DNA from: a bacterium
GTDB taxonomy: Bacteria > Zhuqueibacterota > Zhuqueibacteria > Residuimicrobiales > Krinioviventaceae
Direction of reading: 5' to 3'
NCBI GenBank assembly: GCA_963675755.2
Contig: CAXXMD010000002.1
Span: 192,001 to 256,000 of the forward strand
Length of the DNA: 64,000 nt
Shown here in pieces: positions 1 through 64,000 of this stretch (the first letter of the stretch is position 1; every line of letters starts with the position of its first letter). The notes beneath the pieces are model-generated. The model was not told the origin of the DNA. It did no database searches and saw only the letters and a program-made list of their open reading frames with translations. Position numbers and translations under genes: made by a program.

Positions 1-945
1 GGTGGTGGAAATTTTGCTTTCAATAAAGTATTGAATGGCCATTTTAATGACTGTCTCATCATAGATGCACGTTGGGAAGGTGATGTTGAGCCTACTGATC
101 CTGCTGCCGCATTGGCTGACAGTCTGGAAACAGATATCATTTCTATTGACTCATTAAATGCTCCTGATCTGATGTCTGAAGGTGAACGTGCATTTCAGCT
201 CAAAAATAATATTTATGGATGGACACCTGAAGTTACAGCGTTTATCGCAGGCATAGATTCACTGCAAAAAGCAGTTTTGTTTAATGTTCGCGCACAACGT
301 TATTTTGACTTGTTTGATGGTTTTGTAGAAGAAAATAATGTTGAAGATGCTGTTGTATTTAGTGATGCTCCGGATCCAGCGAATGTTATTACTTTTGCTC
401 AATATCGTATTGATACTGGTTTCAGTGATGAGAATAATCCTGATCCAAGAGCTGACCGAAATGGAATGGCAGCATTATCTGAAGATCCTGAAAGTATCGG
501 ACCCGCTCCGGATGAATATGATTTTGATTACAATACCGATGCTCAAGCTTATACACATGCTGCAGGTGGATTCCCTGTTGGTGATTTAAACTGGTTCCCG
601 GATAAAAAAGCTGAATGGGAAACCTGGATTACAACAGATATCACAGATAATAATGCTACCCCGTCAACATTTAGCATGAAACAGAATTATCCCAATCCAT
701 TTAATCCTACAACTACAATTGATTTCGCTTTGAATAAATCTTCTCAAGTTGAATTGATCGTCTATAATGCATTGGGACAAAAAATTAGAACATTAATGAA
801 TGGAAAAATCCAGGCTGCGGGTACCCATAGTGTAAATTGGGATGGTCGCAATGATAATGGAATCAAGGTTGCCAGTGGTATTTACATGTATCAGATCAAA
901 GCTGGTGATCAGGTTGAAACGAAAAAAATGGTTTTAATGAAATAA
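1..945 (+). CDS. Secreted protein with C-terminal T9SS type A / FlgD-Ig sorting domain (5'-truncated by window edge)
   Basis: Frame is open from base 1. C-terminus QNYPNPFNPTT...WDGRNDNG...SGIYMY...KKMVLMK, preceded by GGFPVGDLNWFP. Acidic composition. Confidence 0.85.
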   Translation, partial: GGGNFAFNKVLNGHFNDCLIIDARWEGDVEPTDPAAALADSLETDIISIDSLNAPDLMSEGERAFQLKNNIYGWTPEVTAFIAGIDSLQKAVLFNVRAQRYFDLFDGFVEENNVEDAVVFSDAPDPANVITFAQYRIDTGFSDENNPDPRADRNGMAALSEDPESIGPAPDEYDFDYNTDAQAYTHAAGGFPVGDLNWFPDKKAEWETWITTDITDNNATPSTFSMKQNYPNPFNPTTTIDFALNKSSQVELIVYNALGQKIRTLMNGKIQAAGTHSVNWDGRNDNGIKVASGIYMYQIKAGDQVETKKMVLMK

Positions 946-998
946 TTCAGTTTACCGGTTTGGACGTTTTTTTCTAAAACCGGATTGGATAATCTTTC

Positions 999-1036
999 AG
1001 GTTGCAGCAGGTAGAATGCAAAGCCTGCTGCAACCT
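999..1036 (+). terminator. Stem-loop (terminator or mRNA-stabilising hairpin)
   Basis: Perfect 13-bp inverted repeat AGGTTGCAGCAGG / CCTGCTGCAACCT downstream of the stop; no strong U-tract. Confidence 0.6.
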
Positions 1037-1079
1037 ATTGATAAAAATGATTCCTGGATTTTCATGAAAGGACCTAAAC

Positions 1080-1880
1080 ATGAAACATATTCTTATGTTT
1101 TTGCTCGTGTTTATTTTATCATCTGTTGGGAATTTGATTGCCCAGGAGGATAATGATATATCTTTACATCTGTTTGGTACGTTCTCACTTCCTACAGGTG
1201 ATTACGGTAAAGATATTACCGATAATTCAATTCCCACTCGTCGCTTTGGATTCAATATCGGTGATGATATCGGTTTGGCAACAACAGGTTTTGGCGCAGG
1301 TGCTGAATTAACATCAGCAGTGTGGTTTAAGGGACTGCAATGGATGTTTAGTGTTAATTATATACTCAATCCTGCAGAGAATTCAGCTCTGGAACCGGTT
1401 TATAATGACTTGCTTTCAGACACTACAAAAAGTGTTTCTGTTGATTTTGAATTAGGGAAATGGATTAATATTCCGATATTTAGTGGTTTTCAGTACAATT
1501 ATAACATTTCTTCAGATTTTATGATTTATGGTATGCTACAGGGTGGAATGAATTTTTCAAGACGTCCTTCTCAAAAAGCAGTTGTTCAGATTGTTCCAAG
1601 TGAAGCAAGCACTGTAGTTGCTCGTTCAGATCTTGTTGCTGAAGATACCAGTTATGAATTTGCACGGGATTTTGGATTTGGTACAGGTATGGGTATTGTT
1701 TTTAAAGATCGTATTAATCTAGGTGTAAGATATTTTAATCTCAGCCAACCCAAGTATGAAGGTACCCGCCAATTATCTGAAAAAGTTTTCCCTGAAATAT
1801 ATGCCAGAGAAAATTATATCCTCGGTGAAGAGCGTTCTATCTCTATGTTATTGGTTACTCTTGGTATTGTATTATTCTAA
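1080..1880 (+). CDS. Outer-membrane beta-barrel protein
   Basis: Signal peptide, amphipathic Gly/aromatic strands, C-terminal LGIVLF; AAGGA RBS. Confidence 0.7.
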   Translation: MKHILMFLLVFILSSVGNLIAQEDNDISLHLFGTFSLPTGDYGKDITDNSIPTRRFGFNIGDDIGLATTGFGAGAELTSAVWFKGLQWMFSVNYILNPAENSALEPVYNDLLSDTTKSVSVDFELGKWINIPIFSGFQYNYNISSDFMIYGMLQGGMNFSRRPSQKAVVQIVPSEASTVVARSDLVAEDTSYEFARDFGFGTGMGIVFKDRINLGVRYFNLSQPKYEGTRQLSEKVFPEIYARENYILGEERSISMLLVTLGIVLF

Positions 1881-1889
1881 GTTGCCCAT

Positions 1890-2936
1890 ATGAAAAAAAA
1901 ATTGAATTTTTCAATCCCCATTTATTTGCTCTTTATGCTAATTTTGCTTCAATCATGTGAGCAAACAAATATTAAAAAACCGTTCAGAACAATTTCCAAA
2001 ATTGTATTTTTATCGAATCGGGATTCTGAGCCGAGACAATTTGATGTTTTTACTATGAACCTTGATGGAAGTGAACAAATCAACTTGACGCGTGATTTGA
2101 ATTCTATTCGAACCCATTCAAGGCCAATATTATCACCAGATCAACATAAATTGGTCTTTACAGCTTTTGAAGATTCTGGACCTGTTCTCAAGTTGTTTGA
2201 TTTGCAAGACAGTACATTTACTACATTGTGTTTGTTGACACATGTTGCACCTCATGCTGAATTTTCTCCTGATGGCAAAACTATTGTTTTTGTTCAAAAG
2301 GTTGATGACCGTCGACAGATTTATCAAATCAATTCCGATGGTACCGGTGAAAGGAATCTCTCAAATAATAATTTTGATGAATACAATCCTTCTTTTGCCA
2401 GTGATGGAAAACAAATAGTCTGTGTATCAAATCGTAATAATTCCTATTTAATAAACATTTTTAACCTTGAAACCTTGAAAGTAAATGAAATTAATGTGGA
2501 TTGCGGTATTCCAGCTAATCCTAAATTTTCTCAAGATATTTCAATGATTGTATTTTCTGCGGAGCAGAATAGAGTCTCAGATATTTATATTATGAAATCT
2601 AATGGTAAACATTTACAAAACTTGACCCTTGGTCGCTACCGTAATACATTTCCACAATTTACACCTGATGGCTCAAAACTTTTATTTTTATCTAATGAAC
2701 GAGGTATGAAATATCAGGATATTTGTATAATAGATGTTAAAGGAAGACAAATAACAAATCTAACCCGAGATTTGAATTATATTAATCAGCATTTTAATAT
2801 TACACCAGATGGCCGGTTTATTATTTTCGATTCTGTCAAGTTTAATGATTGTGAAATTTTTAAAGTTGAAATTAAATCAGGTGAATTGGTCAATCTCTCC
2901 AATCATCCCAAATGGGACCAGTCACCAAATATTTAA
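1890..2936 (+). CDS. TolB-like beta-propeller lipoprotein (PD40 repeats)
   Basis: Lipobox LLQSC; repeated motifs such as FSPDGKTIVF, FTPDGSKLLF and ITPDGRFIIF. Confidence 0.85.
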   Translation: MKKKLNFSIPIYLLFMLILLQSCEQTNIKKPFRTISKIVFLSNRDSEPRQFDVFTMNLDGSEQINLTRDLNSIRTHSRPILSPDQHKLVFTAFEDSGPVLKLFDLQDSTFTTLCLLTHVAPHAEFSPDGKTIVFVQKVDDRRQIYQINSDGTGERNLSNNNFDEYNPSFASDGKQIVCVSNRNNSYLINIFNLETLKVNEINVDCGIPANPKFSQDISMIVFSAEQNRVSDIYIMKSNGKHLQNLTLGRYRNTFPQFTPDGSKLLFLSNERGMKYQDICIIDVKGRQITNLTRDLNYINQHFNITPDGRFIIFDSVKFNDCEIFKVEIKSGELVNLSNHPKWDQSPNI

Positions 2937-3050
2937 AAATAAAATTAAAACAGAGGTGGTTTTGTAAAGTTGTTGATTGTTAATACCTCATGGTAAAAAA
3001 AAGTGTGAATCATTTTACTAAATTTACACTTATTGTAAATGGAGGTCCAA

Positions 3051-5945
3051 ATGAGATCTTGGCAAATACTTTTAGTGCTGGCAGTTTTGTTGTCTTTAAA
3101 TTTTACGGCTCTGGGGGCAACTGGTCAAATTCAGGGGAAAATAACTGATCAGGTTACAGGAGATCCCTTGCCAGGCGCAAACATTATTCTTGAAGGAACT
3201 GCTATTGGTGCCGCTACGGATTCCAAAGGTGAATATAAAGTTTTAAAGATCCCACCAGGTAATTTCAACCTCAAAGTTACTTTTATTGGCTATAAAACAG
3301 CTACTTATGCGGTAAATGTAACTGCAGGAAGAACTGTTACAGTAAATTTAGATCTAGTTTATGATGTAGTAGAAGGAGAAACTGTTACTATCACTGCTCA
3401 GGCTGAAGGTCAAATTGCAGCAATTAACCAACAATTAAGATCCAATACCATCAAGAATGTTGTATCTGCAGAACGAATCATGGAATTGCCGGATGCGAAT
3501 GCAGCAGAATCGGTTGGACGATTACCCGGTGTTTCAATAAAGCGTAGTGGTGGAGAAGGGAATAGAGTTGTTATTCGTGGACTTTCACCAACATATAATA
3601 CCATTACCATTGGGGGTGAAAAAATACCCGCAACAGACCTTGATGATAGAAGCGTTGACCTGAATATGATTTCTCCTGAAATACTTGGCGGTATTGAGGT
3701 AACCAAAGCCCTTACACCAGATATGGATGCTGATGCTTTTGGTGGTACAGTTAATTTTAAACTTGCTGATGCTCCATCAGGTTTTCAAAGTAAATTCAGA
3801 TTTCAGGAAGGTTACAATCAACATCGTGATCAATTTGGCTTGTACAAAGGGAGTTTAACTCTCAGTAACCGTTATCTTGAAGATAAATTTGGAATTATGA
3901 TTACGGGAAACATGGAAAAAGCGCAAAGAGGTTCAGATCAGTTTAATGCAAGTTATTCAATTGTGCGTGAAAAACGAGAAGGCGAAGAGTTTGCTCCCGT
4001 AACTGTTGGAAGTGTGAATTTGGAATATTCTGATGAAATCCGTGAAAGAATGGGTTTTAGTGTATTATCTGATTATCGTTTAAAGAATGGTAAAATTTTA
4101 TTTTCAAATTTCTTTAGTCGTCTTGACCGTGATGAATATATTACAAGCAGCGATTATTCTGTGGAAAGCAATGCTCATGATTATAATTTCTCTGATTTGC
4201 AGCGCCAAATTGATGTGATGACCAACTCTCTTTCCGGAGAGCATAGCCTTTATTTTGGTACTGTTGATTGGAAAGTGTCAAGAACTTCATCTTCAACCCG
4301 TCACCCTTTTAATAATGAAATTGGAATGAAAGAGTTGAGTGCTTTTGATCAATCTCTTTTGTCACAATTCAATACTGCCGATGATTTAATTGCATCTGCG
4401 GTAAATAATTTGGATAATACTTTTCTTTACACAGGTCACTTTAGGCAGGAAAAATCATGGGAACGGGATTATAATACTCAGATAAATCTTGAAATTCCAT
4501 ATACATTAACGAACAAGATGGCTGGTTATATTAAAATGGGATTCAAGTATACTGACAAGGAAAAGAATCGTGACCGTTTTCATATGAACCATAGATTAGA
4601 TGAATGGCATGATGCTTATATTCGTTATCATACTCAATATAACGATCCCAATTTTGAATTTCAAAAAATCGCAGGTACTGGTTATGCGTCTATCCGAAAT
4701 TATATTGACGAATCAGTTGATATAAGTGATTTTTTGGATGGACAATATGATTTGGGTGTAGCTCTTGATAGAGATGAACTCAATAATTTATTTAACAGAT
4801 ATTTATTGGATTCCCTTTATATCTACTCTTCACTTGAAGAGTTGGACGATTATGAAACAAGTGAAGAAACCGCAGCCGGTTATATTATGAGCGAAATTAA
4901 TTTTGGGCGTTTTTTCATGCTGTTGCCGGGTGTTCGTTTTGAAAAGACATCAAATGATATGACGGGACGTATTGGTAGTGTACCTTCAGATCATATAGAA
5001 CCGGAACTTGATAGCCCTTATGTTGCAGATACTACGGCGACTGCATCTTATAAAAACTGGTTTCCAATGATTCATGCGCGGGTAAGACCCACTAACTGGT
5101 TTGATATTAGATTGGCTTATACGGAATCAATATCTAAACCTCGTCTTGACTGGATGCTGCCAAAGAAAAAAGTTAGAGGAAATCGTCAATCTGTCGAGTA
5201 CGGCAGCCCCAATCTGAATCCGCAGCTTGCAACCAACTATGACGTATTTTTGTCATTTTACGGCAATCGACTTGGATTGTTAACGCTGGGTGGATTTTAT
5301 AAAGAGATAAAAGATCTGATCTTTAAGCGAAATGGACACAAAATATTAGATGCTGAAGGTGAAGGTTATCCACAAAATTTACAAGGATTCTGGCTTGATC
5401 AGCCCGAAAATAATCCGTATACAACAGAAGTAAAGGGATTTGAAGTTGAATGGCAAACCAATTTTAATTGGTTACCAAAGCCATTTGATGGTTTTGTGAT
5501 CAATGCAAATTATACGCATTTGAATTCAGATACCCGGTTCCCACGTTCTTTTGTAGTTTCTGAAAAAATCCCGGTATTTCCTTTTGTCAAAACAACTGCT
5601 ATTGATACTTTTCGTGTAGGTAATATGCCAGACCAGGCAGATGACATTGCCAACCTTGCAATCGGCTATGATAAAGGCCCGTTTTCTGCAAGATTATCCA
5701 TGTTGTACCAGGGTAAAACCTTGACATCTGTTGGAGAAAGACCTGAACAAGATGGTTATACGGCAGATTTACTCAGATGGGATATGTCTGTTAAATACAG
5801 AGTGAACAGACAAATGGGTCTCTTTTTTAATTTTGCCAATATTACCAACGAACCTGACGAGTCGTTTATGCTTGATCAAAAGTATCTAACAGCACGAGAA
5901 TTTTATGGCTGGACCCTTGATGTAGGTATAGGATACGAATTCTGA
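3051..5945 (+). CDS. TonB-dependent receptor with N-terminal carboxypeptidase-regulatory-like domain
   Basis: GDPLPGANI...GAATD N-domain, plug region (PDANAAESVGRLPGVS, IEVTKALTPDMDAD), C-terminal IGYEF. GGAGG at 3041 favours the ATG at 3051. Confidence 0.95.
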   Translation: MRSWQILLVLAVLLSLNFTALGATGQIQGKITDQVTGDPLPGANIILEGTAIGAATDSKGEYKVLKIPPGNFNLKVTFIGYKTATYAVNVTAGRTVTVNLDLVYDVVEGETVTITAQAEGQIAAINQQLRSNTIKNVVSAERIMELPDANAAESVGRLPGVSIKRSGGEGNRVVIRGLSPTYNTITIGGEKIPATDLDDRSVDLNMISPEILGGIEVTKALTPDMDADAFGGTVNFKLADAPSGFQSKFRFQEGYNQHRDQFGLYKGSLTLSNRYLEDKFGIMITGNMEKAQRGSDQFNASYSIVREKREGEEFAPVTVGSVNLEYSDEIRERMGFSVLSDYRLKNGKILFSNFFSRLDRDEYITSSDYSVESNAHDYNFSDLQRQIDVMTNSLSGEHSLYFGTVDWKVSRTSSSTRHPFNNEIGMKELSAFDQSLLSQFNTADDLIASAVNNLDNTFLYTGHFRQEKSWERDYNTQINLEIPYTLTNKMAGYIKMGFKYTDKEKNRDRFHMNHRLDEWHDAYIRYHTQYNDPNFEFQKIAGTGYASIRNYIDESVDISDFLDGQYDLGVALDRDELNNLFNRYLLDSLYIYSSLEELDDYETSEETAAGYIMSEINFGRFFMLLPGVRFEKTSNDMTGRIGSVPSDHIEPELDSPYVADTTATASYKNWFPMIHARVRPTNWFDIRLAYTESISKPRLDWMLPKKKVRGNRQSVEYGSPNLNPQLATNYDVFLSFYGNRLGLLTLGGFYKEIKDLIFKRNGHKILDAEGEGYPQNLQGFWLDQPENNPYTTEVKGFEVEWQTNFNWLPKPFDGFVINANYTHLNSDTRFPRSFVVSEKIPVFPFVKTTAIDTFRVGNMPDQADDIANLAIGYDKGPFSARLSMLYQGKTLTSVGERPEQDGYTADLLRWDMSVKYRVNRQMGLFFNFANITNEPDESFMLDQKYLTAREFYGWTLDVGIGYEF

Positions 5946-5954
5946 TTTTAAACC

Positions 5955-5989
5955 AGCAATTCAGGAGAATTCTGTTCTCCTGAATTGCT
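5955..5989 (+). terminator. Stem-loop after TBDR gene
   Basis: Perfect 15-bp inverted repeat AGCAATTCAGGAGAA / TTCTCCTGAATTGCT with a 5-nt loop. Confidence 0.7.
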
Positions 5990-6412
5990 AAAGAATTCTG
6001 AATCATTAAGAGAGACTTGCAGTATTGATCAAAAATTAATTTACAATAACAAGATTTGATTTCGCTACTGACCAGAGATTATAGAATGTTTTATTTTAAA
6101 CGTCAAATCATTCAAATAAAACAACCCGATAAAACAATAATAGATTTAGAGACAGTAATCTTTTATTTAAAAAGTATATTGTTGATTTACAAAAGTAATT
6201 CATATTTATTTAACCCCATACCATCGTTAACCTCCATTGATAGCTCTGTAAATGTATCCCTTTTAGATTATTTGAAAAAAAATTATAAATAAAGGTGCAA
6301 TTCTACCAATGGTTCGTTGCTTTTTGATTGCCTAATTAGAGTGTTTAAATTTAAAGGTATAATCGTTTTGAGCTTGAATAATATATCTAATTCTGAACTA
6401 TAAGGCATTACT

Positions 6413-8968
6413 ATGACACAGGTATTCAAGATGTTGAAAATCCGGATTGATAAAATGTCTAATCATTTAAAAAATACTAGTATTGTTTTGAGAATTTTTG
6501 TTCTCTTTTTTTCAATTTTGGGATTATATCATGAGGCTTTTTCTTTAGATCATCCACATATGATTGTGCAAAAACAGGATTTTTCATCTATGGAGGAAAA
6601 GCAAAAAGAGTGGCCCTGGTCTGTTATGAAAGAAAAGGCAATAACTACTGCCAAAAGTATGAATTATAATTCCACCTGGACGCTGGATAAAAAGTGTACC
6701 CGAATACATGAAATGGCCAGTGCTATTGCCCTGGCTTTTATTTTAGATCAGGAATCACGATCAGTTTATATAAACAAAGTTGAATCACAAATTGCCGAGG
6801 GGATCCATTCTATTCGCCTTTTAAAAGGTACAGGTACTGATCATGGTTATAATGTTGCTCCGGCACATGCGGCTTTTATGGTCTACCTGCTACTTGATAT
6901 CATGTATGATGATCTGTCTTTGGATGTACGACAATCCATGGAAGACGATTGTGATTATATTGCATCAAATCATGTTCATTCATGGTTTGCCAGTGAATAT
7001 TCAATAAAAGGCATGATGGAGTTGTATCATAATGGAAATACGGTCTCCTTTAAAGCATGGAAGGATTTATACAAAAATCATATTCTGGATTTAACCAGTT
7101 CAGATGGTGTATATTCTGCCGGACCGGGATATTCAAAGAGTCGCCTTTTTATGGATAACAGAATGCAAAAGAAAATATTTATGGATATATGCGAATATCA
7201 AGGATATAATGAATTTTTTAATAATCCCAAATTGCAGTTGTTGTATGAATGGGTTATGGGTTATTTAGTGACACCCTTTAACAGATCCTATACGTTTGGT
7301 GATACTCCACCAACCAAGGATTTGGATTACTGGACGGTTGCAGCTTTGCGAGTTCAAAAGTTTTCAGAAAATGCTGCTTCATATGCATTGTGGAGAATGG
7401 GACCTCTGGATGATGATAACATTATCGGTGGGCTGTTACATTTTTTACTTTGCGATTCATTGCCCGTTCAGCCCACAAGACCCAGGAGTAAAATTTTTGA
7501 TAACGGTGGTGCATGGTTAAGAGAAGATTCAGAATCCAAATATTCACTTGCTGCTGTTTTATGGAATATCAATACAATTAAAGATAGTCACAGACATTTT
7601 GATATTAATGCGATACATATTGCCGGATACGGAGCTCACATTCTTCGTAATTCCGGGTATGATGGTTCCGGCATGCCTGATCCCGTTACCTGGGATTGGA
7701 TAAAATATACCGCCGAGTCATCAAATACTTTAATGATGAACGACAAGAATCATGCAATGATTCAAGGGGGTGGTATAGATGAAGGATTAATAGGGGGTAA
7801 CTTTGAATATGCATGTGGTAATTCAGGTTCTGTACTACCTTTGGGTACTCATCATAGAAATATGATATTTGTAAGACCTGTAAATGATAAAGTAAACGGA
7901 TATTTTATTTTTATAGACCAATTGCGTACCATCTTTCAATGGGATGCTAACGCATTAGTAAATATAGCCTGGCACCCTAATTCTTTTCATTCTCCAGATG
8001 TTACTGAAAACAACAATAGATTCAGTTGGCAAATTGATGGATGTGACTATGGTGGTGAAGGAGTTGGTGTTTCAATTCATACTGTAACACCAACCATTGA
8101 TTGGGAAATTCGCGATGGATACTTGGCATCATATAGTGATTGCAGCCGTTTTACTGGCAAATATCTTTATAATAGTTATCAGTGCAGTAATAACCTGGCT
8201 GATATTATGACAATTATTTTTCCGTTTGATGTTAACCATACAGTTGCACAAATGAAATCGTTAGAAATAAATGGGGGAGAGGGTTGTGAAATTTCCCATG
8301 ATGACTCTATAATTGATTATGCACTTGTGTCTCGTGATTCAAGTGTCTGTTTTGAAAGTGTTTCGTTTGCAGGAACTGGGGTTGTGTGGCGTGAGAATAA
8401 TGGATCTTTGAGTAATCTATTAGCAATCAAAAGTACAGAGTTTTTTGATAATGATTCAGAAATTGGTTTTAAATGCGATTCTGAAATATCCATTCAATTG
8501 GATGGCAATACAGGTAAACTGATTTCAAAAGGCGGGGACATAACTTTTTTTCAGCGTGGTATTGAGCAAATAAAAAGTGATGGAATGGCATTACCTGTTT
8601 TGGCATCAGGTGACAATTGGATGACTGTTGCTGTTGATTCCGGGCAACATGATATTGTTCTGGAAATTGCCCCAACTCATGTTGATGATTTAACAATTAT
8701 GACGAGTACTTCCAATGAACTGCTTCAAAATTATCCCAATCCATTTAACAACTCTACTGTTATTAGTTTTAGTATTGAAACTCCTGAATTTGTTGATTTA
8801 TCAATTTTTAATATCAATGGCCAGTTGGTAAATCAATTGGTCAAAGCGTATAAAACTGCCGGCAGTTATCGGGTAAAATGGGATGCTCAAGGTTTATCGC
8901 GAGGTATATATTTCGTCCGGATTACCACTGGCGAGTTTAAACAGGTGAAAAAAATTATTTTACAATAG
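6413..8968 (+). CDS. Heparinase II/III-like polysaccharide lyase with C-terminal sorting domain
   Basis: Helical N-half, FGDT motif, HRHFD...ILRNSGY and TAESSNTL motifs of the Hepar_II_III beta-sandwich, QNYPNPFN C-domain. True start may be the ATG at 6455. Confidence 0.7.
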   Translation: MTQVFKMLKIRIDKMSNHLKNTSIVLRIFVLFFSILGLYHEAFSLDHPHMIVQKQDFSSMEEKQKEWPWSVMKEKAITTAKSMNYNSTWTLDKKCTRIHEMASAIALAFILDQESRSVYINKVESQIAEGIHSIRLLKGTGTDHGYNVAPAHAAFMVYLLLDIMYDDLSLDVRQSMEDDCDYIASNHVHSWFASEYSIKGMMELYHNGNTVSFKAWKDLYKNHILDLTSSDGVYSAGPGYSKSRLFMDNRMQKKIFMDICEYQGYNEFFNNPKLQLLYEWVMGYLVTPFNRSYTFGDTPPTKDLDYWTVAALRVQKFSENAASYALWRMGPLDDDNIIGGLLHFLLCDSLPVQPTRPRSKIFDNGGAWLREDSESKYSLAAVLWNINTIKDSHRHFDINAIHIAGYGAHILRNSGYDGSGMPDPVTWDWIKYTAESSNTLMMNDKNHAMIQGGGIDEGLIGGNFEYACGNSGSVLPLGTHHRNMIFVRPVNDKVNGYFIFIDQLRTIFQWDANALVNIAWHPNSFHSPDVTENNNRFSWQIDGCDYGGEGVGVSIHTVTPTIDWEIRDGYLASYSDCSRFTGKYLYNSYQCSNNLADIMTIIFPFDVNHTVAQMKSLEINGGEGCEISHDDSIIDYALVSRDSSVCFESVSFAGTGVVWRENNGSLSNLLAIKSTEFFDNDSEIGFKCDSEISIQLDGNTGKLISKGGDITFFQRGIEQIKSDGMALPVLASGDNWMTVAVDSGQHDIVLEIAPTHVDDLTIMTSTSNELLQNYPNPFNNSTVISFSIETPEFVDLSIFNINGQLVNQLVKAYKTAGSYRVKWDAQGLSRGIYFVRITTGEFKQVKKIILQ

Positions 8969-9075
8969 TACATTTTTTATTTATTGGTTTGCTATACAAA
9001 AGAAGCGAGTGACCAATAGAATTTTTCCATCACTTTTTAAAAATTACAGATTTATTGGACTATAACGAGCAGGAC

Positions 9076-10503
9076 ATGAAAGCTGGTTTTTTATTAAAAA
9101 ACAATACACATGTATTTATATTTTTACTGATTTCGTTCATTTTGAGTTTTTTACAAAATGGGTATACAGAAATTATTCAAACCATATATATATCGCAACA
9201 GGACGGAACGGATATTGATAATTTGGGTGACGATGTCAGTAAACCCATACGTACTTTAGCAAGAGCAAGGGTCATTGCATTATCAAATTGGAGAAATGTA
9301 GATGGTTTTGAGATCCTGTTCAAGGGTGGCGAACAGTTTGACGAGTTTTTACCCATTACAAATCAGGTTTTAAAAGATTATGATCCCTTACGAAACTCAT
9401 TTGCATTCGTCTGGGATATTGACAGGTCTTTAAAAATTTCCACTTTTGGATCTCTTGAAAAGGCCATCCTGTATTCAAACAAATATACACATGAGGGAGG
9501 TCCTCAGGCTGCTATTGCCGTTACCACTCCCAGTACACAGAATGTAATCATAGAAAATTTACATTTCAAACATTGGCAGGTTTGTGCTTTTTTTGCGTAC
9601 AAGACCCGTAATATTCAATTTCTAAATAATATCGTTGAAGAAATTGGGACCCTCTATTTTCCTGATGAAAAAACAGCGGGCATTTATGGAGCGGGTGCCA
9701 TATATCCCAAAAATTCTTCCAATGTATTCATTCAAGGGAACTATATCCGCAATATTCATAATCAATTTGATATGCTCGACAAGATGCATGTTTTTTATTT
9801 GACCCGGTTGAACAACTCTGAAATCTGTGATAATATTATTATAAACGCGAGCGGACCTCCGTTAAAATTTCGCCGTAGTCAGACAAATAATGTGTATGTG
9901 CATGATAATGAATTCTACTATACAGGTCCCTCACAATCCTTAAATCAGGTTCAGGAAGGTTGGGTGAGATACAGCGGAGATGCTGATGATGGCTGCCCTT
10001 ATGCAATAGTCTTAGAACACAATCTTTTTTATTATCCCTATTGTTGGGAAAACACTCAAGAATGTGATAATGCGTTAGCTGTAAAATACAGTATAAGCAA
10101 TACAAGTGTATGCGGAGTAGATGCTTGTGAGGATGAGGAAAAGGTAAAGTGGATTGATAATGACTATCGTTATGAATGGGAGCCATATACTGTACCCGAT
10201 ATTCCAACCCGTGTTGAAAGAACAATAGTAAAAAAAATAGAAACATTTGAGTTGTTTGGTAACTATCCCAATCCATTTAATCCGGTGACTGAGATCTGTT
10301 TCCGAATACCAACTCGAAATCAAACCCGATTAACAATATACAATGAATTAGGTAAAGCAGTAAGGGTGCTAGTTAACAGAAGATTAGAATCCGGATTTCA
10401 TCGTTTCACTTTTGATGCCAGTGAATTACCCTCTGGAATTTATTTTTACCGCTTGCAAAGCGGAGAATTGCACAACACTAAAAAAATGGTTTTGATCAAG
10501 TAG
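9076..10503 (+). CDS. Right-handed beta-helix protein with C-terminal sorting domain
   Basis: YIS..G.D.N.G..SKPIRTL N-cap, Asn-rich beta-helix rungs, GNYPNPFNPVT C-domain; AGGA RBS before ATG 9076. Confidence 0.7.
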   Translation: MKAGFLLKNNTHVFIFLLISFILSFLQNGYTEIIQTIYISQQDGTDIDNLGDDVSKPIRTLARARVIALSNWRNVDGFEILFKGGEQFDEFLPITNQVLKDYDPLRNSFAFVWDIDRSLKISTFGSLEKAILYSNKYTHEGGPQAAIAVTTPSTQNVIIENLHFKHWQVCAFFAYKTRNIQFLNNIVEEIGTLYFPDEKTAGIYGAGAIYPKNSSNVFIQGNYIRNIHNQFDMLDKMHVFYLTRLNNSEICDNIIINASGPPLKFRRSQTNNVYVHDNEFYYTGPSQSLNQVQEGWVRYSGDADDGCPYAIVLEHNLFYYPYCWENTQECDNALAVKYSISNTSVCGVDACEDEEKVKWIDNDYRYEWEPYTVPDIPTRVERTIVKKIETFELFGNYPNPFNPVTEICFRIPTRNQTRLTIYNELGKAVRVLVNRRLESGFHRFTFDASELPSGIYFYRLQSGELHNTKKMVLIK

Positions 10504-10552
10504 GAAATCTATAAACAAGAGGATTTGATATGTTATTCTTTAAAAAATATAT

Positions 10553-12049
10553 ATGATTTTATTATGTTTTATTTGGGTTCCCATGGTCTTACCTGCTGCA
10601 GATGTTTATTTCAATGTGATGGATTATGGCGCAATTTCTGATGGCAAAACATTGTGCACAACCGAGATTCAGAAAACCATAGATGCCTGTAATGAGGCCG
10701 GGGGAGGTTATGTAGTTTTTCCCAGTGGTGAATTTTTAACCGGTACAATTGAGCTGAAAAATAATGTATTTTTACAAATCCATCCTGCTGCAACATTGTT
10801 GGGTAGTAAGAACATTGCTGATTATGATCCCGGTTATTTGATATATGCAAAGGGGATTACTCACGCAGGAATTCTGGGGGAAGGTACAATCAATGGACAG
10901 GGAGATTCATTCTGGAAAGGTAAAGAACGTCCTTTTAACAGACCCGGAAGAACTATAAAGTTTCTTGATTGCAGGGATATTGTTTTCAAAGATTTTCATT
11001 TGATCAACTCTGCAAGCTGGTGTATTGATGTTGAAGGTTGTGATCGGGTAACTTTAACAGGGCTTACAATTATTAATGACCGTGATGCTCCCAATACAGA
11101 TGGTATTGATCCTGTTTCTTCGTCAAATGTGTTTATTTCAGATTGCTATATTGATACAGGTGATGACTGTATCTGCCCCAAATCAAATGATATTAACAAA
11201 CCCTGTGAAAATCTGGTTGTAACAAATTGTGTGCTCATTAGTGATGATTCCGCAATAAAATGCGGAACCCGATCTAATGGAGCAATACGGAATTGTACTT
11301 TTAGTAATATTGTAATTCGAAATACCAAATACGGTATTGGATTTTACATGAAAGATGGTGGCAGCTATGAGGATATTCAGTTTTCAAATATATCGATTGA
11401 AACAATTATCCCTGCTGATTTGCAAAGCCCCAATTGTACAAACAGTTTTGCGATTTTTATGGATATTGAGGGCAGAGATGAACAAACGCCATTAGGTACA
11501 ATTCGGAATATCATGTTTAATGATATTAACATACTATCCTATGATGGGAATTGCTTGTTTGCAGGTATGCCCGAACAAAATATTAACGATTTGACCTTGA
11601 ATAATGTACGAATGAACGTGTTGAGACGTACTGATTTGGCAGAAAGGAGTAAACCCAGAGGTACCCGCACCTTGAAAAATATTGCTGTTAATGATCGTGC
11701 AGGCATTCAGTCATATTTTACTTTTGTAAATATTGATGGATTATCTATAAACAATCTGTTTATTGATGACGAATCTATTACAAATACTGTTAAAAGTTAT
11801 TGCCTATGGGGACAAAATATCAAGAATGTTACGCTTGAAGGATTTCAAAATTGTCAGTCTGTTAGTAATGAAAATCTACCATTGGTTCTATTTGAAAATA
11901 TTTCGAATCTTTTTGTTAGTCGCTGCCAACCGGTTTCAGCAACAACACCATTTATTTCGCTCCAGGGTGCTCAATCTTCCGATATAACTTTGTTGAATAA
12001 TAATTTTTCAAGCGTTGGTAAACCGGTTTCAGTGGGGGCCGAACGTTGA
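10553..12049 (+). CDS. Glycoside hydrolase family 28-like protein
   Basis: FNVMDYGA..DG, GGYVVFPSG, NTDGID and GDDCI motifs. Both ends may be affected by single-base indels (see findings). Confidence 0.85.
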   Translation: MILLCFIWVPMVLPAADVYFNVMDYGAISDGKTLCTTEIQKTIDACNEAGGGYVVFPSGEFLTGTIELKNNVFLQIHPAATLLGSKNIADYDPGYLIYAKGITHAGILGEGTINGQGDSFWKGKERPFNRPGRTIKFLDCRDIVFKDFHLINSASWCIDVEGCDRVTLTGLTIINDRDAPNTDGIDPVSSSNVFISDCYIDTGDDCICPKSNDINKPCENLVVTNCVLISDDSAIKCGTRSNGAIRNCTFSNIVIRNTKYGIGFYMKDGGSYEDIQFSNISIETIIPADLQSPNCTNSFAIFMDIEGRDEQTPLGTIRNIMFNDINILSYDGNCLFAGMPEQNINDLTLNNVRMNVLRRTDLAERSKPRGTRTLKNIAVNDRAGIQSYFTFVNIDGLSINNLFIDDESITNTVKSYCLWGQNIKNVTLEGFQNCQSVSNENLPLVLFENISNLFVSRCQPVSATTPFISLQGAQSSDITLLNNNFSSVGKPVSVGAER

Positions 12050-12099
12050 TTCAAAACAGGTTTATATGGATAATAATCGATTGCAATAAATAGGAAAAT

Positions 12100-14655
12100 A
12101 TGAGTATGAAGAATTTATTTAACATTATCTTTCTATTATTAATATTTAACGCTCTTGGATATTCAACAATGTTGAATAAAACATATTACTGTTTTGATGC
12201 AGGAGGAGATAATTCTAAAATAATTAATGGAGCAATTCAACTTGACATTATGAATACTTTTTCGGATGATAATGGGTATGGATGGACTGTATCCCCGGAC
12301 AAGTCATTTGAAAGAGAAAAATTATCTAATAGTCGTGACGCATTTGATATTGATGGCGTAATTGCCAAAAATATTGGATTCAAAGCCAACTTGCCAAATG
12401 GACGCTGGTGGGTTACTCTTTTTATGGAATCCGGATTGGAAGATTCCGCTACAACAAAAATTAAGCTAAATGGCGATTTTCAAAATCCTCAATGGCAAAC
12501 TTTTAGACCCAATGCTGAAGGCAGAAAAAACTGGTCTGATGCATATCGTGTATTTCACAGACCTGTTATTATTAGTCACAATGAATTAATGCTTGAGGTT
12601 TTGGGTGTACAGGATTCGGTCAGGATAATGGGAATAAAGTTGTATCCTGATCCCCAACCCGCTTCTGAAACAGATAAACAATTATTAGATCAAATAAGGT
12701 CTGCCGGAAAATTTGCAAGTGCAATTCCATTGGACAGCCTCAATGCGGGACTGCCGGAATTGATCGATAAATTAAAACTGGTAATTGATAAAGATCAGGA
12801 CAATGCATTTTCCCGGTATTGGTATGATCAATTATCCATATTGTATAAAGCTGAAAATTATATAAAGATGATGGGGTGGGAATGGGAAACGGAAAGAACC
12901 GGCTTGAATATTTTTGACAGATATACAGCCGCGGTAATGCTGCTGGATGGTTTACTTGACCAGCCGGACCCGGAAAATAATCCGATTTATGAACGTGCGC
13001 TTTGGCAGCGAAGTCGGGTTTTGTTTTGGCTGGATATGGAACGCCATGGTAAATATGAACGGCAAACTGCAATTAGAGATTTGTCTCTTTTGTTTTCAAT
13101 GTATTCTGATAATAAATTACTAGCCATGTACAACGGGCAAAAGATTGTAACAACAATAGATGATATAGAAATCAGCAACAATGCGCCACAGTGGTCAGCT
13201 CTGCAGTATAAAGTCCTTTCTTATTTGAGGACAATCACTTATTGGTGGGTATTGGAGCGTCAGGCAGAGAACGGCGAATTTGGTGGTAAATTGGGGGACG
13301 ATGTTGAATTGCTTCGGGCATTTCCTCCTCTGGTTTTGTCTGGTGATACTTGTACATTTAAAGGCTGGAAAAAGCTGGCAGACCGGGTTTGGCAGAGTGA
13401 TCAGATTTACAAGGGCTATGCACGAATTGCCAGCGATGTGGAACATGCATCTGAACTGGTTTCTGATGTAGCGCCTGAAATGGTGATGTATACCGATGAC
13501 CAGGAATATGCCAAGAGACTTGAATGGTCTGCAGATTATTTCAGGGATTTATGGACTGGGAAAACCAAATCCGGATCACGATATTTCAAATCATCCTGGT
13601 TTAGTTCAACAAAAGTTAGAACTGACCCACCCCGGGACCGTGATGTTGAAATGAACTCAAGAGCTGTCAAAGCAGTTCGTTATTTGGCCTGGAAATCAAG
13701 AGACGCACAAGTAATTGAAACACTATATGAGTGGTCATTAGCCTGGGTAAAAGCAGCATTGCGAACGGATAAGGGAAAGCCTCTAGGCATTGTGCCTGCA
13801 TCAATTCGTTTCACGGATGAATCTATAAACGGAGATGGCCCGAATTGGTACAATGCCGATATGTATTGGTCTTATTACAACTGGAGTCATAATGCGGGTT
13901 CTATGATTCTTGATCAATTGTTATTTACATATACCCTGACACATGATGAAAAATTGTTACAGCCTTTAATAGAAACATTAACATTGATTCAAAAGTACAG
14001 AGAGATTGATTTCGGTTCCATTGATACCGAGCCAGGTTCAGAGCTATGGGCTGTGAAAATATTAATTTCTAAATCCGGGTTCTGGAATGTTGTTGAGCAA
14101 TGGAGATTGTATACCGGGGACCAACGTTTCGATGATCTTGTGCTAGAGTATGGTACACCTTTTATACGATTCCGCTTGACGGGAGAGGAACAGTATCTTG
14201 TTCAGGGCCTGAAAAGTAATCTAGAGAAAATCAAATATAATTTTCCACTTTTGACCAGTGAAGTTTTACATACAGACAGGGTATATCTCAGAGGCGGTTC
14301 TGCCAATCTGGGCACTTTTCATTTAAATGCAATGCTTACAGGTAGTGGATTACAAACATCTCCATATAATGCAATAAGCTGGGAAAATACAAACTCCATG
14401 TTTACTGCATTGGTTAAAGAAACCGGAAAAAATACTCTGAGCGTTGATGTTTTTAATCATTCTAAAAATAAAACAAATGTTACCATTCGTATATGGCAAT
14501 TGGATCCTGGAGAATATAATATGTTTACCGTTTTAGACGGTATTAAATATAATGATCATATTATAAAAATCAATAAACCCGGAGAGCGGATAATACTTGA
14601 AATTCCCGGTGAACAGTTGATTAATTATGTTTTTCAATCCATAAATAAAAATTAG
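12100..14655 (+). CDS. Secreted hypothetical protein (beta-sandwich N-domain plus Trp-rich helical domain); probable carbohydrate-active enzyme
   Basis: Signal peptide; FDAG...GYGW N-domain typical of galactose-binding-like modules; GEFGGKLGDDVE and DVEH acidic motifs; context within the glycan locus. Confidence 0.5.
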   Translation: MSMKNLFNIIFLLLIFNALGYSTMLNKTYYCFDAGGDNSKIINGAIQLDIMNTFSDDNGYGWTVSPDKSFEREKLSNSRDAFDIDGVIAKNIGFKANLPNGRWWVTLFMESGLEDSATTKIKLNGDFQNPQWQTFRPNAEGRKNWSDAYRVFHRPVIISHNELMLEVLGVQDSVRIMGIKLYPDPQPASETDKQLLDQIRSAGKFASAIPLDSLNAGLPELIDKLKLVIDKDQDNAFSRYWYDQLSILYKAENYIKMMGWEWETERTGLNIFDRYTAAVMLLDGLLDQPDPENNPIYERALWQRSRVLFWLDMERHGKYERQTAIRDLSLLFSMYSDNKLLAMYNGQKIVTTIDDIEISNNAPQWSALQYKVLSYLRTITYWWVLERQAENGEFGGKLGDDVELLRAFPPLVLSGDTCTFKGWKKLADRVWQSDQIYKGYARIASDVEHASELVSDVAPEMVMYTDDQEYAKRLEWSADYFRDLWTGKTKSGSRYFKSSWFSSTKVRTDPPRDRDVEMNSRAVKAVRYLAWKSRDAQVIETLYEWSLAWVKAALRTDKGKPLGIVPASIRFTDESINGDGPNWYNADMYWSYYNWSHNAGSMILDQLLFTYTLTHDEKLLQPLIETLTLIQKYREIDFGSIDTEPGSELWAVKILISKSGFWNVVEQWRLYTGDQRFDDLVLEYGTPFIRFRLTGEEQYLVQGLKSNLEKIKYNFPLLTSEVLHTDRVYLRGGSANLGTFHLNAMLTGSGLQTSPYNAISWENTNSMFTALVKETGKNTLSVDVFNHSKNKTNVTIRIWQLDPGEYNMFTVLDGIKYNDHIIKINKPGERIILEIPGEQLINYVFQSINKN

Positions 14656-14673
14656 CAAAGAAAGGTGTATATT

Positions 14674-15813
14674 ATGCGAAATGTTGTGATTTTATTTATT
14701 CTTGTTTTTACTGTAATATCTGTAGCTCAAACTGATGCTGTAATTGAATGGAAAAAAAGGCCTGATCTTGTTACTGAACGGATAGTATGGCAAATAACCA
14801 GCCATGATTCAGCAAGCGAAGCTGTATATTTTGAACAACAGCCATTTACGACCGATGATAAATATTTGGTATTCAAATCAAAAAGAACTGGCGACTGGTT
14901 AATTTATCGTGCTGACTTGCAAACGGGAGAAATTGCCCTTGTTTCGAAAGAAATAAATCCTGGTACTATTTCAATTGGTCCGGATGGACAGCATGTATGG
15001 TATACAAGTGATAATAAATTGTTTAAAACAGATGTTGCCACTCTGGAAGAAAAAATAGCATTTGATTTTAAAGACAGTTTTAAAGATCAGCGAATCAGTT
15101 TTTCCGGATCATTAAGCGCTGATGGTGTATACACACTTGTACGTACATATACTGATACGTCACGTTCTATCTATCGCGTAAATCTGGAATCCGGCGATGT
15201 AGAGCATGCATTGACAGTGAACAATTCAGAGGGTACATTTTCTCATCCACTTATTAATCCCAAATATCCGCATTTGATCAGTTATGTGCCCGGTCCCGAC
15301 ACTCAGAATGATATGACTTTACCTATGGAGAAAAGGGCCAGAACATGGATCATCAATATGAAAACCGGAGAAAATAAGCAATTTTTAACAATGCCTTATG
15401 GATTCCGTGCAACACACGAAAAATGGTCAGCAGATGGTGAATTGTTTACTTTTTTCAGAAAAACTGTACCAGGCTGGACACCCGTAAGTATATGTTCAAT
15501 TAACAAAGATGGTTCAAATTTTCAGGTATATTATTCTCATAATAATATAAGGCTGGGGCATGGTTTATCTTCAGATGATGGGAAATGGTTTGTATCGGAC
15601 GGGCAAGATCCTCATTATAATCCCATAATTTTGATTAATATGGAGACGGGTCTCGCAACAACACTTTGTTGGCCCAATTCCAGTATATATGGTGGCCTCG
15701 GCACAACCGGTCATGTTCATCCATCCATAAGTAAAAGTGGACGTTTTGTTTGTTATAGTTCTGATCTCACCGGTACTCCACAGGTTTATGTAGTGCCAAC
15801 CGGGATTGAATGA
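14674..15813 (+). CDS. Oligogalacturonate lyase (PL22)-like beta-propeller, secreted
   Basis: YFEQQPFTTDDKYLVF, ATHEKW and HVHPSIS...YSSD.TG.PQVY resemble Ogl/PL22 motifs; signal peptide present. Confidence 0.7.
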   Translation: MRNVVILFILVFTVISVAQTDAVIEWKKRPDLVTERIVWQITSHDSASEAVYFEQQPFTTDDKYLVFKSKRTGDWLIYRADLQTGEIALVSKEINPGTISIGPDGQHVWYTSDNKLFKTDVATLEEKIAFDFKDSFKDQRISFSGSLSADGVYTLVRTYTDTSRSIYRVNLESGDVEHALTVNNSEGTFSHPLINPKYPHLISYVPGPDTQNDMTLPMEKRARTWIINMKTGENKQFLTMPYGFRATHEKWSADGELFTFFRKTVPGWTPVSICSINKDGSNFQVYYSHNNIRLGHGLSSDDGKWFVSDGQDPHYNPIILINMETGLATTLCWPNSSIYGGLGTTGHVHPSISKSGRFVCYSSDLTGTPQVYVVPTGIE

Positions 15814-15887
15814 ATTTTTAGTTTGAACACAAAGTCTTGAATGGAAATTAATAATTATGATTTTTTTGATTATTAAGGATTGAGTAA

Positions 15888-15954
15888 AGCAGTTAAAATA
15901 TGCCCAATGTAATGAAAATAATATTACCAGATTGATGGGTATGTTTTAACTGCT
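15888..15954. terminator. Long hairpin between convergent genes
   Basis: 19-bp stem AGCAGTTAAAATATGCCCA / TGGGTATGTTTTAACTGCT (two G-U pairs) with an inner GTAAT/ATTAC stem. Confidence 0.6.
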
Positions 15955-15985
15955 ATTTTGGGATATAATATAAGCTGAATTCATA

Positions 15986-17260
15986 TCAATCATGAAGTTT
16001 TACCAGGTCGATATTTGGAGAGATAGGGAATGATGCTATCAGGTTGGTACTGAAACCAATTCGGCTTATTGTGTTTACTTCTAAAGCCAGTTCATAATAT
16101 TCCGGAATGACCCCATGTTTCTCTCTTAATTGAGCTTCAAGTTGTTTAAGAGATTCTTTTTCGGTCAATGCGTTAACAGCTTCGTAAACGCCTGCCAGGT
16201 CCGTACAAGTTATAATCATGATACTATTTTTCTTGTTAGGCCCGGGTAATTTGTTAACCATTACATAATCTTTTCGGGGGCCTGAACCTTGTATACCTTT
16301 GGGAGAAAATGTTTGAACCGAATCCGGTGAATAATTGACAATGAGCTGATGCGGAAAGACTTTATATTGAATATGAAGTTTTGATAATAAGGGATTTAGG
16401 ATTCCCAGTGTTTTTGTTATACCAATAAAAATGATATTATAGTTTTGCAGATCAGAACCGTTTAATTCAGAAGCAAGTTTCATTTCAAAATTGTCATTAT
16501 AGTAGTCAAGAATTGGATATAATGAACGAAACGACCATAAAATTTCTTTTTCAATTATTGCAGGTTTATAGGGTTTGTATGAAATTACAGATGTATCTGC
16601 ATCTATTATTTTGGCATAATTGTTCAAATCTTCTATTGAATTGATTTTACTGTATCTCATAATTTTCATTCCAACAGATTCATGGATATTGTTGGGATTT
16701 TTGGTGCTCTCTATAAAAAAGAATTGATTGCCTACTACAAACAATACAGGCTGATCATTTTTAATAGAATTTTTCCAAATTGGGCTGGAATGAATATATG
16801 ACAAGTCACTGGAATGTCTGGGGTTTGCGTAATTATAATAAATCCATTGAAAAATCAATAATATACTGGGAAGGATAATGAATAGATATTTAATTTTTTT
16901 TGTATCAAAAAAATGAGAGCTGAGATTTTTTTTCTCATTATTTTTTATGAATTTTAACTTGTATCCGCCTTTGGGTATTTCAATTTTTATATCGTCATCT
17001 TTGCCTTCTGACAGATAATAGGTATATAATTTTTTTCTGAGATTATGTGTATGAACTCTTACTATAGAGTCTTCAGCAGGGTTGAAATATGAATTCTTTG
17101 AGAAAACCTCATTTGCAATTGTTGTTTCATTTAGAGGTTCTTTGTTGAATGTGTTTTTATATAAATATAAAAGTAATTTTTTTTCAGTCTTGCATGATTC
17201 AAATTCTTTACTATTTAGAATTTTTTCAATTTGGCTTGAATATATCTGCATGTTGTTCAT
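15986..17260 (-). CDS. Membrane-anchored winged-helix transcriptional regulator with extracytoplasmic domain
   Basis: N-terminal ILNSKEF...ETTIANEVF...DSIVRVHTHNLRKKL...IEIPKGGY wHTH signature, a single TM (about aa 126-143), and a roughly 280-aa C-domain. Confidence 0.75.
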   Translation of the reverse strand: MNNMQIYSSQIEKILNSKEFESCKTEKKLLLYLYKNTFNKEPLNETTIANEVFSKNSYFNPAEDSIVRVHTHNLRKKLYTYYLSEGKDDDIKIEIPKGGYKLKFIKNNEKKNLSSHFFDTKKIKYLFIILPSILLIFQWIYYNYANPRHSSDLSYIHSSPIWKNSIKNDQPVLFVVGNQFFFIESTKNPNNIHESVGMKIMRYSKINSIEDLNNYAKIIDADTSVISYKPYKPAIIEKEILWSFRSLYPILDYYNDNFEMKLASELNGSDLQNYNIIFIGITKTLGILNPLLSKLHIQYKVFPHQLIVNYSPDSVQTFSPKGIQGSGPRKDYVMVNKLPGPNKKNSIMIITCTDLAGVYEAVNALTEKESLKQLEAQLREKHGVIPEYYELALEVNTISRIGFSTNLIASFPISPNIDLVKLHD

Positions 17261-17741
17261 AATCTATTAATTCCTGTACTAGTCATATTTTCAGATGTAA
17301 TGAACAATTACTTGTTTAAAATAGGAGTATAATTATTAAAATGCAATAGTATTGTTAAGGATGTTAAAAACATAAATTAACAGTTATTATCTGGAAATTT
17401 GGGCTAATTATTAATACCATACAATATGTAATTTTTTGTGTTTATCTGGTCCTTTAAAATGATACTAAATCATTGTAAGAATAATGAAAAGTTGAAAATA
17501 CATACTCTAAAAAGAGACAATTTTATTAAATTTTGAATGATTGCATATAAATAATTTAACAGTTCTTTTTACTTTGATCTTTCAATTAATTTCCTGCTGC
17601 AAATTATAATCTTGAAATTGTATTTTGCACCATGACTCACGATTAACTCACCGAATGTGAATGTACTATTGGTAGCGCTGTAATCCATTGCAATTAATTA
17701 GGATTATTTATTGATCAAAAAAATACAGGTTTAGGGAAGAC

Positions 17742-19511
17742 ATGACACTCGGAGTTTGGGATTATACAATACTAATTGGATATTTTACGATTGCTCTTGT
17801 TTTGGTAACAGTCTATTTTAGACGTGCAAGCAAGGGTATAGATGAATATTTTGCTGCGGGTCGTTCTTTACCTTGGTGGCTTTTGGGCACTTCTATGGTT
17901 GCCACTACCTTTAGTACTGACACCCCCAATCTTGTTGCAAATGTGGTTCGTGAAAATGGAGTGTCTGGTAATTGGGTGTGGTGGTCTTTTCTCTTTACTG
18001 GAATGATGACTGTGTTTTTTTATGCACGACTGTGGCGACGCTCTGGAGTACTTACCGATCTCGAGTTTTATGAATTACGTTATTCAGGTAAATCTGCAAC
18101 TTTTGTTAGGGGTTTTAGAGCTTTATACCTGGGATTCTTTTTTAATACAGTCATTATGGCTACGGTAACCTTGTCTGCTGTCAAAATTGCCAATATTCTA
18201 TTTGGCTGGTCCAGAATTGAGACGGTTATTATTTGCTCACTGGGCGCAGTTGCTTTTTCCGTAACATCCGGTTTGTGGGGGGTGGTTGTAACTGATTTAC
18301 TATTGTTCATAATGGCAATGGTTGGGTCCATTTCTGCTGCCTGGTTTTCATTACAACACCCAAGTGTTGGCGGATTGCATGGACTTGTTGAAAAGATCGA
18401 TCCTCAAACTCTTAACCTGTTACCGGATTTTTCGAATTTAGAATCGGCTCTTGCAATATTTATAATTCCATTGGCAGTGCAATGGTGGTCTGTTTGGTAT
18501 CCCGGTGCTGAACCCGGGGGCGGCAGTTATATTGCACAAAGGATGTTGGCTGCTAAAAATGAACGTCACTCTATGGGTGCAACACTCTGGTTTAATATTG
18601 CACATTATGGTCTAAGACCCTGGCCCTGGATTATTGTAGGATTATGCTCAATTCTGGTTTATCCCTCACTTGCTGATATTCAGCAGGTTTTTCCCCATGT
18701 CAGCCCCAATCTTGTAGGACATGATATTGCCTACCCGGCAATGCTGGTGTTTTTACCGGAAGGATTCAGAGGTGTAATGGTAGCTTCGTTGATTGCTGCA
18801 TACCTGTCTACTATGGATACAAGTTTGAATTGGGGTGCTTCTTATATAGTACATGATTTTTATAGACGATTTTTTAAACCCCAGGCCAGTCAACGTCATT
18901 ATATTATGGTCTCCCGAATGAGTACTTTGTTATTGATGGTTTTTGCTGCCATGATTGTATTTGTACTGGATACCGCCAAAAACAGCTTTGATCTATTATT
19001 GTCCATTGGAGCAGGTACCGGCCTGATTTATCTGCTGCGCTGGTTCTGGTGGCGCATCAATGCATGGAGTGAAATTGCTGCAATGATCAGTTCATTTGTT
19101 ATTGCATTTGCTCTGTTTTTTGCAAAACGTGCAGGATTAGAATTATCTACCCATTTTACTCTGATCATTAGCGTTGCAGCAACCACACTTGTCTGGATGC
19201 TTGTAACTTTTTTAACAAAGCCTGCTGATATTAAGGTTTTGGAAACTTTTTACAACCTGGTTCGTCCTGCGGGAAGAGGATGGAAACCAATACAAACTCG
19301 TCTTCAACTTGAACCATCTCATGATAGTGTAACTCATAGCATATTGGGTTGGATTCTGGGCTGCGTTTTTGTTTATTCTGCTCTGTTTTTAATGGGATAT
19401 GTACTTTATGGACAATATGTTTCTGCTATTATTTGCCTGTTACCATTTATAATCAGTTCAATTGGTTTAATTAAAATATTAGGCAAAATGTTTAGTACCA
19501 AATATAACTAA
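17742..19511 (+). CDS. Sodium:solute symporter (SSS) family transporter
   Basis: YFAAGRSLPWW, SMVATTF and YIAQRMLAAK motifs; many TM helices. Confidence 0.95.
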   Translation: MTLGVWDYTILIGYFTIALVLVTVYFRRASKGIDEYFAAGRSLPWWLLGTSMVATTFSTDTPNLVANVVRENGVSGNWVWWSFLFTGMMTVFFYARLWRRSGVLTDLEFYELRYSGKSATFVRGFRALYLGFFFNTVIMATVTLSAVKIANILFGWSRIETVIICSLGAVAFSVTSGLWGVVVTDLLLFIMAMVGSISAAWFSLQHPSVGGLHGLVEKIDPQTLNLLPDFSNLESALAIFIIPLAVQWWSVWYPGAEPGGGSYIAQRMLAAKNERHSMGATLWFNIAHYGLRPWPWIIVGLCSILVYPSLADIQQVFPHVSPNLVGHDIAYPAMLVFLPEGFRGVMVASLIAAYLSTMDTSLNWGASYIVHDFYRRFFKPQASQRHYIMVSRMSTLLLMVFAAMIVFVLDTAKNSFDLLLSIGAGTGLIYLLRWFWWRINAWSEIAAMISSFVIAFALFFAKRAGLELSTHFTLIISVAATTLVWMLVTFLTKPADIKVLETFYNLVRPAGRGWKPIQTRLQLEPSHDSVTHSILGWILGCVFVYSALFLMGYVLYGQYVSAIICLLPFIISSIGLIKILGKMFSTKYN

Positions 19512-19520
19512 ACAACGGGT

Positions 19521-20585
19521 GTGCTTTTGAATTCAAAAGATCGTATACTGAATGCCATTGAGCATAAAACAACGGATAGAATTCCTATAACTTTTGATGC
19601 TGAAATAGAAGTGTATGATGCTCTATACAAGCATCTTTTAATTTCTAATAAAGAGCAATTGTTCGACCGCCTGAATGTAGATACCTGGATGGTATTACCA
19701 AAGAATTTCATTTATCCGGACATTGAACTGGATAATGGATTCAAAACTTCGATTTGGGGATACAAAACCCAATATAAAAATTATTCAGGGGGGGCGTATG
19801 ACGAGTTGTATTACAGTCCTCTTGCCGGTAAAAATGATATTGATGATATAAAAAAACATACCTGGCCCAACGAAAATACCCAGCAATATGATCATTACCC
19901 TGCCGAGATAGCTGCTCACAAGGATCGTACAATTATAGGTGTGTTTACCTGGGGCGCTTATTTTTTAGCTACTCACGTACGAGGAATGCAAGACCTGATG
20001 ATGGACTTTGCTCTTCGAAGACAGTATATCCAATATCTTTTTGATACAATTGCGGATATCAGTTACAATTACCTGGAGAAAATGTTGAAAAATTATGGGG
20101 ATGGTGTTGACATTGTCTATATGGCGGATGATTACTGTTCCCAACAGGGTCCATTTTTTAGTCCTGATGATTTTAAAACGTTTATAGTGCCTTATCTCAA
20201 AAGATATGTCTCACTTGTCCATAAATATAACAAGAAATTTCTGCTGCATGTATGTGGTGCAGTAAGACCTCTTTTGCCTATGATTATTGATTGCGGAGTG
20301 GACATGCTTGAACCGATCCAGACGCGTGCTGCTGGTATGGAGCCGGAGGGATTGAAAAGAGATTTTGGCAACGACATTGCTTTTTATGGTGGTATGGACC
20401 TGCAGCAGACACTGCGCCTGGGCTCTGTTGATGATGTAAAGAATGAAACAAAATATTTGATTGATACGCTGGGTAAAGACGGCGGGTATGTTTTTGGTCC
20501 TGGGCATACCTATATTCAAATTGATGCACCCATTGAAAATATAATTGCAATGTATGATACAGCTATGCAATATTATCCATTTTAA
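19521..20585 (+). CDS. Uroporphyrinogen decarboxylase / MtaA-CmuA methyltransferase superfamily protein
   Basis: KDRILNAIEHKTTDRIP, RGMQ, ADDY, LHVCG, FYGGMD and GGYVFGPGH motifs; GTG start. Confidence 0.85.
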   Translation: MLLNSKDRILNAIEHKTTDRIPITFDAEIEVYDALYKHLLISNKEQLFDRLNVDTWMVLPKNFIYPDIELDNGFKTSIWGYKTQYKNYSGGAYDELYYSPLAGKNDIDDIKKHTWPNENTQQYDHYPAEIAAHKDRTIIGVFTWGAYFLATHVRGMQDLMMDFALRRQYIQYLFDTIADISYNYLEKMLKNYGDGVDIVYMADDYCSQQGPFFSPDDFKTFIVPYLKRYVSLVHKYNKKFLLHVCGAVRPLLPMIIDCGVDMLEPIQTRAAGMEPEGLKRDFGNDIAFYGGMDLQQTLRLGSVDDVKNETKYLIDTLGKDGGYVFGPGHTYIQIDAPIENIIAMYDTAMQYYPF

Positions 20586-20597
20586 TGTGAGGTTGAT

Positions 20598-21377
20598 ATG
20601 GCAAAAATCTATTACGTAGGGGACTGGGCAGTAATGACGGGGCCGGTTTTCGCTGAAACCCCATTTAACTATGCTTATAAGGGACTTGATATTTTTAATT
20701 ACGGCAAGTGGTTAAAAGAGGGCTTGGAAAAAGACGGCAAGCATGATGTCACGTCGGTACCCACCTGGGAGTTTTATAAACTGGCACCAGGTGAATATGA
20801 AAAAATTCTGGATGAATATGATGTTATCATTTTTAGTGATGTTGAAGCTAAAAATTTTCAACTTGCTCCTGCTTTTTTTGATCGCAAGAAATTTGGTACA
20901 CAGGTTTTGACTTTTCCGGATCGTATTCGTTTAACAATTGATGCGGTAAATAATGGAAAGGGTATTTTATTTTTAGGCGGATGGTTATCCTTCACAGGTG
21001 AAATGGGCAAAGGAGGATGGAACCGCACACGTTTAAAAGAAATGCTGCCAGTGCAATGTCTGGATTATGAAGACCTGGTTGAGAGTACTGAAGGATTTAC
21101 AGCAAAATTGTCAACATCAGGGTTGCTTTCTTTTGGAACTATTGATATAGATTCGTTTCCACCTATACTTGGATATAATAAAACTTTGCCTATTGATGAA
21201 GGTGACGTACTGTTGACTGTTAAAGAAACCGGTGATCCTTTGGTGGCGTTTCGGAAATTTGGTGAAGGCAGAGTACTTGCGTATATGTCTGATCCTGCCC
21301 CGCATTGGGGTTGCAATTTTATCTTTTGGGAGCATTATGCCAAATTCTGGTCTGTTTGCATTGAACAGGTTCTTTAG
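20598..21377 (+). CDS. Class I glutamine-amidotransferase-like protein (DUF1355/GATase1_like)
   Basis: YDVIIFSD, FLGGWLSF.G, LPV, LGYN and GEGRVLAYMSDPAPHWG motifs. Confidence 0.8.
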   Translation: MAKIYYVGDWAVMTGPVFAETPFNYAYKGLDIFNYGKWLKEGLEKDGKHDVTSVPTWEFYKLAPGEYEKILDEYDVIIFSDVEAKNFQLAPAFFDRKKFGTQVLTFPDRIRLTIDAVNNGKGILFLGGWLSFTGEMGKGGWNRTRLKEMLPVQCLDYEDLVESTEGFTAKLSTSGLLSFGTIDIDSFPPILGYNKTLPIDEGDVLLTVKETGDPLVAFRKFGEGRVLAYMSDPAPHWGCNFIFWEHYAKFWSVCIEQVL

Positions 21378-21426
21378 GTTTTAGCTGAATGTCTGGAATA
21401 TCAATAAAACAGGAATTGATTAAATA

Positions 21427-22668
21427 ATGAAATCCGTTTTGAAAAAGATTGGGATATTTTTTGCGTCTATTGCACCTGGTGTGTTTTTGCTGGGTTATAA
21501 TATTGGAACGGGGAGTGTGACTACAGCGGCATCTACAGGTGCGTTATACGGAATGATGTTTGTCTGGCCGTTTTTATTGTCTTGTATTTTTACCTATGTC
21601 CTGATACTGGCATTTGGTCGTTATACGGTAGTAACAGGCAAGACTGCACTGTTTAGTTTCCGTGAGTATTTCGGGACGCCAATTTCAGTATTTGTGCTGA
21701 TAGCGGTTGTGTTTAGTGAATGGGTTGCGTTTATGGGAGTAATGGGCGTAGTTACTGAAGTGGTTAAAGAATGGTCGCGTCCGCTAACTCCCTCGGGAAA
21801 TGGAATTAAAATGATTTGGTCTACTCTGCTATTTGGTGGATTAATATATTTTCTGTTTTGGAAAGGAAAGCACCGTTTCTTTGAGAAAATCTTGCTTGTT
21901 TTTGTAACGCTGATGGGAATCAGTTTTATTGCAACGATGTTTATGGTTATCCCGGATCCTATGCAGGTTATTAAGGGGCTTGTGCCCAGGATACCACATG
22001 AGTCCAATGCTGCATTGCTTATTGCGGGTATGGTGGGTACTACTATGGGGGGGGTGCTTTACTTGGTCCGTTCCATCCTGGTGCAGGAAAAAGGCTGGAA
22101 AATTAGTGATCTGAAAATAGAAAAACGCGATGCTTTTATTAGCGCTACACTCATGTTTGTTCTCAGTGCAGCTATAATGGCCTGTGCTGCAGGCACTCTT
22201 TATCCGCTCGGTTTAAAAGTGGATAATGCCATTGATATGGTCAAGCTGCTTGAACCATTGGCGGGACGTTTTGCCATATCGATATTTGTAGCTGGCATTG
22301 TCAGTGCGGGTTTATCTTCATTGTTTCCTCATATATTGCTTGCACCCTGGTTTCTTGCCGATTTTACCGGCCAGCCTCGTGATATGACCTTGACCAAAAA
22401 TCGTCTCATTGCTCTTTTTACTGTAAGCCTTGGATTTGTAGTACCTGTTTTTGGTGGACGGCCGGTTATGGTGATGATCATTTCTCAGGCTTTTGCTGCT
22501 ATTGTAACTCCCGTGATTATAATTTTAATGTTGATCCTGTTAAACCGTTCATCACTAATGGGAGAGTACAAGATAAAACCCATGTTAAATTTTGTTTTGA
22601 TTGTGATTTTTATTTTTACAGTTTTTATGGCGATCACTGGCATTGTCGGTATTCGTGGATTGTTTTGA
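21427..22668 (+). CDS. NRAMP-family (YcsG-like) membrane transporter
   Basis: APG...NIGTGS, GMVGTT and about 11 TM helices; lacks the canonical DPGN motif. Confidence 0.8.
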   Translation: MKSVLKKIGIFFASIAPGVFLLGYNIGTGSVTTAASTGALYGMMFVWPFLLSCIFTYVLILAFGRYTVVTGKTALFSFREYFGTPISVFVLIAVVFSEWVAFMGVMGVVTEVVKEWSRPLTPSGNGIKMIWSTLLFGGLIYFLFWKGKHRFFEKILLVFVTLMGISFIATMFMVIPDPMQVIKGLVPRIPHESNAALLIAGMVGTTMGGVLYLVRSILVQEKGWKISDLKIEKRDAFISATLMFVLSAAIMACAAGTLYPLGLKVDNAIDMVKLLEPLAGRFAISIFVAGIVSAGLSSLFPHILLAPWFLADFTGQPRDMTLTKNRLIALFTVSLGFVVPVFGGRPVMVMIISQAFAAIVTPVIIILMLILLNRSSLMGEYKIKPMLNFVLIVIFIFTVFMAITGIVGIRGLF

Positions 22669-22687
22669 AAAAAGGAGAATTGAAATT

Positions 22688-23593
22688 ATGTTTTCATCAT
22701 CTATTGTTTGTTGTTATTTGCACCCAATAACTAAATATGGCTATCCTCCCAAAGCTGAAAATACAGTAAACTATTTAGAGGAAATGCATGAAATGGGTTT
22801 CCGTTCTGTAGAACTGGAAGGTATTCGCGAAAAACATTTAATGGGTGTTTATGAGGACCGTGAAAATATATTGAAAAAAATTGACGAGCTGAATTTGAAT
22901 ATCCCTTATTTCTGTATTGTACTGCCGGGTTTGTCATCTCCGGATGAAAAGGAACGTATACGTAATCTTGAGTTGTTTGAAAAGGGATGCGAGATAGCTC
23001 AATTTTTTGGAACAAAGGGAGTACTGGATAATGCGCCATTACCTCCATATCAGTTTCCAACAGATATTCCGGTTGTAAGGCATTATGGAAAAGAGGCATT
23101 GTCGCAGGCATTTTTACCGGAAAATTTAAATTGGGACCATTACTGGAACGATATGGTCCTGACGTATAGAGAAGCTTGTGATATTGCAGCAAAATATGAA
23201 CAGACTTTTCAAATGCATCCATGTTTGGGGGTTTTTGCTTCAAATACAGACGGATTTTTGAATTTGCATGCAGCAGTTCAGCGAGACAATTTACGATTTA
23301 ATCTGGATACTGCAAATCAGTTCATGCAGCATGATAATTTGGTTTTATCTGTGTATCGGACGAGAGAGTATCTTGACTATATACATATTTCGGATAACCG
23401 TGGGACAAATGTTGAGCATCTTGTTCCCGGCAATGGTAACATCCCCTGGGATACTTTTTTTGAAGCCCTGGACCAATGCAGCTTCAAGGGGCACCTGGGT
23501 ATCGATGTAGGTGGTGATGAATCAGATGTTGATGATATAGATAAAGCATTTATTCAAACAGCAAAATGGTTGGAGAAAAAATGGAAAAAGTAA
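22688..23593 (+). CDS. Sugar phosphate isomerase/epimerase (AP-endonuclease-2 TIM barrel)
   Basis: GFRSVEL, NLDTAN, IHISDN and HLVPG.G.IPW motifs; AAGGAG RBS before ATG 22688. Confidence 0.85.
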   Translation: MFSSSIVCCYLHPITKYGYPPKAENTVNYLEEMHEMGFRSVELEGIREKHLMGVYEDRENILKKIDELNLNIPYFCIVLPGLSSPDEKERIRNLELFEKGCEIAQFFGTKGVLDNAPLPPYQFPTDIPVVRHYGKEALSQAFLPENLNWDHYWNDMVLTYREACDIAAKYEQTFQMHPCLGVFASNTDGFLNLHAAVQRDNLRFNLDTANQFMQHDNLVLSVYRTREYLDYIHISDNRGTNVEHLVPGNGNIPWDTFFEALDQCSFKGHLGIDVGGDESDVDDIDKAFIQTAKWLEKKWKK

Positions 23594-25233
23594 AATCACT
23601 AAAAGATTGTGCTTTTACAGGAGTGTTGGTCCTGGTTTTAATTACTCTGTTTATCCCAAGTTTAAAAGTTGTAAACGCTTCCCCATTATCTCAAGGTCTT
23701 ATTTATAATGTTCGGGATTATGGCGCGAAGGGTGATTCTGTCACTCTCGATACAAAATCTATTCAAGCAGCTATTGATGATTGTTCAAAACAGGGAGGTG
23801 GTACCGTATTGCTTCCTGCGGGGACATATTTGAGTGGTACATTACATTTAAAAAGCTATATTACACTCCATATTCAGAGCGGGGCTGTATTGCTTGGAAG
23901 TACCCGGATTGATGATTATACTCTCAATTCTCCCGAGTTGGTATCCTACAATGACAGCTTTTTGAAACAGAGCCTCATATACGGGGAAAATCTCGATCAT
24001 ATCAGTATTGAAGGAGATGGGATTATTGACGGACAGGGAGGTGCATTCAAGGTAACCACCAAAGTAAAACCTGATCGTTACAAAAACAGACCTTTTATAC
24101 TTCGTCTGATTCATTGCCGTAACGTTAGGGTAGAAAACATAACTCTGCAAAATTCCGCCATGTGGATGCAGCACTATCTTGCCTGTGAAAATCTGATTAT
24201 TCGAGGTATTAAAGTTTATAATCATTGTAATCAAAATAATGACATGATGGATATTGACGGTTGTAAAAATGTTGTGATTTCTGATTGTATCGGTGATACC
24301 GATGATGATGGATTAACTTTAAAAAGTACTTCCGGGCAGATTACAGAAAATGTCACAATAACCAATTGTATTCTCAGTAGTCATTGCAATGCGCTAAAAT
24401 GTGGTACGGAATCGCATGGCGGATTTAAAAATATTGTTATATCCAATATACTTGTTAAACCCTCTAAAGACGATACAGCCATTTTTGGTGATCCGAAAGG
24501 TATTGGGGGGATTGTTTTGGCTATTGTAGATGGCGGTCTGCTTGATAATGTGAATATCAGTAATGTTCGCATTGAAGGTACGCGGGTACCGCTTTTTCTG
24601 CGTCTGGGCAACCGCGCACGAACTGTTGTGCCGGGTGATATACCGCCAGGTGTAGGAACCTATGAGAATGTAAAAATATCTCATGTTACTGCTACCGGAG
24701 CGGACAGTATCGGGTGTTCTATCACCGGTCTGCCGGGACATCCGGTCAGGAATGTTGAATTGAGCGATATTACCATCTCTTTTCGCGGTGGTGTGGTTGA
24801 CCCGCAACGGCTTGCGAATGTACCGGAAAATGAAACATTTTATCCTGAAAGCACAATGTTTGGTACTTTGCCCGCGTATGGATTTTATCTTCGTCATGCT
24901 GTGAATATTAGTCTAAGTGATATTGATCTGTCTTGTAAACAACCGGATGAACGACCGGCTTTACTGGCTGATGATGTAAAAGAACTGGATATTGACAATT
25001 TAAAAGCAATGGGTAGTGAAAACGCGGAACCTTTGATCTCGCTAATCAATACATCAAATGTTTATTTAACCGATTCACGAGCTAGCAATAGTGCGAATGG
25101 TTTTGTAAGCATTAGCGGAGAATATACCGGTCCTGTTTTTATGTATAATAACAAAATGAGTAACACACGAATACCTATAATGATAAATGATAATGTTCCG
25201 GGAGATGTCATAAAATGTCTAGATTCATATTAA
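23581..25233 (+). CDS. Glycoside hydrolase family 28-like protein
   Basis: YNVRDYGAKGD, GGGTVLLPAG, NNDMMD, DDDGL, CNALKCGTES and YPE..MFG.LPAYG motifs; signal peptide. Confidence 0.85.
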   Translation: MEKVKSLKDCAFTGVLVLVLITLFIPSLKVVNASPLSQGLIYNVRDYGAKGDSVTLDTKSIQAAIDDCSKQGGGTVLLPAGTYLSGTLHLKSYITLHIQSGAVLLGSTRIDDYTLNSPELVSYNDSFLKQSLIYGENLDHISIEGDGIIDGQGGAFKVTTKVKPDRYKNRPFILRLIHCRNVRVENITLQNSAMWMQHYLACENLIIRGIKVYNHCNQNNDMMDIDGCKNVVISDCIGDTDDDGLTLKSTSGQITENVTITNCILSSHCNALKCGTESHGGFKNIVISNILVKPSKDDTAIFGDPKGIGGIVLAIVDGGLLDNVNISNVRIEGTRVPLFLRLGNRARTVVPGDIPPGVGTYENVKISHVTATGADSIGCSITGLPGHPVRNVELSDITISFRGGVVDPQRLANVPENETFYPESTMFGTLPAYGFYLRHAVNISLSDIDLSCKQPDERPALLADDVKELDIDNLKAMGSENAEPLISLINTSNVYLTDSRASNSANGFVSISGEYTGPVFMYNNKMSNTRIPIMINDNVPGDVIKCLDSY

Positions 25234-27776
25234 TATCACTATTAACTCTATTCAGTGTTCAGGCAGGATTTTCAGCAAAAACGCAATTGAATATAGTCCC
25301 TTATCCGCAAGTGATTGATTTTCAATCCGGCACGCTTGAATTGAATAATGGACCTGTTGATATTAATTTAGGAACGAAAAAAGGTGTTGATCTGGAATTT
25401 GAAGTTCAACAAGCCAAGCAAGCGTTTGCATCAACTAATCCTGCAGGTAACAAAGAAACTGTACTCTGGATGGGATTGTTTGGAGAACACAAGCAATTTG
25501 ATGAGCTTTGCAAAAAACATGGTATCACTCGGGATGAGCGTATCGGCAACGAAGGCTATGTTCTGCTAATCAACAAAGATTTGATTGCCATTGCGGCAAA
25601 TTCATCAGCAGGAATCTTTTATGGGATCCAGACTCTCAAGCAGATAATAATGGATAAGGAAAATGAAAACGAATTGCCTTGTGTCAAAATCACTGACTGG
25701 CCGCAGTATCGCTATCGTGGAATGATGGATGATATAAGCCGTGGCCCTGTGCCAACGCTGGCATTTATGAAAAATCAGATCCGGCGTTGTGCAGAGATGA
25801 AAATTAACATGCTCATGTATTATATCGAGCATATTGTAGAGACTGAAAGCCATGGTGATTTTGCTCCGGATGAAGCATCTATTACTATACCGCAGTGGAA
25901 AATGCTGTCAGACTATGCAAAGCAGTATCACATTGACCTGGTAGGCAGCTTTCAGTCCCTTAGCCATGGTGAAAATATCCTCAAACATCCCAATTATAAG
26001 CATCTGGCTGTTACTTATCGTATGTTCAATCCCTTACTTCCCGAGACCTATGATTTTTTTAGAGATGTTTATTCTGAGATGATTCCGGCATTCAACTCTG
26101 ATTTTTTTGCCATCAACTGTGATGAATCATGGGATATTGGTGTGGGAGTAACAAAAGAAACCGTGGACCGGATTGGTCTTGAGCAGTTTTTTGTTGATCA
26201 TGTAACCAAACTGGATAATATAGTAAAACCTTTTAATAAGCGCTCAATTGTATGGGCCGATATTCCGCTTGAACATCCCCAGATTTTGGATATGCTTCCC
26301 AAGGACATAATTCTCGGCGCCTGGGAGTATTCGCCCCTGGAATCTTATGAACGTTATTTAAAACCCCTGTACGATAAAGGATTTGATATTATAATAACTC
26401 CCGGAGTTTTAAATTCTACTCGCTTAATGCCAGATCTGATCATGGCCCACGATAATATTAAATCTTTTATTGAGGCGGGTGTAGATTATAATGCCATGGC
26501 CACTCTGGTAACCGTATGGGATGATGGCGGTATGGCCTTGTTTTCAAGAGATTGGTACGGAGTTGCATATTCTGCCGAAAAGTCATGGAATGTATACGGT
26601 GAAAACCGGGCCCCATTTGATGTTCGCTTTAATAAAACCATTTACGGTATGTCAAACACAGCTCTGACAGATGCGATCAGGGTGATAGAAAAACTTGCAT
26701 ATTTGCCACCCACACAGGAACTGAACGAGAATGTTTTGTGGCAAAAGATTGTTCCTGATTCGGGACGTACATTGTTTTTACGTACTGATTATTGGGACGA
26801 AATTTCGTACATCTGCGATCAAACTGATCAAGCTCTCGAGTTGGCTGATGCCGAACGCTTTGCAGTTGATCTTGATTATTTTGATTTCTCTGTTGCACAG
26901 TATCGTTACCTGGCACAAGCGAGGAAAAGAATGCTGCAAGCGGCACGTGAATATGATAAAGCGTATCTGATTCAGGATAAAGATGTCTTTAAAGCCCGAG
27001 AACACTTGCTGATTGCCAAAGATTGTATTCATAACAATATAGCTCAATTGTCAGAAATAAAAGCAGAATACGAACGACTGTGGCTTATTGAAAACAAAGT
27101 TTGGTGGCTGGATAATGTTTTGACCAGGTATCAGTCAGTATTGGACGCTTATCAGGATGTGCAGCGGCATCTTGTAAACGCGCTTGCAAAACTGGATGTT
27201 AACCAAAGCTTGCCTGTACCCGCAGATTGTCGGCTTGATATCGTTGAATCAAATGGTGATTATTTTCAAGAGTGGATGATAACCGGTCCTTTTGAAAATA
27301 ATGCCGGAGCAAATGGAACGGATGTCGATTTTCTTATTGAAACCGGTGGAATTGAAAATACGGAACCCATTGCGGGTCAAACTTTTCCAGCTCCTGATGG
27401 ACAACCGTACCGGTGGAGTAAATATCATTCACCCGAGTTTGGGGTGATTGATATTACACAAAAAATTGGTTATGCCGAAAACGCTGTTGCATATGCAAAT
27501 TGTCGCATTTATGCTGACAAAGACCAAACAGTGACAGCATCTTTTGCATCTGATGATGGAGTGGATGTTTATTTGAATGGTAAACAGGTCTATTCTAAAC
27601 GAGGTGAAAGAAAATTTTCACCAGATCAGGATAATGTAAAATTACATTTGAATAAAGGCACCAACTATGTAATTCTGAAATTATTTCAGGGTACTGATGA
27701 TTGGAGATTTTCCTTTCAACTTTTAAGCGAAAATGTTAAACATCATAAATACAAATATACATTGCTCAATAATTAG
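25215..27776 (+). CDS. GH20 beta-N-acetylhexosaminidase-like protein with C-terminal PA14-like domain
   Basis: IVPYPQ, EGYVL, DWP...RGMMDDISRG, catalytic-type CDE pair; C-terminal SDDGVDVYLNG. Confidence 0.85.
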   Translation: MSRFILISLLTLFSVQAGFSAKTQLNIVPYPQVIDFQSGTLELNNGPVDINLGTKKGVDLEFEVQQAKQAFASTNPAGNKETVLWMGLFGEHKQFDELCKKHGITRDERIGNEGYVLLINKDLIAIAANSSAGIFYGIQTLKQIIMDKENENELPCVKITDWPQYRYRGMMDDISRGPVPTLAFMKNQIRRCAEMKINMLMYYIEHIVETESHGDFAPDEASITIPQWKMLSDYAKQYHIDLVGSFQSLSHGENILKHPNYKHLAVTYRMFNPLLPETYDFFRDVYSEMIPAFNSDFFAINCDESWDIGVGVTKETVDRIGLEQFFVDHVTKLDNIVKPFNKRSIVWADIPLEHPQILDMLPKDIILGAWEYSPLESYERYLKPLYDKGFDIIITPGVLNSTRLMPDLIMAHDNIKSFIEAGVDYNAMATLVTVWDDGGMALFSRDWYGVAYSAEKSWNVYGENRAPFDVRFNKTIYGMSNTALTDAIRVIEKLAYLPPTQELNENVLWQKIVPDSGRTLFLRTDYWDEISYICDQTDQALELADAERFAVDLDYFDFSVAQYRYLAQARKRMLQAAREYDKAYLIQDKDVFKAREHLLIAKDCIHNNIAQLSEIKAEYERLWLIENKVWWLDNVLTRYQSVLDAYQDVQRHLVNALAKLDVNQSLPVPADCRLDIVESNGDYFQEWMITGPFENNAGANGTDVDFLIETGGIENTEPIAGQTFPAPDGQPYRWSKYHSPEFGVIDITQKIGYAENAVAYANCRIYADKDQTVTASFASDDGVDVYLNGKQVYSKRGERKFSPDQDNVKLHLNKGTNYVILKLFQGTDDWRFSFQLLSENVKHHKYKYTLLNN

Positions 27777-27786
27777 GAGAGAGATT

Positions 27787-29031
27787 ATGAAGACTGTAAA
27801 CCGTGTCACAGCATTGCTATTATTTGTTTTTGTTATAACTGCTTTAGGCCAAAAGGGTGATGAAGAGAAAAAACAGGCAATTATTTCTGCAATTCATGAT
27901 GGTGCAAACTATGCTTGTGATGTATTGCTTGATGAGTCCGGGAAATCACGTTGTGACTATAATTTGTTGCAAGGTAAATGGTTTGTTTACGAGGCACCCT
28001 GGCATACCGGTCAAATTATTTACGGATTGTTGCGTGCACATGATGTGACCAATACCCAAAAATATCTCGATAATGCAAAACGTGCAGGTGACTGGTGGGT
28101 AGGACTCGAGATCAAAGACCACCCTGTATTAAAAGGGATGGTTAACTCTATTCATGGTGATTACATTGAAGACCAGATTGTTTTTGCTACTACATCGGAT
28201 GGAACCGCAGGTTTATTCTATCTTTATAATAAAACAGGTGATGTTAAATATGCGCGTATTCCCACTCAGGCTGGTGCATGGATGCTGGAACACATGTATG
28301 TTCCTTCTCATGGTGTTTTTTATGATGTAGTAGATGCTAAAACCGGCCAGGTTTTAAAAGAAAATAGCCCGTTTTGGGAAGGCAAAGAAGACCAGAAACT
28401 TTATGACGTCTCTCGCCCAAACAATGAAGGGTCTTTGTTCAAGGACATGTATGAATATTCTCATGATGAAAAATATAAAAAAGTTTTTATTGAATTGTGT
28501 GAGAGTCTGGTTAAAAAGCAGGGACCGGAAGGATTATGGATGGATTTTATGCCTAATGATAAGGAATCCGGTTCTTTCCATCCTCGTTTTAATCTCTGGT
28601 ATGCGGAATCTCTGCTTGAAGGTTATGAGTTGACAGGTGATAAACGATATCTGGAAGCCGCTTTAAAAACAGGCAGGCTGTACTCAAAATTTCAACAAGA
28701 TGATGGTACTATTTATTATAAAAACTATCTTGATGGTAAAACAAACCGCAATTCCATTTCCGGTTCTACGGTTGCGTTTGCCGGAATGGTATGGCTGCGA
28801 TTATTAGAGTATGGAGTTGGTGAAGAGTTTAAAGAAAATATAGAGAAATCTTTGGAATGGACACTGATTAATCGTTTTTCAAATGATCATCCGGATAAAA
28901 ATCTGGCAGGTGGTTTTTTCGAAATACGTACACGTCGCAAAGATGGATTGTGGATTACTTTGCGTGACATTGCAACAAGCTTTTCGCTTCGCTTTTTAGC
29001 AGATTATCATGATTACTATTATGCAAAATAG
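27787..29031 (+). CDS. Secreted (alpha/alpha)6-barrel glycosidase/epimerase-like protein (GH88/GH105/AGE-like fold)
   Basis: Repeated helical motifs (KYLDNAKRAGDWW, LYNKTGDVKY, GYELTGDKRYLEAA); AGGAG RBS; signal peptide. Confidence 0.65.
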   Translation: MKTVNRVTALLLFVFVITALGQKGDEEKKQAIISAIHDGANYACDVLLDESGKSRCDYNLLQGKWFVYEAPWHTGQIIYGLLRAHDVTNTQKYLDNAKRAGDWWVGLEIKDHPVLKGMVNSIHGDYIEDQIVFATTSDGTAGLFYLYNKTGDVKYARIPTQAGAWMLEHMYVPSHGVFYDVVDAKTGQVLKENSPFWEGKEDQKLYDVSRPNNEGSLFKDMYEYSHDEKYKKVFIELCESLVKKQGPEGLWMDFMPNDKESGSFHPRFNLWYAESLLEGYELTGDKRYLEAALKTGRLYSKFQQDDGTIYYKNYLDGKTNRNSISGSTVAFAGMVWLRLLEYGVGEEFKENIEKSLEWTLINRFSNDHPDKNLAGGFFEIRTRRKDGLWITLRDIATSFSLRFLADYHDYYYAK

Positions 29032-29079
29032 ATAATGATAAAGTATTATCTGGAATTAATGATTAACAAAGTCATGTCG

Positions 29080-29112
29080 AAAATCCTCTGATTTCCATCA
29101 GGGGATTTTTTC
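29080..29112 (+). terminator. Rho-independent terminator
   Basis: AAAATCCTCTGAT-ttcc-ATCAGGGGATTTT stem running into a T-tract. Confidence 0.75.
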
Positions 29113-29242
29113 ATTCTTTAAGACCTGTCTTGATTTTATTCATATTTCTGATTATCCAACTTGAATACAGAGTGGATTATCATTATATTCCAATAATCAA
29201 GTATAATTTGTAGTATTGTTGTAGTGAATTGAGGACAGAATT

Positions 29243-31669
29243 ATGAATTTCAAATTTCCAGTTATTCTGGTGATTTTATTATCCATTCAATTTTGTTTTG
29301 CTTCTGAACGAATCGTCACAGAACTGAATACGGCAAGGTTCATAAAAGGTGAATCTGCATCTGCCTTTAAATCTGATTTTGATGATTCTGACTGGCGGGT
29401 TGTCAAGCTTCCTCATGATTGGGGGATTGAAGGACCGGTAATTCCTGATGGAGATGGAAATACTGCCAAATTGCCCTGGAAAGGAGAGGCATGGTATCGT
29501 ATTCCTTTGCAAATTCCTCAGAACTATGAAGGTAGACAAATATACCTTTTGTGTGACGGTATTATGGCGTTTCCCCAAATATATGTAAATGGTGAACTGG
29601 CTGGCAAGTGGGATTACGGATACAGTTCGTTTTATGTTGATATAACAAAGTTTTTGCAATATGATAAATCAAACAGCCTGGCAATACATGTGGATACCCG
29701 GAATCACGACAGCCGGTGGTATCCGGGAGCGGGCATCTATCGAAAAATTCAAATGATTGCTGTTGATCCTGTACATGTTGACATTTGGGGTGTTCATATT
29801 TCAACCCCAATCATCAAGCCTCACTATGCAGATGTTCGAATTGCTGCGACTATTAAAAATGATACAAATTCTGAAAAGCATATAGCTGTAAAACATACAA
29901 TTTATGATGCAAATCAAATCAAGATTGCGTCAATTGATACCGTTAAACGTATTAATGCAAATTCCAATATCTTGTCTGAAGTAACAATGACTATTACCGA
30001 TCCTGTTCGTTGGGATGTTGATAATCCTCATCTTTATAAAGTGATTACGGAAATAAGTGATGATGAGCATACTTTAGATACGGTATCCAATACTTTTGGT
30101 GTTCGTTCAATGCGTTTTACTGCCGACAATGGGTTCTATTTGAATGATAAACGCGTTCAGTTCAAGGGAGTGAATTTACATCATGGTCATGGTCCCTTGG
30201 GAACCGTGTTTAACAAACAGGCCATGCAGAGACAGTTGGAGATCATGAAAAATATGGGATGCAATGCCATAAGAACGAGCCATAATATTCCCGCTCCCGA
30301 ATTGTTGGATCTGTGTGATGAAATGGGCCTGCTTGTCTTTGACGAGATCTTTGACAAGTATGATGGCAAAGCAGATATTATGGATACGACGAATTTTGAT
30401 CATTTTGCGCATCGTAATATCCGTAATTTTGTTGTCAGGGACCGTAACCATCCGTCTATTTTTATCTGGAGTGTGGGGAACGAGATAGGTGATGTGCAAA
30501 CCAACTATGATAATGGCTTTTTAAAATTGCAGACCATGATCAGTTATGTGAAAAAATATGACAATTCCCGTCCTACAACCCTGGTTTGTGATCAATTGGA
30601 TAATGCCAAAACGCGTCATTTTGATTACTATGATATTCACAGTTGGAATTATGGCAGGCGTTGGAGGCTTGCCCGTCAGCTTGAACCTAATAAAGCTGTG
30701 ATTATTAGCGAATCTGCATCTACCGTGAGCACACGTGGATTTTACGAGTTCCCCTTGCCTAAAGATAGAACCGCGTTTACCAATTCGCTGCAAATCAGCT
30801 CTTATGATCTTTACGCGCCACGTTGGGCAGAGGTAGCAGATGATGATTTTATGTGGCAGCAGGATGAACCCTATATTGCCGGTGAATTTGTATGGACTGG
30901 ATTCGATTATCTGGGTGAGCCTACACCGTATAGGAACGTATGGGTTAAACAGCAGGGAATGACCGATGAGGATGCTTCACGGAGTTCATATTTTGGTATT
31001 GTGGATTTGTGCGGAATTCCCAAAGATCGTTATTACTTGTACAAGAGTTACTGGAAACCGGATGAAACCACTATACATATTCTTCCACATTGGAACTGGC
31101 CAGACCGGATTGGTAAAACGGTCCCTGTTTTTGTGTATACCAATGGTGATTGTGCTGAACTTTTCTTGAACGGAAAGTCTTTGGGTAAACAGTACAAGAA
31201 ACCCAAATCAGAAAATTCTATTGAACGGTTTCGACTCATGTGGAACGATGTGATTTATCAACCTGGTGAAATAAAAGCAGTGGCCTATAAAGCGGGCCAA
31301 CCGATTGGCGAAAACACTGTTGTAACAACAGGAGAACCCTATCGTTTGCGTTTAACTCCTGATCGAAAGGTTATTCATGCGAATGGACAAGATTTGTCAT
31401 ATGTTTTGATAGAAGCTTTGGATAAAGAGGGCAATTGTCACCCCCTGGCAAATAATCTGATCAAGATTGAGATCAGTGGTAATGGCAAAAATGTAGGTGT
31501 TGGCAATGGCGATCCACAATGTATGAGTGAATTCAAGAGTGATACCATTGAACTGTTTTACGGTAAAGCTATGCTCATTGTGCAATCAGAAAAAGATGCA
31601 GGAAATATTACAGTTAAAGCATCTGCTGAAGGATTAAAAGACGCTGATGTTCGTATTAAAACCGAATAG
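29243..31669 (+). CDS. Glycoside hydrolase family 2 (beta-galactosidase-like, DUF4982-type C-terminus)
   Basis: LPHDW, SRWYPGAGIYR, KGVNLHH, AIRTSHN, RDRNHPSIFIWSVGNE and WTGFDYLGEP motifs. Confidence 0.95.
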   Translation: MNFKFPVILVILLSIQFCFASERIVTELNTARFIKGESASAFKSDFDDSDWRVVKLPHDWGIEGPVIPDGDGNTAKLPWKGEAWYRIPLQIPQNYEGRQIYLLCDGIMAFPQIYVNGELAGKWDYGYSSFYVDITKFLQYDKSNSLAIHVDTRNHDSRWYPGAGIYRKIQMIAVDPVHVDIWGVHISTPIIKPHYADVRIAATIKNDTNSEKHIAVKHTIYDANQIKIASIDTVKRINANSNILSEVTMTITDPVRWDVDNPHLYKVITEISDDEHTLDTVSNTFGVRSMRFTADNGFYLNDKRVQFKGVNLHHGHGPLGTVFNKQAMQRQLEIMKNMGCNAIRTSHNIPAPELLDLCDEMGLLVFDEIFDKYDGKADIMDTTNFDHFAHRNIRNFVVRDRNHPSIFIWSVGNEIGDVQTNYDNGFLKLQTMISYVKKYDNSRPTTLVCDQLDNAKTRHFDYYDIHSWNYGRRWRLARQLEPNKAVIISESASTVSTRGFYEFPLPKDRTAFTNSLQISSYDLYAPRWAEVADDDFMWQQDEPYIAGEFVWTGFDYLGEPTPYRNVWVKQQGMTDEDASRSSYFGIVDLCGIPKDRYYLYKSYWKPDETTIHILPHWNWPDRIGKTVPVFVYTNGDCAELFLNGKSLGKQYKKPKSENSIERFRLMWNDVIYQPGEIKAVAYKAGQPIGENTVVTTGEPYRLRLTPDRKVIHANGQDLSYVLIEALDKEGNCHPLANNLIKIEISGNGKNVGVGNGDPQCMSEFKSDTIELFYGKAMLIVQSEKDAGNITVKASAEGLKDADVRIKTE

Positions 31670-31791
31670 ATGTTAAATTTGAAATGGTGTTTTTAATTAT
31701 TCCTAGAGTCAATTCGTTTGAAATTTTTATGAATTTTTGGAAATATTTTGTATTTTTAAACAGTCAATAAAATATTGAATCGAGGAAGTAA

Positions 31792-32493
31792 ATGAGTAAA
31801 TATTTGGATTTAAAACGACGGGTTTATGAATGTAATATGGAACTACCGCGTCATGGTGTTGTTATCTATACTTTTGGGAATGTAAGTGCAATTGATCGTG
31901 ATGCAGGTGTTATGGCAATCAAACCCAGTGGCGTCAGTTACGATAAAATGCAGCCCGCGGATATGGTTATTGTGGATCTGGATGGAAAAATAGTAGAAGG
32001 TGATTTGCGTCCTTCTTCAGATACAAAAACCCATCTGGTTTTGTATAACAGTTTCCCCGAGATTGGCGGTATTTCACATACACATTCTACTTTTGCGGTA
32101 GCGTGGGCGCAGGCAGCCAAAGGGATTCCAATATTGGGTACTACCCATGCAGACCATCTGCACCTTGAAGTCCCGTGTACAGATTTTATGACTCCTGAAA
32201 TGATCAAAGGGGATTATGAAATTGAAACCGGTAACCAGATCTTTAAACGGTTTGCCCATCTTAATTATCGGGAAGTAGAAATGGTACTTGTCGCAGGCCA
32301 CGGTCCCTTTACCTGGGGCAAAACCCCGGAAAAAGCGGTTTATAATAGTGTTGTACTCGAAGAAATGGCAAAAATGGCCTTGTTAACCTATCAAATAAAT
32401 CCATCAACACCGTTACTGAGTGACGCACTGATCGATAAACATTATACACGTAAACATGGTCCCAATGCCTATTACGGTCAGAAAGAAAAATAA
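31792..32493 (+). CDS. araD: L-ribulose-5-phosphate 4-epimerase
   Basis: GNVS, IKPSGV, PSSDT.TH, HTHS, GTTHAD, HGPFTWG and KHGPNAYYGQ motifs. Confidence 0.95.
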   Translation: MSKYLDLKRRVYECNMELPRHGVVIYTFGNVSAIDRDAGVMAIKPSGVSYDKMQPADMVIVDLDGKIVEGDLRPSSDTKTHLVLYNSFPEIGGISHTHSTFAVAWAQAAKGIPILGTTHADHLHLEVPCTDFMTPEMIKGDYEIETGNQIFKRFAHLNYREVEMVLVAGHGPFTWGKTPEKAVYNSVVLEEMAKMALLTYQINPSTPLLSDALIDKHYTRKHGPNAYYGQKEK

Positions 32494-32517
32494 TTTTAAT
32501 ATACAGGAGTAGTAACA

Positions 32518-34017
32518 ATGGACCTCAAACAATTTGATATATGGTTTGTTACAGGCAGCCAGGCCTTGTACGGCCCCGAAACGCTGAAACAAGTGGCAGA
32601 GCATTCCCAGGAAATCACTGCTTATTTTAATAAAGCTTTAGAAATTCCGGTCAATATTATATTCAAACCGGTAATGAAATCTACTGACGAGATTACCAAT
32701 CTATGTATCGATGCAAATGCAGACCGCAAATGTATCGGTGTGATTACCTGGTGTCATACCTTTTCTCCATCCAAAATGTGGATCAATGGCTTAAAGATTT
32801 TAAATAAACCCATACTGCATTTGCATACCCAGTACAATCGTGATTTGCCCTGGAACGAGATTGATATGGATTTTATGAACCTCAATCAATCAGCCCATGG
32901 TGACAGAGAGCATGGATTTATCATGACCCGCTTGCGTATAGAACGCAAAGTTGTTGTGGGACACTGGCATGAAAAAGAAGTCAGTGAAAAGATTGGGATC
33001 TGGTCACGTGCTGCTGCGGCCTGGCATGAAATGCAAAATCTCAAAGTCGCCCGTTTTGGTGATAATATGCGTGAAGTTGCGGTAACCGAAGGCGACAAGG
33101 TAGAGGCGCAAATCAAACTTGGCGTATCAGTGAACAGCTATGGTGTTGGTGATATCGTCAAGGTGATTAACGATTTTACAGATGCTGAAATTGACAAACT
33201 GGTACAGGAATATGAAGATACTTATGTTATTGCTGCTGAAGGTCGAAAGGGCGGCGCGTATCATAACAATGTTCGCTATCAGGCCCGTATTGAATTGGGA
33301 TTAAAGGCATTCCTTTCAGAAGGTGGATTTGGTGCATATACGGATACCTTTGAAGATCTGCATGGTTTGGAACAATTGCCGGGATTGGCTACCCAGCGGT
33401 TAATGGATGCCGGTTATGGCTTTGGTGCAGAAGGCGACTGGAAACACTCTGCGCTTGTACGTGCTTTAAAAGTAATGGGCACCGGATTAAAGGGTGGAAG
33501 TTCTTTTATGGAAGATTACACCTATCATCTGGATCCTTCCGGTTCCAAAGTTTTGGGTGCGCATATGCTTGAAGTTTGTCCTTCTATTGCAGTAGGCAAG
33601 CCATCTTTGGAAGTACATCCATTGGGCATTGGCGGTAAAGATGCACCGGCAAGACTGGTTTTTGGAACTCCTGCGGGTCCTGCTGTCAATGTGACCCTTG
33701 TGGATATGGGGAACAGGTTCAGGATTATTACCAATCCAGTGGATTGTGTAGAACCAACACCCCTGCCCAAGTTACCGGTCGCGCGTTGTCTCTGGACACC
33801 CCAGCCTGATTTAAAAACCAGTGCGGCATCGTGGATTTATGCGGGTGGTGCGCATCATACTGCTTTCAGCCAGGCAGTAACAGCAGAGTATATTGAAGAT
33901 TTTGCTGAAATGGCAGGTATTGAATATGTATTGATCGACAAGAATACGACTGTATCCGAGTTGAAAAAAGAACTGCGCTGGAACGAGATTTATTATCATC
34001 TGGCAAAAGGATTATAA
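32518..34017 (+). CDS. araA: L-arabinose isomerase
   Basis: [53 protein letters not shown] and GGAHH motifs. Confidence 0.97.
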
Positions 34018-34023
34018 AAAAAT

Positions 34024-34052
34024 CAAGGGCCTGGTTATTCATCAGGCCCTTG
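34024..34052. terminator. Hairpin between convergent araA and GNAT genes
   Basis: CAAGGGCCTG / CAGGCCCTTG perfect 10-bp stem overlapping the GNAT stop codon; A-tract on the left gives a U-tract on the minus strand. Confidence 0.65.
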
Positions 34053-34917
34053 CTGTAATGGGGTGCTTAAACGGGGATGCAATATTGAATGATTCAGCTT
34101 TTATCATCAATTTGTCACTATTTTGCGGTGGTTCTGTTTTGCATTGAACATCGAGCCTGTCTGGTGTGAAATGGAATTCAACTTTATTAATTTGGGGCCC
34201 TGATATATAGTTTTTGATTTGTTCAAATTTGATGGAATGGGCTGATATAATATCAAACAAATGTACAGCATTCTCTTTCTTTTCAAAAACCAGAATTATA
34301 TCCTCTGCCGGACAATAATAGAAATTATTGTTTAGCATATTATAGGTATACCAGGAAATAATATGCTCAGCATTTCTTACACCAAATGTAGAAGAAAGGG
34401 GAGTCCTTTTTCTGATCAGTCGTTTGGCGAGTTCTCGGTCGTCTGTTTTGCTAAAATCCAGTTTCCGGATTTGTGAATTATGCGACTCGACCGTATTGAT
34501 GTCAGCAATAAATGAGGACTGTTGTATTTCTTTGAATCCAAAACGTTGATAGAATGATGCCAACTCGGGTTCACAAAACAGATAGAATAAATCGGTTACA
34601 GCTGTATAGTCATGAATAATCCGGTTTATTAAAGCACTCACCAGGCCTTTTCCACGATAATCCGGATGGGTCATAACAGTACCGATTTGTACAGCATTAA
34701 CCGGGGAGTCGTGAATGATCAGGTCCATCAGGTTTAACGAAGCATTGGATATTATTTTATTATCCCAATACGCGTAACAGATATACCTGTCATTCCAGTG
34801 TCCGCCCTGGAACCAGTTTTCAAAATCAATATCAAAAGTTTCAACTACCAGGCGATTAAAATCAAGGCGTTGATTGTCATTTGACTGGTAATTTTTTATA
34901 AATTCTGGTGATTGCAT
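34042..34917 (-). CDS. GNAT family N-acetyltransferase
   Basis: QIGTVMTHPDYRGKGL acetyl-CoA binding motif; FYQRFGF. Confidence 0.9.
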   Translation of the reverse strand: MQSPEFIKNYQSNDNQRLDFNRLVVETFDIDFENWFQGGHWNDRYICYAYWDNKIISNASLNLMDLIIHDSPVNAVQIGTVMTHPDYRGKGLVSALINRIIHDYTAVTDLFYLFCEPELASFYQRFGFKEIQQSSFIADINTVESHNSQIRKLDFSKTDDRELAKRLIRKRTPLSSTFGVRNAEHIISWYTYNMLNNNFYYCPAEDIILVFEKKENAVHLFDIISAHSIKFEQIKNYISGPQINKVEFHFTPDRLDVQCKTEPPQNSDKLMIKAESFNIASPFKHPITARA

Positions 34918-34922
34918 TCGAA

Positions 34923-35627
34923 TTATTTAAATTGATAAATAATTTGCAAGCTCGTTTGATAGGCTTTATTTCTGCCAAAAATATCAAGATAATCATATTC
35001 AAAATGATATGCGTAACCGATATCCGGGGCATATTCGAATTGTAAACCTAATGACAGATTGTTGGCAATGGGGTATTGCAGGCTTGCTCCTGCTAGTGCT
35101 CCAAAGACGACAGATTGTATATCTTCTTTATATATATATACATAAAAATAATCTCCATTATATTGTTTGTCATCTGAGGTATATGTATCCGGAGTATATT
35201 TATATTTTTGAAAATAATCAAGTCTTGCGCCTGCCATAACATTGATTTTCAGTTTCTTTATTTCAAGTACTGTAACTTTTAAATAAACGGGAAAAGATAT
35301 ATAATCAAGACGGATTTCATCCTGTGCGGTTTTTAATATTTCAGGACCCGATTCACCCGTAACAATAAATTCATCCTTGTATCCTTTTTGAGTGTAATTT
35401 GCACCAAAACCAATCGCTAACCGGGGATGAATATGAGAAATTTCAACAAATAATCCGGCTGTTGAACCATTCTTCCAAATCATATCCCCTTTATAGTTTG
35501 CCAATTCATGATTTTGGTATTGATTGGAATATACCCAACCCAATGAGCCTCCAACATTTGCCGATGAAAAGCACTGTGAGACTGAAAAAACAATCAATAG
35601 CGATACAAAAATACTATTTTTTTTCAT
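34923..35627 (-). CDS. Outer-membrane beta-barrel (porin/PorT-like) protein
   Basis: MKKN signal peptide, YTQKG and LDYISFPV motifs, C-terminal IYQFK. Confidence 0.75.
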   Translation of the reverse strand: MKKNSIFVSLLIVFSVSQCFSSANVGGSLGWVYSNQYQNHELANYKGDMIWKNGSTAGLFVEISHIHPRLAIGFGANYTQKGYKDEFIVTGESGPEILKTAQDEIRLDYISFPVYLKVTVLEIKKLKINVMAGARLDYFQKYKYTPDTYTSDDKQYNGDYFYVYIYKEDIQSVVFGALAGASLQYPIANNLSLGLQFEYAPDIGYAYHFEYDYLDIFGRNKAYQTSLQIIYQFK

Positions 35628-35707
35628 CCCGATTCCTGTTTTGAAATAATGATTTGAATTTATTGAAATCAAGATAGTAAAATTTAGGATAACCTGCCAG
35701 AAGAAAT

Positions 35708-35740
35708 ATCAAGACCGCCAAACGAGTCAGCGGTCTTGAT
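35708..35740 (-). terminator. Terminator after ABC permease operon
   Basis: ATCAAGACCGC / GCGGTCTTGAT perfect 11-bp stem followed by ATTTCTT on the minus strand. Confidence 0.65.
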
Positions 35741-35757
35741 GGGGGAGTTGTGTGTGT

Positions 35758-37224
35758 CTATCTTACATCATAACGATTAAAAGCAATAAAAGCTCCGCTT
35801 ATACATAATGATGTGTATAATAACAGAACCATGATCTGTTTTAATGAGGGGAATAGTAGTGTAGACAATCTCGTTTTTCCAGGATTATATTCCGGTACAC
35901 CGCTAATGTCCAGGCTGGTATTTCGTCCCATTTCCAGTTTGAATCCTGCTTCAGAAGCTATAGTTACTCGTAATCCTGTTATACCGGTTTCTGATTTTTC
36001 TTTATTATCCAGATACTGATTTAATATGTTTTTATAGTCCTGCATGTTTTGTTCTGTACGTGATTTTAAATGAATATCCGTTTCTGCAACGTTGAGCATT
36101 AAAAGTTCAAATGCTGCGGCTGGCGATAGTTGGGCCAATGTAAAGGCAAGTTGTTCCTGTTCTCTTTTCTGGTTATAATATAGATTGTATTGAGCTGTTG
36201 AATACTCGTTGATATCTTTTTGATAATTTTTGCGTAAAGCATCTTCCTGTTCAATCCATTCCCACATGTGGTCATCCTGATAGATTTCTCGTTCAGAACG
36301 GTCCATATTTGTCATTTCAACATTCCGGATATTCCACATTTGTTCAAGCTCTTTGGTAAAGCTATCCCAGCGTTGTTTTGAATGGCCTTCTATTTGAGCG
36401 TCAATTTCAGCAACAGATGGCACCGGTTTTATTCTACCCGCAGCCATTACACCTATTCTGGGGATGATCAATACCAATGTGATCCAGATTATTAACAAGA
36501 GTAAGAAAGATGTTGAGGATTTTTGAGTTACTGATGATATAAACAAACCCATTGCAATAAAGAATACAAAATAAATCATTGTACTTGAGATCATGATGAT
36601 CATTCGAATCCACATATTGGAATCGAGCTGAATGTTAAATGCCATGATCAGTAATAAACTGATTAGAATTGATAAAATTACTGGTAATAACAATCCACTG
36701 CAGATTCCGGTAAATTTAGCTGTAATATATTGTTTTCTGGGAACAGCGTTTGCAAAAGTAAGCCGTAATGTGCCATTCTCTTTTTCACCGCTGATTGCGT
36801 CAAAAGAAAAGAGAATCGCAAAAAGAGATAACACAATAAGCACAAATCCTTTATAATCCAAATGTCTGAATACAGCAAAAATCGGATCATCGGAATAGGT
36901 ACTATGTTCGAGTTTAATGGGACTGGTACGATCTATGGAACTGTACCGGCCAATATCATTGGTGATTCCAGTTGTGAAAATTTTTAACGGATCGGGTTTA
37001 CGGTAAAGTGTCCGTTTGAAATGAGACCATGAACTCAGGCTGTTCATTTCTTCCAATGATAATTGTTCACCGGCATTGTACGATTGAATTGCGGACTGGT
37101 AATCCAGTATTCCTAGATAGATTGCCAGCATTAACAACAAGAGCGTTATTAAAAAAGTGAAAATGAATTTAGGTCCTGTTAGAATTGCTTTAAATTCCTT
37201 AATAAATATTGTTTTAAACATCAT
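35758..37224 (-). CDS. ABC transporter permease (ABC-2/NosY-like) with large extracytoplasmic helical domain
   Basis: FDAISGEKENGTLRL motif; TM bundle; ends YDVR. Confidence 0.85.
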   Translation of the reverse strand: MMFKTIFIKEFKAILTGPKFIFTFLITLLLLMLAIYLGILDYQSAIQSYNAGEQLSLEEMNSLSSWSHFKRTLYRKPDPLKIFTTGITNDIGRYSSIDRTSPIKLEHSTYSDDPIFAVFRHLDYKGFVLIVLSLFAILFSFDAISGEKENGTLRLTFANAVPRKQYITAKFTGICSGLLLPVILSILISLLLIMAFNIQLDSNMWIRMIIMISSTMIYFVFFIAMGLFISSVTQKSSTSFLLLLIIWITLVLIIPRIGVMAAGRIKPVPSVAEIDAQIEGHSKQRWDSFTKELEQMWNIRNVEMTNMDRSEREIYQDDHMWEWIEQEDALRKNYQKDINEYSTAQYNLYYNQKREQEQLAFTLAQLSPAAAFELLMLNVAETDIHLKSRTEQNMQDYKNILNQYLDNKEKSETGITGLRVTIASEAGFKLEMGRNTSLDISGVPEYNPGKTRLSTLLFPSLKQIMVLLLYTSLCISGAFIAFNRYDVR

Positions 37225-37236
37225 GTCCTCGGAAGT

Positions 37237-38652
37237 TTATCTGACGTCATATTTCAAAAATCCAATCAAGGCACCGGTAAAACAGAGTGCGTTGAGTACC
37301 AATAGAATTGACAGGTTAACAACAAATGGTTTTATATTTTGGTTAATGGAAACCGGTTGATAGACAAAGGCGGGCAATTCATTAATATCAATGGGTGGGG
37401 GCTGATTTTCTCCATCATCATTTATTTTCATCATTACGGTTCCCTGATCAAGTAATATACCTGTTTTCTCTTTCATAAACTGTTGATATACTGTTTGATA
37501 CCCCTGAACATTTTTGATAAAATTATTGTCCAGATCTAACGAAGTGCCTGAAATGGTTGAAACTGCTAAACCGAATAATGCTGCGGGAGAAATTCTGGCA
37601 ATACCCAACGCAATCCTTTTTTGTATTCCTTTTTTATTTTGCCTGTCTTCATTTAACCTGCCTGAAAAATCCATCAGCCTTTCATTTCTACTATCTCCAA
37701 GGTCTTGCATAAATTCTTGAAATTCCTGAATCATTTTTTCGGGATCTTGCGTGTTGATGGGATTAAATTGTGCCATTTTATTGCGATCTTCCTGTAACAA
37801 TTGGGACCTCAATCTGCTCTTTTGATAATCAAGGTAATCAACAGAGGGCACATTTACTGCTTTACCGGCAATAAGTACAGAAGCATTCGGTATGACAAAC
37901 ACAAACAATAACCACAATATAAGCATGGACAAAAAAGAAAGAGAAGGCTTGGGTAATACTATGGAGGCTAGAAAGGACAACAATTGAAAAAAATTAAAAT
38001 ATACAAGCCCGGCCAGTATTACCAGAAAGAGTTGTATCCATTCAGTTAATGAGAGTTCAATACCCATGAAAATCAGTATCAGGCAACCCAGCAACAAGGG
38101 AAGCATTAGTGGTAATGCAATGGCAAAAAAGGAACCGGTAATTTTACCAATAATATATTTGTCTTTGGGCACAGGGTTAGAAAAAGTCAATCTTAATGTC
38201 CCTTGTTGTTTTTCTCCATTTACCGCATCATAGGAGAACAATATGGCAAATATGGATAAAATGATTTGAAAGATAAATGTGAGATCCAGAAACCTGAAAA
38301 CAGCAAATAAAGGATCATTGCTGTACCGGCTATTTGCTGATGTCAATTCACCCCGGCTGAAAATTTCGGCTGACCGTCCAATGTCGTTTGATACTCCTGT
38401 AATAATGGATTCAAGGGGAGAGGGCGGTAAAAAAGCATGATGCCCCGTTACTTGTAACCAGTCAGTTAAACCGCTAAACTGTCGCAGGTTTTCAGCCTTT
38501 GCAGCATTATATTTATCCAGATTCATCTGATAGTTGGCTGCACCAATATAAAACGAAATAAGGATTAATACGGAGCAAACGGTAAATGTCCAAACAAATT
38601 TGCGTGTTTGTAAATGCTCCAACAGTTCTTTATAAATAATTGTTTTGATCAT
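37237..38652 (-). CDS. ABC transporter permease, paralog of the adjacent gene
   Basis: YDAVNGEKQQGTLRL; shares YS.DP.FAVFR.LD with the neighbour; ends YDVR. Confidence 0.85.
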   Translation of the reverse strand: MIKTIIYKELLEHLQTRKFVWTFTVCSVLILISFYIGAANYQMNLDKYNAAKAENLRQFSGLTDWLQVTGHHAFLPPSPLESIITGVSNDIGRSAEIFSRGELTSANSRYSNDPLFAVFRFLDLTFIFQIILSIFAILFSYDAVNGEKQQGTLRLTFSNPVPKDKYIIGKITGSFFAIALPLMLPLLLGCLILIFMGIELSLTEWIQLFLVILAGLVYFNFFQLLSFLASIVLPKPSLSFLSMLILWLLFVFVIPNASVLIAGKAVNVPSVDYLDYQKSRLRSQLLQEDRNKMAQFNPINTQDPEKMIQEFQEFMQDLGDSRNERLMDFSGRLNEDRQNKKGIQKRIALGIARISPAALFGLAVSTISGTSLDLDNNFIKNVQGYQTVYQQFMKEKTGILLDQGTVMMKINDDGENQPPPIDINELPAFVYQPVSINQNIKPFVVNLSILLVLNALCFTGALIGFLKYDVR

Positions 38653-39417
38653 CTAGTTCTCCTGCACCTGATTGTTCTCCTTGAGAATATATTGTAAATA
38701 GAGTTGTTCAAGATCCTGCTGTTGCAATTCTTTTTTAGATTGCTCTGTTACAATTTTTCCCTTGCTCATAATTCCAACCATGTCTGCCATCTGTTTTGCT
38801 CTGAAAATATCATGAGTGGATATCAGGATCGCTTTACCTTCATCCTTCAATTCCAGTAACAAGTCGGTGAAATCATGGCCGGCTTTGGGGTCCAGCCCGG
38901 ATGTGGGTTCATCCAATACAATTGCAGGTGCGTTTTTCAGAATAGCTATTGCAATACCGCATTTTTGACGCATACCTTTGGAATAGTCACCCAGTTTACG
39001 ATTGTGGCTGCTTTTTTCCAAGCCGACTCTTTCCAGGGCTTCGTGATAATCTGATTTGGTATAGTAATCATGTCCACCGAGTTTTGAAAAATATTCCAGA
39101 TTTTGTATTGCACTGAAATTTGGATACAACATTACATTTTCAGAAACATATGCCAGTTTTTCTCTGGCACGTAGGGGATTTACATGTGTTTCAATTCCAT
39201 CTACCAGTGCTCTTCCATTTGTTGGTTCAATAAAGTTTAAAAAGATGTTTATTGTTGTAGATTTCCCGGCTCCGTTTGCTCCCAGCATGGCATAAATTTG
39301 TCCGGTATATATTTTGAATGAAACCTGATCAAGTGCAAGTACATCAGGTTCGTAAGCTTTTGTTAATGCGTCTGCTTCCAATAGAGGAGTATTAATATTT
39401 TCCATAGTTAACCTCAT
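38653..39417 (-). CDS. ABC transporter ATP-binding protein
   Basis: Walker A GANGAGKST, signature YSKGMRQ, Walker B IVLDEP, H-loop STH. Confidence 0.95.
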   Translation of the reverse strand: MRLTMENINTPLLEADALTKAYEPDVLALDQVSFKIYTGQIYAMLGANGAGKSTTINIFLNFIEPTNGRALVDGIETHVNPLRAREKLAYVSENVMLYPNFSAIQNLEYFSKLGGHDYYTKSDYHEALERVGLEKSSHNRKLGDYSKGMRQKCGIAIAILKNAPAIVLDEPTSGLDPKAGHDFTDLLLELKDEGKAILISTHDIFRAKQMADMVGIMSKGKIVTEQSKKELQQQDLEQLYLQYILKENNQVQEN

Positions 39418-39420
39418 TAT

Positions 39421-40911
39421 TTATCTTCGTGAAAGGCGAATTCCATAATAGATGATAACCGAGATGATTATCAGTATAAACAGGATGATGATCAAAGTTC
39501 CTGCTGTATTAGATCTTGCTTCTACCTGTACAATTACTGTTTTTTCTTCACCATATACAGGACGGTTGTCTGATAACGATGTGGATTTTATCCTGAATTC
39601 ATAGCGACCTGTACTAATCTCCTTCGTTGGCGTTAGGGTAATCCGTGTTTGTTTTTCATTACCTATTTCAAGTGATGGTGTTAATTCAGGATCAATGGAT
39701 TTGTCCCAGTTCATTGGTGTGTCTGCCTCCACCTTGATATTGTCAAGACGGCGAGACCCCTCATTAATTAGCTCAATATTAAAAGAAACCTGTTCCTCAG
39801 GTTTAATTGAGAAGTAGAGCATGGGAGCCCTTACCAAAAGTTTTCCAACACCGCGGGGTACAAGTTCCAATCGTACATAGCCAATATTCAGTGCTTCCAG
39901 TTCTTTATCATTCCAGATTTTATCAGAATCATTAAATTCACTGATCATGTTGCGGGGTACTGCAAGCACATAAAAGGGGATTGCCTGATCTATGACAATT
40001 TCATCAGATGGGCGATCAGGCATAAATACCTGTAATGCTGCTTGCCGGGTATTGGTGCTTTCAGTGAATTTGAACTGACTTAATCTCGCCTGACTAGCAG
40101 GATCCATAAAATAATGGTTAATCTGTTTGGGCAGATTCACAACCAAAAGTTTAAAAGTATTATTAACAGCACTAAACAATTCCAGAGTCAGATCAAGTGA
40201 TGCAGACTCGCCCAGTTCAACCTCTTGAGAGAATTGTTCAGATTGAACAATAACCTTGTTTTCGGATTCATCTTTTTGCAAAAAGATTTTAGGACTTCGT
40301 TGACTTCCATTGCTATATAAGAGATTTACCGTAACCGCATCCACATCCTGAAGTAAACCAAAGTCCAGCGTAATGGGTTTGCCGTACAAAAGCTGTTCAA
40401 TTTTTGCTTCATACGGTTGACTGATGATGGCATTGTCGTCATTCAAGAGTGAAACATAAACGTCATGTACTGTTTCCGGTTGCAGTGCGTTATAAAGATC
40501 ATCGTCAATGTTTAACAGCTTTTTAAACTCGGCTGTACCACCGGATGTATTTGCCAAAGTAATTTTGACTCGTTTTTGTCCGGTTTTGGATTGATACTTT
40601 ACCGCATTTTCTACACCCACATACTGATTTTCAAACAGGACGGCCAGCAGGGATTGCTGATAATTGACTTCAGCATCTGTCATTATATTTCTGGCGTTAT
40701 CCAGTTCCTGTTGAGATGTAAGGCCATTGTCAAACATGTCTTTGATTCGGTCGAACTGTTTCTTTGACATGTCATAGGCTTCTTTGGCCCGTTTTAATCC
40801 CAACAGCGTATATTGATCATCCCGTTGATTAAAATATGTCCCGGTTTGACTGAATGCGAGAGAGTACAGGATTAAGACGATTAAAAAATATTTAAATATT
40901 TGATTCGGCAT
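39421..40911 (-). CDS. Extracytoplasmic protein: helical hairpin plus Ig-like (NEW3/NPCBM-associated-type) domains and C-terminal TM anchor
   Basis: Signal peptide; MFP-like hairpin (FDRIKDMFDNGLTSQQELDNA); INEGSRRLDNI...PMNW...GRYEF Ig domain; terminal hydrophobic helix followed by RLSRR. Confidence 0.65.
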   Translation of the reverse strand: MPNQIFKYFLIVLILYSLAFSQTGTYFNQRDDQYTLLGLKRAKEAYDMSKKQFDRIKDMFDNGLTSQQELDNARNIMTDAEVNYQQSLLAVLFENQYVGVENAVKYQSKTGQKRVKITLANTSGGTAEFKKLLNIDDDLYNALQPETVHDVYVSLLNDDNAIISQPYEAKIEQLLYGKPITLDFGLLQDVDAVTVNLLYSNGSQRSPKIFLQKDESENKVIVQSEQFSQEVELGESASLDLTLELFSAVNNTFKLLVVNLPKQINHYFMDPASQARLSQFKFTESTNTRQAALQVFMPDRPSDEIVIDQAIPFYVLAVPRNMISEFNDSDKIWNDKELEALNIGYVRLELVPRGVGKLLVRAPMLYFSIKPEEQVSFNIELINEGSRRLDNIKVEADTPMNWDKSIDPELTPSLEIGNEKQTRITLTPTKEISTGRYEFRIKSTSLSDNRPVYGEEKTVIVQVEARSNTAGTLIIILFILIIISVIIYYGIRLSRR

Positions 40912-40922
40912 TGAGCTTCTCG

Positions 40923-41684
40923 TTATTTATTAATAATGATATTGTCTTTGATTTCTGGTTTAATAAAAGAGACTCTAGTAGTTTTATCTTTATTTTTAAA
41001 TAAAAGTGTAACTTGCTCTCCAATCTTGATTTTGGAATAGAGTGCATCAAAATCCATTTTGTTGTTAACAGTATTATCGTTAATGGAAAGTAATTGACAA
41101 CCGGGTTCTATCTTTGTATCACCCAGAATAGTATGCGCGTGTGGCAGCACGTCAAATACAGTCAAAATATTATTGTTTTCTTCCAGCACTAATCCTTCGC
41201 CTGCAAGGATAATGAGATTCTCTGCGCCTTTGAGTACGACTTGCTCATTGTCGCCCATATCATCAGAAGGTGTTTTATCCTGAATGATCATTACACGTTT
41301 TCCATCTTGTTTTTGTAAATCCATTTTTTTGAATGCAATCATGAGCATTTGTCCGTCTCGTTGTATTCCCATTTTTACTTCTGATTCCGGATCCAGCGAA
41401 TCATAAATATTTTTAATTTCAGAAGCGCTTTTGACTCTTTTTTTGTTTACCATCAATATCGTATCATCTTGATCAAGTTTAATTTCACGATATTCTTCAG
41501 GGCGGGTTTCTGAGGGTAAAAGATTTGCAATTTTGACAGTATTGTTTTCACCTGATAATACAATCCCTAATTCCGGTAACATGAAAATGTCATCACCTGT
41601 AATTTCAATTTTTTTCATATGTACCTGAGCCAGCAGGGTAACGCATTGTATAAGGATGATCAGTGTTGATATTGTTCTTTTCAT
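40923..41684 (-). CDS. Secreted tandem-PDZ-domain protein
   Basis: Signal peptide; two PDZ-like repeats (LDQDDTILMVNKKRV...IQRDGQ and IEPGCQLLSINDNTV...IGEQVTL); no protease motif. Confidence 0.65.
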   Translation of the reverse strand: MKRTISTLIILIQCVTLLAQVHMKKIEITGDDIFMLPELGIVLSGENNTVKIANLLPSETRPEEYREIKLDQDDTILMVNKKRVKSASEIKNIYDSLDPESEVKMGIQRDGQMLMIAFKKMDLQKQDGKRVMIIQDKTPSDDMGDNEQVVLKGAENLIILAGEGLVLEENNNILTVFDVLPHAHTILGDTKIEPGCQLLSINDNTVNNKMDFDALYSKIKIGEQVTLLFKNKDKTTRVSFIKPEIKDNIIINK

Positions 41685-41750
41685 TTTATTCTCCTTTTTT
41701 ATGATTTATATTTTGTACGCCAAATATAAGTAATTGTTTTTACTGACTAT

Positions 41751-41790
41751 AGTTAAATAGTGTTATAATGTGTTAAAAAGTGTTAAAATC
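41751..41790. promoter_or_regulatory. Four 10-bp-phased direct repeats (candidate response-regulator binding site)
   Basis: AGTTAAATAG / TGTTATAATG / TGTTAAAAAG / TGTTAAAATC in the divergent intergenic region. Confidence 0.6.
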
Positions 41791-41826
41791 CGTGTTTTTT
41801 TCATCAATATGTATTATGTTTAACTG

Positions 41827-43452
41827 ATGGAAAAAAAACACATACAATTTGGGATCTTTGCTCTCATTATTCTGTCTTTTATAGGATTGGCAGGATTACA
41901 GCTTTATTTGTATAATCACAATAAAGAGCTTGAAAAGCAGTCTTTTGATAATATTGTGGAAAATTCACTCGGTCTGATAGTGAAAAAGATAGAAGCGCTG
42001 GATATAGCTGGCAATATAATACAAATGACTCGTGACGATTCCATGTATCACAAAATTATCAAAATTGATTCCTGTGATACCATGATAACCCGAATAAAGC
42101 ATATGAATGGGATAGTTGATACTACAGTTGAAATGCACATCATTTCCGCATACGATTCGCTTGATACCCTTGTTGATCCCCAGGGAGGAAATGCTGCTGG
42201 TACCTTTATTTATAAATTTGAAAAATCAATCTCAGACAGCACAATGATTTTGGATCATGACAGCATGAATGTGATGATCAAGATTGCGTCAGATGGGAAT
42301 AACAATCAAATAAATGCCAATGTTGATTTGAATGACCGCAAGCTAATGATTGAAAAAGTTGTGAATGATTTGACTTTTCTGAAAGCCAAACCTGTAATGG
42401 AAAGAATTCAACCAGCTGTTCTGGATTCAATTATAAAAATAACGTTGACTCAAAATTCGCTAAATCTAAATTATACATTTGGAATACTTGATACTCGTAA
42501 AGATTCTCTGTTATTTAAAAGCCCTGGGTTTGATCCCGGCTATATAACCAAAGCATATAAAAAGCAGTTGTTCCCGAATGATCTGTTGCCCGTACCTGCA
42601 CAGTTGTGTGTGTATTTCCCTAACCAGGGTTCATTTTTATTCAAGCGGTCTGGTACCTGGATACTCACAACCTTGTTTTTTATTCTTGTACTCGTATCCA
42701 GTTTTGTTTATTTGACTGGATTGCTATTCAGGCAGAAACAGTTTTTTAATCATATAGTGAATTTTATCAACAACATGACGCACGAGTTTAAAACTCCAAT
42801 TTCAACATTATCTCTTGTTGGCGAGGCACTCAAAAGCCCGGATAATATTGGCAATCATGAAAAATTATCACGCTACAGTCAGGTTGTTGATGACGAAACT
42901 TTACGCATGAGAAACCAAGTAGAAAAAATATTACAAATGGCAGCTTTGGAAAGTGGTAACGTTGAACTGAATAACAAGGGTGTTTCAATTCATCAAATAA
43001 TGAACAAGCTTGTTAAAAAGTATCAGATTGTTCAGGAGAAAGGTGCTGTAAATTTACAGATCAAGCTTGATGCCAATCAGGATAGTGTACTTGGTGATCC
43101 TGTACATTTGATGAATGTTTTTGATAACCTGGTGGACAATGCGATAAAATACAACAACAATACTCCGGATATTCATATTACCACCTATAATGACCCTAAA
43201 AGTATTACAATTATATTTCAGGATAATGGTATAGGTATATCTTCTCAAGATCAAAAGTTAATTTTCGATACCTATTACCGGGTACCCACAGGCAATGTGC
43301 ATGATGTTAAGGGTTTTGGATTGGGATTGAGTTATGTAAAACGTATTATAGAATTACTGCATGGCGACATACGAGTCAAAAGTCAGTTGGGTAAAGGCAC
43401 TCAGTTTGAAATAATTTTGCCATTGCAGATAGAAAATGCCAGGGATATATGA
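41827..43452 (+). CDS. Sensor histidine kinase
   Basis: Two TM helices; H-box NNMTHEFKTP, N-box NLVDNAIKY, G1 DNGIG, G2 GFGLGL. Confidence 0.95.
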   Translation: MEKKHIQFGIFALIILSFIGLAGLQLYLYNHNKELEKQSFDNIVENSLGLIVKKIEALDIAGNIIQMTRDDSMYHKIIKIDSCDTMITRIKHMNGIVDTTVEMHIISAYDSLDTLVDPQGGNAAGTFIYKFEKSISDSTMILDHDSMNVMIKIASDGNNNQINANVDLNDRKLMIEKVVNDLTFLKAKPVMERIQPAVLDSIIKITLTQNSLNLNYTFGILDTRKDSLLFKSPGFDPGYITKAYKKQLFPNDLLPVPAQLCVYFPNQGSFLFKRSGTWILTTLFFILVLVSSFVYLTGLLFRQKQFFNHIVNFINNMTHEFKTPISTLSLVGEALKSPDNIGNHEKLSRYSQVVDDETLRMRNQVEKILQMAALESGNVELNNKGVSIHQIMNKLVKKYQIVQEKGAVNLQIKLDANQDSVLGDPVHLMNVFDNLVDNAIKYNNNTPDIHITTYNDPKSITIIFQDNGIGISSQDQKLIFDTYYRVPTGNVHDVKGFGLGLSYVKRIIELLHGDIRVKSQLGKGTQFEIILPLQIENARDI

Positions 43453-44156
43453 CAAAAAAAATTAACATATTAATTGTTGATGATGATCCGAATTTGGGTT
43501 TTATATTACAGGAATCCCTTGAAGCTCAAGGATATGAGCTAATACGTTGTGATAATGGTGCAGATGCGCTTGAAGCATATATCAAGAATACATTTGATCT
43601 CTGTTTGATTGATATTATGCTGCCCAGGATGGATGGGTTTAGTCTGGCAAAAGAGATCCGTAATATTGATAAACAGGTTCCTATCATTTTTCTTACCGCA
43701 AAATCTCTCAAAGAAGACAAGATTGAAGGTTTCAAAATTGGTGCGGATGATTATGTGACCAAACCCTTTAGCATGGAAGAACTGCAATTACGTATATCTG
43801 CTGTATTACGTCGAACACAAAATTTAATTGATGATTCAAATGAATCTATTTTCACAATAGGTAAATTTACATTCTACTATTCCGAACAGATTTTGAAATA
43901 CCGTAGAAAATCTCTTAAACTTACCTTAAAAGAATCAGAACTATTGTACCTGTTATGCAAACATCGTGATAAATATCTGGCTCGTGAATTTGCGTTGCAA
44001 TACATCTGGAATGATGAAAGTTATTTTTCCGGGCGCAGTATGGATGTTTATATTACAAAGCTGCGAAAATATCTTCAGGATGATGAGCGAATTGAAATCC
44101 GTAATTTGCATGGTAAAGGCTTTAAGCTGATCGTTCCTGATTCCACATCACATTGA
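43449..44156 (+). CDS. OmpR/PhoB-family response regulator
   Basis: IVDDD, DIMLP.MDG, FLTAK and GADDYVTKPF receiver motifs; wHTH RSMDVYITKLRK; ATGA overlap with the kinase. Confidence 0.95.
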   Translation: MTKKINILIVDDDPNLGFILQESLEAQGYELIRCDNGADALEAYIKNTFDLCLIDIMLPRMDGFSLAKEIRNIDKQVPIIFLTAKSLKEDKIEGFKIGADDYVTKPFSMEELQLRISAVLRRTQNLIDDSNESIFTIGKFTFYYSEQILKYRRKSLKLTLKESELLYLLCKHRDKYLAREFALQYIWNDESYFSGRSMDVYITKLRKYLQDDERIEIRNLHGKGFKLIVPDSTSH

Positions 44157-44276
44157 CAGCGTTTTTAAGTAAAATTTTTTCCCAAAACATCATACTCTCC
44201 TTGCAAATTGACTCAAAATTTATTATCATAATTTCAATTCAATTGTTAAAAGAAAACCTATTATCAGGGATATGTA

Positions 44277-45551
44277 ATGAATATTGATCCGCATGAATTT
44301 GAATCTATAATAAAAAAACTTTATACCAACCCCAACGATCAGGTACTGCAATACAAGCGATACAATAAACTTGTGATGGAATATCACGAAACATTTCCTG
44401 AAACTGATATTCATATTTTCAGTACACCTGGCAGGACAGAAGTAGGGGGAAACCATACAGACCATAATAATGGCCGTGTATTGGCAGCATCGGTAAATCT
44501 GGATTCAATAGCTGTTGCCGCAGCAAATAATAATTCAACTGTTACCCTGTATTCAAAAGGATACGAAAAGCCGTTTATAGTCGATCTGGATTCACTTGAT
44601 AAAGTGGATAACGAGTCAGGAACTACTCTTGCTCTGATTAGAGGAATTGCTGCACGAATTCATCATCTGGGATTTGATATAGGCGGATTCAACGCATACA
44701 TAACCAGCGATGTATTACCCGGTTCAGGATTGAGCTCTTCTGCGTCTATAGAGGTGCTGATTGGAAGTATTTTTAATGCACTTTTTAATAATGATGAAAT
44801 TGCCGCAGATGTATTGGCAAAAATTGGTCAATGGGCAGAAAATAATTATTTTGATAAACCCTGCGGTTTAATGGATCAAACTGCTTGTGCTGTTGGTGGC
44901 TTTGTGACCATAGATTTTCAAAATCCTCAAAAACCGGGAATTGAAAAGGTTGATTTTGATTTCAGTGCTCAAAATTACAGTTTAATTGTTGTTGATACCG
45001 GCGGCAGTCATGCGGATCTGACTGATGATTATGCAGCGGTTCCCGCTGAAATGAAAGCTGCAGCTCGTGAGCTGGGTGTGGCATGCTGTCGTGAAACAAA
45101 TCTTGATGCTTTAATCAATAATATTGCTCAAATGCGTAATACAGTTGGAGACAGAGCAATTTTGCGAGCATTTCATTTTTTGCAGGAAAATGAACGTGTT
45201 GTTCACCAGGTACAGGCATTAAAGAATGGTGAATTTCAGAAATTTCTGTCACTGATTCGGGAATCCGGTAATTCATCATATAAATGGCTTCAAAATGTTT
45301 ATACAGCTAAATCTCCGGAACAAGGGGTTTCATTGGCGCTTGCATTAACCGAGTATTTTATAGGTACTATTGGAGAAGGCGCCTGCCGTGTTCATGGAGG
45401 AGGATTCTCAGGCACCATTCAGGCATTTTTACCCAATACTGCTGTAGATAAATATATTAAACTGATATCCGGAGTATTTGGGCATAACAGTGTTTATCTT
45501 TTGTCTATACGCCCCTATGGAGCTGTTCATCTGGATAATTTTGTTGAATAA
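44277..45551 (+). CDS. galK: Galactokinase (GHMP kinase)
   Basis: PGRTEVGGNHTDHN, PGSGLSSSA, PCGLMDQ and RVHGGGF motifs. Confidence 0.85.
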   Translation: MNIDPHEFESIIKKLYTNPNDQVLQYKRYNKLVMEYHETFPETDIHIFSTPGRTEVGGNHTDHNNGRVLAASVNLDSIAVAAANNNSTVTLYSKGYEKPFIVDLDSLDKVDNESGTTLALIRGIAARIHHLGFDIGGFNAYITSDVLPGSGLSSSASIEVLIGSIFNALFNNDEIAADVLAKIGQWAENNYFDKPCGLMDQTACAVGGFVTIDFQNPQKPGIEKVDFDFSAQNYSLIVVDTGGSHADLTDDYAAVPAEMKAAARELGVACCRETNLDALINNIAQMRNTVGDRAILRAFHFLQENERVVHQVQALKNGEFQKFLSLIRESGNSSYKWLQNVYTAKSPEQGVSLALALTEYFIGTIGEGACRVHGGGFSGTIQAFLPNTAVDKYIKLISGVFGHNSVYLLSIRPYGAVHLDNFVE

Positions 45552-45568
45552 TTCAAAGGAGTTGTAAG

Positions 45569-47023
45569 ATGAAACGACGTCAATTTTTAAAAACTTGTGG
45601 TGCCGCAGCTGCAGTGGGTCTTGCTGGCTGCTCGTACAAAAAGCAAAAACCCAATTTTGTTTTCATTCTTGTGGATGATTTAGGGTATAATGATATTGGC
45701 GCCTATAATCCTGATACTTTTTATGAAACACCCAACATTAATAAACTCGCCCAAAAAGGTGTACGTTTTACAGATGGCTATGCTGCAAATCCGGTATGCA
45801 GCCCTACCCGTTACAGTATAATGACGGGCAAGTATCCCAGTAGAGTAGATGCAACAAACTGGTTTTCGGGTATGCGGTCGGGTAAATTTATGGGGGCACC
45901 CCTGAACGATAAAATGCCTCTTGAAGAAGTTACCATTGCAGAATCATTAAAAGAACAAGGTTATAAAACTACATTTATTGGCAAATGGCATCTTGGAGAA
46001 ACCCAGGATTTATGGCCGCAGGCACAGGGATTTGATAAAAATATTGGAGGTTGGAAAAAAGGATCTCCTTCGAGTTATTTTTCTCCTTATAACAATCCCG
46101 TATTGCCGGATGGCCCGGATGGAGAGTATCTGACAGAGCGGTTAACCAATGAAGCCTTGAACATATTGGAGCAAGCCAAAGACGATCCGTTTTTTCTGTA
46201 CCTTGCTTTCTACACTGTGCATATCCCATTACAGGCGATTGAGCATTTAATTGAAAAGTATGAGAGCAAAGCAGAAAATATATCAGGACCGGAATTCGCA
46301 GATGAAAAACAGGTCTGGCCCACGGATGAAAAACGACGTGTGCGTATTTTGCAAAAAAATCCGGTTTATGCCGCAATGGTTGAATATATGGATACCAGTG
46401 TAGGCCGGGTATTGGACAAACTAGAGGAAATGGGGCTGGACAAGAACACAGTTGTTTGTTTTATGTCAGACAATGGTGGTCTGTCAACTGCTGAAGGATT
46501 ACCAACATCTAACCTGCCATTGCGGGCAGGTAAGGGATGGTTGTATGAAGGGGGAATACGTGAACCTTTTATTATCAACTGGCCTGATGCAAAAAGAAAT
46601 TCTCATGTATGCAATTATCCGGTTATCAGTACTGATTTTTATCCCACAATCCTGGACATTGCAGGTGTACCTCTGCATCCTGAACAGCACATGGATGGTT
46701 TGAGCCTGGTTCCCTTGTTAAATGGTGGCCAAACCCTTGGTCGTTCAAGTCTGTTCTGGCACTATCCGCACTATAGTAATCAAGGTGGTATGCCGGGAGG
46801 GGCAATACGTGAAGGAAAGTACAAGCTCATTGAAAGTCTGGAAGATGGCAGTGTTGAATTGTATGATCTGGATCTGGATATAGGTGAGCAAAATAATTTG
46901 GCTGAATCCATGCCGCATTTGGTTAAAGAAATGGGTGATCGTTTACATAAATGGTACAATACTGTAGATGCCAAGTTTTTACAAGCAAAACCTGGCGGCC
47001 CACAACCCTGGCGACCAGAATAA
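45569..47023 (+). CDS. Cys-type formylglycine-dependent sulfatase (S1) with Tat signal
   Basis: MKRRQFLK twin-arginine signal ending LAGC; VDDLG, CSPTR...MTG, GKWHLG and SDNGG motifs. Confidence 0.95.
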   Translation: MKRRQFLKTCGAAAAVGLAGCSYKKQKPNFVFILVDDLGYNDIGAYNPDTFYETPNINKLAQKGVRFTDGYAANPVCSPTRYSIMTGKYPSRVDATNWFSGMRSGKFMGAPLNDKMPLEEVTIAESLKEQGYKTTFIGKWHLGETQDLWPQAQGFDKNIGGWKKGSPSSYFSPYNNPVLPDGPDGEYLTERLTNEALNILEQAKDDPFFLYLAFYTVHIPLQAIEHLIEKYESKAENISGPEFADEKQVWPTDEKRRVRILQKNPVYAAMVEYMDTSVGRVLDKLEEMGLDKNTVVCFMSDNGGLSTAEGLPTSNLPLRAGKGWLYEGGIREPFIINWPDAKRNSHVCNYPVISTDFYPTILDIAGVPLHPEQHMDGLSLVPLLNGGQTLGRSSLFWHYPHYSNQGGMPGGAIREGKYKLIESLEDGSVELYDLDLDIGEQNNLAESMPHLVKEMGDRLHKWYNTVDAKFLQAKPGGPQPWRPE

Positions 47024-47148
47024 AATAGTTATTTGTAATATCAAAAATCCTTTTATATTAATAAACTATTCTTACAATACCGGAATCCTGATATTAATGT
47101 TCCTGTTGTAAATTATTATTATATAAATAAATTTTCAAGGAGAAGAAA

Positions 47149-48486
47149 ATGATAAATGTAACACTGGGTAAAACCGAATATTTTAAAGGTATTGATAAAA
47201 TCCAGTATGAAGGCCCGGATTCTGATAATCCGTTGGCATTTAAATATTATGATGAAAACAAGATAGTAGCAGGTAAGACCATGAGCGACCATTTCCGTTT
47301 TGCTATTGCTTATTGGCATACATTCTGTGGAACAGGTGAAGATCCTTTTGGTCCTGGTACGCAACCATTGCCCTGGCTTGAGGGTAGTGATGATATGACA
47401 ATCGCAAAAAACAAACTTGACGCTGCTTTTGAATTTGTATCTAAACTGGGTGTTCCATTTTACTGTTTCCATGATCGTGACCTGGCTCCCGAAGGCAGCA
47501 ATGTTATAGAATCTGAAAAGAACCTGAAAGAACTGGTTAGTCTTGCCAAAGCCAAACAGCAGGAATCTGGTGTTAAATTATTATGGGGAACCGCCAATGT
47601 ATTCAGTAATCCCCGTTATATGAACGGAGCTGCTACAAATCCTGATTTTCATGTAGTTACTCATGTTGCAGCACAGGTTAAAGCCGCTATGGAAGCGACT
47701 GTTGAACTGGGTGGTGAAAATTATGTGTTCTGGGGCGGACGTGAAGGATATTTCACTCTATTAAATACAATGATGAAACGCGAACTGGACCATCTGGGAA
47801 TGTTTTTGCAAAAAGCCCGTGATTACGGTCGCGAGATTGGTTTTAAAGGTACTTTTCTCATCGAGCCCAAGCCTATGGAACCCACCAAACACCAGTATGA
47901 TTTTGATACTGCAACGGTATTGGGATTTCTGCAAAAATATGGTTTGGATCAAGATTTCAAGGTCAATATTGAAAATAACCATGCAACTCTTGCAGGCCAT
48001 ACATTTGCACATGAAATTCAAACCGCTGTTGATGCAGGAATCTTTGGTAGTCTCGATATAAATCAGGGCGATCCATACAATGGTTGGGATACTGATGAAT
48101 TCCTTAGAAATTTGTATGATGCTGTTGAGATTATGCTTGTTCTGCTGCAAACAAAAGACGGTATGGGCAAAGGTGGTATGAATTTCGACGCCAAAACACG
48201 TCGTTCTTCAACAGATCTGGATGATATCTTTATCGCTCATATCAGTTCAATGGATACACTGGCTCGCGGATTGATCATTGCTGATAATATTTTGAAAAAT
48301 TCAAATTATCTAGATCTTCGTAAAACACGATATGCATCCTTTGATGATGGTAAAGGTGCAGAATTTGAAGCTGGGAAAATGGGGCTTGCTGAAATGGCAA
48401 AACTTGCTGCAGAGTGGGGTGAACCCAAAATGATCAGTGGAAAACAGGAAATGTATGAGAGTTTGTTAAATAAATATATCCGATAA
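47149..48486 (+). CDS. xylA: Xylose isomerase (class II)
   Basis: [34 protein letters not shown] and GWDTDEF motifs. Confidence 0.97.
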
Positions 48487-48505
48487 ATCGTTTATTGTAA
48501 ATTTG

Positions 48506-48539
48506 AATGCCTGTTTCTTTTGAAACGGGCATTTTTTTT
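48506..48539 (+). terminator. Rho-independent terminator
   Basis: AATGCCTGTTTC-tttt-GAAACGGGCATT followed by a T-tract, between convergent genes. Confidence 0.8.
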
Positions 48540-49431
48540 ATCTGAGAAACAAGAGTGCAATCCCCGCTACTGTGATTACCGTCCCGATAAATGCCCGCAA
48601 GGTTGGTTTTTCTTTATATACAAAATAGAGCATAGGAATTATAACAATTGGAACGGTTGCCATAAGAGTGGATGCAATACCGGTTTTGGTATATTTGATT
48701 GCTACAACAGATAACCATACTCCCAGATATGGGCCAAATACAGCGCCGCCAAATGCTGCCAACATTCCTTTGTTGTCTCTGATTGCTAAAAGTATCTTTC
48801 TGGTTCGTCCTGCAGAAATACCCATAATCATAAGGATCAGTGCAGAGGGTACCATTCTAAGAATTGTTGCAGACAATGGATCGATATCATTTTGTAGTCC
48901 ATATTTTGCCAATACCAATCCAACAGCTTGGCCGGTTGCACCAATTAACCCAAAGATAATACCTTTGAGTTTTGAGCCATGGATTTTTTCCTCTCCGTCT
49001 TTATGTTCACTTACTACCCAGAAAATACCCCAAATGGTAACCGTAATACCTATTAAAGCAATTAATCCCAGAGTTTCACCTAAAAAGATCCATGCAATAA
49101 CTGTTGTAATAGGGGGGGCTAGTGATAAAATCAGGGTGGTTCTATGAGAACCCAGTATAACCAGGCTTTTGAATAAAGCACCGTCTCCTAAAACAAGACC
49201 TACAAATCCACTAAGACCCAGCCAGAAAATATTCTGCATATTGGCATGAATGGGGAAAAACATTCCTTTGGTAGCAAAAAGTGTAATACATAACAGTACA
49301 CAAGCCATGACAAGACGAACAAGATTGGTGTTATATGTTCCAATCCGTTTGCCGGCAATTTCAAACATGATGGCGCATATGCCCCAAAAAAATGCACCTG
49401 CTAATGCAGCAGTTTCTCCAATATAAGGCAA
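48538..49431 (-). CDS. DMT/EamA family transporter
   Basis: About 10 TM helices in two repeats; FLGETL and YKEK motifs. Confidence 0.9.
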   Translation of the reverse strand: MPYIGETAALAGAFFWGICAIMFEIAGKRIGTYNTNLVRLVMACVLLCITLFATKGMFFPIHANMQNIFWLGLSGFVGLVLGDGALFKSLVILGSHRTTLILSLAPPITTVIAWIFLGETLGLIALIGITVTIWGIFWVVSEHKDGEEKIHGSKLKGIIFGLIGATGQAVGLVLAKYGLQNDIDPLSATILRMVPSALILMIMGISAGRTRKILLAIRDNKGMLAAFGGAVFGPYLGVWLSVVAIKYTKTGIASTLMATVPIVIIPMLYFVYKEKPTLRAFIGTVITVAGIALLFLR

Positions 49432-49487
49432 TTCAATCTCCCAAATAATAAGCAGTCAATATAGGGCTTTATTTTCATTTATGAAAT

Positions 49488-49531
49488 AAAAAAAAGGCCG
49501 CAGCTTGAACACGTGCATGCGGCCCTTTTTT
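49488..49531 (-). terminator. Rho-independent terminator of the giant gene
   Basis: GGCCGCA / TGCGGCC stem flanked by A- and T-tracts on both sides. Confidence 0.75.
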
Positions 49532-49561
49532 GGGGTGAGTTTATTTAATAACGGGTCAACG

Positions 49562-52500
49562 TTATTTTACAAATGCCATTTTTTTAATCTCTTTATATTC
49601 ACCAGCTATAATGCGATAGTAATATACACCCGAACTTACAATGGTACCCTGATCATTTCTTCCATTCCATTCAATTTCATGATAACCGGGATCCATTTTG
49701 TTGTTTACGAGTGTCGCTACTTGTTGTCCCATAATGTTAAATATTTCAATCCGGGTTTGCATAACCTTGGGAAGATCAAAACGTATGCGTGTGACCGGAT
49801 TAAAAGGATTCGGGAAATTCTGATGTACCTGGAATGTTTTCGGGTACGCGGTTTCCAGTGAAACCGGTCCGTGTTCACCAGACCATCCGGAAATACTCAT
49901 GTCAACAAGTTTATAAAAATAGGTCCTTCCGGGTACAGTTGTAGTATCTGAATAACTGTATTGTCCGTCTTTACGCGTAGGTATCAATTTATTGTTCAGC
50001 TGCGCGTATTCACCTTCTTTTGTTAATGAGCGATAGATAAAAAATCCAAGATTGTCTACCTCATTTGCGGTTTCCCAATCCAGAATAACTCCTTTATAGG
50101 GTTCATGAATTGCACTAAAGCTTTGCAATTCAACTTTGGTTACCTGCCCCCATGTCACTTCGTCTGTATATTCACCATCAGATACAACACATTTAAGTGA
50201 ATATGATCCAGGGTGCTCAGCTGCAACAAAGAGGAATTCAGAACCAGTTCCAACCTCAGTATCATCCAGATACCATGTGAATGTTAATGGATCAGAATCA
50301 TCATCTTTTGCCAGTATGGTGAATTTCTGGCTGCCACCTTGTGGAACATCCAATACGGATTGGGGTGGATCTTTGTAAACAATCTGTGGCGCAGAGTTTC
50401 CTGTAATAACTATGGTAAGAGAATCTATATCAAATCCTTGTTCAGAATCGGGTTTGTTATCATACACTTCAAATACAATGTCCCATGTTTTTTTCTGATT
50501 TGCTTTTGGCATCCAGGTGAATACACCAGTATTGGGATCAAATGAAGAGTTTGCCGGTAGATTTTTAACTGAAAAGATTAATGGATCATCGTCATCATCT
50601 GAAGCAATAATCTGGTATTGATATTGTCCCTCAGTATAATCAACAGAGTCTTTGTGTGTAAGGTTTGTAAATACCGGGAATGCATTGCTGACACCAGTTG
50701 CGATAAATTCCAAATAATCAGGATTTGTACCCGGCTTGGAAGCCCATAATACATTCTCAGCCTGGTCACCCAACTGCCAGAAACAGGAGGCAAGGCCCAT
50801 ACTATCAGTGGTATCTTTGGTGCTTGAAACCGAACCTATGAAATCTTTGGGTTGAAAATAAACCAGTTCATCACTTACTTTATTACCATAACTATCAGTT
50901 AGTTTCACAACATTGGGATAAACAAGGAACCGGTTTTTGGTCATTACCTGGTTATTGCCGGAAACCATGTTTAATCTTGAAGGTCTACCATGTACGGCCT
51001 GTATATTAAAGATTACCTGAATATCATCTAATTCCGGAGATTTGGCAGTTATAGTATATTCGCCAACAATTTGACCGAGCTCAAGAATACCCTTTGCCAT
51101 GCCATTCATGTCTGTTAATAGTGTGTCTGCATTTAAAAATTCTGCATGATGTTCATCTGTTGGTGCATCTGCAACATTAAATACTATTTTTGTACCGGGA
51201 ACCGGATTGTCATGTTTATCTATTGCTTTAATGATCAACGTATCTGCTATAACCATTCCTACTGTATCAGTAACGGTAGTTGCTGATAGTGCAAGCAAAT
51301 CTACAGCAGAATCTGATTGAGCAGTTACCGTAACCCAAATAAAGGTTTCATCATTGGTTACATTGGCTTTGATTTGTTGCGGTCCTGAAACCATACCCGG
51401 TATATAATTGATTTCTGAACATCCTAAAAAGTTAGAGGTAGCGGGATTGTCTCCGATGAATTCTGCATCGTCAACGGATTTGGTGAATGTTACACTTGCT
51501 CCTGCAACAGCCAGAGAATCGCTGTCGTATACTTTGATACGAATGGGGTTTTCCATTTCTTCACCAACGGTTCCTGACAGCTCTCCCGTATAGTCTGTCA
51601 ATTTATAGGGGGGAACCGCATCTCTGGATGTAATTGAGAATTCTGCTACCTGACTACTTTGTCCCAGAGATTTTATATATGCAAGTACCAGCTGCGTACC
51701 TGTATTGGGACCCAATACCCAGTTTGCATATGCATTACCCGCAGAATCCGATTTGGTGGTATAGGATTGCAAACCGCTTTCTTTATGATATCCATCTCCA
51801 ACCTGGGTTTGGAATACAATATCCACATTTTTGATAGGATTGCCGTTGAGGTCTGTTACATGTGCACCAAATGGCTTGTTCAATACGGCACCTTTGTTAC
51901 CGGTCTGATCTGTACCGGCAATAGCGTCAATCTGAGAGGCATCATCCGGCACAAAATTGATGTCTATACTTCCCAGTGCTTTACTATTCTCTGCCAAAAG
52001 AACGTCAACAGTTACAGTATCTGCAATGGTGGATTTTACCTGACCTGTTGTTTCACCGCTATTGTTTGTAGCAAGAGTTGGATTAATAATTGTAACTCCC
52101 TGATCATCCGCATTCAACTCTACCATTTTACCGGAAACAGGATTGTTGTATTTATCCCGCAAGCGGATAGTAACCTGTGATGATTCTACTCCATCTGCAA
52201 CCACATCCTGGATTGCATTAATTTGAGTAGAGTCTGCAAAAGGAGTACCTGCCCGCAAGGTGACTTTGACAGTGTCTGGAGACCCTGCTAAATGAACATC
52301 ATCATTACTGGATGATATCTCTAACCAGTTTTCTGTATTTATATCTGTACCTAAAATCCAGTTTTCTGTTGCTACACCGTTCAATGTTCCCTGAAAGCTT
52401 TTGTCAATAGTCGTTGATTCAAGACGACCACCGCCCTTGATGACTTTGTAATTGACGTTATGTTTGTCAACGGGATCGCCATCCAGATCATAGGCGCCAA

Positions 52501-55500
52501 CATTTACTGCAAATGTATCAGCAACAGTTAATGTTGTGTCACGTGTAGTTAATAAGCGAATTTCAGTTGCTTCCGGAGTAGAACCAAAGATAAAAAAGGT
52601 CTGTTCGGACTGTAATTCACTGCCATTGTTTTCTGAACTTGCTTTAACAGTATTTATATCCAATACCGGTTTGAAATAGGCCTGTGCAATACCATCGTTG
52701 TTGGTTTGCTGTGTTGTTTCTTCTACCAGGCTGTCATCATCCAGAATAAATTTGCCTTTACTTCCATTATCCGGATAGGTTACTGTAAATGTAACCGGGT
52801 GTCCGCTGATGGGGTAATCATGTCGGTCTGTAACCCTGACTTTGATTGCCTGTGATAAACGTTGGTTGGCTATACCTGTATCGGTAGCTGCGGAAATCTG
52901 TTTGAGATAAAAAGGTTCGCCGGGAATGGTTATCGCTTTAAATTCAACAGGTGAATTTAAAAGAAAAGTACCATTGTGCTTTGCAGTAGCCTGAACGATA
53001 TTGGTGTCGGGATCAATGCTCAGGATCCAGTTAACTCTGGCGATACCATCAGCTCCACTTGTTACTGTAATACTGTCAGCACCGTTAACAGTACCATCAC
53101 CATCAATAATTTTAAACTTGACACTGGTATTCGGAACCGGATTGTTGCGAATATCCAGTACTCTTATTTCAGGTGTCAGTGTGGTGGCATTGTTCGATAA
53201 TATCAAATTGTTCCAGAGACTATCCTGATTGGCTTTGATCTTTTCCGGAGTACCAGGAGTTGCCGTTGCTCTGAAAACAACCGGATCAATATCCGGACGG
53301 TTTTCTATTGTAACCTCTATAGAGTCACTGTTTATACCTGCTGTGAAACCCAGCGTATAAAAAACATGTGCCTGTCCGTTTTCATCTGTAAAACGGGTCA
53401 GTTCTGTTTCTGCGCCAATCTGGCCACCTGTGCTTAACACATTATAAATCACAGCCTGTTCGGGGATTGGGTTGTTATACTGGTCCCGTACTTCAACCAC
53501 CAGAGAATCTTCCAACATGGAACCTATTTGAGCCTGTTGCACCGGAGAATCACCACTAATCTTGACGATTTGGCTGGCAGTATCCGGGATTACAAAACCT
53601 CTGAATGTTACCGGGCTTCCTGTTAACGCTGTCTGCGAATTGTTTTTATTTGCAGTTGCAGTTATCAGGTTGGTTATATTGATATTGGTACCCATTTGAT
53701 AATCAACCTGAGCGATACCCTGGCTGTTGGTGATTGCAGTTACCGGACTGGTTTTATTTGGAAAAAGTCCATTGCCCTGAGTTACCTGAAATTTTACAGA
53801 GTGACCCGGGTAAGGATTGTCATATTCATCTGTTACTCTGACCTGAAGCGCGATCGGGCTGTGTCCCGCACCATAAGTGAATGGTGACGTACTGGCTATT
53901 ATCATGTTCGAAGCCGGGGCAGGGGTAGCTGTGGCTGTATACTGTACTGCTGTAACACCCGGATAATCCGGTAAATAGACACGAATGGTTTGCGTGCCTG
54001 CAACTGTTCCGAGACGATATGTCGCTTCCGCTGTACCATCTGCAGATGTATTTACAATAGTAGAATCCAAAGAAGAAAAACTACCGCCACCGCTAATGGT
54101 TTTAAATACAACTCGAATGCCTGATGACATGTTTGTACCAAATGGATCAACAATTTTAATCTTGAATGGATTCGGCAAAATGGTATTGACCACTGCTGAC
54201 TGGTTTGGTGTATCACCGGATATTTTTATAATCTTGTTTGGTCGCCTTGGTAATACAGTCAAATGGAATGTGTCTGGTGAACTGATCTGCAAGTCAGGAA
54301 TACCTTCAACTTTGACCAGAGTTTCACCTTCATCGTTACCTGCGGCAAAAGTTGTAAGTGCTTTACCCAGTGTGTCTGTTGTTACTGTTTTTATATCATT
54401 TTCAACACTGATTCCTTCTTTGCCTTCAAAGTTTCCATCGCCGTTGATTACTGAAAATCTAACCGTATATGATTCTATACCATTATTATATTGATCGGCA
54501 ATTTTAACAGTCAGGCTATCGCCAAATTGTTTTCCGGCATTTTGTTCCTGTTCGTCTACTTCAAGCATGATCAATTGATAAGGGGAGTCTGGTTTGGCTT
54601 CCGGACGAAAGTAGAGTGGGGCACCGGGTAAATTTACATCAACCATGACCACATTTGTATTAACCCCCGCTGAATCACCTAATGTATAGCTGACCGATGC
54701 TGTACCATCTGCAGATGTGTTTACGGTTTTGCTGTTTCCATTATCATCAAAAAATCCATTTCCTTTTGATACGTTAAATGGAACTGGGTAATTTTCAACA
54801 GGATCACCTTTTTCATCCAGAATTTTAACTGTCAATGGTGTGTTTAATGCATGCATTACGGTTCCGGTTTGGTCTGCGCCCTCAACGACCTGAATTTCTA
54901 CCGGTACACCTTCACCTGCTATACCTCTGAATGTAATAGGTGCAATATTGGGATAACCGGGAAGAGATGCTTGTACAACCGATTCTTCTTCATACCCCAA
55001 GGTAAGTTGAATACTTGCAGTACCATCGCTTTCTGTTGATAAACGTGTGGAATCCACACCCGTACCGTTAAATGTTCCATCTCCTGAAATGACTTTAAAA
55101 TCAACCGGTATCCCCACACATGGATTGGAATAAACATCTTGTAAGAATATGGAAAAGTCAATATCTAATGGACTACCCGCTACACCGGGATAGCTCGGTG
55201 CGGAATTGTAATCTATACCTTGCGGATCAAGTGCTTCCGCATAAACAGAAAACAATTGTGTTGATCCTACTGATACATTTGCATCTGCCTGGACCTGTAC
55301 TGAACCTGCTTGCAAACCAAAAGTGATCTCTGTTCTTGCCAAGCCTGATGCATTTGTAATAAATGAAAAAGGTTGGGTTTCATCACCTTCATTGGTCGGT
55401 GTATAAGATTCATTTCGGGTTAACAGGATTTTGTCAATCTGTGTGCCGGATTCGCGGTTATGTATAAGAAAATCAACAAATCCACTTGGCAGTGAAAATG

Positions 55501-57652
55501 TATTACGTTCTTCGTATGATACCCATTGCCAATAGTCACGTGCGTTAAAGTCCCAACGATATTCCTGAGAGTTATTGACTGATACATAGCAGGAATTGCT
55601 AACTCCGGAGGGAGCATAGACACGAAGCCAAACTTTATAGGTGCCAGATACCGGTATATAGATGTTATATGTTGCAGTACCTTGTTCATTGTTTCCCTGA
55701 CCATATTCGTCAACATAGGGGGTCACAACAATATATTTGTTATCAGATGCTTCAATATCATCCTGCTGGGTCATTGGAAGATCAAGTGTACCACTTTCTG
55801 CTTCAACCCAGACATTGTTGTTAAATTCCTGTTCAATGGAATCTGAATGTGTACTGAGATATCCGACTCCCGCTGTAACTTTGAATTCTACAGGTTCGCC
55901 TGAAACAGGAAGACCATTAATATCCAGGATTTGAACTGTCAGTGAATTTGCGAGCTTTTTGGTTACACGGCCTGATTCATTGTTACCCGCGTACATTTTC
56001 ATTTCATATGCAGGTAGTTGAGGGATTTTTAAAGTAAAATTATCTACAGCATAATCTTTACCACCGTAAAGCATTACTCCTGAATATAATTGATCTGCAT
56101 TACCCTGGGTTTTATTGGTATCGTGAACATTACCAATATAAATGGTTCCGGAAGTCGTGCTATTCAAATATACTTCGAATGAATGACCTGTACTGGAATT
56201 GGGATACCCTTGAACTACAAGTTTGTCTCCCGCGGATGGCACAACACTGGTGGATACAGAGTAGATTTCTGCTTGCTGTATACTTCCGTTTGTAATGGGA
56301 TAGAGGCGCAAACGGTTTGAACGGATAAAAATAAAGTATCCGTTTGCTGTCGATGTGGAATCGTCTAGCATCATGGCAACGCCAATATCGCCAGCCATTC
56401 CATATTCAAAAGTTGTTTCTACATAAGCCGCATTGGGTGAATACGTAGCGCGTTTATAAGTTGCAAGGTCGTTCCAACCACCAACAGTATTTACATTCAC
56501 CAACTGTCCGTTAATAACATCATAACTACCGTCATAATCCCACCAGGTGTTTGTCAGTGTTTCATCACTAAAATCATCTGAATATTCCGGTACTACTTCG
56601 GGCTCTATATATAAATTAAATACCTCAGAAATAGGTCCTTCATTATTTAATTCATCCCAGCAGCGAATATAAAAATGATAAGTAACATCAGATACCAATC
56701 CACTTATTACAACTGATTCAATGGAATTGGGATCAGAAGGTCCATCTACACCGGGTACCAGAATACCATCATTAAATTCCTGCAGGTCAAATTCAGAATA
56801 TCTCAATTCATAGAGGTTGGCTCTGCCGGTATAGTTATCATCACCGGGGGCTCTCCATTGCAGCTGTATTGTACCGGTTTGATTATTCAGCACTTCTCCA
56901 CGAACCCATGTTACCGTACCAGGATCAATGGTGTCACCAGCATTTATGCCTTTGATAACGCGGGCATATTCATCAGCCATTTTTTCATAACCGGATTCAT
57001 TAGGATGTCTTACTTCTGAATAATCTGCCAACTCTAATTTAGAGTACATGTCTACAATTGTCATCTTGTCTACTGCTAGACCGGCAGCTCTGTCGAAAAA
57101 CATGTTTTCAATTTCAGAGTTGAAACTTACAACCTGTGGGTTTTCCAATGTACCATTGTCTTGCTGGGATATGATTTTACAAACAAGAATGCGTTCAACA
57201 CTGGAAAAAGCTGAAGCAAGTTTTAAAACCTGGGCAAGTTTACCGGATGAAGTGTTGGTATTTAGTGTGATTCCATTATCATCAGAATAGGGAGCTGCCT
57301 GATCAGTATAATTATTGGTCCCCAAATGGATCAAAAGCATATTGGGCTTGTAGTTATTAATAGCAGCTTTAATATCTTTGGCAGCACCTTCATAAAACTG
57401 TTCAATCTTGGCTCCGCTCAGAAAAAGTCCGTTATATGGAGAAGAACCATCTGGACCGACAAATTCAAAATCAAGACCCGCGTCGTTTAATTGTTGGTAC
57501 AGATCGTCTCTAAATCCAGGCTCATAAGGATAGCCGTTGGTAATCGAGTTACCTACAGGCATGATCCTCCACCGTGCCGCAAATATATGACATGAAGTTA
57601 AAAGGATAATTAATAAAATCAGTTTAAAGCAATTTTTACATTGCAAAGTCAA
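49562..57652 (-). CDS. 2696-aa secreted surface protein: SGNH hydrolase, FN3, CBM-like module, many Ig-like (Big_1/invasin-type) repeats and C-terminal sorting domain
   Basis: TTG start with GGAGG RBS; VGNSIT / HLGTNN / HPN.SGY SGNH blocks; LQWRAPGDD FN3; recurring V.D..NP..G..V.F and T..DG.A repeats; QNFPNPFNP C-domain. Confidence 0.85.
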   Translation of the reverse strand: MTLQCKNCFKLILLIILLTSCHIFAARWRIMPVGNSITNGYPYEPGFRDDLYQQLNDAGLDFEFVGPDGSSPYNGLFLSGAKIEQFYEGAAKDIKAAINNYKPNMLLIHLGTNNYTDQAAPYSDDNGITLNTNTSSGKLAQVLKLASAFSSVERILVCKIISQQDNGTLENPQVVSFNSEIENMFFDRAAGLAVDKMTIVDMYSKLELADYSEVRHPNESGYEKMADEYARVIKGINAGDTIDPGTVTWVRGEVLNNQTGTIQLQWRAPGDDNYTGRANLYELRYSEFDLQEFNDGILVPGVDGPSDPNSIESVVISGLVSDVTYHFYIRCWDELNNEGPISEVFNLYIEPEVVPEYSDDFSDETLTNTWWDYDGSYDVINGQLVNVNTVGGWNDLATYKRATYSPNAAYVETTFEYGMAGDIGVAMMLDDSTSTANGYFIFIRSNRLRLYPITNGSIQQAEIYSVSTSVVPSAGDKLVVQGYPNSSTGHSFEVYLNSTTSGTIYIGNVHDTNKTQGNADQLYSGVMLYGGKDYAVDNFTLKIPQLPAYEMKMYAGNNESGRVTKKLANSLTVQILDINGLPVSGEPVEFKVTAGVGYLSTHSDSIEQEFNNNVWVEAESGTLDLPMTQQDDIEASDNKYIVVTPYVDEYGQGNNEQGTATYNIYIPVSGTYKVWLRVYAPSGVSNSCYVSVNNSQEYRWDFNARDYWQWVSYEERNTFSLPSGFVDFLIHNRESGTQIDKILLTRNESYTPTNEGDETQPFSFITNASGLARTEITFGLQAGSVQVQADANVSVGSTQLFSVYAEALDPQGIDYNSAPSYPGVAGSPLDIDFSIFLQDVYSNPCVGIPVDFKVISGDGTFNGTGVDSTRLSTESDGTASIQLTLGYEEESVVQASLPGYPNIAPITFRGIAGEGVPVEIQVVEGADQTGTVMHALNTPLTVKILDEKGDPVENYPVPFNVSKGNGFFDDNGNSKTVNTSADGTASVSYTLGDSAGVNTNVVMVDVNLPGAPLYFRPEAKPDSPYQLIMLEVDEQEQNAGKQFGDSLTVKIADQYNNGIESYTVRFSVINGDGNFEGKEGISVENDIKTVTTDTLGKALTTFAAGNDEGETLVKVEGIPDLQISSPDTFHLTVLPRRPNKIIKISGDTPNQSAVVNTILPNPFKIKIVDPFGTNMSSGIRVVFKTISGGGSFSSLDSTIVNTSADGTAEATYRLGTVAGTQTIRVYLPDYPGVTAVQYTATATPAPASNMIIASTSPFTYGAGHSPIALQVRVTDEYDNPYPGHSVKFQVTQGNGLFPNKTSPVTAITNSQGIAQVDYQMGTNINITNLITATANKNNSQTALTGSPVTFRGFVIPDTASQIVKISGDSPVQQAQIGSMLEDSLVVEVRDQYNNPIPEQAVIYNVLSTGGQIGAETELTRFTDENGQAHVFYTLGFTAGINSDSIEVTIENRPDIDPVVFRATATPGTPEKIKANQDSLWNNLILSNNATTLTPEIRVLDIRNNPVPNTSVKFKIIDGDGTVNGADSITVTSGADGIARVNWILSIDPDTNIVQATAKHNGTFLLNSPVEFKAITIPGEPFYLKQISAATDTGIANQRLSQAIKVRVTDRHDYPISGHPVTFTVTYPDNGSKGKFILDDDSLVEETTQQTNNDGIAQAYFKPVLDINTVKASSENNGSELQSEQTFFIFGSTPEATEIRLLTTRDTTLTVADTFAVNVGAYDLDGDPVDKHNVNYKVIKGGGRLESTTIDKSFQGTLNGVATENWILGTDINTENWLEISSSNDDVHLAGSPDTVKVTLRAGTPFADSTQINAIQDVVADGVESSQVTIRLRDKYNNPVSGKMVELNADDQGVTIINPTLATNNSGETTGQVKSTIADTVTVDVLLAENSKALGSIDINFVPDDASQIDAIAGTDQTGNKGAVLNKPFGAHVTDLNGNPIKNVDIVFQTQVGDGYHKESGLQSYTTKSDSAGNAYANWVLGPNTGTQLVLAYIKSLGQSSQVAEFSITSRDAVPPYKLTDYTGELSGTVGEEMENPIRIKVYDSDSLAVAGASVTFTKSVDDAEFIGDNPATSNFLGCSEINYIPGMVSGPQQIKANVTNDETFIWVTVTAQSDSAVDLLALSATTVTDTVGMVIADTLIIKAIDKHDNPVPGTKIVFNVADAPTDEHHAEFLNADTLLTDMNGMAKGILELGQIVGEYTITAKSPELDDIQVIFNIQAVHGRPSRLNMVSGNNQVMTKNRFLVYPNVVKLTDSYGNKVSDELVYFQPKDFIGSVSSTKDTTDSMGLASCFWQLGDQAENVLWASKPGTNPDYLEFIATGVSNAFPVFTNLTHKDSVDYTEGQYQYQIIASDDDDDPLIFSVKNLPANSSFDPNTGVFTWMPKANQKKTWDIVFEVYDNKPDSEQGFDIDSLTIVITGNSAPQIVYKDPPQSVLDVPQGGSQKFTILAKDDDSDPLTFTWYLDDTEVGTGSEFLFVAAEHPGSYSLKCVVSDGEYTDEVTWGQVTKVELQSFSAIHEPYKGVILDWETANEVDNLGFFIYRSLTKEGEYAQLNNKLIPTRKDGQYSYSDTTTVPGRTYFYKLVDMSISGWSGEHGPVSLETAYPKTFQVHQNFPNPFNPVTRIRFDLPKVMQTRIEIFNIMGQQVATLVNNKMDPGYHEIEWNGRNDQGTIVSSGVYYYRIIAGEYKEIKKMAFVK

Positions 57653-57948
57653 GAGAGACCTCCGGAATTTTATTATAATTTATGAATATTCCGATCAGTT
57701 TTTTGCAAAGATTATACCTTTAATCTGGCCGGATTTTGATAATTTATGTACAATAAATTTATATTTTATAAAATAATTTGTGAATTTGTGATGATGCAAG
57801 TTCAATAATAACAGTTTGTTGTTGTACAGTGATTATTGTGGGGTAATTATACGAAAATAAAAATTAATAATTAAATTTTTGGATAATTAATCCTAAATAA
57901 AAACTGTACCAATTGAAAACGATTTATGCTTCATTGTCGTACAAGTAA

Positions 57949-58554
57949 TTAAAATAAAAAGTTTAGTTTGAATGACAATTTAGGTCCACTGTAATTATCG
58001 GTTTCTCCGACTTTTTGAGAAAATTTTGCATACAGGTAAGCATATTCAGCGGTAAATGCAAATCTTGAAAATAAATACAGGTTCACACCCGTCCCCACAT
58101 TAAATCCAAATCCTGCCCGGTCAAGGGGGATATTGGAATTATCAGCACCCATTGGAACTTGTCTGGACCAAATGCCGGCTATTCCATAATTAACAAATGG
58201 GCAAATACGTGATTGTGTTAAAATATAATTTTTCAATTCAACAGATAAATGTCGTAAAGAGACATAATCCAGTTCAATGTCTTCAAGCTCGTTTTGTTTC
58301 CAATACATAAATGCTAAGCGGATTGCATAGCTTTTGATAGATGGAGAAGTTAAAGAAACACCCATATAATTGTCAGCCCCTTTAATATTATCAAAGGGTT
58401 TTGACGAATTCTGGTCCAGTGCGCTTGGTTTCCAAACACCATAGTCAAAGGCAACATTACCTCTGGTGAAATGTTCCTCTGCAAGTGCATTTGAAAATCC
58501 CAGTGTGATGATAAAAAGTATTAATAAATAAATATATATACGAAAGCAGCTCAA
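57949..58554 (-). CDS. Small outer-membrane beta-barrel protein
   Basis: Signal peptide; PFVNYGIAG and GFGFNVGTG strands; C-terminal LNFLF; GAGG RBS with TTG start. Confidence 0.75.
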   Translation of the reverse strand: MSCFRIYIYLLILFIITLGFSNALAEEHFTRGNVAFDYGVWKPSALDQNSSKPFDNIKGADNYMGVSLTSPSIKSYAIRLAFMYWKQNELEDIELDYVSLRHLSVELKNYILTQSRICPFVNYGIAGIWSRQVPMGADNSNIPLDRAGFGFNVGTGVNLYLFSRFAFTAEYAYLYAKFSQKVGETDNYSGPKLSFKLNFLF

Positions 58555-58610
58555 GAAAACCTCGTTAATTCAAAAGAAATGGCAAACAGTAAAAGTAATG
58601 ATATATTTTA

Positions 58611-58934
58611 TTATTTTTCTGAATCCGGTTGAAAACCAAATTGTTTAACCTGACCCATATCCTGTTTTAAATCATTTATTTCACCAAACTGCTCTTCATA
58701 TTTTTTGATATTTTCCTGCATTGCTTTTAAAAATGATTTTGCATGCTGAGGTGTCATTATTATCCTTGAATAGACTTTGGTTTTGGGAACACCTGGTACA
58801 ATTCGAGTAAAATCAATTATAAATTCAGCAGGGGAATGTGAGATTAATGCTAAATTAGAATAAATGCCTTCTGCTTCTTTTTCACCCAATTGAATGTTTA
58901 TTTGATGAGGTGGTGTCGGTTGATTAGAATTCAT
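58611..58934 (-). CDS. DUF3467-type small protein
   Basis: AEGIYSNLALISHSPAEFIIDF...SRIIMTPQHAK...YEEQFGEI; GGAG RBS before ATG 58934. Confidence 0.8.
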   Translation of the reverse strand: MNSNQPTPPHQINIQLGEKEAEGIYSNLALISHSPAEFIIDFTRIVPGVPKTKVYSRIIMTPQHAKSFLKAMQENIKKYEEQFGEINDLKQDMGQVKQFGFQPDSEK

Positions 58935-59100
58935 GATATCTCCATCTTTATTTAGTTTATAAATTAACAATTTTTTAGTTCAACACAAATATTTTTTTAT
59001 ATTGTTATGTTACCATTTTTTATCTTACAGGTTCCAGTTTTTCGTTGTATTTCGTAATGATTTTCACTACAATTTAATTTATGATTAAATCAGGTAGAAA

Positions 59101-61104
59101 ATGAAGCACATCTTTTGGCTGTTGTTAGCAACCCTATTTTTTTCAATTTCCTGTGACAAAATTCCATTTTGGGGCAGCAAATCATTTTATACACATAAAA
59201 TTGATGATAATAATGGTGTATATTTATTATCCGAAAATTTTCCTTTACATGCAGATGGTAAAACTGATGATTCTGAAGCAATTCAGGCAGCCATTGATTA
59301 CGTCCAAAAATATAATGGTTTTGGGATTGTTTTTATTCCTTCCGGTCAATATGCTATTCATAATCCTGTTTATGTCTGGCGGGGTATCCGTTTAATTGGT
59401 TATGGCCGTAAGCGTCCTCAATTTATATTACCTGAAAATACACACGGTTATCAATCTCAAAAACAGTATATGGTCCAGTTTATGGATCGAAAACCATTAC
59501 TGGATCAAGAACCTGTAGATGCCGGTAATACAACTTTTTACTCGGGTATTAGCAATATCGACTTGAAAATTGAAAAAGGAAATCCTTCCGCAGTAGGTAT
59601 ACGTTTCAATGCTGCCCAGCTTTCTTCACTTGAGCACATGGATTTCAAGATTGAATCAGGTATTGCCGCTGTTGAACAGGCTGGAAGCCAGATTTTTGAT
59701 TGTAAATTCAATGGTGGTGGATTCGGATTAACATTGGATGGCTCATCATCAGGTGCACAGACATTGATCATGAACTGTAAATTCAGTAACCATGACCAGG
59801 CCGGTATTTTAACCTGTGATGCCGGTTTAACGGTAATTGGATGTGGGTTTGAAAATATGTCACATGCAATTGTGGTAAGAGAGAACAGGGTGGAAAAATT
59901 ATATATTCAGGATACCTACTGTAAAAATGTTACAGTCAGTGCAGTCTTGACCAGCAAATACAATAGTCCGGACAATTATATCCTCATGGATACATTCCAG
60001 TGTGCCAATACACCCAATGTGTTGTTATTCAGAGATCGTAATACTCCGGTAAGTATTAACGAACAGTTTTTTCAGATCAATGAATTATACCATGGTTTAC
60101 TTATAGACAGACAGGTTGCCAACAAGTACAATAAAAGTATTCGTACAAAATATGGTTATAATGTACTAGAGGATCTTGATGATCCTGTTGAATTCAAAGT
60201 ACCACGATTGCCCGGATCTAATAACTGGTTCAATGTGCAAGAGTATGGGGCTATAGGAGATGCATATACAGATAATACCATTGCTTTCAACAAAGCAATT
60301 ACAGATCATAAAACCATTTATTTGCCAATGGGATTATATGTAATATCTGAGCCCCTTGTATTGCGTAAAAATACAAAAATTGTGGGATTACATCCCAAAG
60401 CTACTCAGATAATATTGTTAGACAATACAGCAAAATTTAGTAATCCTGATTCTTTAGAGCCAATGGTCATTGCTCCTGAGAATGGTAAAAACATGATATC
60501 CGGAATTGGCTTTAATGCCGGATTGAATCCCGGAACTGTTCAATTGAGATGGATGGCGGGACGACATTCCTATTTAAATGATATCTGGTTTGAGTGGGGT
60601 GGACAAGGCGATACCCAGCAAGATAAAGAGTTTTCTTCCAGTTTGCGGATTGATAATAATGGCGGTGGTTTTTTCAAAAATATATGGTGTGCTAACCTTT
60701 TTGCCAATACCAGTGTTATGATTCAAAACACCCAGACTCCTGGTCAGGTATATTTGATGGGTACTGAAAACAATCATCGGAATATTGCAATTCAAAATGT
60801 TGAAAACTGGAACATGACGGCCATTCAATGTGAAGAGAATATGGGGCGCCAGCAATCTTTGATGATTGATGTGCGTCAAGACAGTCGTGTTAATTTTAAC
60901 AATGTATTTGTAAAACGTGAAATTACTTTAAAAAAAGATAATAATTTTAGTTTGCGTTTGGATGAAAATAGTTCAGTTGTCATTCGTGGAATGCATAATA
61001 GTTCATGGGGCAATGTTCCATTTGACACTGCTGTTTTCTATACCGGGCAACAATTATTAATTTCTGAAAAAGATTTTTCATACACCAGGGTACCAAATCA
61101 TTAA
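59101..61104 (+). CDS. Lipoprotein with two pectate-lyase-3-type beta-helix domains (GH55/GH28-related)
   Basis: Lipobox FSISC; ADGKTDDSEAIQAAID and FNVQEYGAIGDAYTDNT N-caps. Confidence 0.75.
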   Translation: MKHIFWLLLATLFFSISCDKIPFWGSKSFYTHKIDDNNGVYLLSENFPLHADGKTDDSEAIQAAIDYVQKYNGFGIVFIPSGQYAIHNPVYVWRGIRLIGYGRKRPQFILPENTHGYQSQKQYMVQFMDRKPLLDQEPVDAGNTTFYSGISNIDLKIEKGNPSAVGIRFNAAQLSSLEHMDFKIESGIAAVEQAGSQIFDCKFNGGGFGLTLDGSSSGAQTLIMNCKFSNHDQAGILTCDAGLTVIGCGFENMSHAIVVRENRVEKLYIQDTYCKNVTVSAVLTSKYNSPDNYILMDTFQCANTPNVLLFRDRNTPVSINEQFFQINELYHGLLIDRQVANKYNKSIRTKYGYNVLEDLDDPVEFKVPRLPGSNNWFNVQEYGAIGDAYTDNTIAFNKAITDHKTIYLPMGLYVISEPLVLRKNTKIVGLHPKATQIILLDNTAKFSNPDSLEPMVIAPENGKNMISGIGFNAGLNPGTVQLRWMAGRHSYLNDIWFEWGGQGDTQQDKEFSSSLRIDNNGGGFFKNIWCANLFANTSVMIQNTQTPGQVYLMGTENNHRNIAIQNVENWNMTAIQCEENMGRQQSLMIDVRQDSRVNFNNVFVKREITLKKDNNFSLRLDENSSVVIRGMHNSSWGNVPFDTAVFYTGQQLLISEKDFSYTRVPNH

Positions 61105-61121
61105 AAAAAATCATTTTTTCT

Positions 61122-61150
61122 GCAAACCATTTCCGTGTTTATCTGTCTAA
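61122..61150 (+). promoter_or_regulatory. ECF sigma-type promoter (-35 GCAAAC, 17 nt, -10 GTCTAA)
   Basis: AAC and GTC cores at ECF-like spacing, just upstream of the ECF sigma gene. Confidence 0.65.
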
Positions 61151-61173
61151 ATAGACAAGAAGCGAGAGAATAC

Positions 61174-61746
61174 ATGGAATTCAATGAAATAGAATTAATT
61201 AAACAAGCCCAGTCAGGTGATACAACTGCATTTACCAGGTTGATGGAAATGCATGATCGTAGTGTATGGCAGGTAATTTATCATATGCTGGGAAACGTGC
61301 AAGATACTCAGGATCTGTATCAGGATACATTCCTCCGTGCATTTGAAAAAATTGGTACTTTTCGTTTTGCAAGTTCGTTCAAGAGTTGGATTGTACGGAT
61401 AGGTATTAATCTATGTATTAATCATCGCAAACGGAAACGTATTGTAAAATGGATATCAATTTTTGATACGGTTGATGATACAGATAAAACTTTACAATGG
61501 ATGGATACCAAAGTGTTAAATCCGGATGAAAAACTGTCTCAGACGCAAATCAAAGAACATATTGTATCTGCAATGGATACTTTGTCACACCGCGAACGGG
61601 CAGTTTTTGTATTGAAACAGATTGAAGGATACAAAATCCAGGAGATTGCTAAAACTCTCAACTGTGCTGAAGGCACAGTGAAGAATTATTTGTTTCGTGC
61701 AACACAAAAAATGAAAAAGGGGCTTACACCTGTACTAAGAGCCTGA
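61174..61746 (+). CDS. ECF RNA polymerase sigma-70 factor
   Basis: DLYQDTF and FKSWIVRIGIN (region 2); EIAKTLNCAEGTVKNYLFRA (region 4). Confidence 0.95.
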   Translation: MEFNEIELIKQAQSGDTTAFTRLMEMHDRSVWQVIYHMLGNVQDTQDLYQDTFLRAFEKIGTFRFASSFKSWIVRIGINLCINHRKRKRIVKWISIFDTVDDTDKTLQWMDTKVLNPDEKLSQTQIKEHIVSAMDTLSHRERAVFVLKQIEGYKIQEIAKTLNCAEGTVKNYLFRATQKMKKGLTPVLRA

Positions 61747-61755
61747 GGAAATGTT

Positions 61756-62763
61756 ATGAATAACTGTAAAAAATATCAAAAATACATTGTGCTTGATTAT
61801 TACAATGAACTGAACGGTTATGAAAAAGCTGATCTGGACGCACATCTGCTGCATTGTGAATTATGCAAGAAAGAACAGTTGGAATTGCAGAGTATGGGAG
61901 TGGTAATAGAGGAAAATTATACCACAGAACCCAAAGAGCACATCCTTAAATCATTGAGAAATCTTGTAGAAATACGATTGCAACAGCATAATAAGCCGAA
62001 TTTTGAGAAAAAAGGTGTTTTCCTGCCACGCTTTGTTCTACAATTTGCTATGGTTGTTCTTTTAATTGGTGTTGGTTTCTTTACTGGCAGAATGATACCA
62101 ACACAAGAAAAACAAAACGTATCTTCTATAGATCTTTTAAATGATCTTGTTAAAGCCGATCAAAACGTTGAATTCTCAAATCGCACAATTGATCCTTACC
62201 TGGTTGGTATTAATCGGTTAAAATTTGACCAAGAAACAGGCAAGGTGAATGTAAGTTATAATACGGTAAACGATATTGATGTTTCAGCAAGCCTGGATGA
62301 TCCTCTGGTTAGGGAATTGTTGTTGTATGCTTTGAACCATGGCGAAAATCCCAATGTTCGTATGCATGCTGTCAAAGCTGTAAATGCAATTGCTGCAAAC
62401 AAAAATACGCTGGATGTACAGTTTATTAAATCCATTGGTAAAACGCTGACAGATGAAGAGAATCCCGGTATTCGGCTATTTGCGTTACGTGTTTTGTCTT
62501 CCATGTCAATGGATGAAAATATTAAAATGATGTTGATACATGTGCTGCTTTATGATGTGAATCCCGCATTAAGGATTGAAGCATTTAAAATTTTAACCCG
62601 TGAAAATATTTCAATCCCGGATATTGGAATGTATCTGGAGCCGGCTCAAGAAGACAGTAACAGCTTTATCAGCAATCAGTCAAAAATAATTATCGATCAA
62701 ATTCTTAAAGAACAAACCAAAGATAATGGCCCTTATGAACTGGCCAGAAGGAGTCAACCATGA
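61756..62763 (+). CDS. Zinc-binding anti-sigma factor with TM helix and HEAT-like repeats
   Basis: HLLHCELC (HxxxCxxC), one TM, repeats NPNVRMHAV / NPGIRLFAL / NPALRIEAF. Confidence 0.85.
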   Translation: MNNCKKYQKYIVLDYYNELNGYEKADLDAHLLHCELCKKEQLELQSMGVVIEENYTTEPKEHILKSLRNLVEIRLQQHNKPNFEKKGVFLPRFVLQFAMVVLLIGVGFFTGRMIPTQEKQNVSSIDLLNDLVKADQNVEFSNRTIDPYLVGINRLKFDQETGKVNVSYNTVNDIDVSASLDDPLVRELLLYALNHGENPNVRMHAVKAVNAIAANKNTLDVQFIKSIGKTLTDEENPGIRLFALRVLSSMSMDENIKMMLIHVLLYDVNPALRIEAFKILTRENISIPDIGMYLEPAQEDSNSFISNQSKIIIDQILKEQTKDNGPYELARRSQP

Positions 62764-64000
62764 GAAGAATAACATTCTCAATACTACTTTTACTGATTTT
62801 AATCTCACTTGTTTTTTCTCAGGAATTAGTAAAAAAGAATGGTTACTATGAAGCAAATATTAATCAGTCTTTTAATGTAAAACCTGATGGGAACCTGGTT
62901 ATTGAAAATATTAATGCAGATATAGAAATCTATACCTGGGAAAATAATCAGGTGGAAATTAAAGAGTTTGCCAAATTTGACGTGTATACCGAAGAAGAGG
63001 CAAATGAGAGAATTAAACATTGGAAAAAACAATATTCTCAATCCGGCAATACCATAAAAATTTCAGGTTCAGGCCATTTTGATTGTGAAAATTGCAAGTT
63101 TGTAATAAAAGTGCCAACCCGATTTAATATAGATTCCAAAACTCGCGGGGGAGATGTTTTAATAAATGGCATTACTGGTAATGTAGGTGTTTCTACTTCC
63201 GGTGGTGATATGGAAATGTACGAGATTACCGGAACTGTTACCGCCAGAACATCCGGAGGGGATCTTGAATTTTATAATATCAAAGGTCAGCTTGATGCAA
63301 AAACGTCGGGTGGTGATATAGAAATGGGAAATATACAAGGAGATGCTACGATTGTTACATCGGGTGGCGATATTGAACTGGAAAACGCAACACAAAAAGT
63401 CTTGTTAAAAACTTCCGGCGGTGATATTTCAGTCAAAGATCTTGCAGGGCCAACAGAAATGACTACTTCGGGTGGAGATATTGAAGTTTATAATTTTACC
63501 GGTCCTACTCTTGATTTTAAAACCAGTGGCGGTGATATTGAAATGTATAATATTAAAGGAACATTAATTGCGTCAACCAGTGGTGGGGATATTGAAGGAA
63601 AAACATTCTTGTCACCCGTACAGGTTAAATCATCAGGAGGAGATATTGAACTCGTTGATGTTCAAGCTTCGCTTAAGGCAAATACTTCCGGTGGCGATAT
63701 TGATATCAAAATGAATATTGTTGATTATTCAATTCCACATGAGATTGATCTTGAAACATCCGGTGGTGACATTAATCTTACCATACCTGCTGATCTACCG
63801 GCAACGATTGACGCGCAAATTAAATTGCGAGATAATAATCGCTCATGGGATCGAAATGACATATACAGTGATTTCCCACTTACCAAATCAATGGATAAAG
63901 AAGGTAGTTATGTAATTATTAAAAGTCAGGGTGAGATTAATGGTGGCGGTGATTTAATCAAGCTGCGGACTTCGGCCGGCGATATACATATAATTAAAAA
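62760..64000 (+). CDS. DUF4097-type beta-strand-repeat (adhesin-like) protein, 3'-truncated by window edge; absent from the ORF track
   Basis: ATGA overlap with the anti-sigma gene; MRRITFSILLLLILISLVFSQ signal peptide; repeated TSGGDI motifs; no in-frame stop seen before the window end. Confidence 0.85.
   Translation, partial: MRRITFSILLLLILISLVFSQELVKKNGYYEANINQSFNVKPDGNLVIENINADIEIYTWENNQVEIKEFAKFDVYTEEEANERIKHWKKQYSQSGNTIKISGSGHFDCENCKFVIKVPTRFNIDSKTRGGDVLINGITGNVGVSTSGGDMEMYEITGTVTARTSGGDLEFYNIKGQLDAKTSGGDIEMGNIQGDATIVTSGGDIELENATQKVLLKTSGGDISVKDLAGPTEMTTSGGDIEVYNFTGPTLDFKTSGGDIEMYNIKGTLIASTSGGDIEGKTFLSPVQVKSSGGDIELVDVQASLKANTSGGDIDIKMNIVDYSIPHEIDLETSGGDINLTIPADLPATIDAQIKLRDNNRSWDRNDIYSDFPLTKSMDKEGSYVIIKSQGEINGGGDLIKLRTSAGDIHIIK
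63141..63701 (+). repeat. Coding tandem repeat, 11 units of 54 nt (one 57-nt spacing), core T-S-G-G-D-I
   Basis: Motif starts at 63141, 63195, 63249, 63303, 63357, 63411, 63465, 63522, 63576, 63630 and 63684, all in frame. Confidence 0.85.

Follow-up and report, generated by a model that had tools for sequence, protein, structure and literature searches.

The window, a stretch of 64,000 nucleotides, contains eight plus-strand open reading frames between positions 17742 and 29031, which are spaced by gaps or joined by overlaps of at most 50 nt, exactly as the original prediction had described from the ORF table. The intergenic gaps are 9, 12 and 49 nt long and the remaining junctions overlap by 19–44 nt, overlaps that become smaller if later start codons are used. 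Upstream of the first gene, 480 nt of AT-rich sequence (17261–17741; GC content 0.308 in 16001–18000) separate it from a divergent unknown gene and presumably contain the promoter or regulatory sites. Since promoter-like hexamers are not more frequent than in shuffled sequence (62 versus a shuffle mean of 56.9), no promoter was assigned. The predicted terminator near 29080 corresponds to a plus-strand hairpin at 29079–29110, consisting of a 14-pair stem and a T-rich tail, which lies 48 nt past the last stop codon and is the strongest of 22 terminator-like sites in 17000–34500. The Pfam families of all eight genes agree with the names given in advance. The sequences support a glycan-utilisation operon that encodes two carriers of the inner membrane, three enzymes of the cytoplasm without an assigned function and three exported proteins resembling glycosidases, a composition that had been proposed. 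Signal peptides were judged by eye: the N-termini resemble them in the GH28 (GH28b), GH20-like and (alpha/alpha)6 proteins, but not in the UroD-like, GATase1-like and TIM-barrel proteins.

The first gene (17742–19511, +; PF00474, 101.5 bits) encodes an SSS symporter, the proposed substrate importer. Judged by its closest solved relatives, vSGLT (2xq2, E 2.3e-25), SGLT1/2 and SiaT, it is a sugar carrier of the SGLT type; a paralogue (53%) adjoins genes for a GalK-like kinase and a sulfatase. The second gene (19521–20585, +; PF01208, 102.3 bits) encodes a UroD/MtaA-like (beta/alpha)8 enzyme, which is proposed to be a zinc- and corrinoid-protein-dependent methyltransferase. It is followed by the gene for a cytoplasmic GATase1_like protein (20598–21377, +; PF07090, formerly DUF1355, 160.5 bits), the PDB relatives of which, STM1381 (3soz, E 1.7e-32) and 2gk3, have no assigned function. 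This protein appears to be an accessory member: its gene follows the UroD orthologue in three of 121 unique loci (L017, L083 and L108) and is absent from G004, a genome of another genus in the same family.

The second carrier (21427–22668, +; PF01566, 202.2 bits) has an Nramp fold and is classified as an 'orphan' type. Its top PDB match is 7qia (E 7.4e-22), of which Asp55 aligns with G27, and all of the 120 closest homologues have GTGS in TM1. The metal-binding aspartate is called 'universally conserved in all SLC11 proteins' in a passage of PMC8806188, and because it is missing here, the carrier is probably not a metal transporter. The xylose-isomerase-like TIM barrel (22688–23593, +; PF01261, AP_endonuc_2, 99.7 bits) most likely starts at M16 (22688) of a longest ORF beginning at 22643, because three orthologues begin there. 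Its Foldseek neighbours, at TM scores of 0.62–0.69 and with a model mean pLDDT of only 66.5, are D-tagatose/D-psicose 3-epimerases, UlaE and YcjR. The protein therefore seems closest to metal-dependent ketose 3-epimerases and the epimerase label fits these neighbours, with every NCBIfam epimerase model staying far under its cut-off.

The exported proteins begin with GH28b (23566–25233, +; PF00295, 71.7 bits), which has a hydrophobic N-terminus. Its nearest model is the BT4146-type rhamnogalacturonidase NF049898 of NCBIfam (323.9 bits, cut-off 500), and it is found in L018 and in G001, a genome of the same genus, and is missing in G004. The adjoining 853-aa GH20-like glycosidase (25215–27776, +; PF02838, 62 bits; PF00728, 43.8 bits over profile positions 1–261 of 348) carries a long C-terminal extension. 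Its Asp-Glu pair, located in the sequence NCDES (301–305), is retained in five homologues, and its PDB matches are GH20 and GH84 enzymes, mainly over residues 100–205. The last gene (27733–29031, +) encodes an (alpha/alpha)6-type protein of an uncharacterised family, 60% identical in G004. It shows weak partial Pfam matches to GH88, GH76, C5-epim_C and GH127, of which Glyco_hydro_88 reaches 40.3 bits over profile positions 29–120 of 352 only, and no PDB sequence match; the protein atlas places it (0.98) with clusters whose automatic names are 'pectic acid lyase' or GH127-like.

The genes on both sides of the operon look pectin-like rather than glycosaminoglycan-like. Upstream on the plus strand are a second GH28 enzyme (10553–12049; PF00295, 105.4 bits), an exported 851-aa protein (12100–14655) and an oligogalacturonate-lyase-like (PL22-like) beta-propeller (14665–15813; PF14583, 52.3 bits). 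The 851-aa protein has neither a Pfam nor a PDB match and falls into a 'hypothetical protein' cluster of the atlas (0.97); it is 83% identical in G001, and 45% identical and syntenic in G004, where its gene likewise precedes the symporter. Past the terminator, also on the plus strand, follow a GH2 enzyme (29243–31669; Pfam GH2 domains), an AraD-like class II aldolase/epimerase (31792–32493; Aldolase_II, 171.3 bits) and an L-arabinose isomerase (32518–34017; AraA_N, central and C-terminal domains at 282, 231 and 224 bits). The island just upstream also encodes NagA-like, NagB-like and DHDPS/NanA-family enzymes.

The original prediction envisaged a substituted amino or uronic sugar, released from a glycosaminoglycan/EPS-like polymer and then demethylated, decarboxylated, deacylated and epimerised in the cytoplasm. 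A 2-acetamido sugar would suit the retained Asp-Glu pair of the GH20-like enzyme and the Nag-type and NanA-family enzymes upstream, and uronides are GH28 substrates. With pectin-type flanks, however, no sulfatase or GAG lyase among the scanned ORFs of the window and no sign of either a decarboxylase or a deacylase, this source and these two reactions are not upheld, and the reading as a whole is very unlikely. Demethylation, in contrast, gains support from the corrinoid genes and the complex model described below, and the earlier interpretation is thus partly supported.

The complete eight-gene set recurs only within the same genus, where G001 retains the gene order with 85–96% protein identity; in G004 the order is partly retained, with 35–70% identity for the genes kept. 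Beyond the genus, conservation is limited to a core of four to five genes, found in five of 41 relatives and comprising the SGLT-like symporter, the UroD/MtaA-like enzyme, sometimes the GATase1-like protein, the Nramp-like carrier and the TIM barrel. Orthologues of the UroD-like (E <1e-150), Nramp-like (at least 69% identity) and TIM-barrel (E <1e-130) proteins occur in the same five of 41 relatives (G000, which is this genome, G001, G004, G034 and G036), and this identical distribution was counted as functional linkage. In G036, the symporter gene and the UroD gene are each broken into two ORFs, and the Nramp-like gene is split in L018. In 10 of the 121 loci, the gene immediately preceding the UroD orthologue in the same orientation encodes an SSS homologue; in most of the 121 the orthologue adjoins neither a transporter nor a glycosidase. 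In other phyla its contexts are very different, and its neighbours include genes with housekeeping roles (ProRS, RNase R, proline dehydrogenase).

Such variable contexts, and the confinement of the full set to one genus, are what a chance juxtaposition in a crowded glycan island, with no shared pathway, would produce. Against this stand the co-distribution of the three core genes, a gene order retained across two families, the overlapping or tightly spaced genes and a paralogous UroD-like/Nramp-like pair at G000:C2:2329-2331k. The arrangement exceeds chance, its order being kept in G001 and partly in G004, and mere coincidence is hardly credible.

The UroD-like enzyme stays under every NCBIfam cut-off: it scores 25.5 bits against the 302.95 required by the model for true HemE, and for MtaA/CmuA it reaches 74.1 of 235.4 bits. 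Its best match in both sequence and structure is MtaA (4ay7; E 3.4e-11, TM 0.70; model pLDDT 92.8). In the alignment, H243-x-C245...H329 matches the MtaA metal motif, 'LHVCG' pairs with 'LHICG' and 'GPGH' with 'APGC', and the residues H243, C245, H329, C206, D203 and D204 do not vary among 26 orthologues. The third metal ligand, which is Cys in MtaA and His here, and the scores under the cut-offs weigh against a corrinoid-dependent methyltransferase. According to a section of PMC10418091, corrinoid-dependent enzymes that act as O-, S- and halogen-demethylases belong to the UroD superfamily.

MT I enzymes of known systems are generally paired one to one with a corrinoid protein. This genome encodes only one small corrinoid protein, which is located away from the operon (G000:C1:281935-282597). 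In the loci L059, L080 and L082, an ORF of 212–214 aa lies directly upstream of the symporter–UroD pair and is 42–45% identical to this protein; in L059, Pfam confirms B12-binding and B12-binding_2 domains. L080, L082 and the window gene fall into one 15-tip subclade of UroD-like sequences (FastTree support 0.94), in which L080 and L082 are sister to the locus of G004 that bears the Nramp–TIM part (support 0.908); L059, in which the gene is truncated, was for that reason not included in the tree. A corrinoid gene in cis is thus present in just three of the 121 loci, corresponding to three of about nine symporter-linked loci with sufficient upstream sequence to judge, and absent in the window, G001, G004, G034 and G036.

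A complex model of the UroD-like enzyme with the corrinoid protein of this genome scored 0.82 (runs 0.84, 0.82 and 0.81), compared with 0.00 for the best of three controls, a result that may also reflect resemblance to family complexes already solved. The runs agree in at least 68% of the contacts, with a partner pLDDT of at least 79. Of 80 solved complexes 58 reach the pass mark, as do 2 of 110 mismatched pairs; these counts are only roughly valid here because the authors' own alignments went in. In the model, the barrel mouth of the enzyme (156–165, 209–217, 250) faces the loop of the DxHxxG motif (residues 116, 119) and the cap helix (68–77) of the corrinoid protein. Together, the in-cis genes of three related loci and the predicted complex lend real support to demethylation. 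Pointing the same way, another glycan cluster of this genome combines a GFO oxidoreductase, a sugar-type regulator, a URO-D (453 aa; MtaA E 4.6e-26), CobW, a corrinoid protein and GH92. A RACo-type activase (PF14574) was not found in this genome (98% complete) and its pterin-binding proteins are FolP-like and MetH-like ORFs only; therefore, neither an activator nor a methyl acceptor could be identified.

The enzyme could instead be a metal-dependent member of the UroD/MetE fold that needs no corrinoid and acts on an imported sugar or sugar acid in another way, for example by decarboxylating a keto-uronate or by thiol-dependent alkyl transfer, in concert with oxidoreductase and epimerase reactions. 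A corrinoid gene is not nearby in 118 of the 121 loci, and one small corrinoid protein each in G001, G004, G025 and G034 would face 11, 41, 37 and 16 URO-D matches, respectively; no such corrinoid protein was seen in G036 (79% complete). GFO/IDH/MocA (GH109-like) oxidoreductases are the commonest neighbours (11 of 121 loci), and a paralogue in this genome is flanked by a 3-keto-disaccharide hydrolase on one side and by an MFS carrier with a TAT-signal GFO oxidoreductase on the other. UroD, MetE and epoxide:CoM transferase are corrinoid-free superfamily members (same section of PMC10418091). Nevertheless, the in-cis corrinoid genes lie in loci of the same subclade as the window gene, and together with the complex model, the HxC motif aligned with MtaA and the missed HemE model they render a corrinoid-free enzyme rather unlikely.

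A different substrate has also to be weighed: the module might demethylate a methoxylated phenolic, for example ferulate from pectin side chains or lignocellulose, or a methylthio compound, the glycosidases being mere neighbours. Phenyl methyl ethers, thiols and halomethanes are the characterised substrates of bacterial UroD-superfamily MT I enzymes in that part of PMC10418091, and BD-FAE-type esterases are encoded near some orthologues and within the upstream island. Corrinoid protein, symporter and UroD can form a three-gene unit, L080 having no ORF of at least 80 aa after UroD; L080 alone shows the downstream side, the L082 contig stopping 41 nt past UroD. On the other hand, the nearest solved relatives of the carrier are sugar symporters, the TIM barrel that shares the distribution is similar to ketose epimerases and three glycosidase-like genes are tightly joined to the operon at the level of translation, so that a non-sugar substrate is quite unlikely.

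The module is real and uncharacterised, and probably dedicated to an O-methyl sugar. A tentative joint probability of about 0.42 is given to the eight genes being one operon within a larger glycan-utilisation island with TonB receptor and type IX secretion, and to the UroD-like enzyme demethylating an imported O-methyl sugar via a corrinoid protein. The host is an uncultured, sediment-type bacterium of the KSB1/Calditrichota kind. Observed directly are the genes themselves, the extent of their conservation, the shared distribution of three core genes, the motifs and the corrinoid genes in cis; we infer every catalytic step, the class of substrate and which way the methyl group moves, as follows. 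The exported GH28, GH20-like and (alpha/alpha)6 enzymes would trim an acidic, probably pectin-like heteroglycan, and the SGLT-type sodium symporter would take in the released sugar with its O-methyl group still attached. As a zinc-dependent methyltransferase, the UroD/MtaA-like enzyme would then hand the methyl group to a corrinoid (B12) protein, which is supplied from elsewhere in this genome and directly upstream of the symporter in some relatives. The demethylated sugar may next be epimerised or isomerised by the TIM-barrel enzyme. The Nramp-fold carrier and the GATase1-like protein are further members of the module. Weighing against this reading are the rarity of corrinoid genes in cis, the many URO-D matches per corrinoid protein, the lack of an identified activator or methyl acceptor, the varied and partly housekeeping contexts of the orthologue, the split genes in G036 and L018, and a glycosidase set that singles out no particular methylated sugar.

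No described pathway with this gene set was found in the paper searches, as had been anticipated. The Nramp-like carrier shares the full-length PF01566 fold with SLC11/Nramp metal and NRMT magnesium transporters, but has Gly for the conserved aspartate, GTGS for DPGN in TM1 and MGG for MPH in TM6, and it fits the 'orphan' outgroup of the family (canonical pattern and outgroup: PMC10606218). The RG-I/RG-II loci of Bacteroides thetaiotaomicron likewise contain BT4146/BT4153/BT4155-type GH28, GH2 and a TonB-dependent receptor, whereas here the equivalog cut-off is not reached, the exported proteins carry type-IX secretion tails and no SusD-like family is among the Pfam matches of the scanned ORFs. 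To our knowledge, these pectin loci have no counterpart of the cytoplasmic module.

MtaA, a methylcobalamin:coenzyme M methyltransferase, shares the aligned H-x-C and differs in overall identity (about 20%) and in its third ligand; its acceptor, coenzyme M, is not expected in this bacterium. The corrinoid-dependent O-demethylases of anaerobes (MT I, corrinoid protein, MT II and activase; OdmB, VdmB, Acetobacterium dehalogenans), compared by description, have in common with the module a UroD-superfamily barrel in a catabolic setting and a small DxHxxG corrinoid protein, here the predicted partner and in three related loci part of the same operon. The module differs in lacking an identified activase or MT II, in its mostly trans-encoded corrinoid protein and in coupling the enzyme to an SGLT-type sugar symporter and glycosidases.

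Corrinoid-dependent demethylation of a sugar was not found in the paper searches; the only sugar demethylase found, in a section of PMC6292453, is an oxygen-dependent P450. This 6-O-methyl-D-galactose demethylase of marine porphyran loci (excerpts of PMC6292453, PMC9400963 and PMC10033563) also performs sugar O-demethylation within a polysaccharide utilisation locus, but it has no relation to the enzyme of the module, requires oxygen and gives off formaldehyde, whereas the route proposed here would be oxygen-free. If true, oxygen-free demethylation via a B12 carrier would represent a step so far undescribed for sugars.

The operon at 17742-29031 probably holds a real module for symporter-linked, corrinoid-dependent demethylation. 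Its eight ORFs lie on the + strand, separated by 9-49 nt or slightly overlapping according to the ORF table, and a hairpin with 14 pairs, the top terminator-like site of the region, starts at 29079. This bears out the original prediction of eight co-oriented genes with small gaps or overlaps and a terminator near 29080. The gene families proposed there were also recovered with Pfam and NCBIfam (SSF, URO-D, GATase1_like (PF07090), Nramp, AP_endonuc_2, GH28, and GH20b plus GH20), the eighth ORF giving a weak and partial GH88/GH127-type match only. Judged by eye, signal-like hydrophobic N-termini are present in the three glycosidase-like proteins and absent from the three soluble enzymes. The source genome comprises 6.48 Mb in three contigs, the window corresponding to C2:192001-256000. 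The GC content of the operon (0.37-0.40) falls within the range elsewhere in the window (0.34-0.44) and thus gives no sign of a foreign island, and a promoter scan returned no excess over shuffled sequence. Three sequencing runs, all from one study and with no RNA run among them, contain the stretch.

The complete eight-gene order was found again only in a genome of the same genus (G001), with protein identities of 85-96%. A genome from another genus of the family (G004) keeps the 851-aa protein without a family and the symporter, UroD-like, Nramp-like, TIM-barrel, GH20-like and (alpha/alpha)6 genes, and lacks both the GATase1-like gene and the GH28; a Calditrichia contig (L018) carries a symporter, a second UroD-like gene, the UroD orthologue, Nramp-like, TIM-barrel and GH28 genes. 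In two further relatives, G034 and G036, symporter, UroD and Nramp-like genes run into the contig end, and the TIM-barrel gene is found on a separate contig, adjoining the rest of the Nramp gene. As a caveat, some of these genes are split, namely the symporter and UroD genes of G036, with two ORFs each, and the Nramp-like gene of L018. Orthologues of UroD (E < 1e-150), the Nramp-like carrier (at least 69% identity) and the TIM barrel (E < 1e-130) occur in the identical five of 41 related genomes, after which the next-best matches are far weaker. Although related genomes are not independent samples, such an identical, patchy distribution in two families speaks in favour of a functional unit. 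Since the full order is confined to one genus and the other contexts are partial or varied, conservation does not extend to the eight-gene 'pathway' as a whole and is limited to a smaller module. The neighbourhood search proposed with the original prediction therefore speaks against the eight-gene combination and for the smaller module, parts of which are kept in G004, L018, G034 and G036, and the idea that a modified sugar is processed in the cytoplasm by an undescribed route stands in the narrower form of a symporter-linked, probably corrinoid-dependent demethylation module, not as a conserved eight-gene pathway.

Orthologues of the UroD-like enzyme with 54-69% identity are found in metagenome-assembled genomes labelled Planctomycetota, Latescibacterota, Bacteroidales, Kiritimatiellae, Verrucomicrobiota, Acidobacteriota, Lentisphaeria and Anaerolineaceae, and all are named 'uroporphyrinogen decarboxylase (family protein)' or 'hypothetical' in the databases. 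Pooling of genomes and metagenomes yielded 121 unique loci out of 127, and neighbours were counted within 6 kb of the orthologue, at least 2.5 kb of upstream sequence being available in only 71 of the 121. A second UroD-like gene is present in 15/121 loci, a symporter homologue in 12 (10 directly upstream on the same strand), a GFO/GH109-like oxidoreductase in 11, a gluconolactonase-like gene in seven, an MFS carrier in six and an Nramp-like gene in five; TIM-barrel, GATase1-like and corrinoid protein genes are found in three loci each. Many of the neighbours are unrelated housekeeping genes. A different conserved context is common to Bacteroidales-labelled genomes (L026, L034, L036, L041, L047, L139): upstream, on the opposite strand, are an SGNH esterase, an AraA-like protein, an S15 hydrolase, a beta-helix protein and an unknown 642-aa protein, and the orthologue is followed by an MFS carrier, a GFO/GH109-like oxidoreductase, a PhyH-like protein, a second UroD-like protein and, further on, a creatininase-like protein. 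On Planctomycetota-type contigs (L033, L038, L102, L107, L113), the orthologue has an SMP-30/gluconolactonase-like gene and a second UroD-like gene as its divergent partners.

The UroD-like enzyme belongs to the UroD superfamily (PF01208, 102.3 bits, cut-off 23.9), with profile positions 131-345 alone matched. Its structural model (pLDDT 92.8) is a (beta/alpha)8 fold with TM scores of 0.63-0.71 to MtaA and UroD structures, and MtaA (4ay7) is the top match in both sequence and fold. Identity with HemE is rejected by a score of 25.5 bits against the TIGR01464 cut-off of 302.95, and is also countered by a separate full-scoring URO-D gene in the source genome (C3:3304818, 419.2 bits). The enzyme remains below the cut-offs of the MtaA/CmuA family models as well (74.1 versus 235.4 bits for TIGR01463 and 78.1 versus 244 bits for NF004889). 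H243-V-C245 aligns with H-I-C of MtaA, and the distal MtaA cysteine aligns with H329, not with a cysteine; these MtaA residues (His-x-Cys and the distal Cys) we take to be zinc ligands. H243, C245, H329, C206 and D203-D204 are invariant across 26 orthologues. According to the available excerpt of one published account, the UroD superfamily includes corrinoid-dependent O-, S- and halogen-demethylases (PMC10418091).

The source genome encodes one candidate partner in trans, a 221-aa protein (C1:281935-282597) that is its sole small corrinoid protein. Used as tblastn query against 73 loci and the window, it matched L059, a locus with a UroD orthologue, and, more distantly related, a locus of Dehalococcoidaceae (L067). 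The corrinoid protein gene of L059 lies directly 5' of the symporter-UroD pair, and Pfam confirmed its B12-binding and B12-binding_2 domains; the same order, corrinoid-symporter-UroD, recurs in L080 and L082 from the metagenome scan. A FastTree phylogeny of 118 orthologues, the window gene and one outgroup, from which L058, L059 and L061 were excluded as too short, places 9 of 10 symporter-linked genes in one 15-tip subclade (support 0.94) together with the window gene, L080 and L082, and the sister of L080 and L082 is the G004 gene (support 0.908). When the window enzyme was modelled in complex with the 221-aa corrinoid protein, the score was 0.82 (0.84, 0.82, 0.81), and the best of three controls gave 0.00; at least 68% of contacts are common to the runs, and the pLDDT of the partner is 79 or higher. 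Among solved complexes 58/80 reach the pass mark, and among mismatched pairs 2/110, rates that are only approximate here because the analysis' own alignments served as input. In the modelled interface, the barrel mouth is contacted by the loop with the corrinoid DxHxxG motif and by the cap helix. The model supports binding of the corrinoid protein by the UroD-like enzyme, and likeness to solved complexes of the family could contribute to the score.

Against such a link stands the lack of a corrinoid gene in the window and in 118 of the 121 loci with a UroD orthologue. In addition, searches of the source genome gave no match to the RACo/RamA-type reductive activase (PF14574) and no dedicated pterin methyltransferase for the methyl-accepting step (MT II), Pterin_bind occurring only in ORFs of 290 and 804 aa. 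The related genomes G001, G004, G025 and G034 have one small corrinoid protein each versus 11-41 URO-D hits, and G036 (79% complete) yielded none. An inferred hub, in which many substrate:corrinoid methyltransferases (MT I) would use one common corrinoid protein, would reconcile the missing cis corrinoid genes, the single corrinoid protein versus many URO-D proteins, and the absent activase and MT II. The URO-D family itself is greatly expanded in some relatives, with 41 hits in G004 and 37 in G025 versus 12 in the source genome, again with a single small corrinoid protein each. The 221-aa protein is encoded in a corrinoid methyltransferase system inside a mannosidase cluster (L074, C1:274001-290000), together with a GFO/IDH/MocA oxidoreductase, a GntR/PBP-type (sugar-type) regulator, a URO-D protein, CobW, GH92, an unknown protein and a metallophosphoesterase. 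This URO-D protein is MtaA-like, with 453 aa and a thioredoxin-like tail, and, adjoining the corrinoid protein, it could be the MT II.

The Nramp-like carrier of the operon (21427-22668) passes the Pfam score (202.2 bits), and its best solved relative is the Eggerthella NRMT (7qia), whose Asp55 aligns with G27. An ordinary Mn/Fe transporter is rejected, as the metal-binding Asp (TM1) and Met (TM6) motifs are absent: in place of the canonical DPGN, all 120 closest homologues have GTGS in TM1, and in place of MPH, 89 of them have MGG and 28 have MGA in TM6. The source genome contains eight Nramp-fold paralogues, the other seven at C1:27228-28430, C2:176090-177202, C2:181561-182688, C2:345486-346619, C2:2329466-2330422, C3:1063746-1064885 and C3:2549633-2550631. 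None of the eight has the canonical DPGN/MPH motifs, TM1 being GTGS in five and GPGS in three. Such non-canonical motifs match the 'orphan' outgroup of PF01566, as outlined in the accessible part of PMC10606218, and the paralogue set is a possible functional lead for this branch. The annotated paralogue neighbourhoods in the source genome are sugar or organic-acid catabolic clusters; in these and in clusters of the relative G017, neighbours include GFO oxidoreductases, amidohydrolases, DHDPS-family enzymes, LarA, TIM barrels and a second UroD-like gene beside GH106 and CE15. Pairing with a UroD-like protein recurs in L068 (C2:2322001-2338000), where paralogues of 374 aa (UroD-like) and 415 aa (Nramp-like) adjoin an AraC regulator, a CE15 glucuronoyl-esterase-like protein and a GH106 rhamnosidase. 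Since the paralogues lie in catabolic clusters and are the sole inner-membrane carriers among the scanned ORFs of the island upstream of the window, it is plausible that the carrier moves an organic substrate. This island is a second co-oriented glycan cluster directly 5' of the window (L069, C2:172001-192000, 20 kb), encoding T9SS proteins (CBM96/F5_F8, DUF362), a TonB receptor, two Nramp-like carriers, two GFO oxidoreductases, an amidohydrolase, a NagB-like protein, two BD-FAE-type esterases, an NAD-epimerase and a DHDPS-family protein.

The nearest solved relatives of the symporter are vSGLT, SGLT1/2 and SiaT, and a 53% paralogue adjoins a GalK-like kinase and a sulfatase. The TIM barrel is closest in fold to D-tagatose/D-psicose 3-epimerases, UlaE and YcjR (TM 0.62-0.69), a weak guide given the model pLDDT of 66.5 on a 4-row alignment; the ketose 3-epimerase equivalog PsicseEpim gave 27.3 versus 300 bits. 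Symporter relatives, paralogue neighbours and TIM fold neighbours favour a sugar over a phenolic substrate; the proposed substrate is an O-methyl sugar. Among the glycosidase-like proteins, GH28 exceeds the Pfam threshold (PF00295, 71.7 bits) and is below that of the BT4146 rhamnogalacturonidase equivalog (323.9 versus 500). The GH20-like protein scores over the cut-offs of GH20b (62 bits) and GH20 (43.8 bits), the catalytic-domain match being limited to profile positions 1-261 of 348, and the D-E pair in NCDES is kept in five homologues; by sequence, it would be a member of the GH20 beta-N-acetylhexosaminidase family. The (alpha/alpha)6 protein (27733-29031) has no PDB sequence match and no full-length match to GH88/GH105 unsaturated uronyl hydrolases, PF07470 giving 40.3 bits over positions 29-120 of 352.

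Family annotation of the window ORFs spans 1080-43452. Upstream of the operon, the + strand encodes a TonB receptor with a CarboxypepD_reg domain (3039-5945), followed directly by a protein with a type-IX-secretion tail, a second such protein, a GH28, the exported 851-aa protein and a PL22-like propeller; downstream, Pfam identifies a GH2, an AraD-like protein and L-arabinose isomerase. An adjacent SusC/SusD pair, as in Bacteroidota-type polysaccharide utilization loci, was not seen, there being no SusD family among the Pfam matches of the scanned ORFs. The context is pectin-like, even though the GH20-like enzyme retains its Asp-Glu pair, and nothing in the flanks supports the glycosaminoglycan target envisaged by the original prediction. 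Between the upstream genes and the operon lies a divergent gene (15986-17260, - strand, 424 aa) without a Pfam match, 90% conserved and syntenic in G001; its position makes it a candidate regulator of the operon. A - strand run at 34923-41684, with no apparent relation to the operon, encodes a PDZ protein, an NPCBM_assoc-domain protein, an ABC ATPase, two ABC-2 permeases and an outer-membrane beta-barrel protein, and a further - strand ORF at 49562-57652 encodes 2696 aa.

Methyl-ether sugars, which obstruct ordinary sugar catabolism, are constituents of pectins, hemicelluloses, algal galactans and microbial glycans. A wider reading, to which we assign roughly three chances in ten, is that oxygen-independent removal of methyl ethers from sugars is common to anaerobic glycan degraders of many phyla. 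Substrate-specific UroD-fold methyltransferases (up to 41 hits per genome), scattered in glycan loci, would feed one corrinoid protein. The window enzyme would be coupled to uptake through an SGLT-type symporter and to an 'orphan' carrier of the Nramp fold, whose metal site is lost and whose cargo may be an organic solute. If true, such a B12-dependent route would explain the use of methyl-ether sugars in anoxic sediments and guts, tie glycan breakdown to methyl-group (C1) metabolism, give a function to the very large gene set annotated 'uroporphyrinogen decarboxylase family' and offer the first clue to what the orphan Nramp branch does. A full-text literature search, which returned no description of a corrinoid-dependent route for sugar demethylation, yielded only one kind of sugar demethylase, and this kind requires oxygen.
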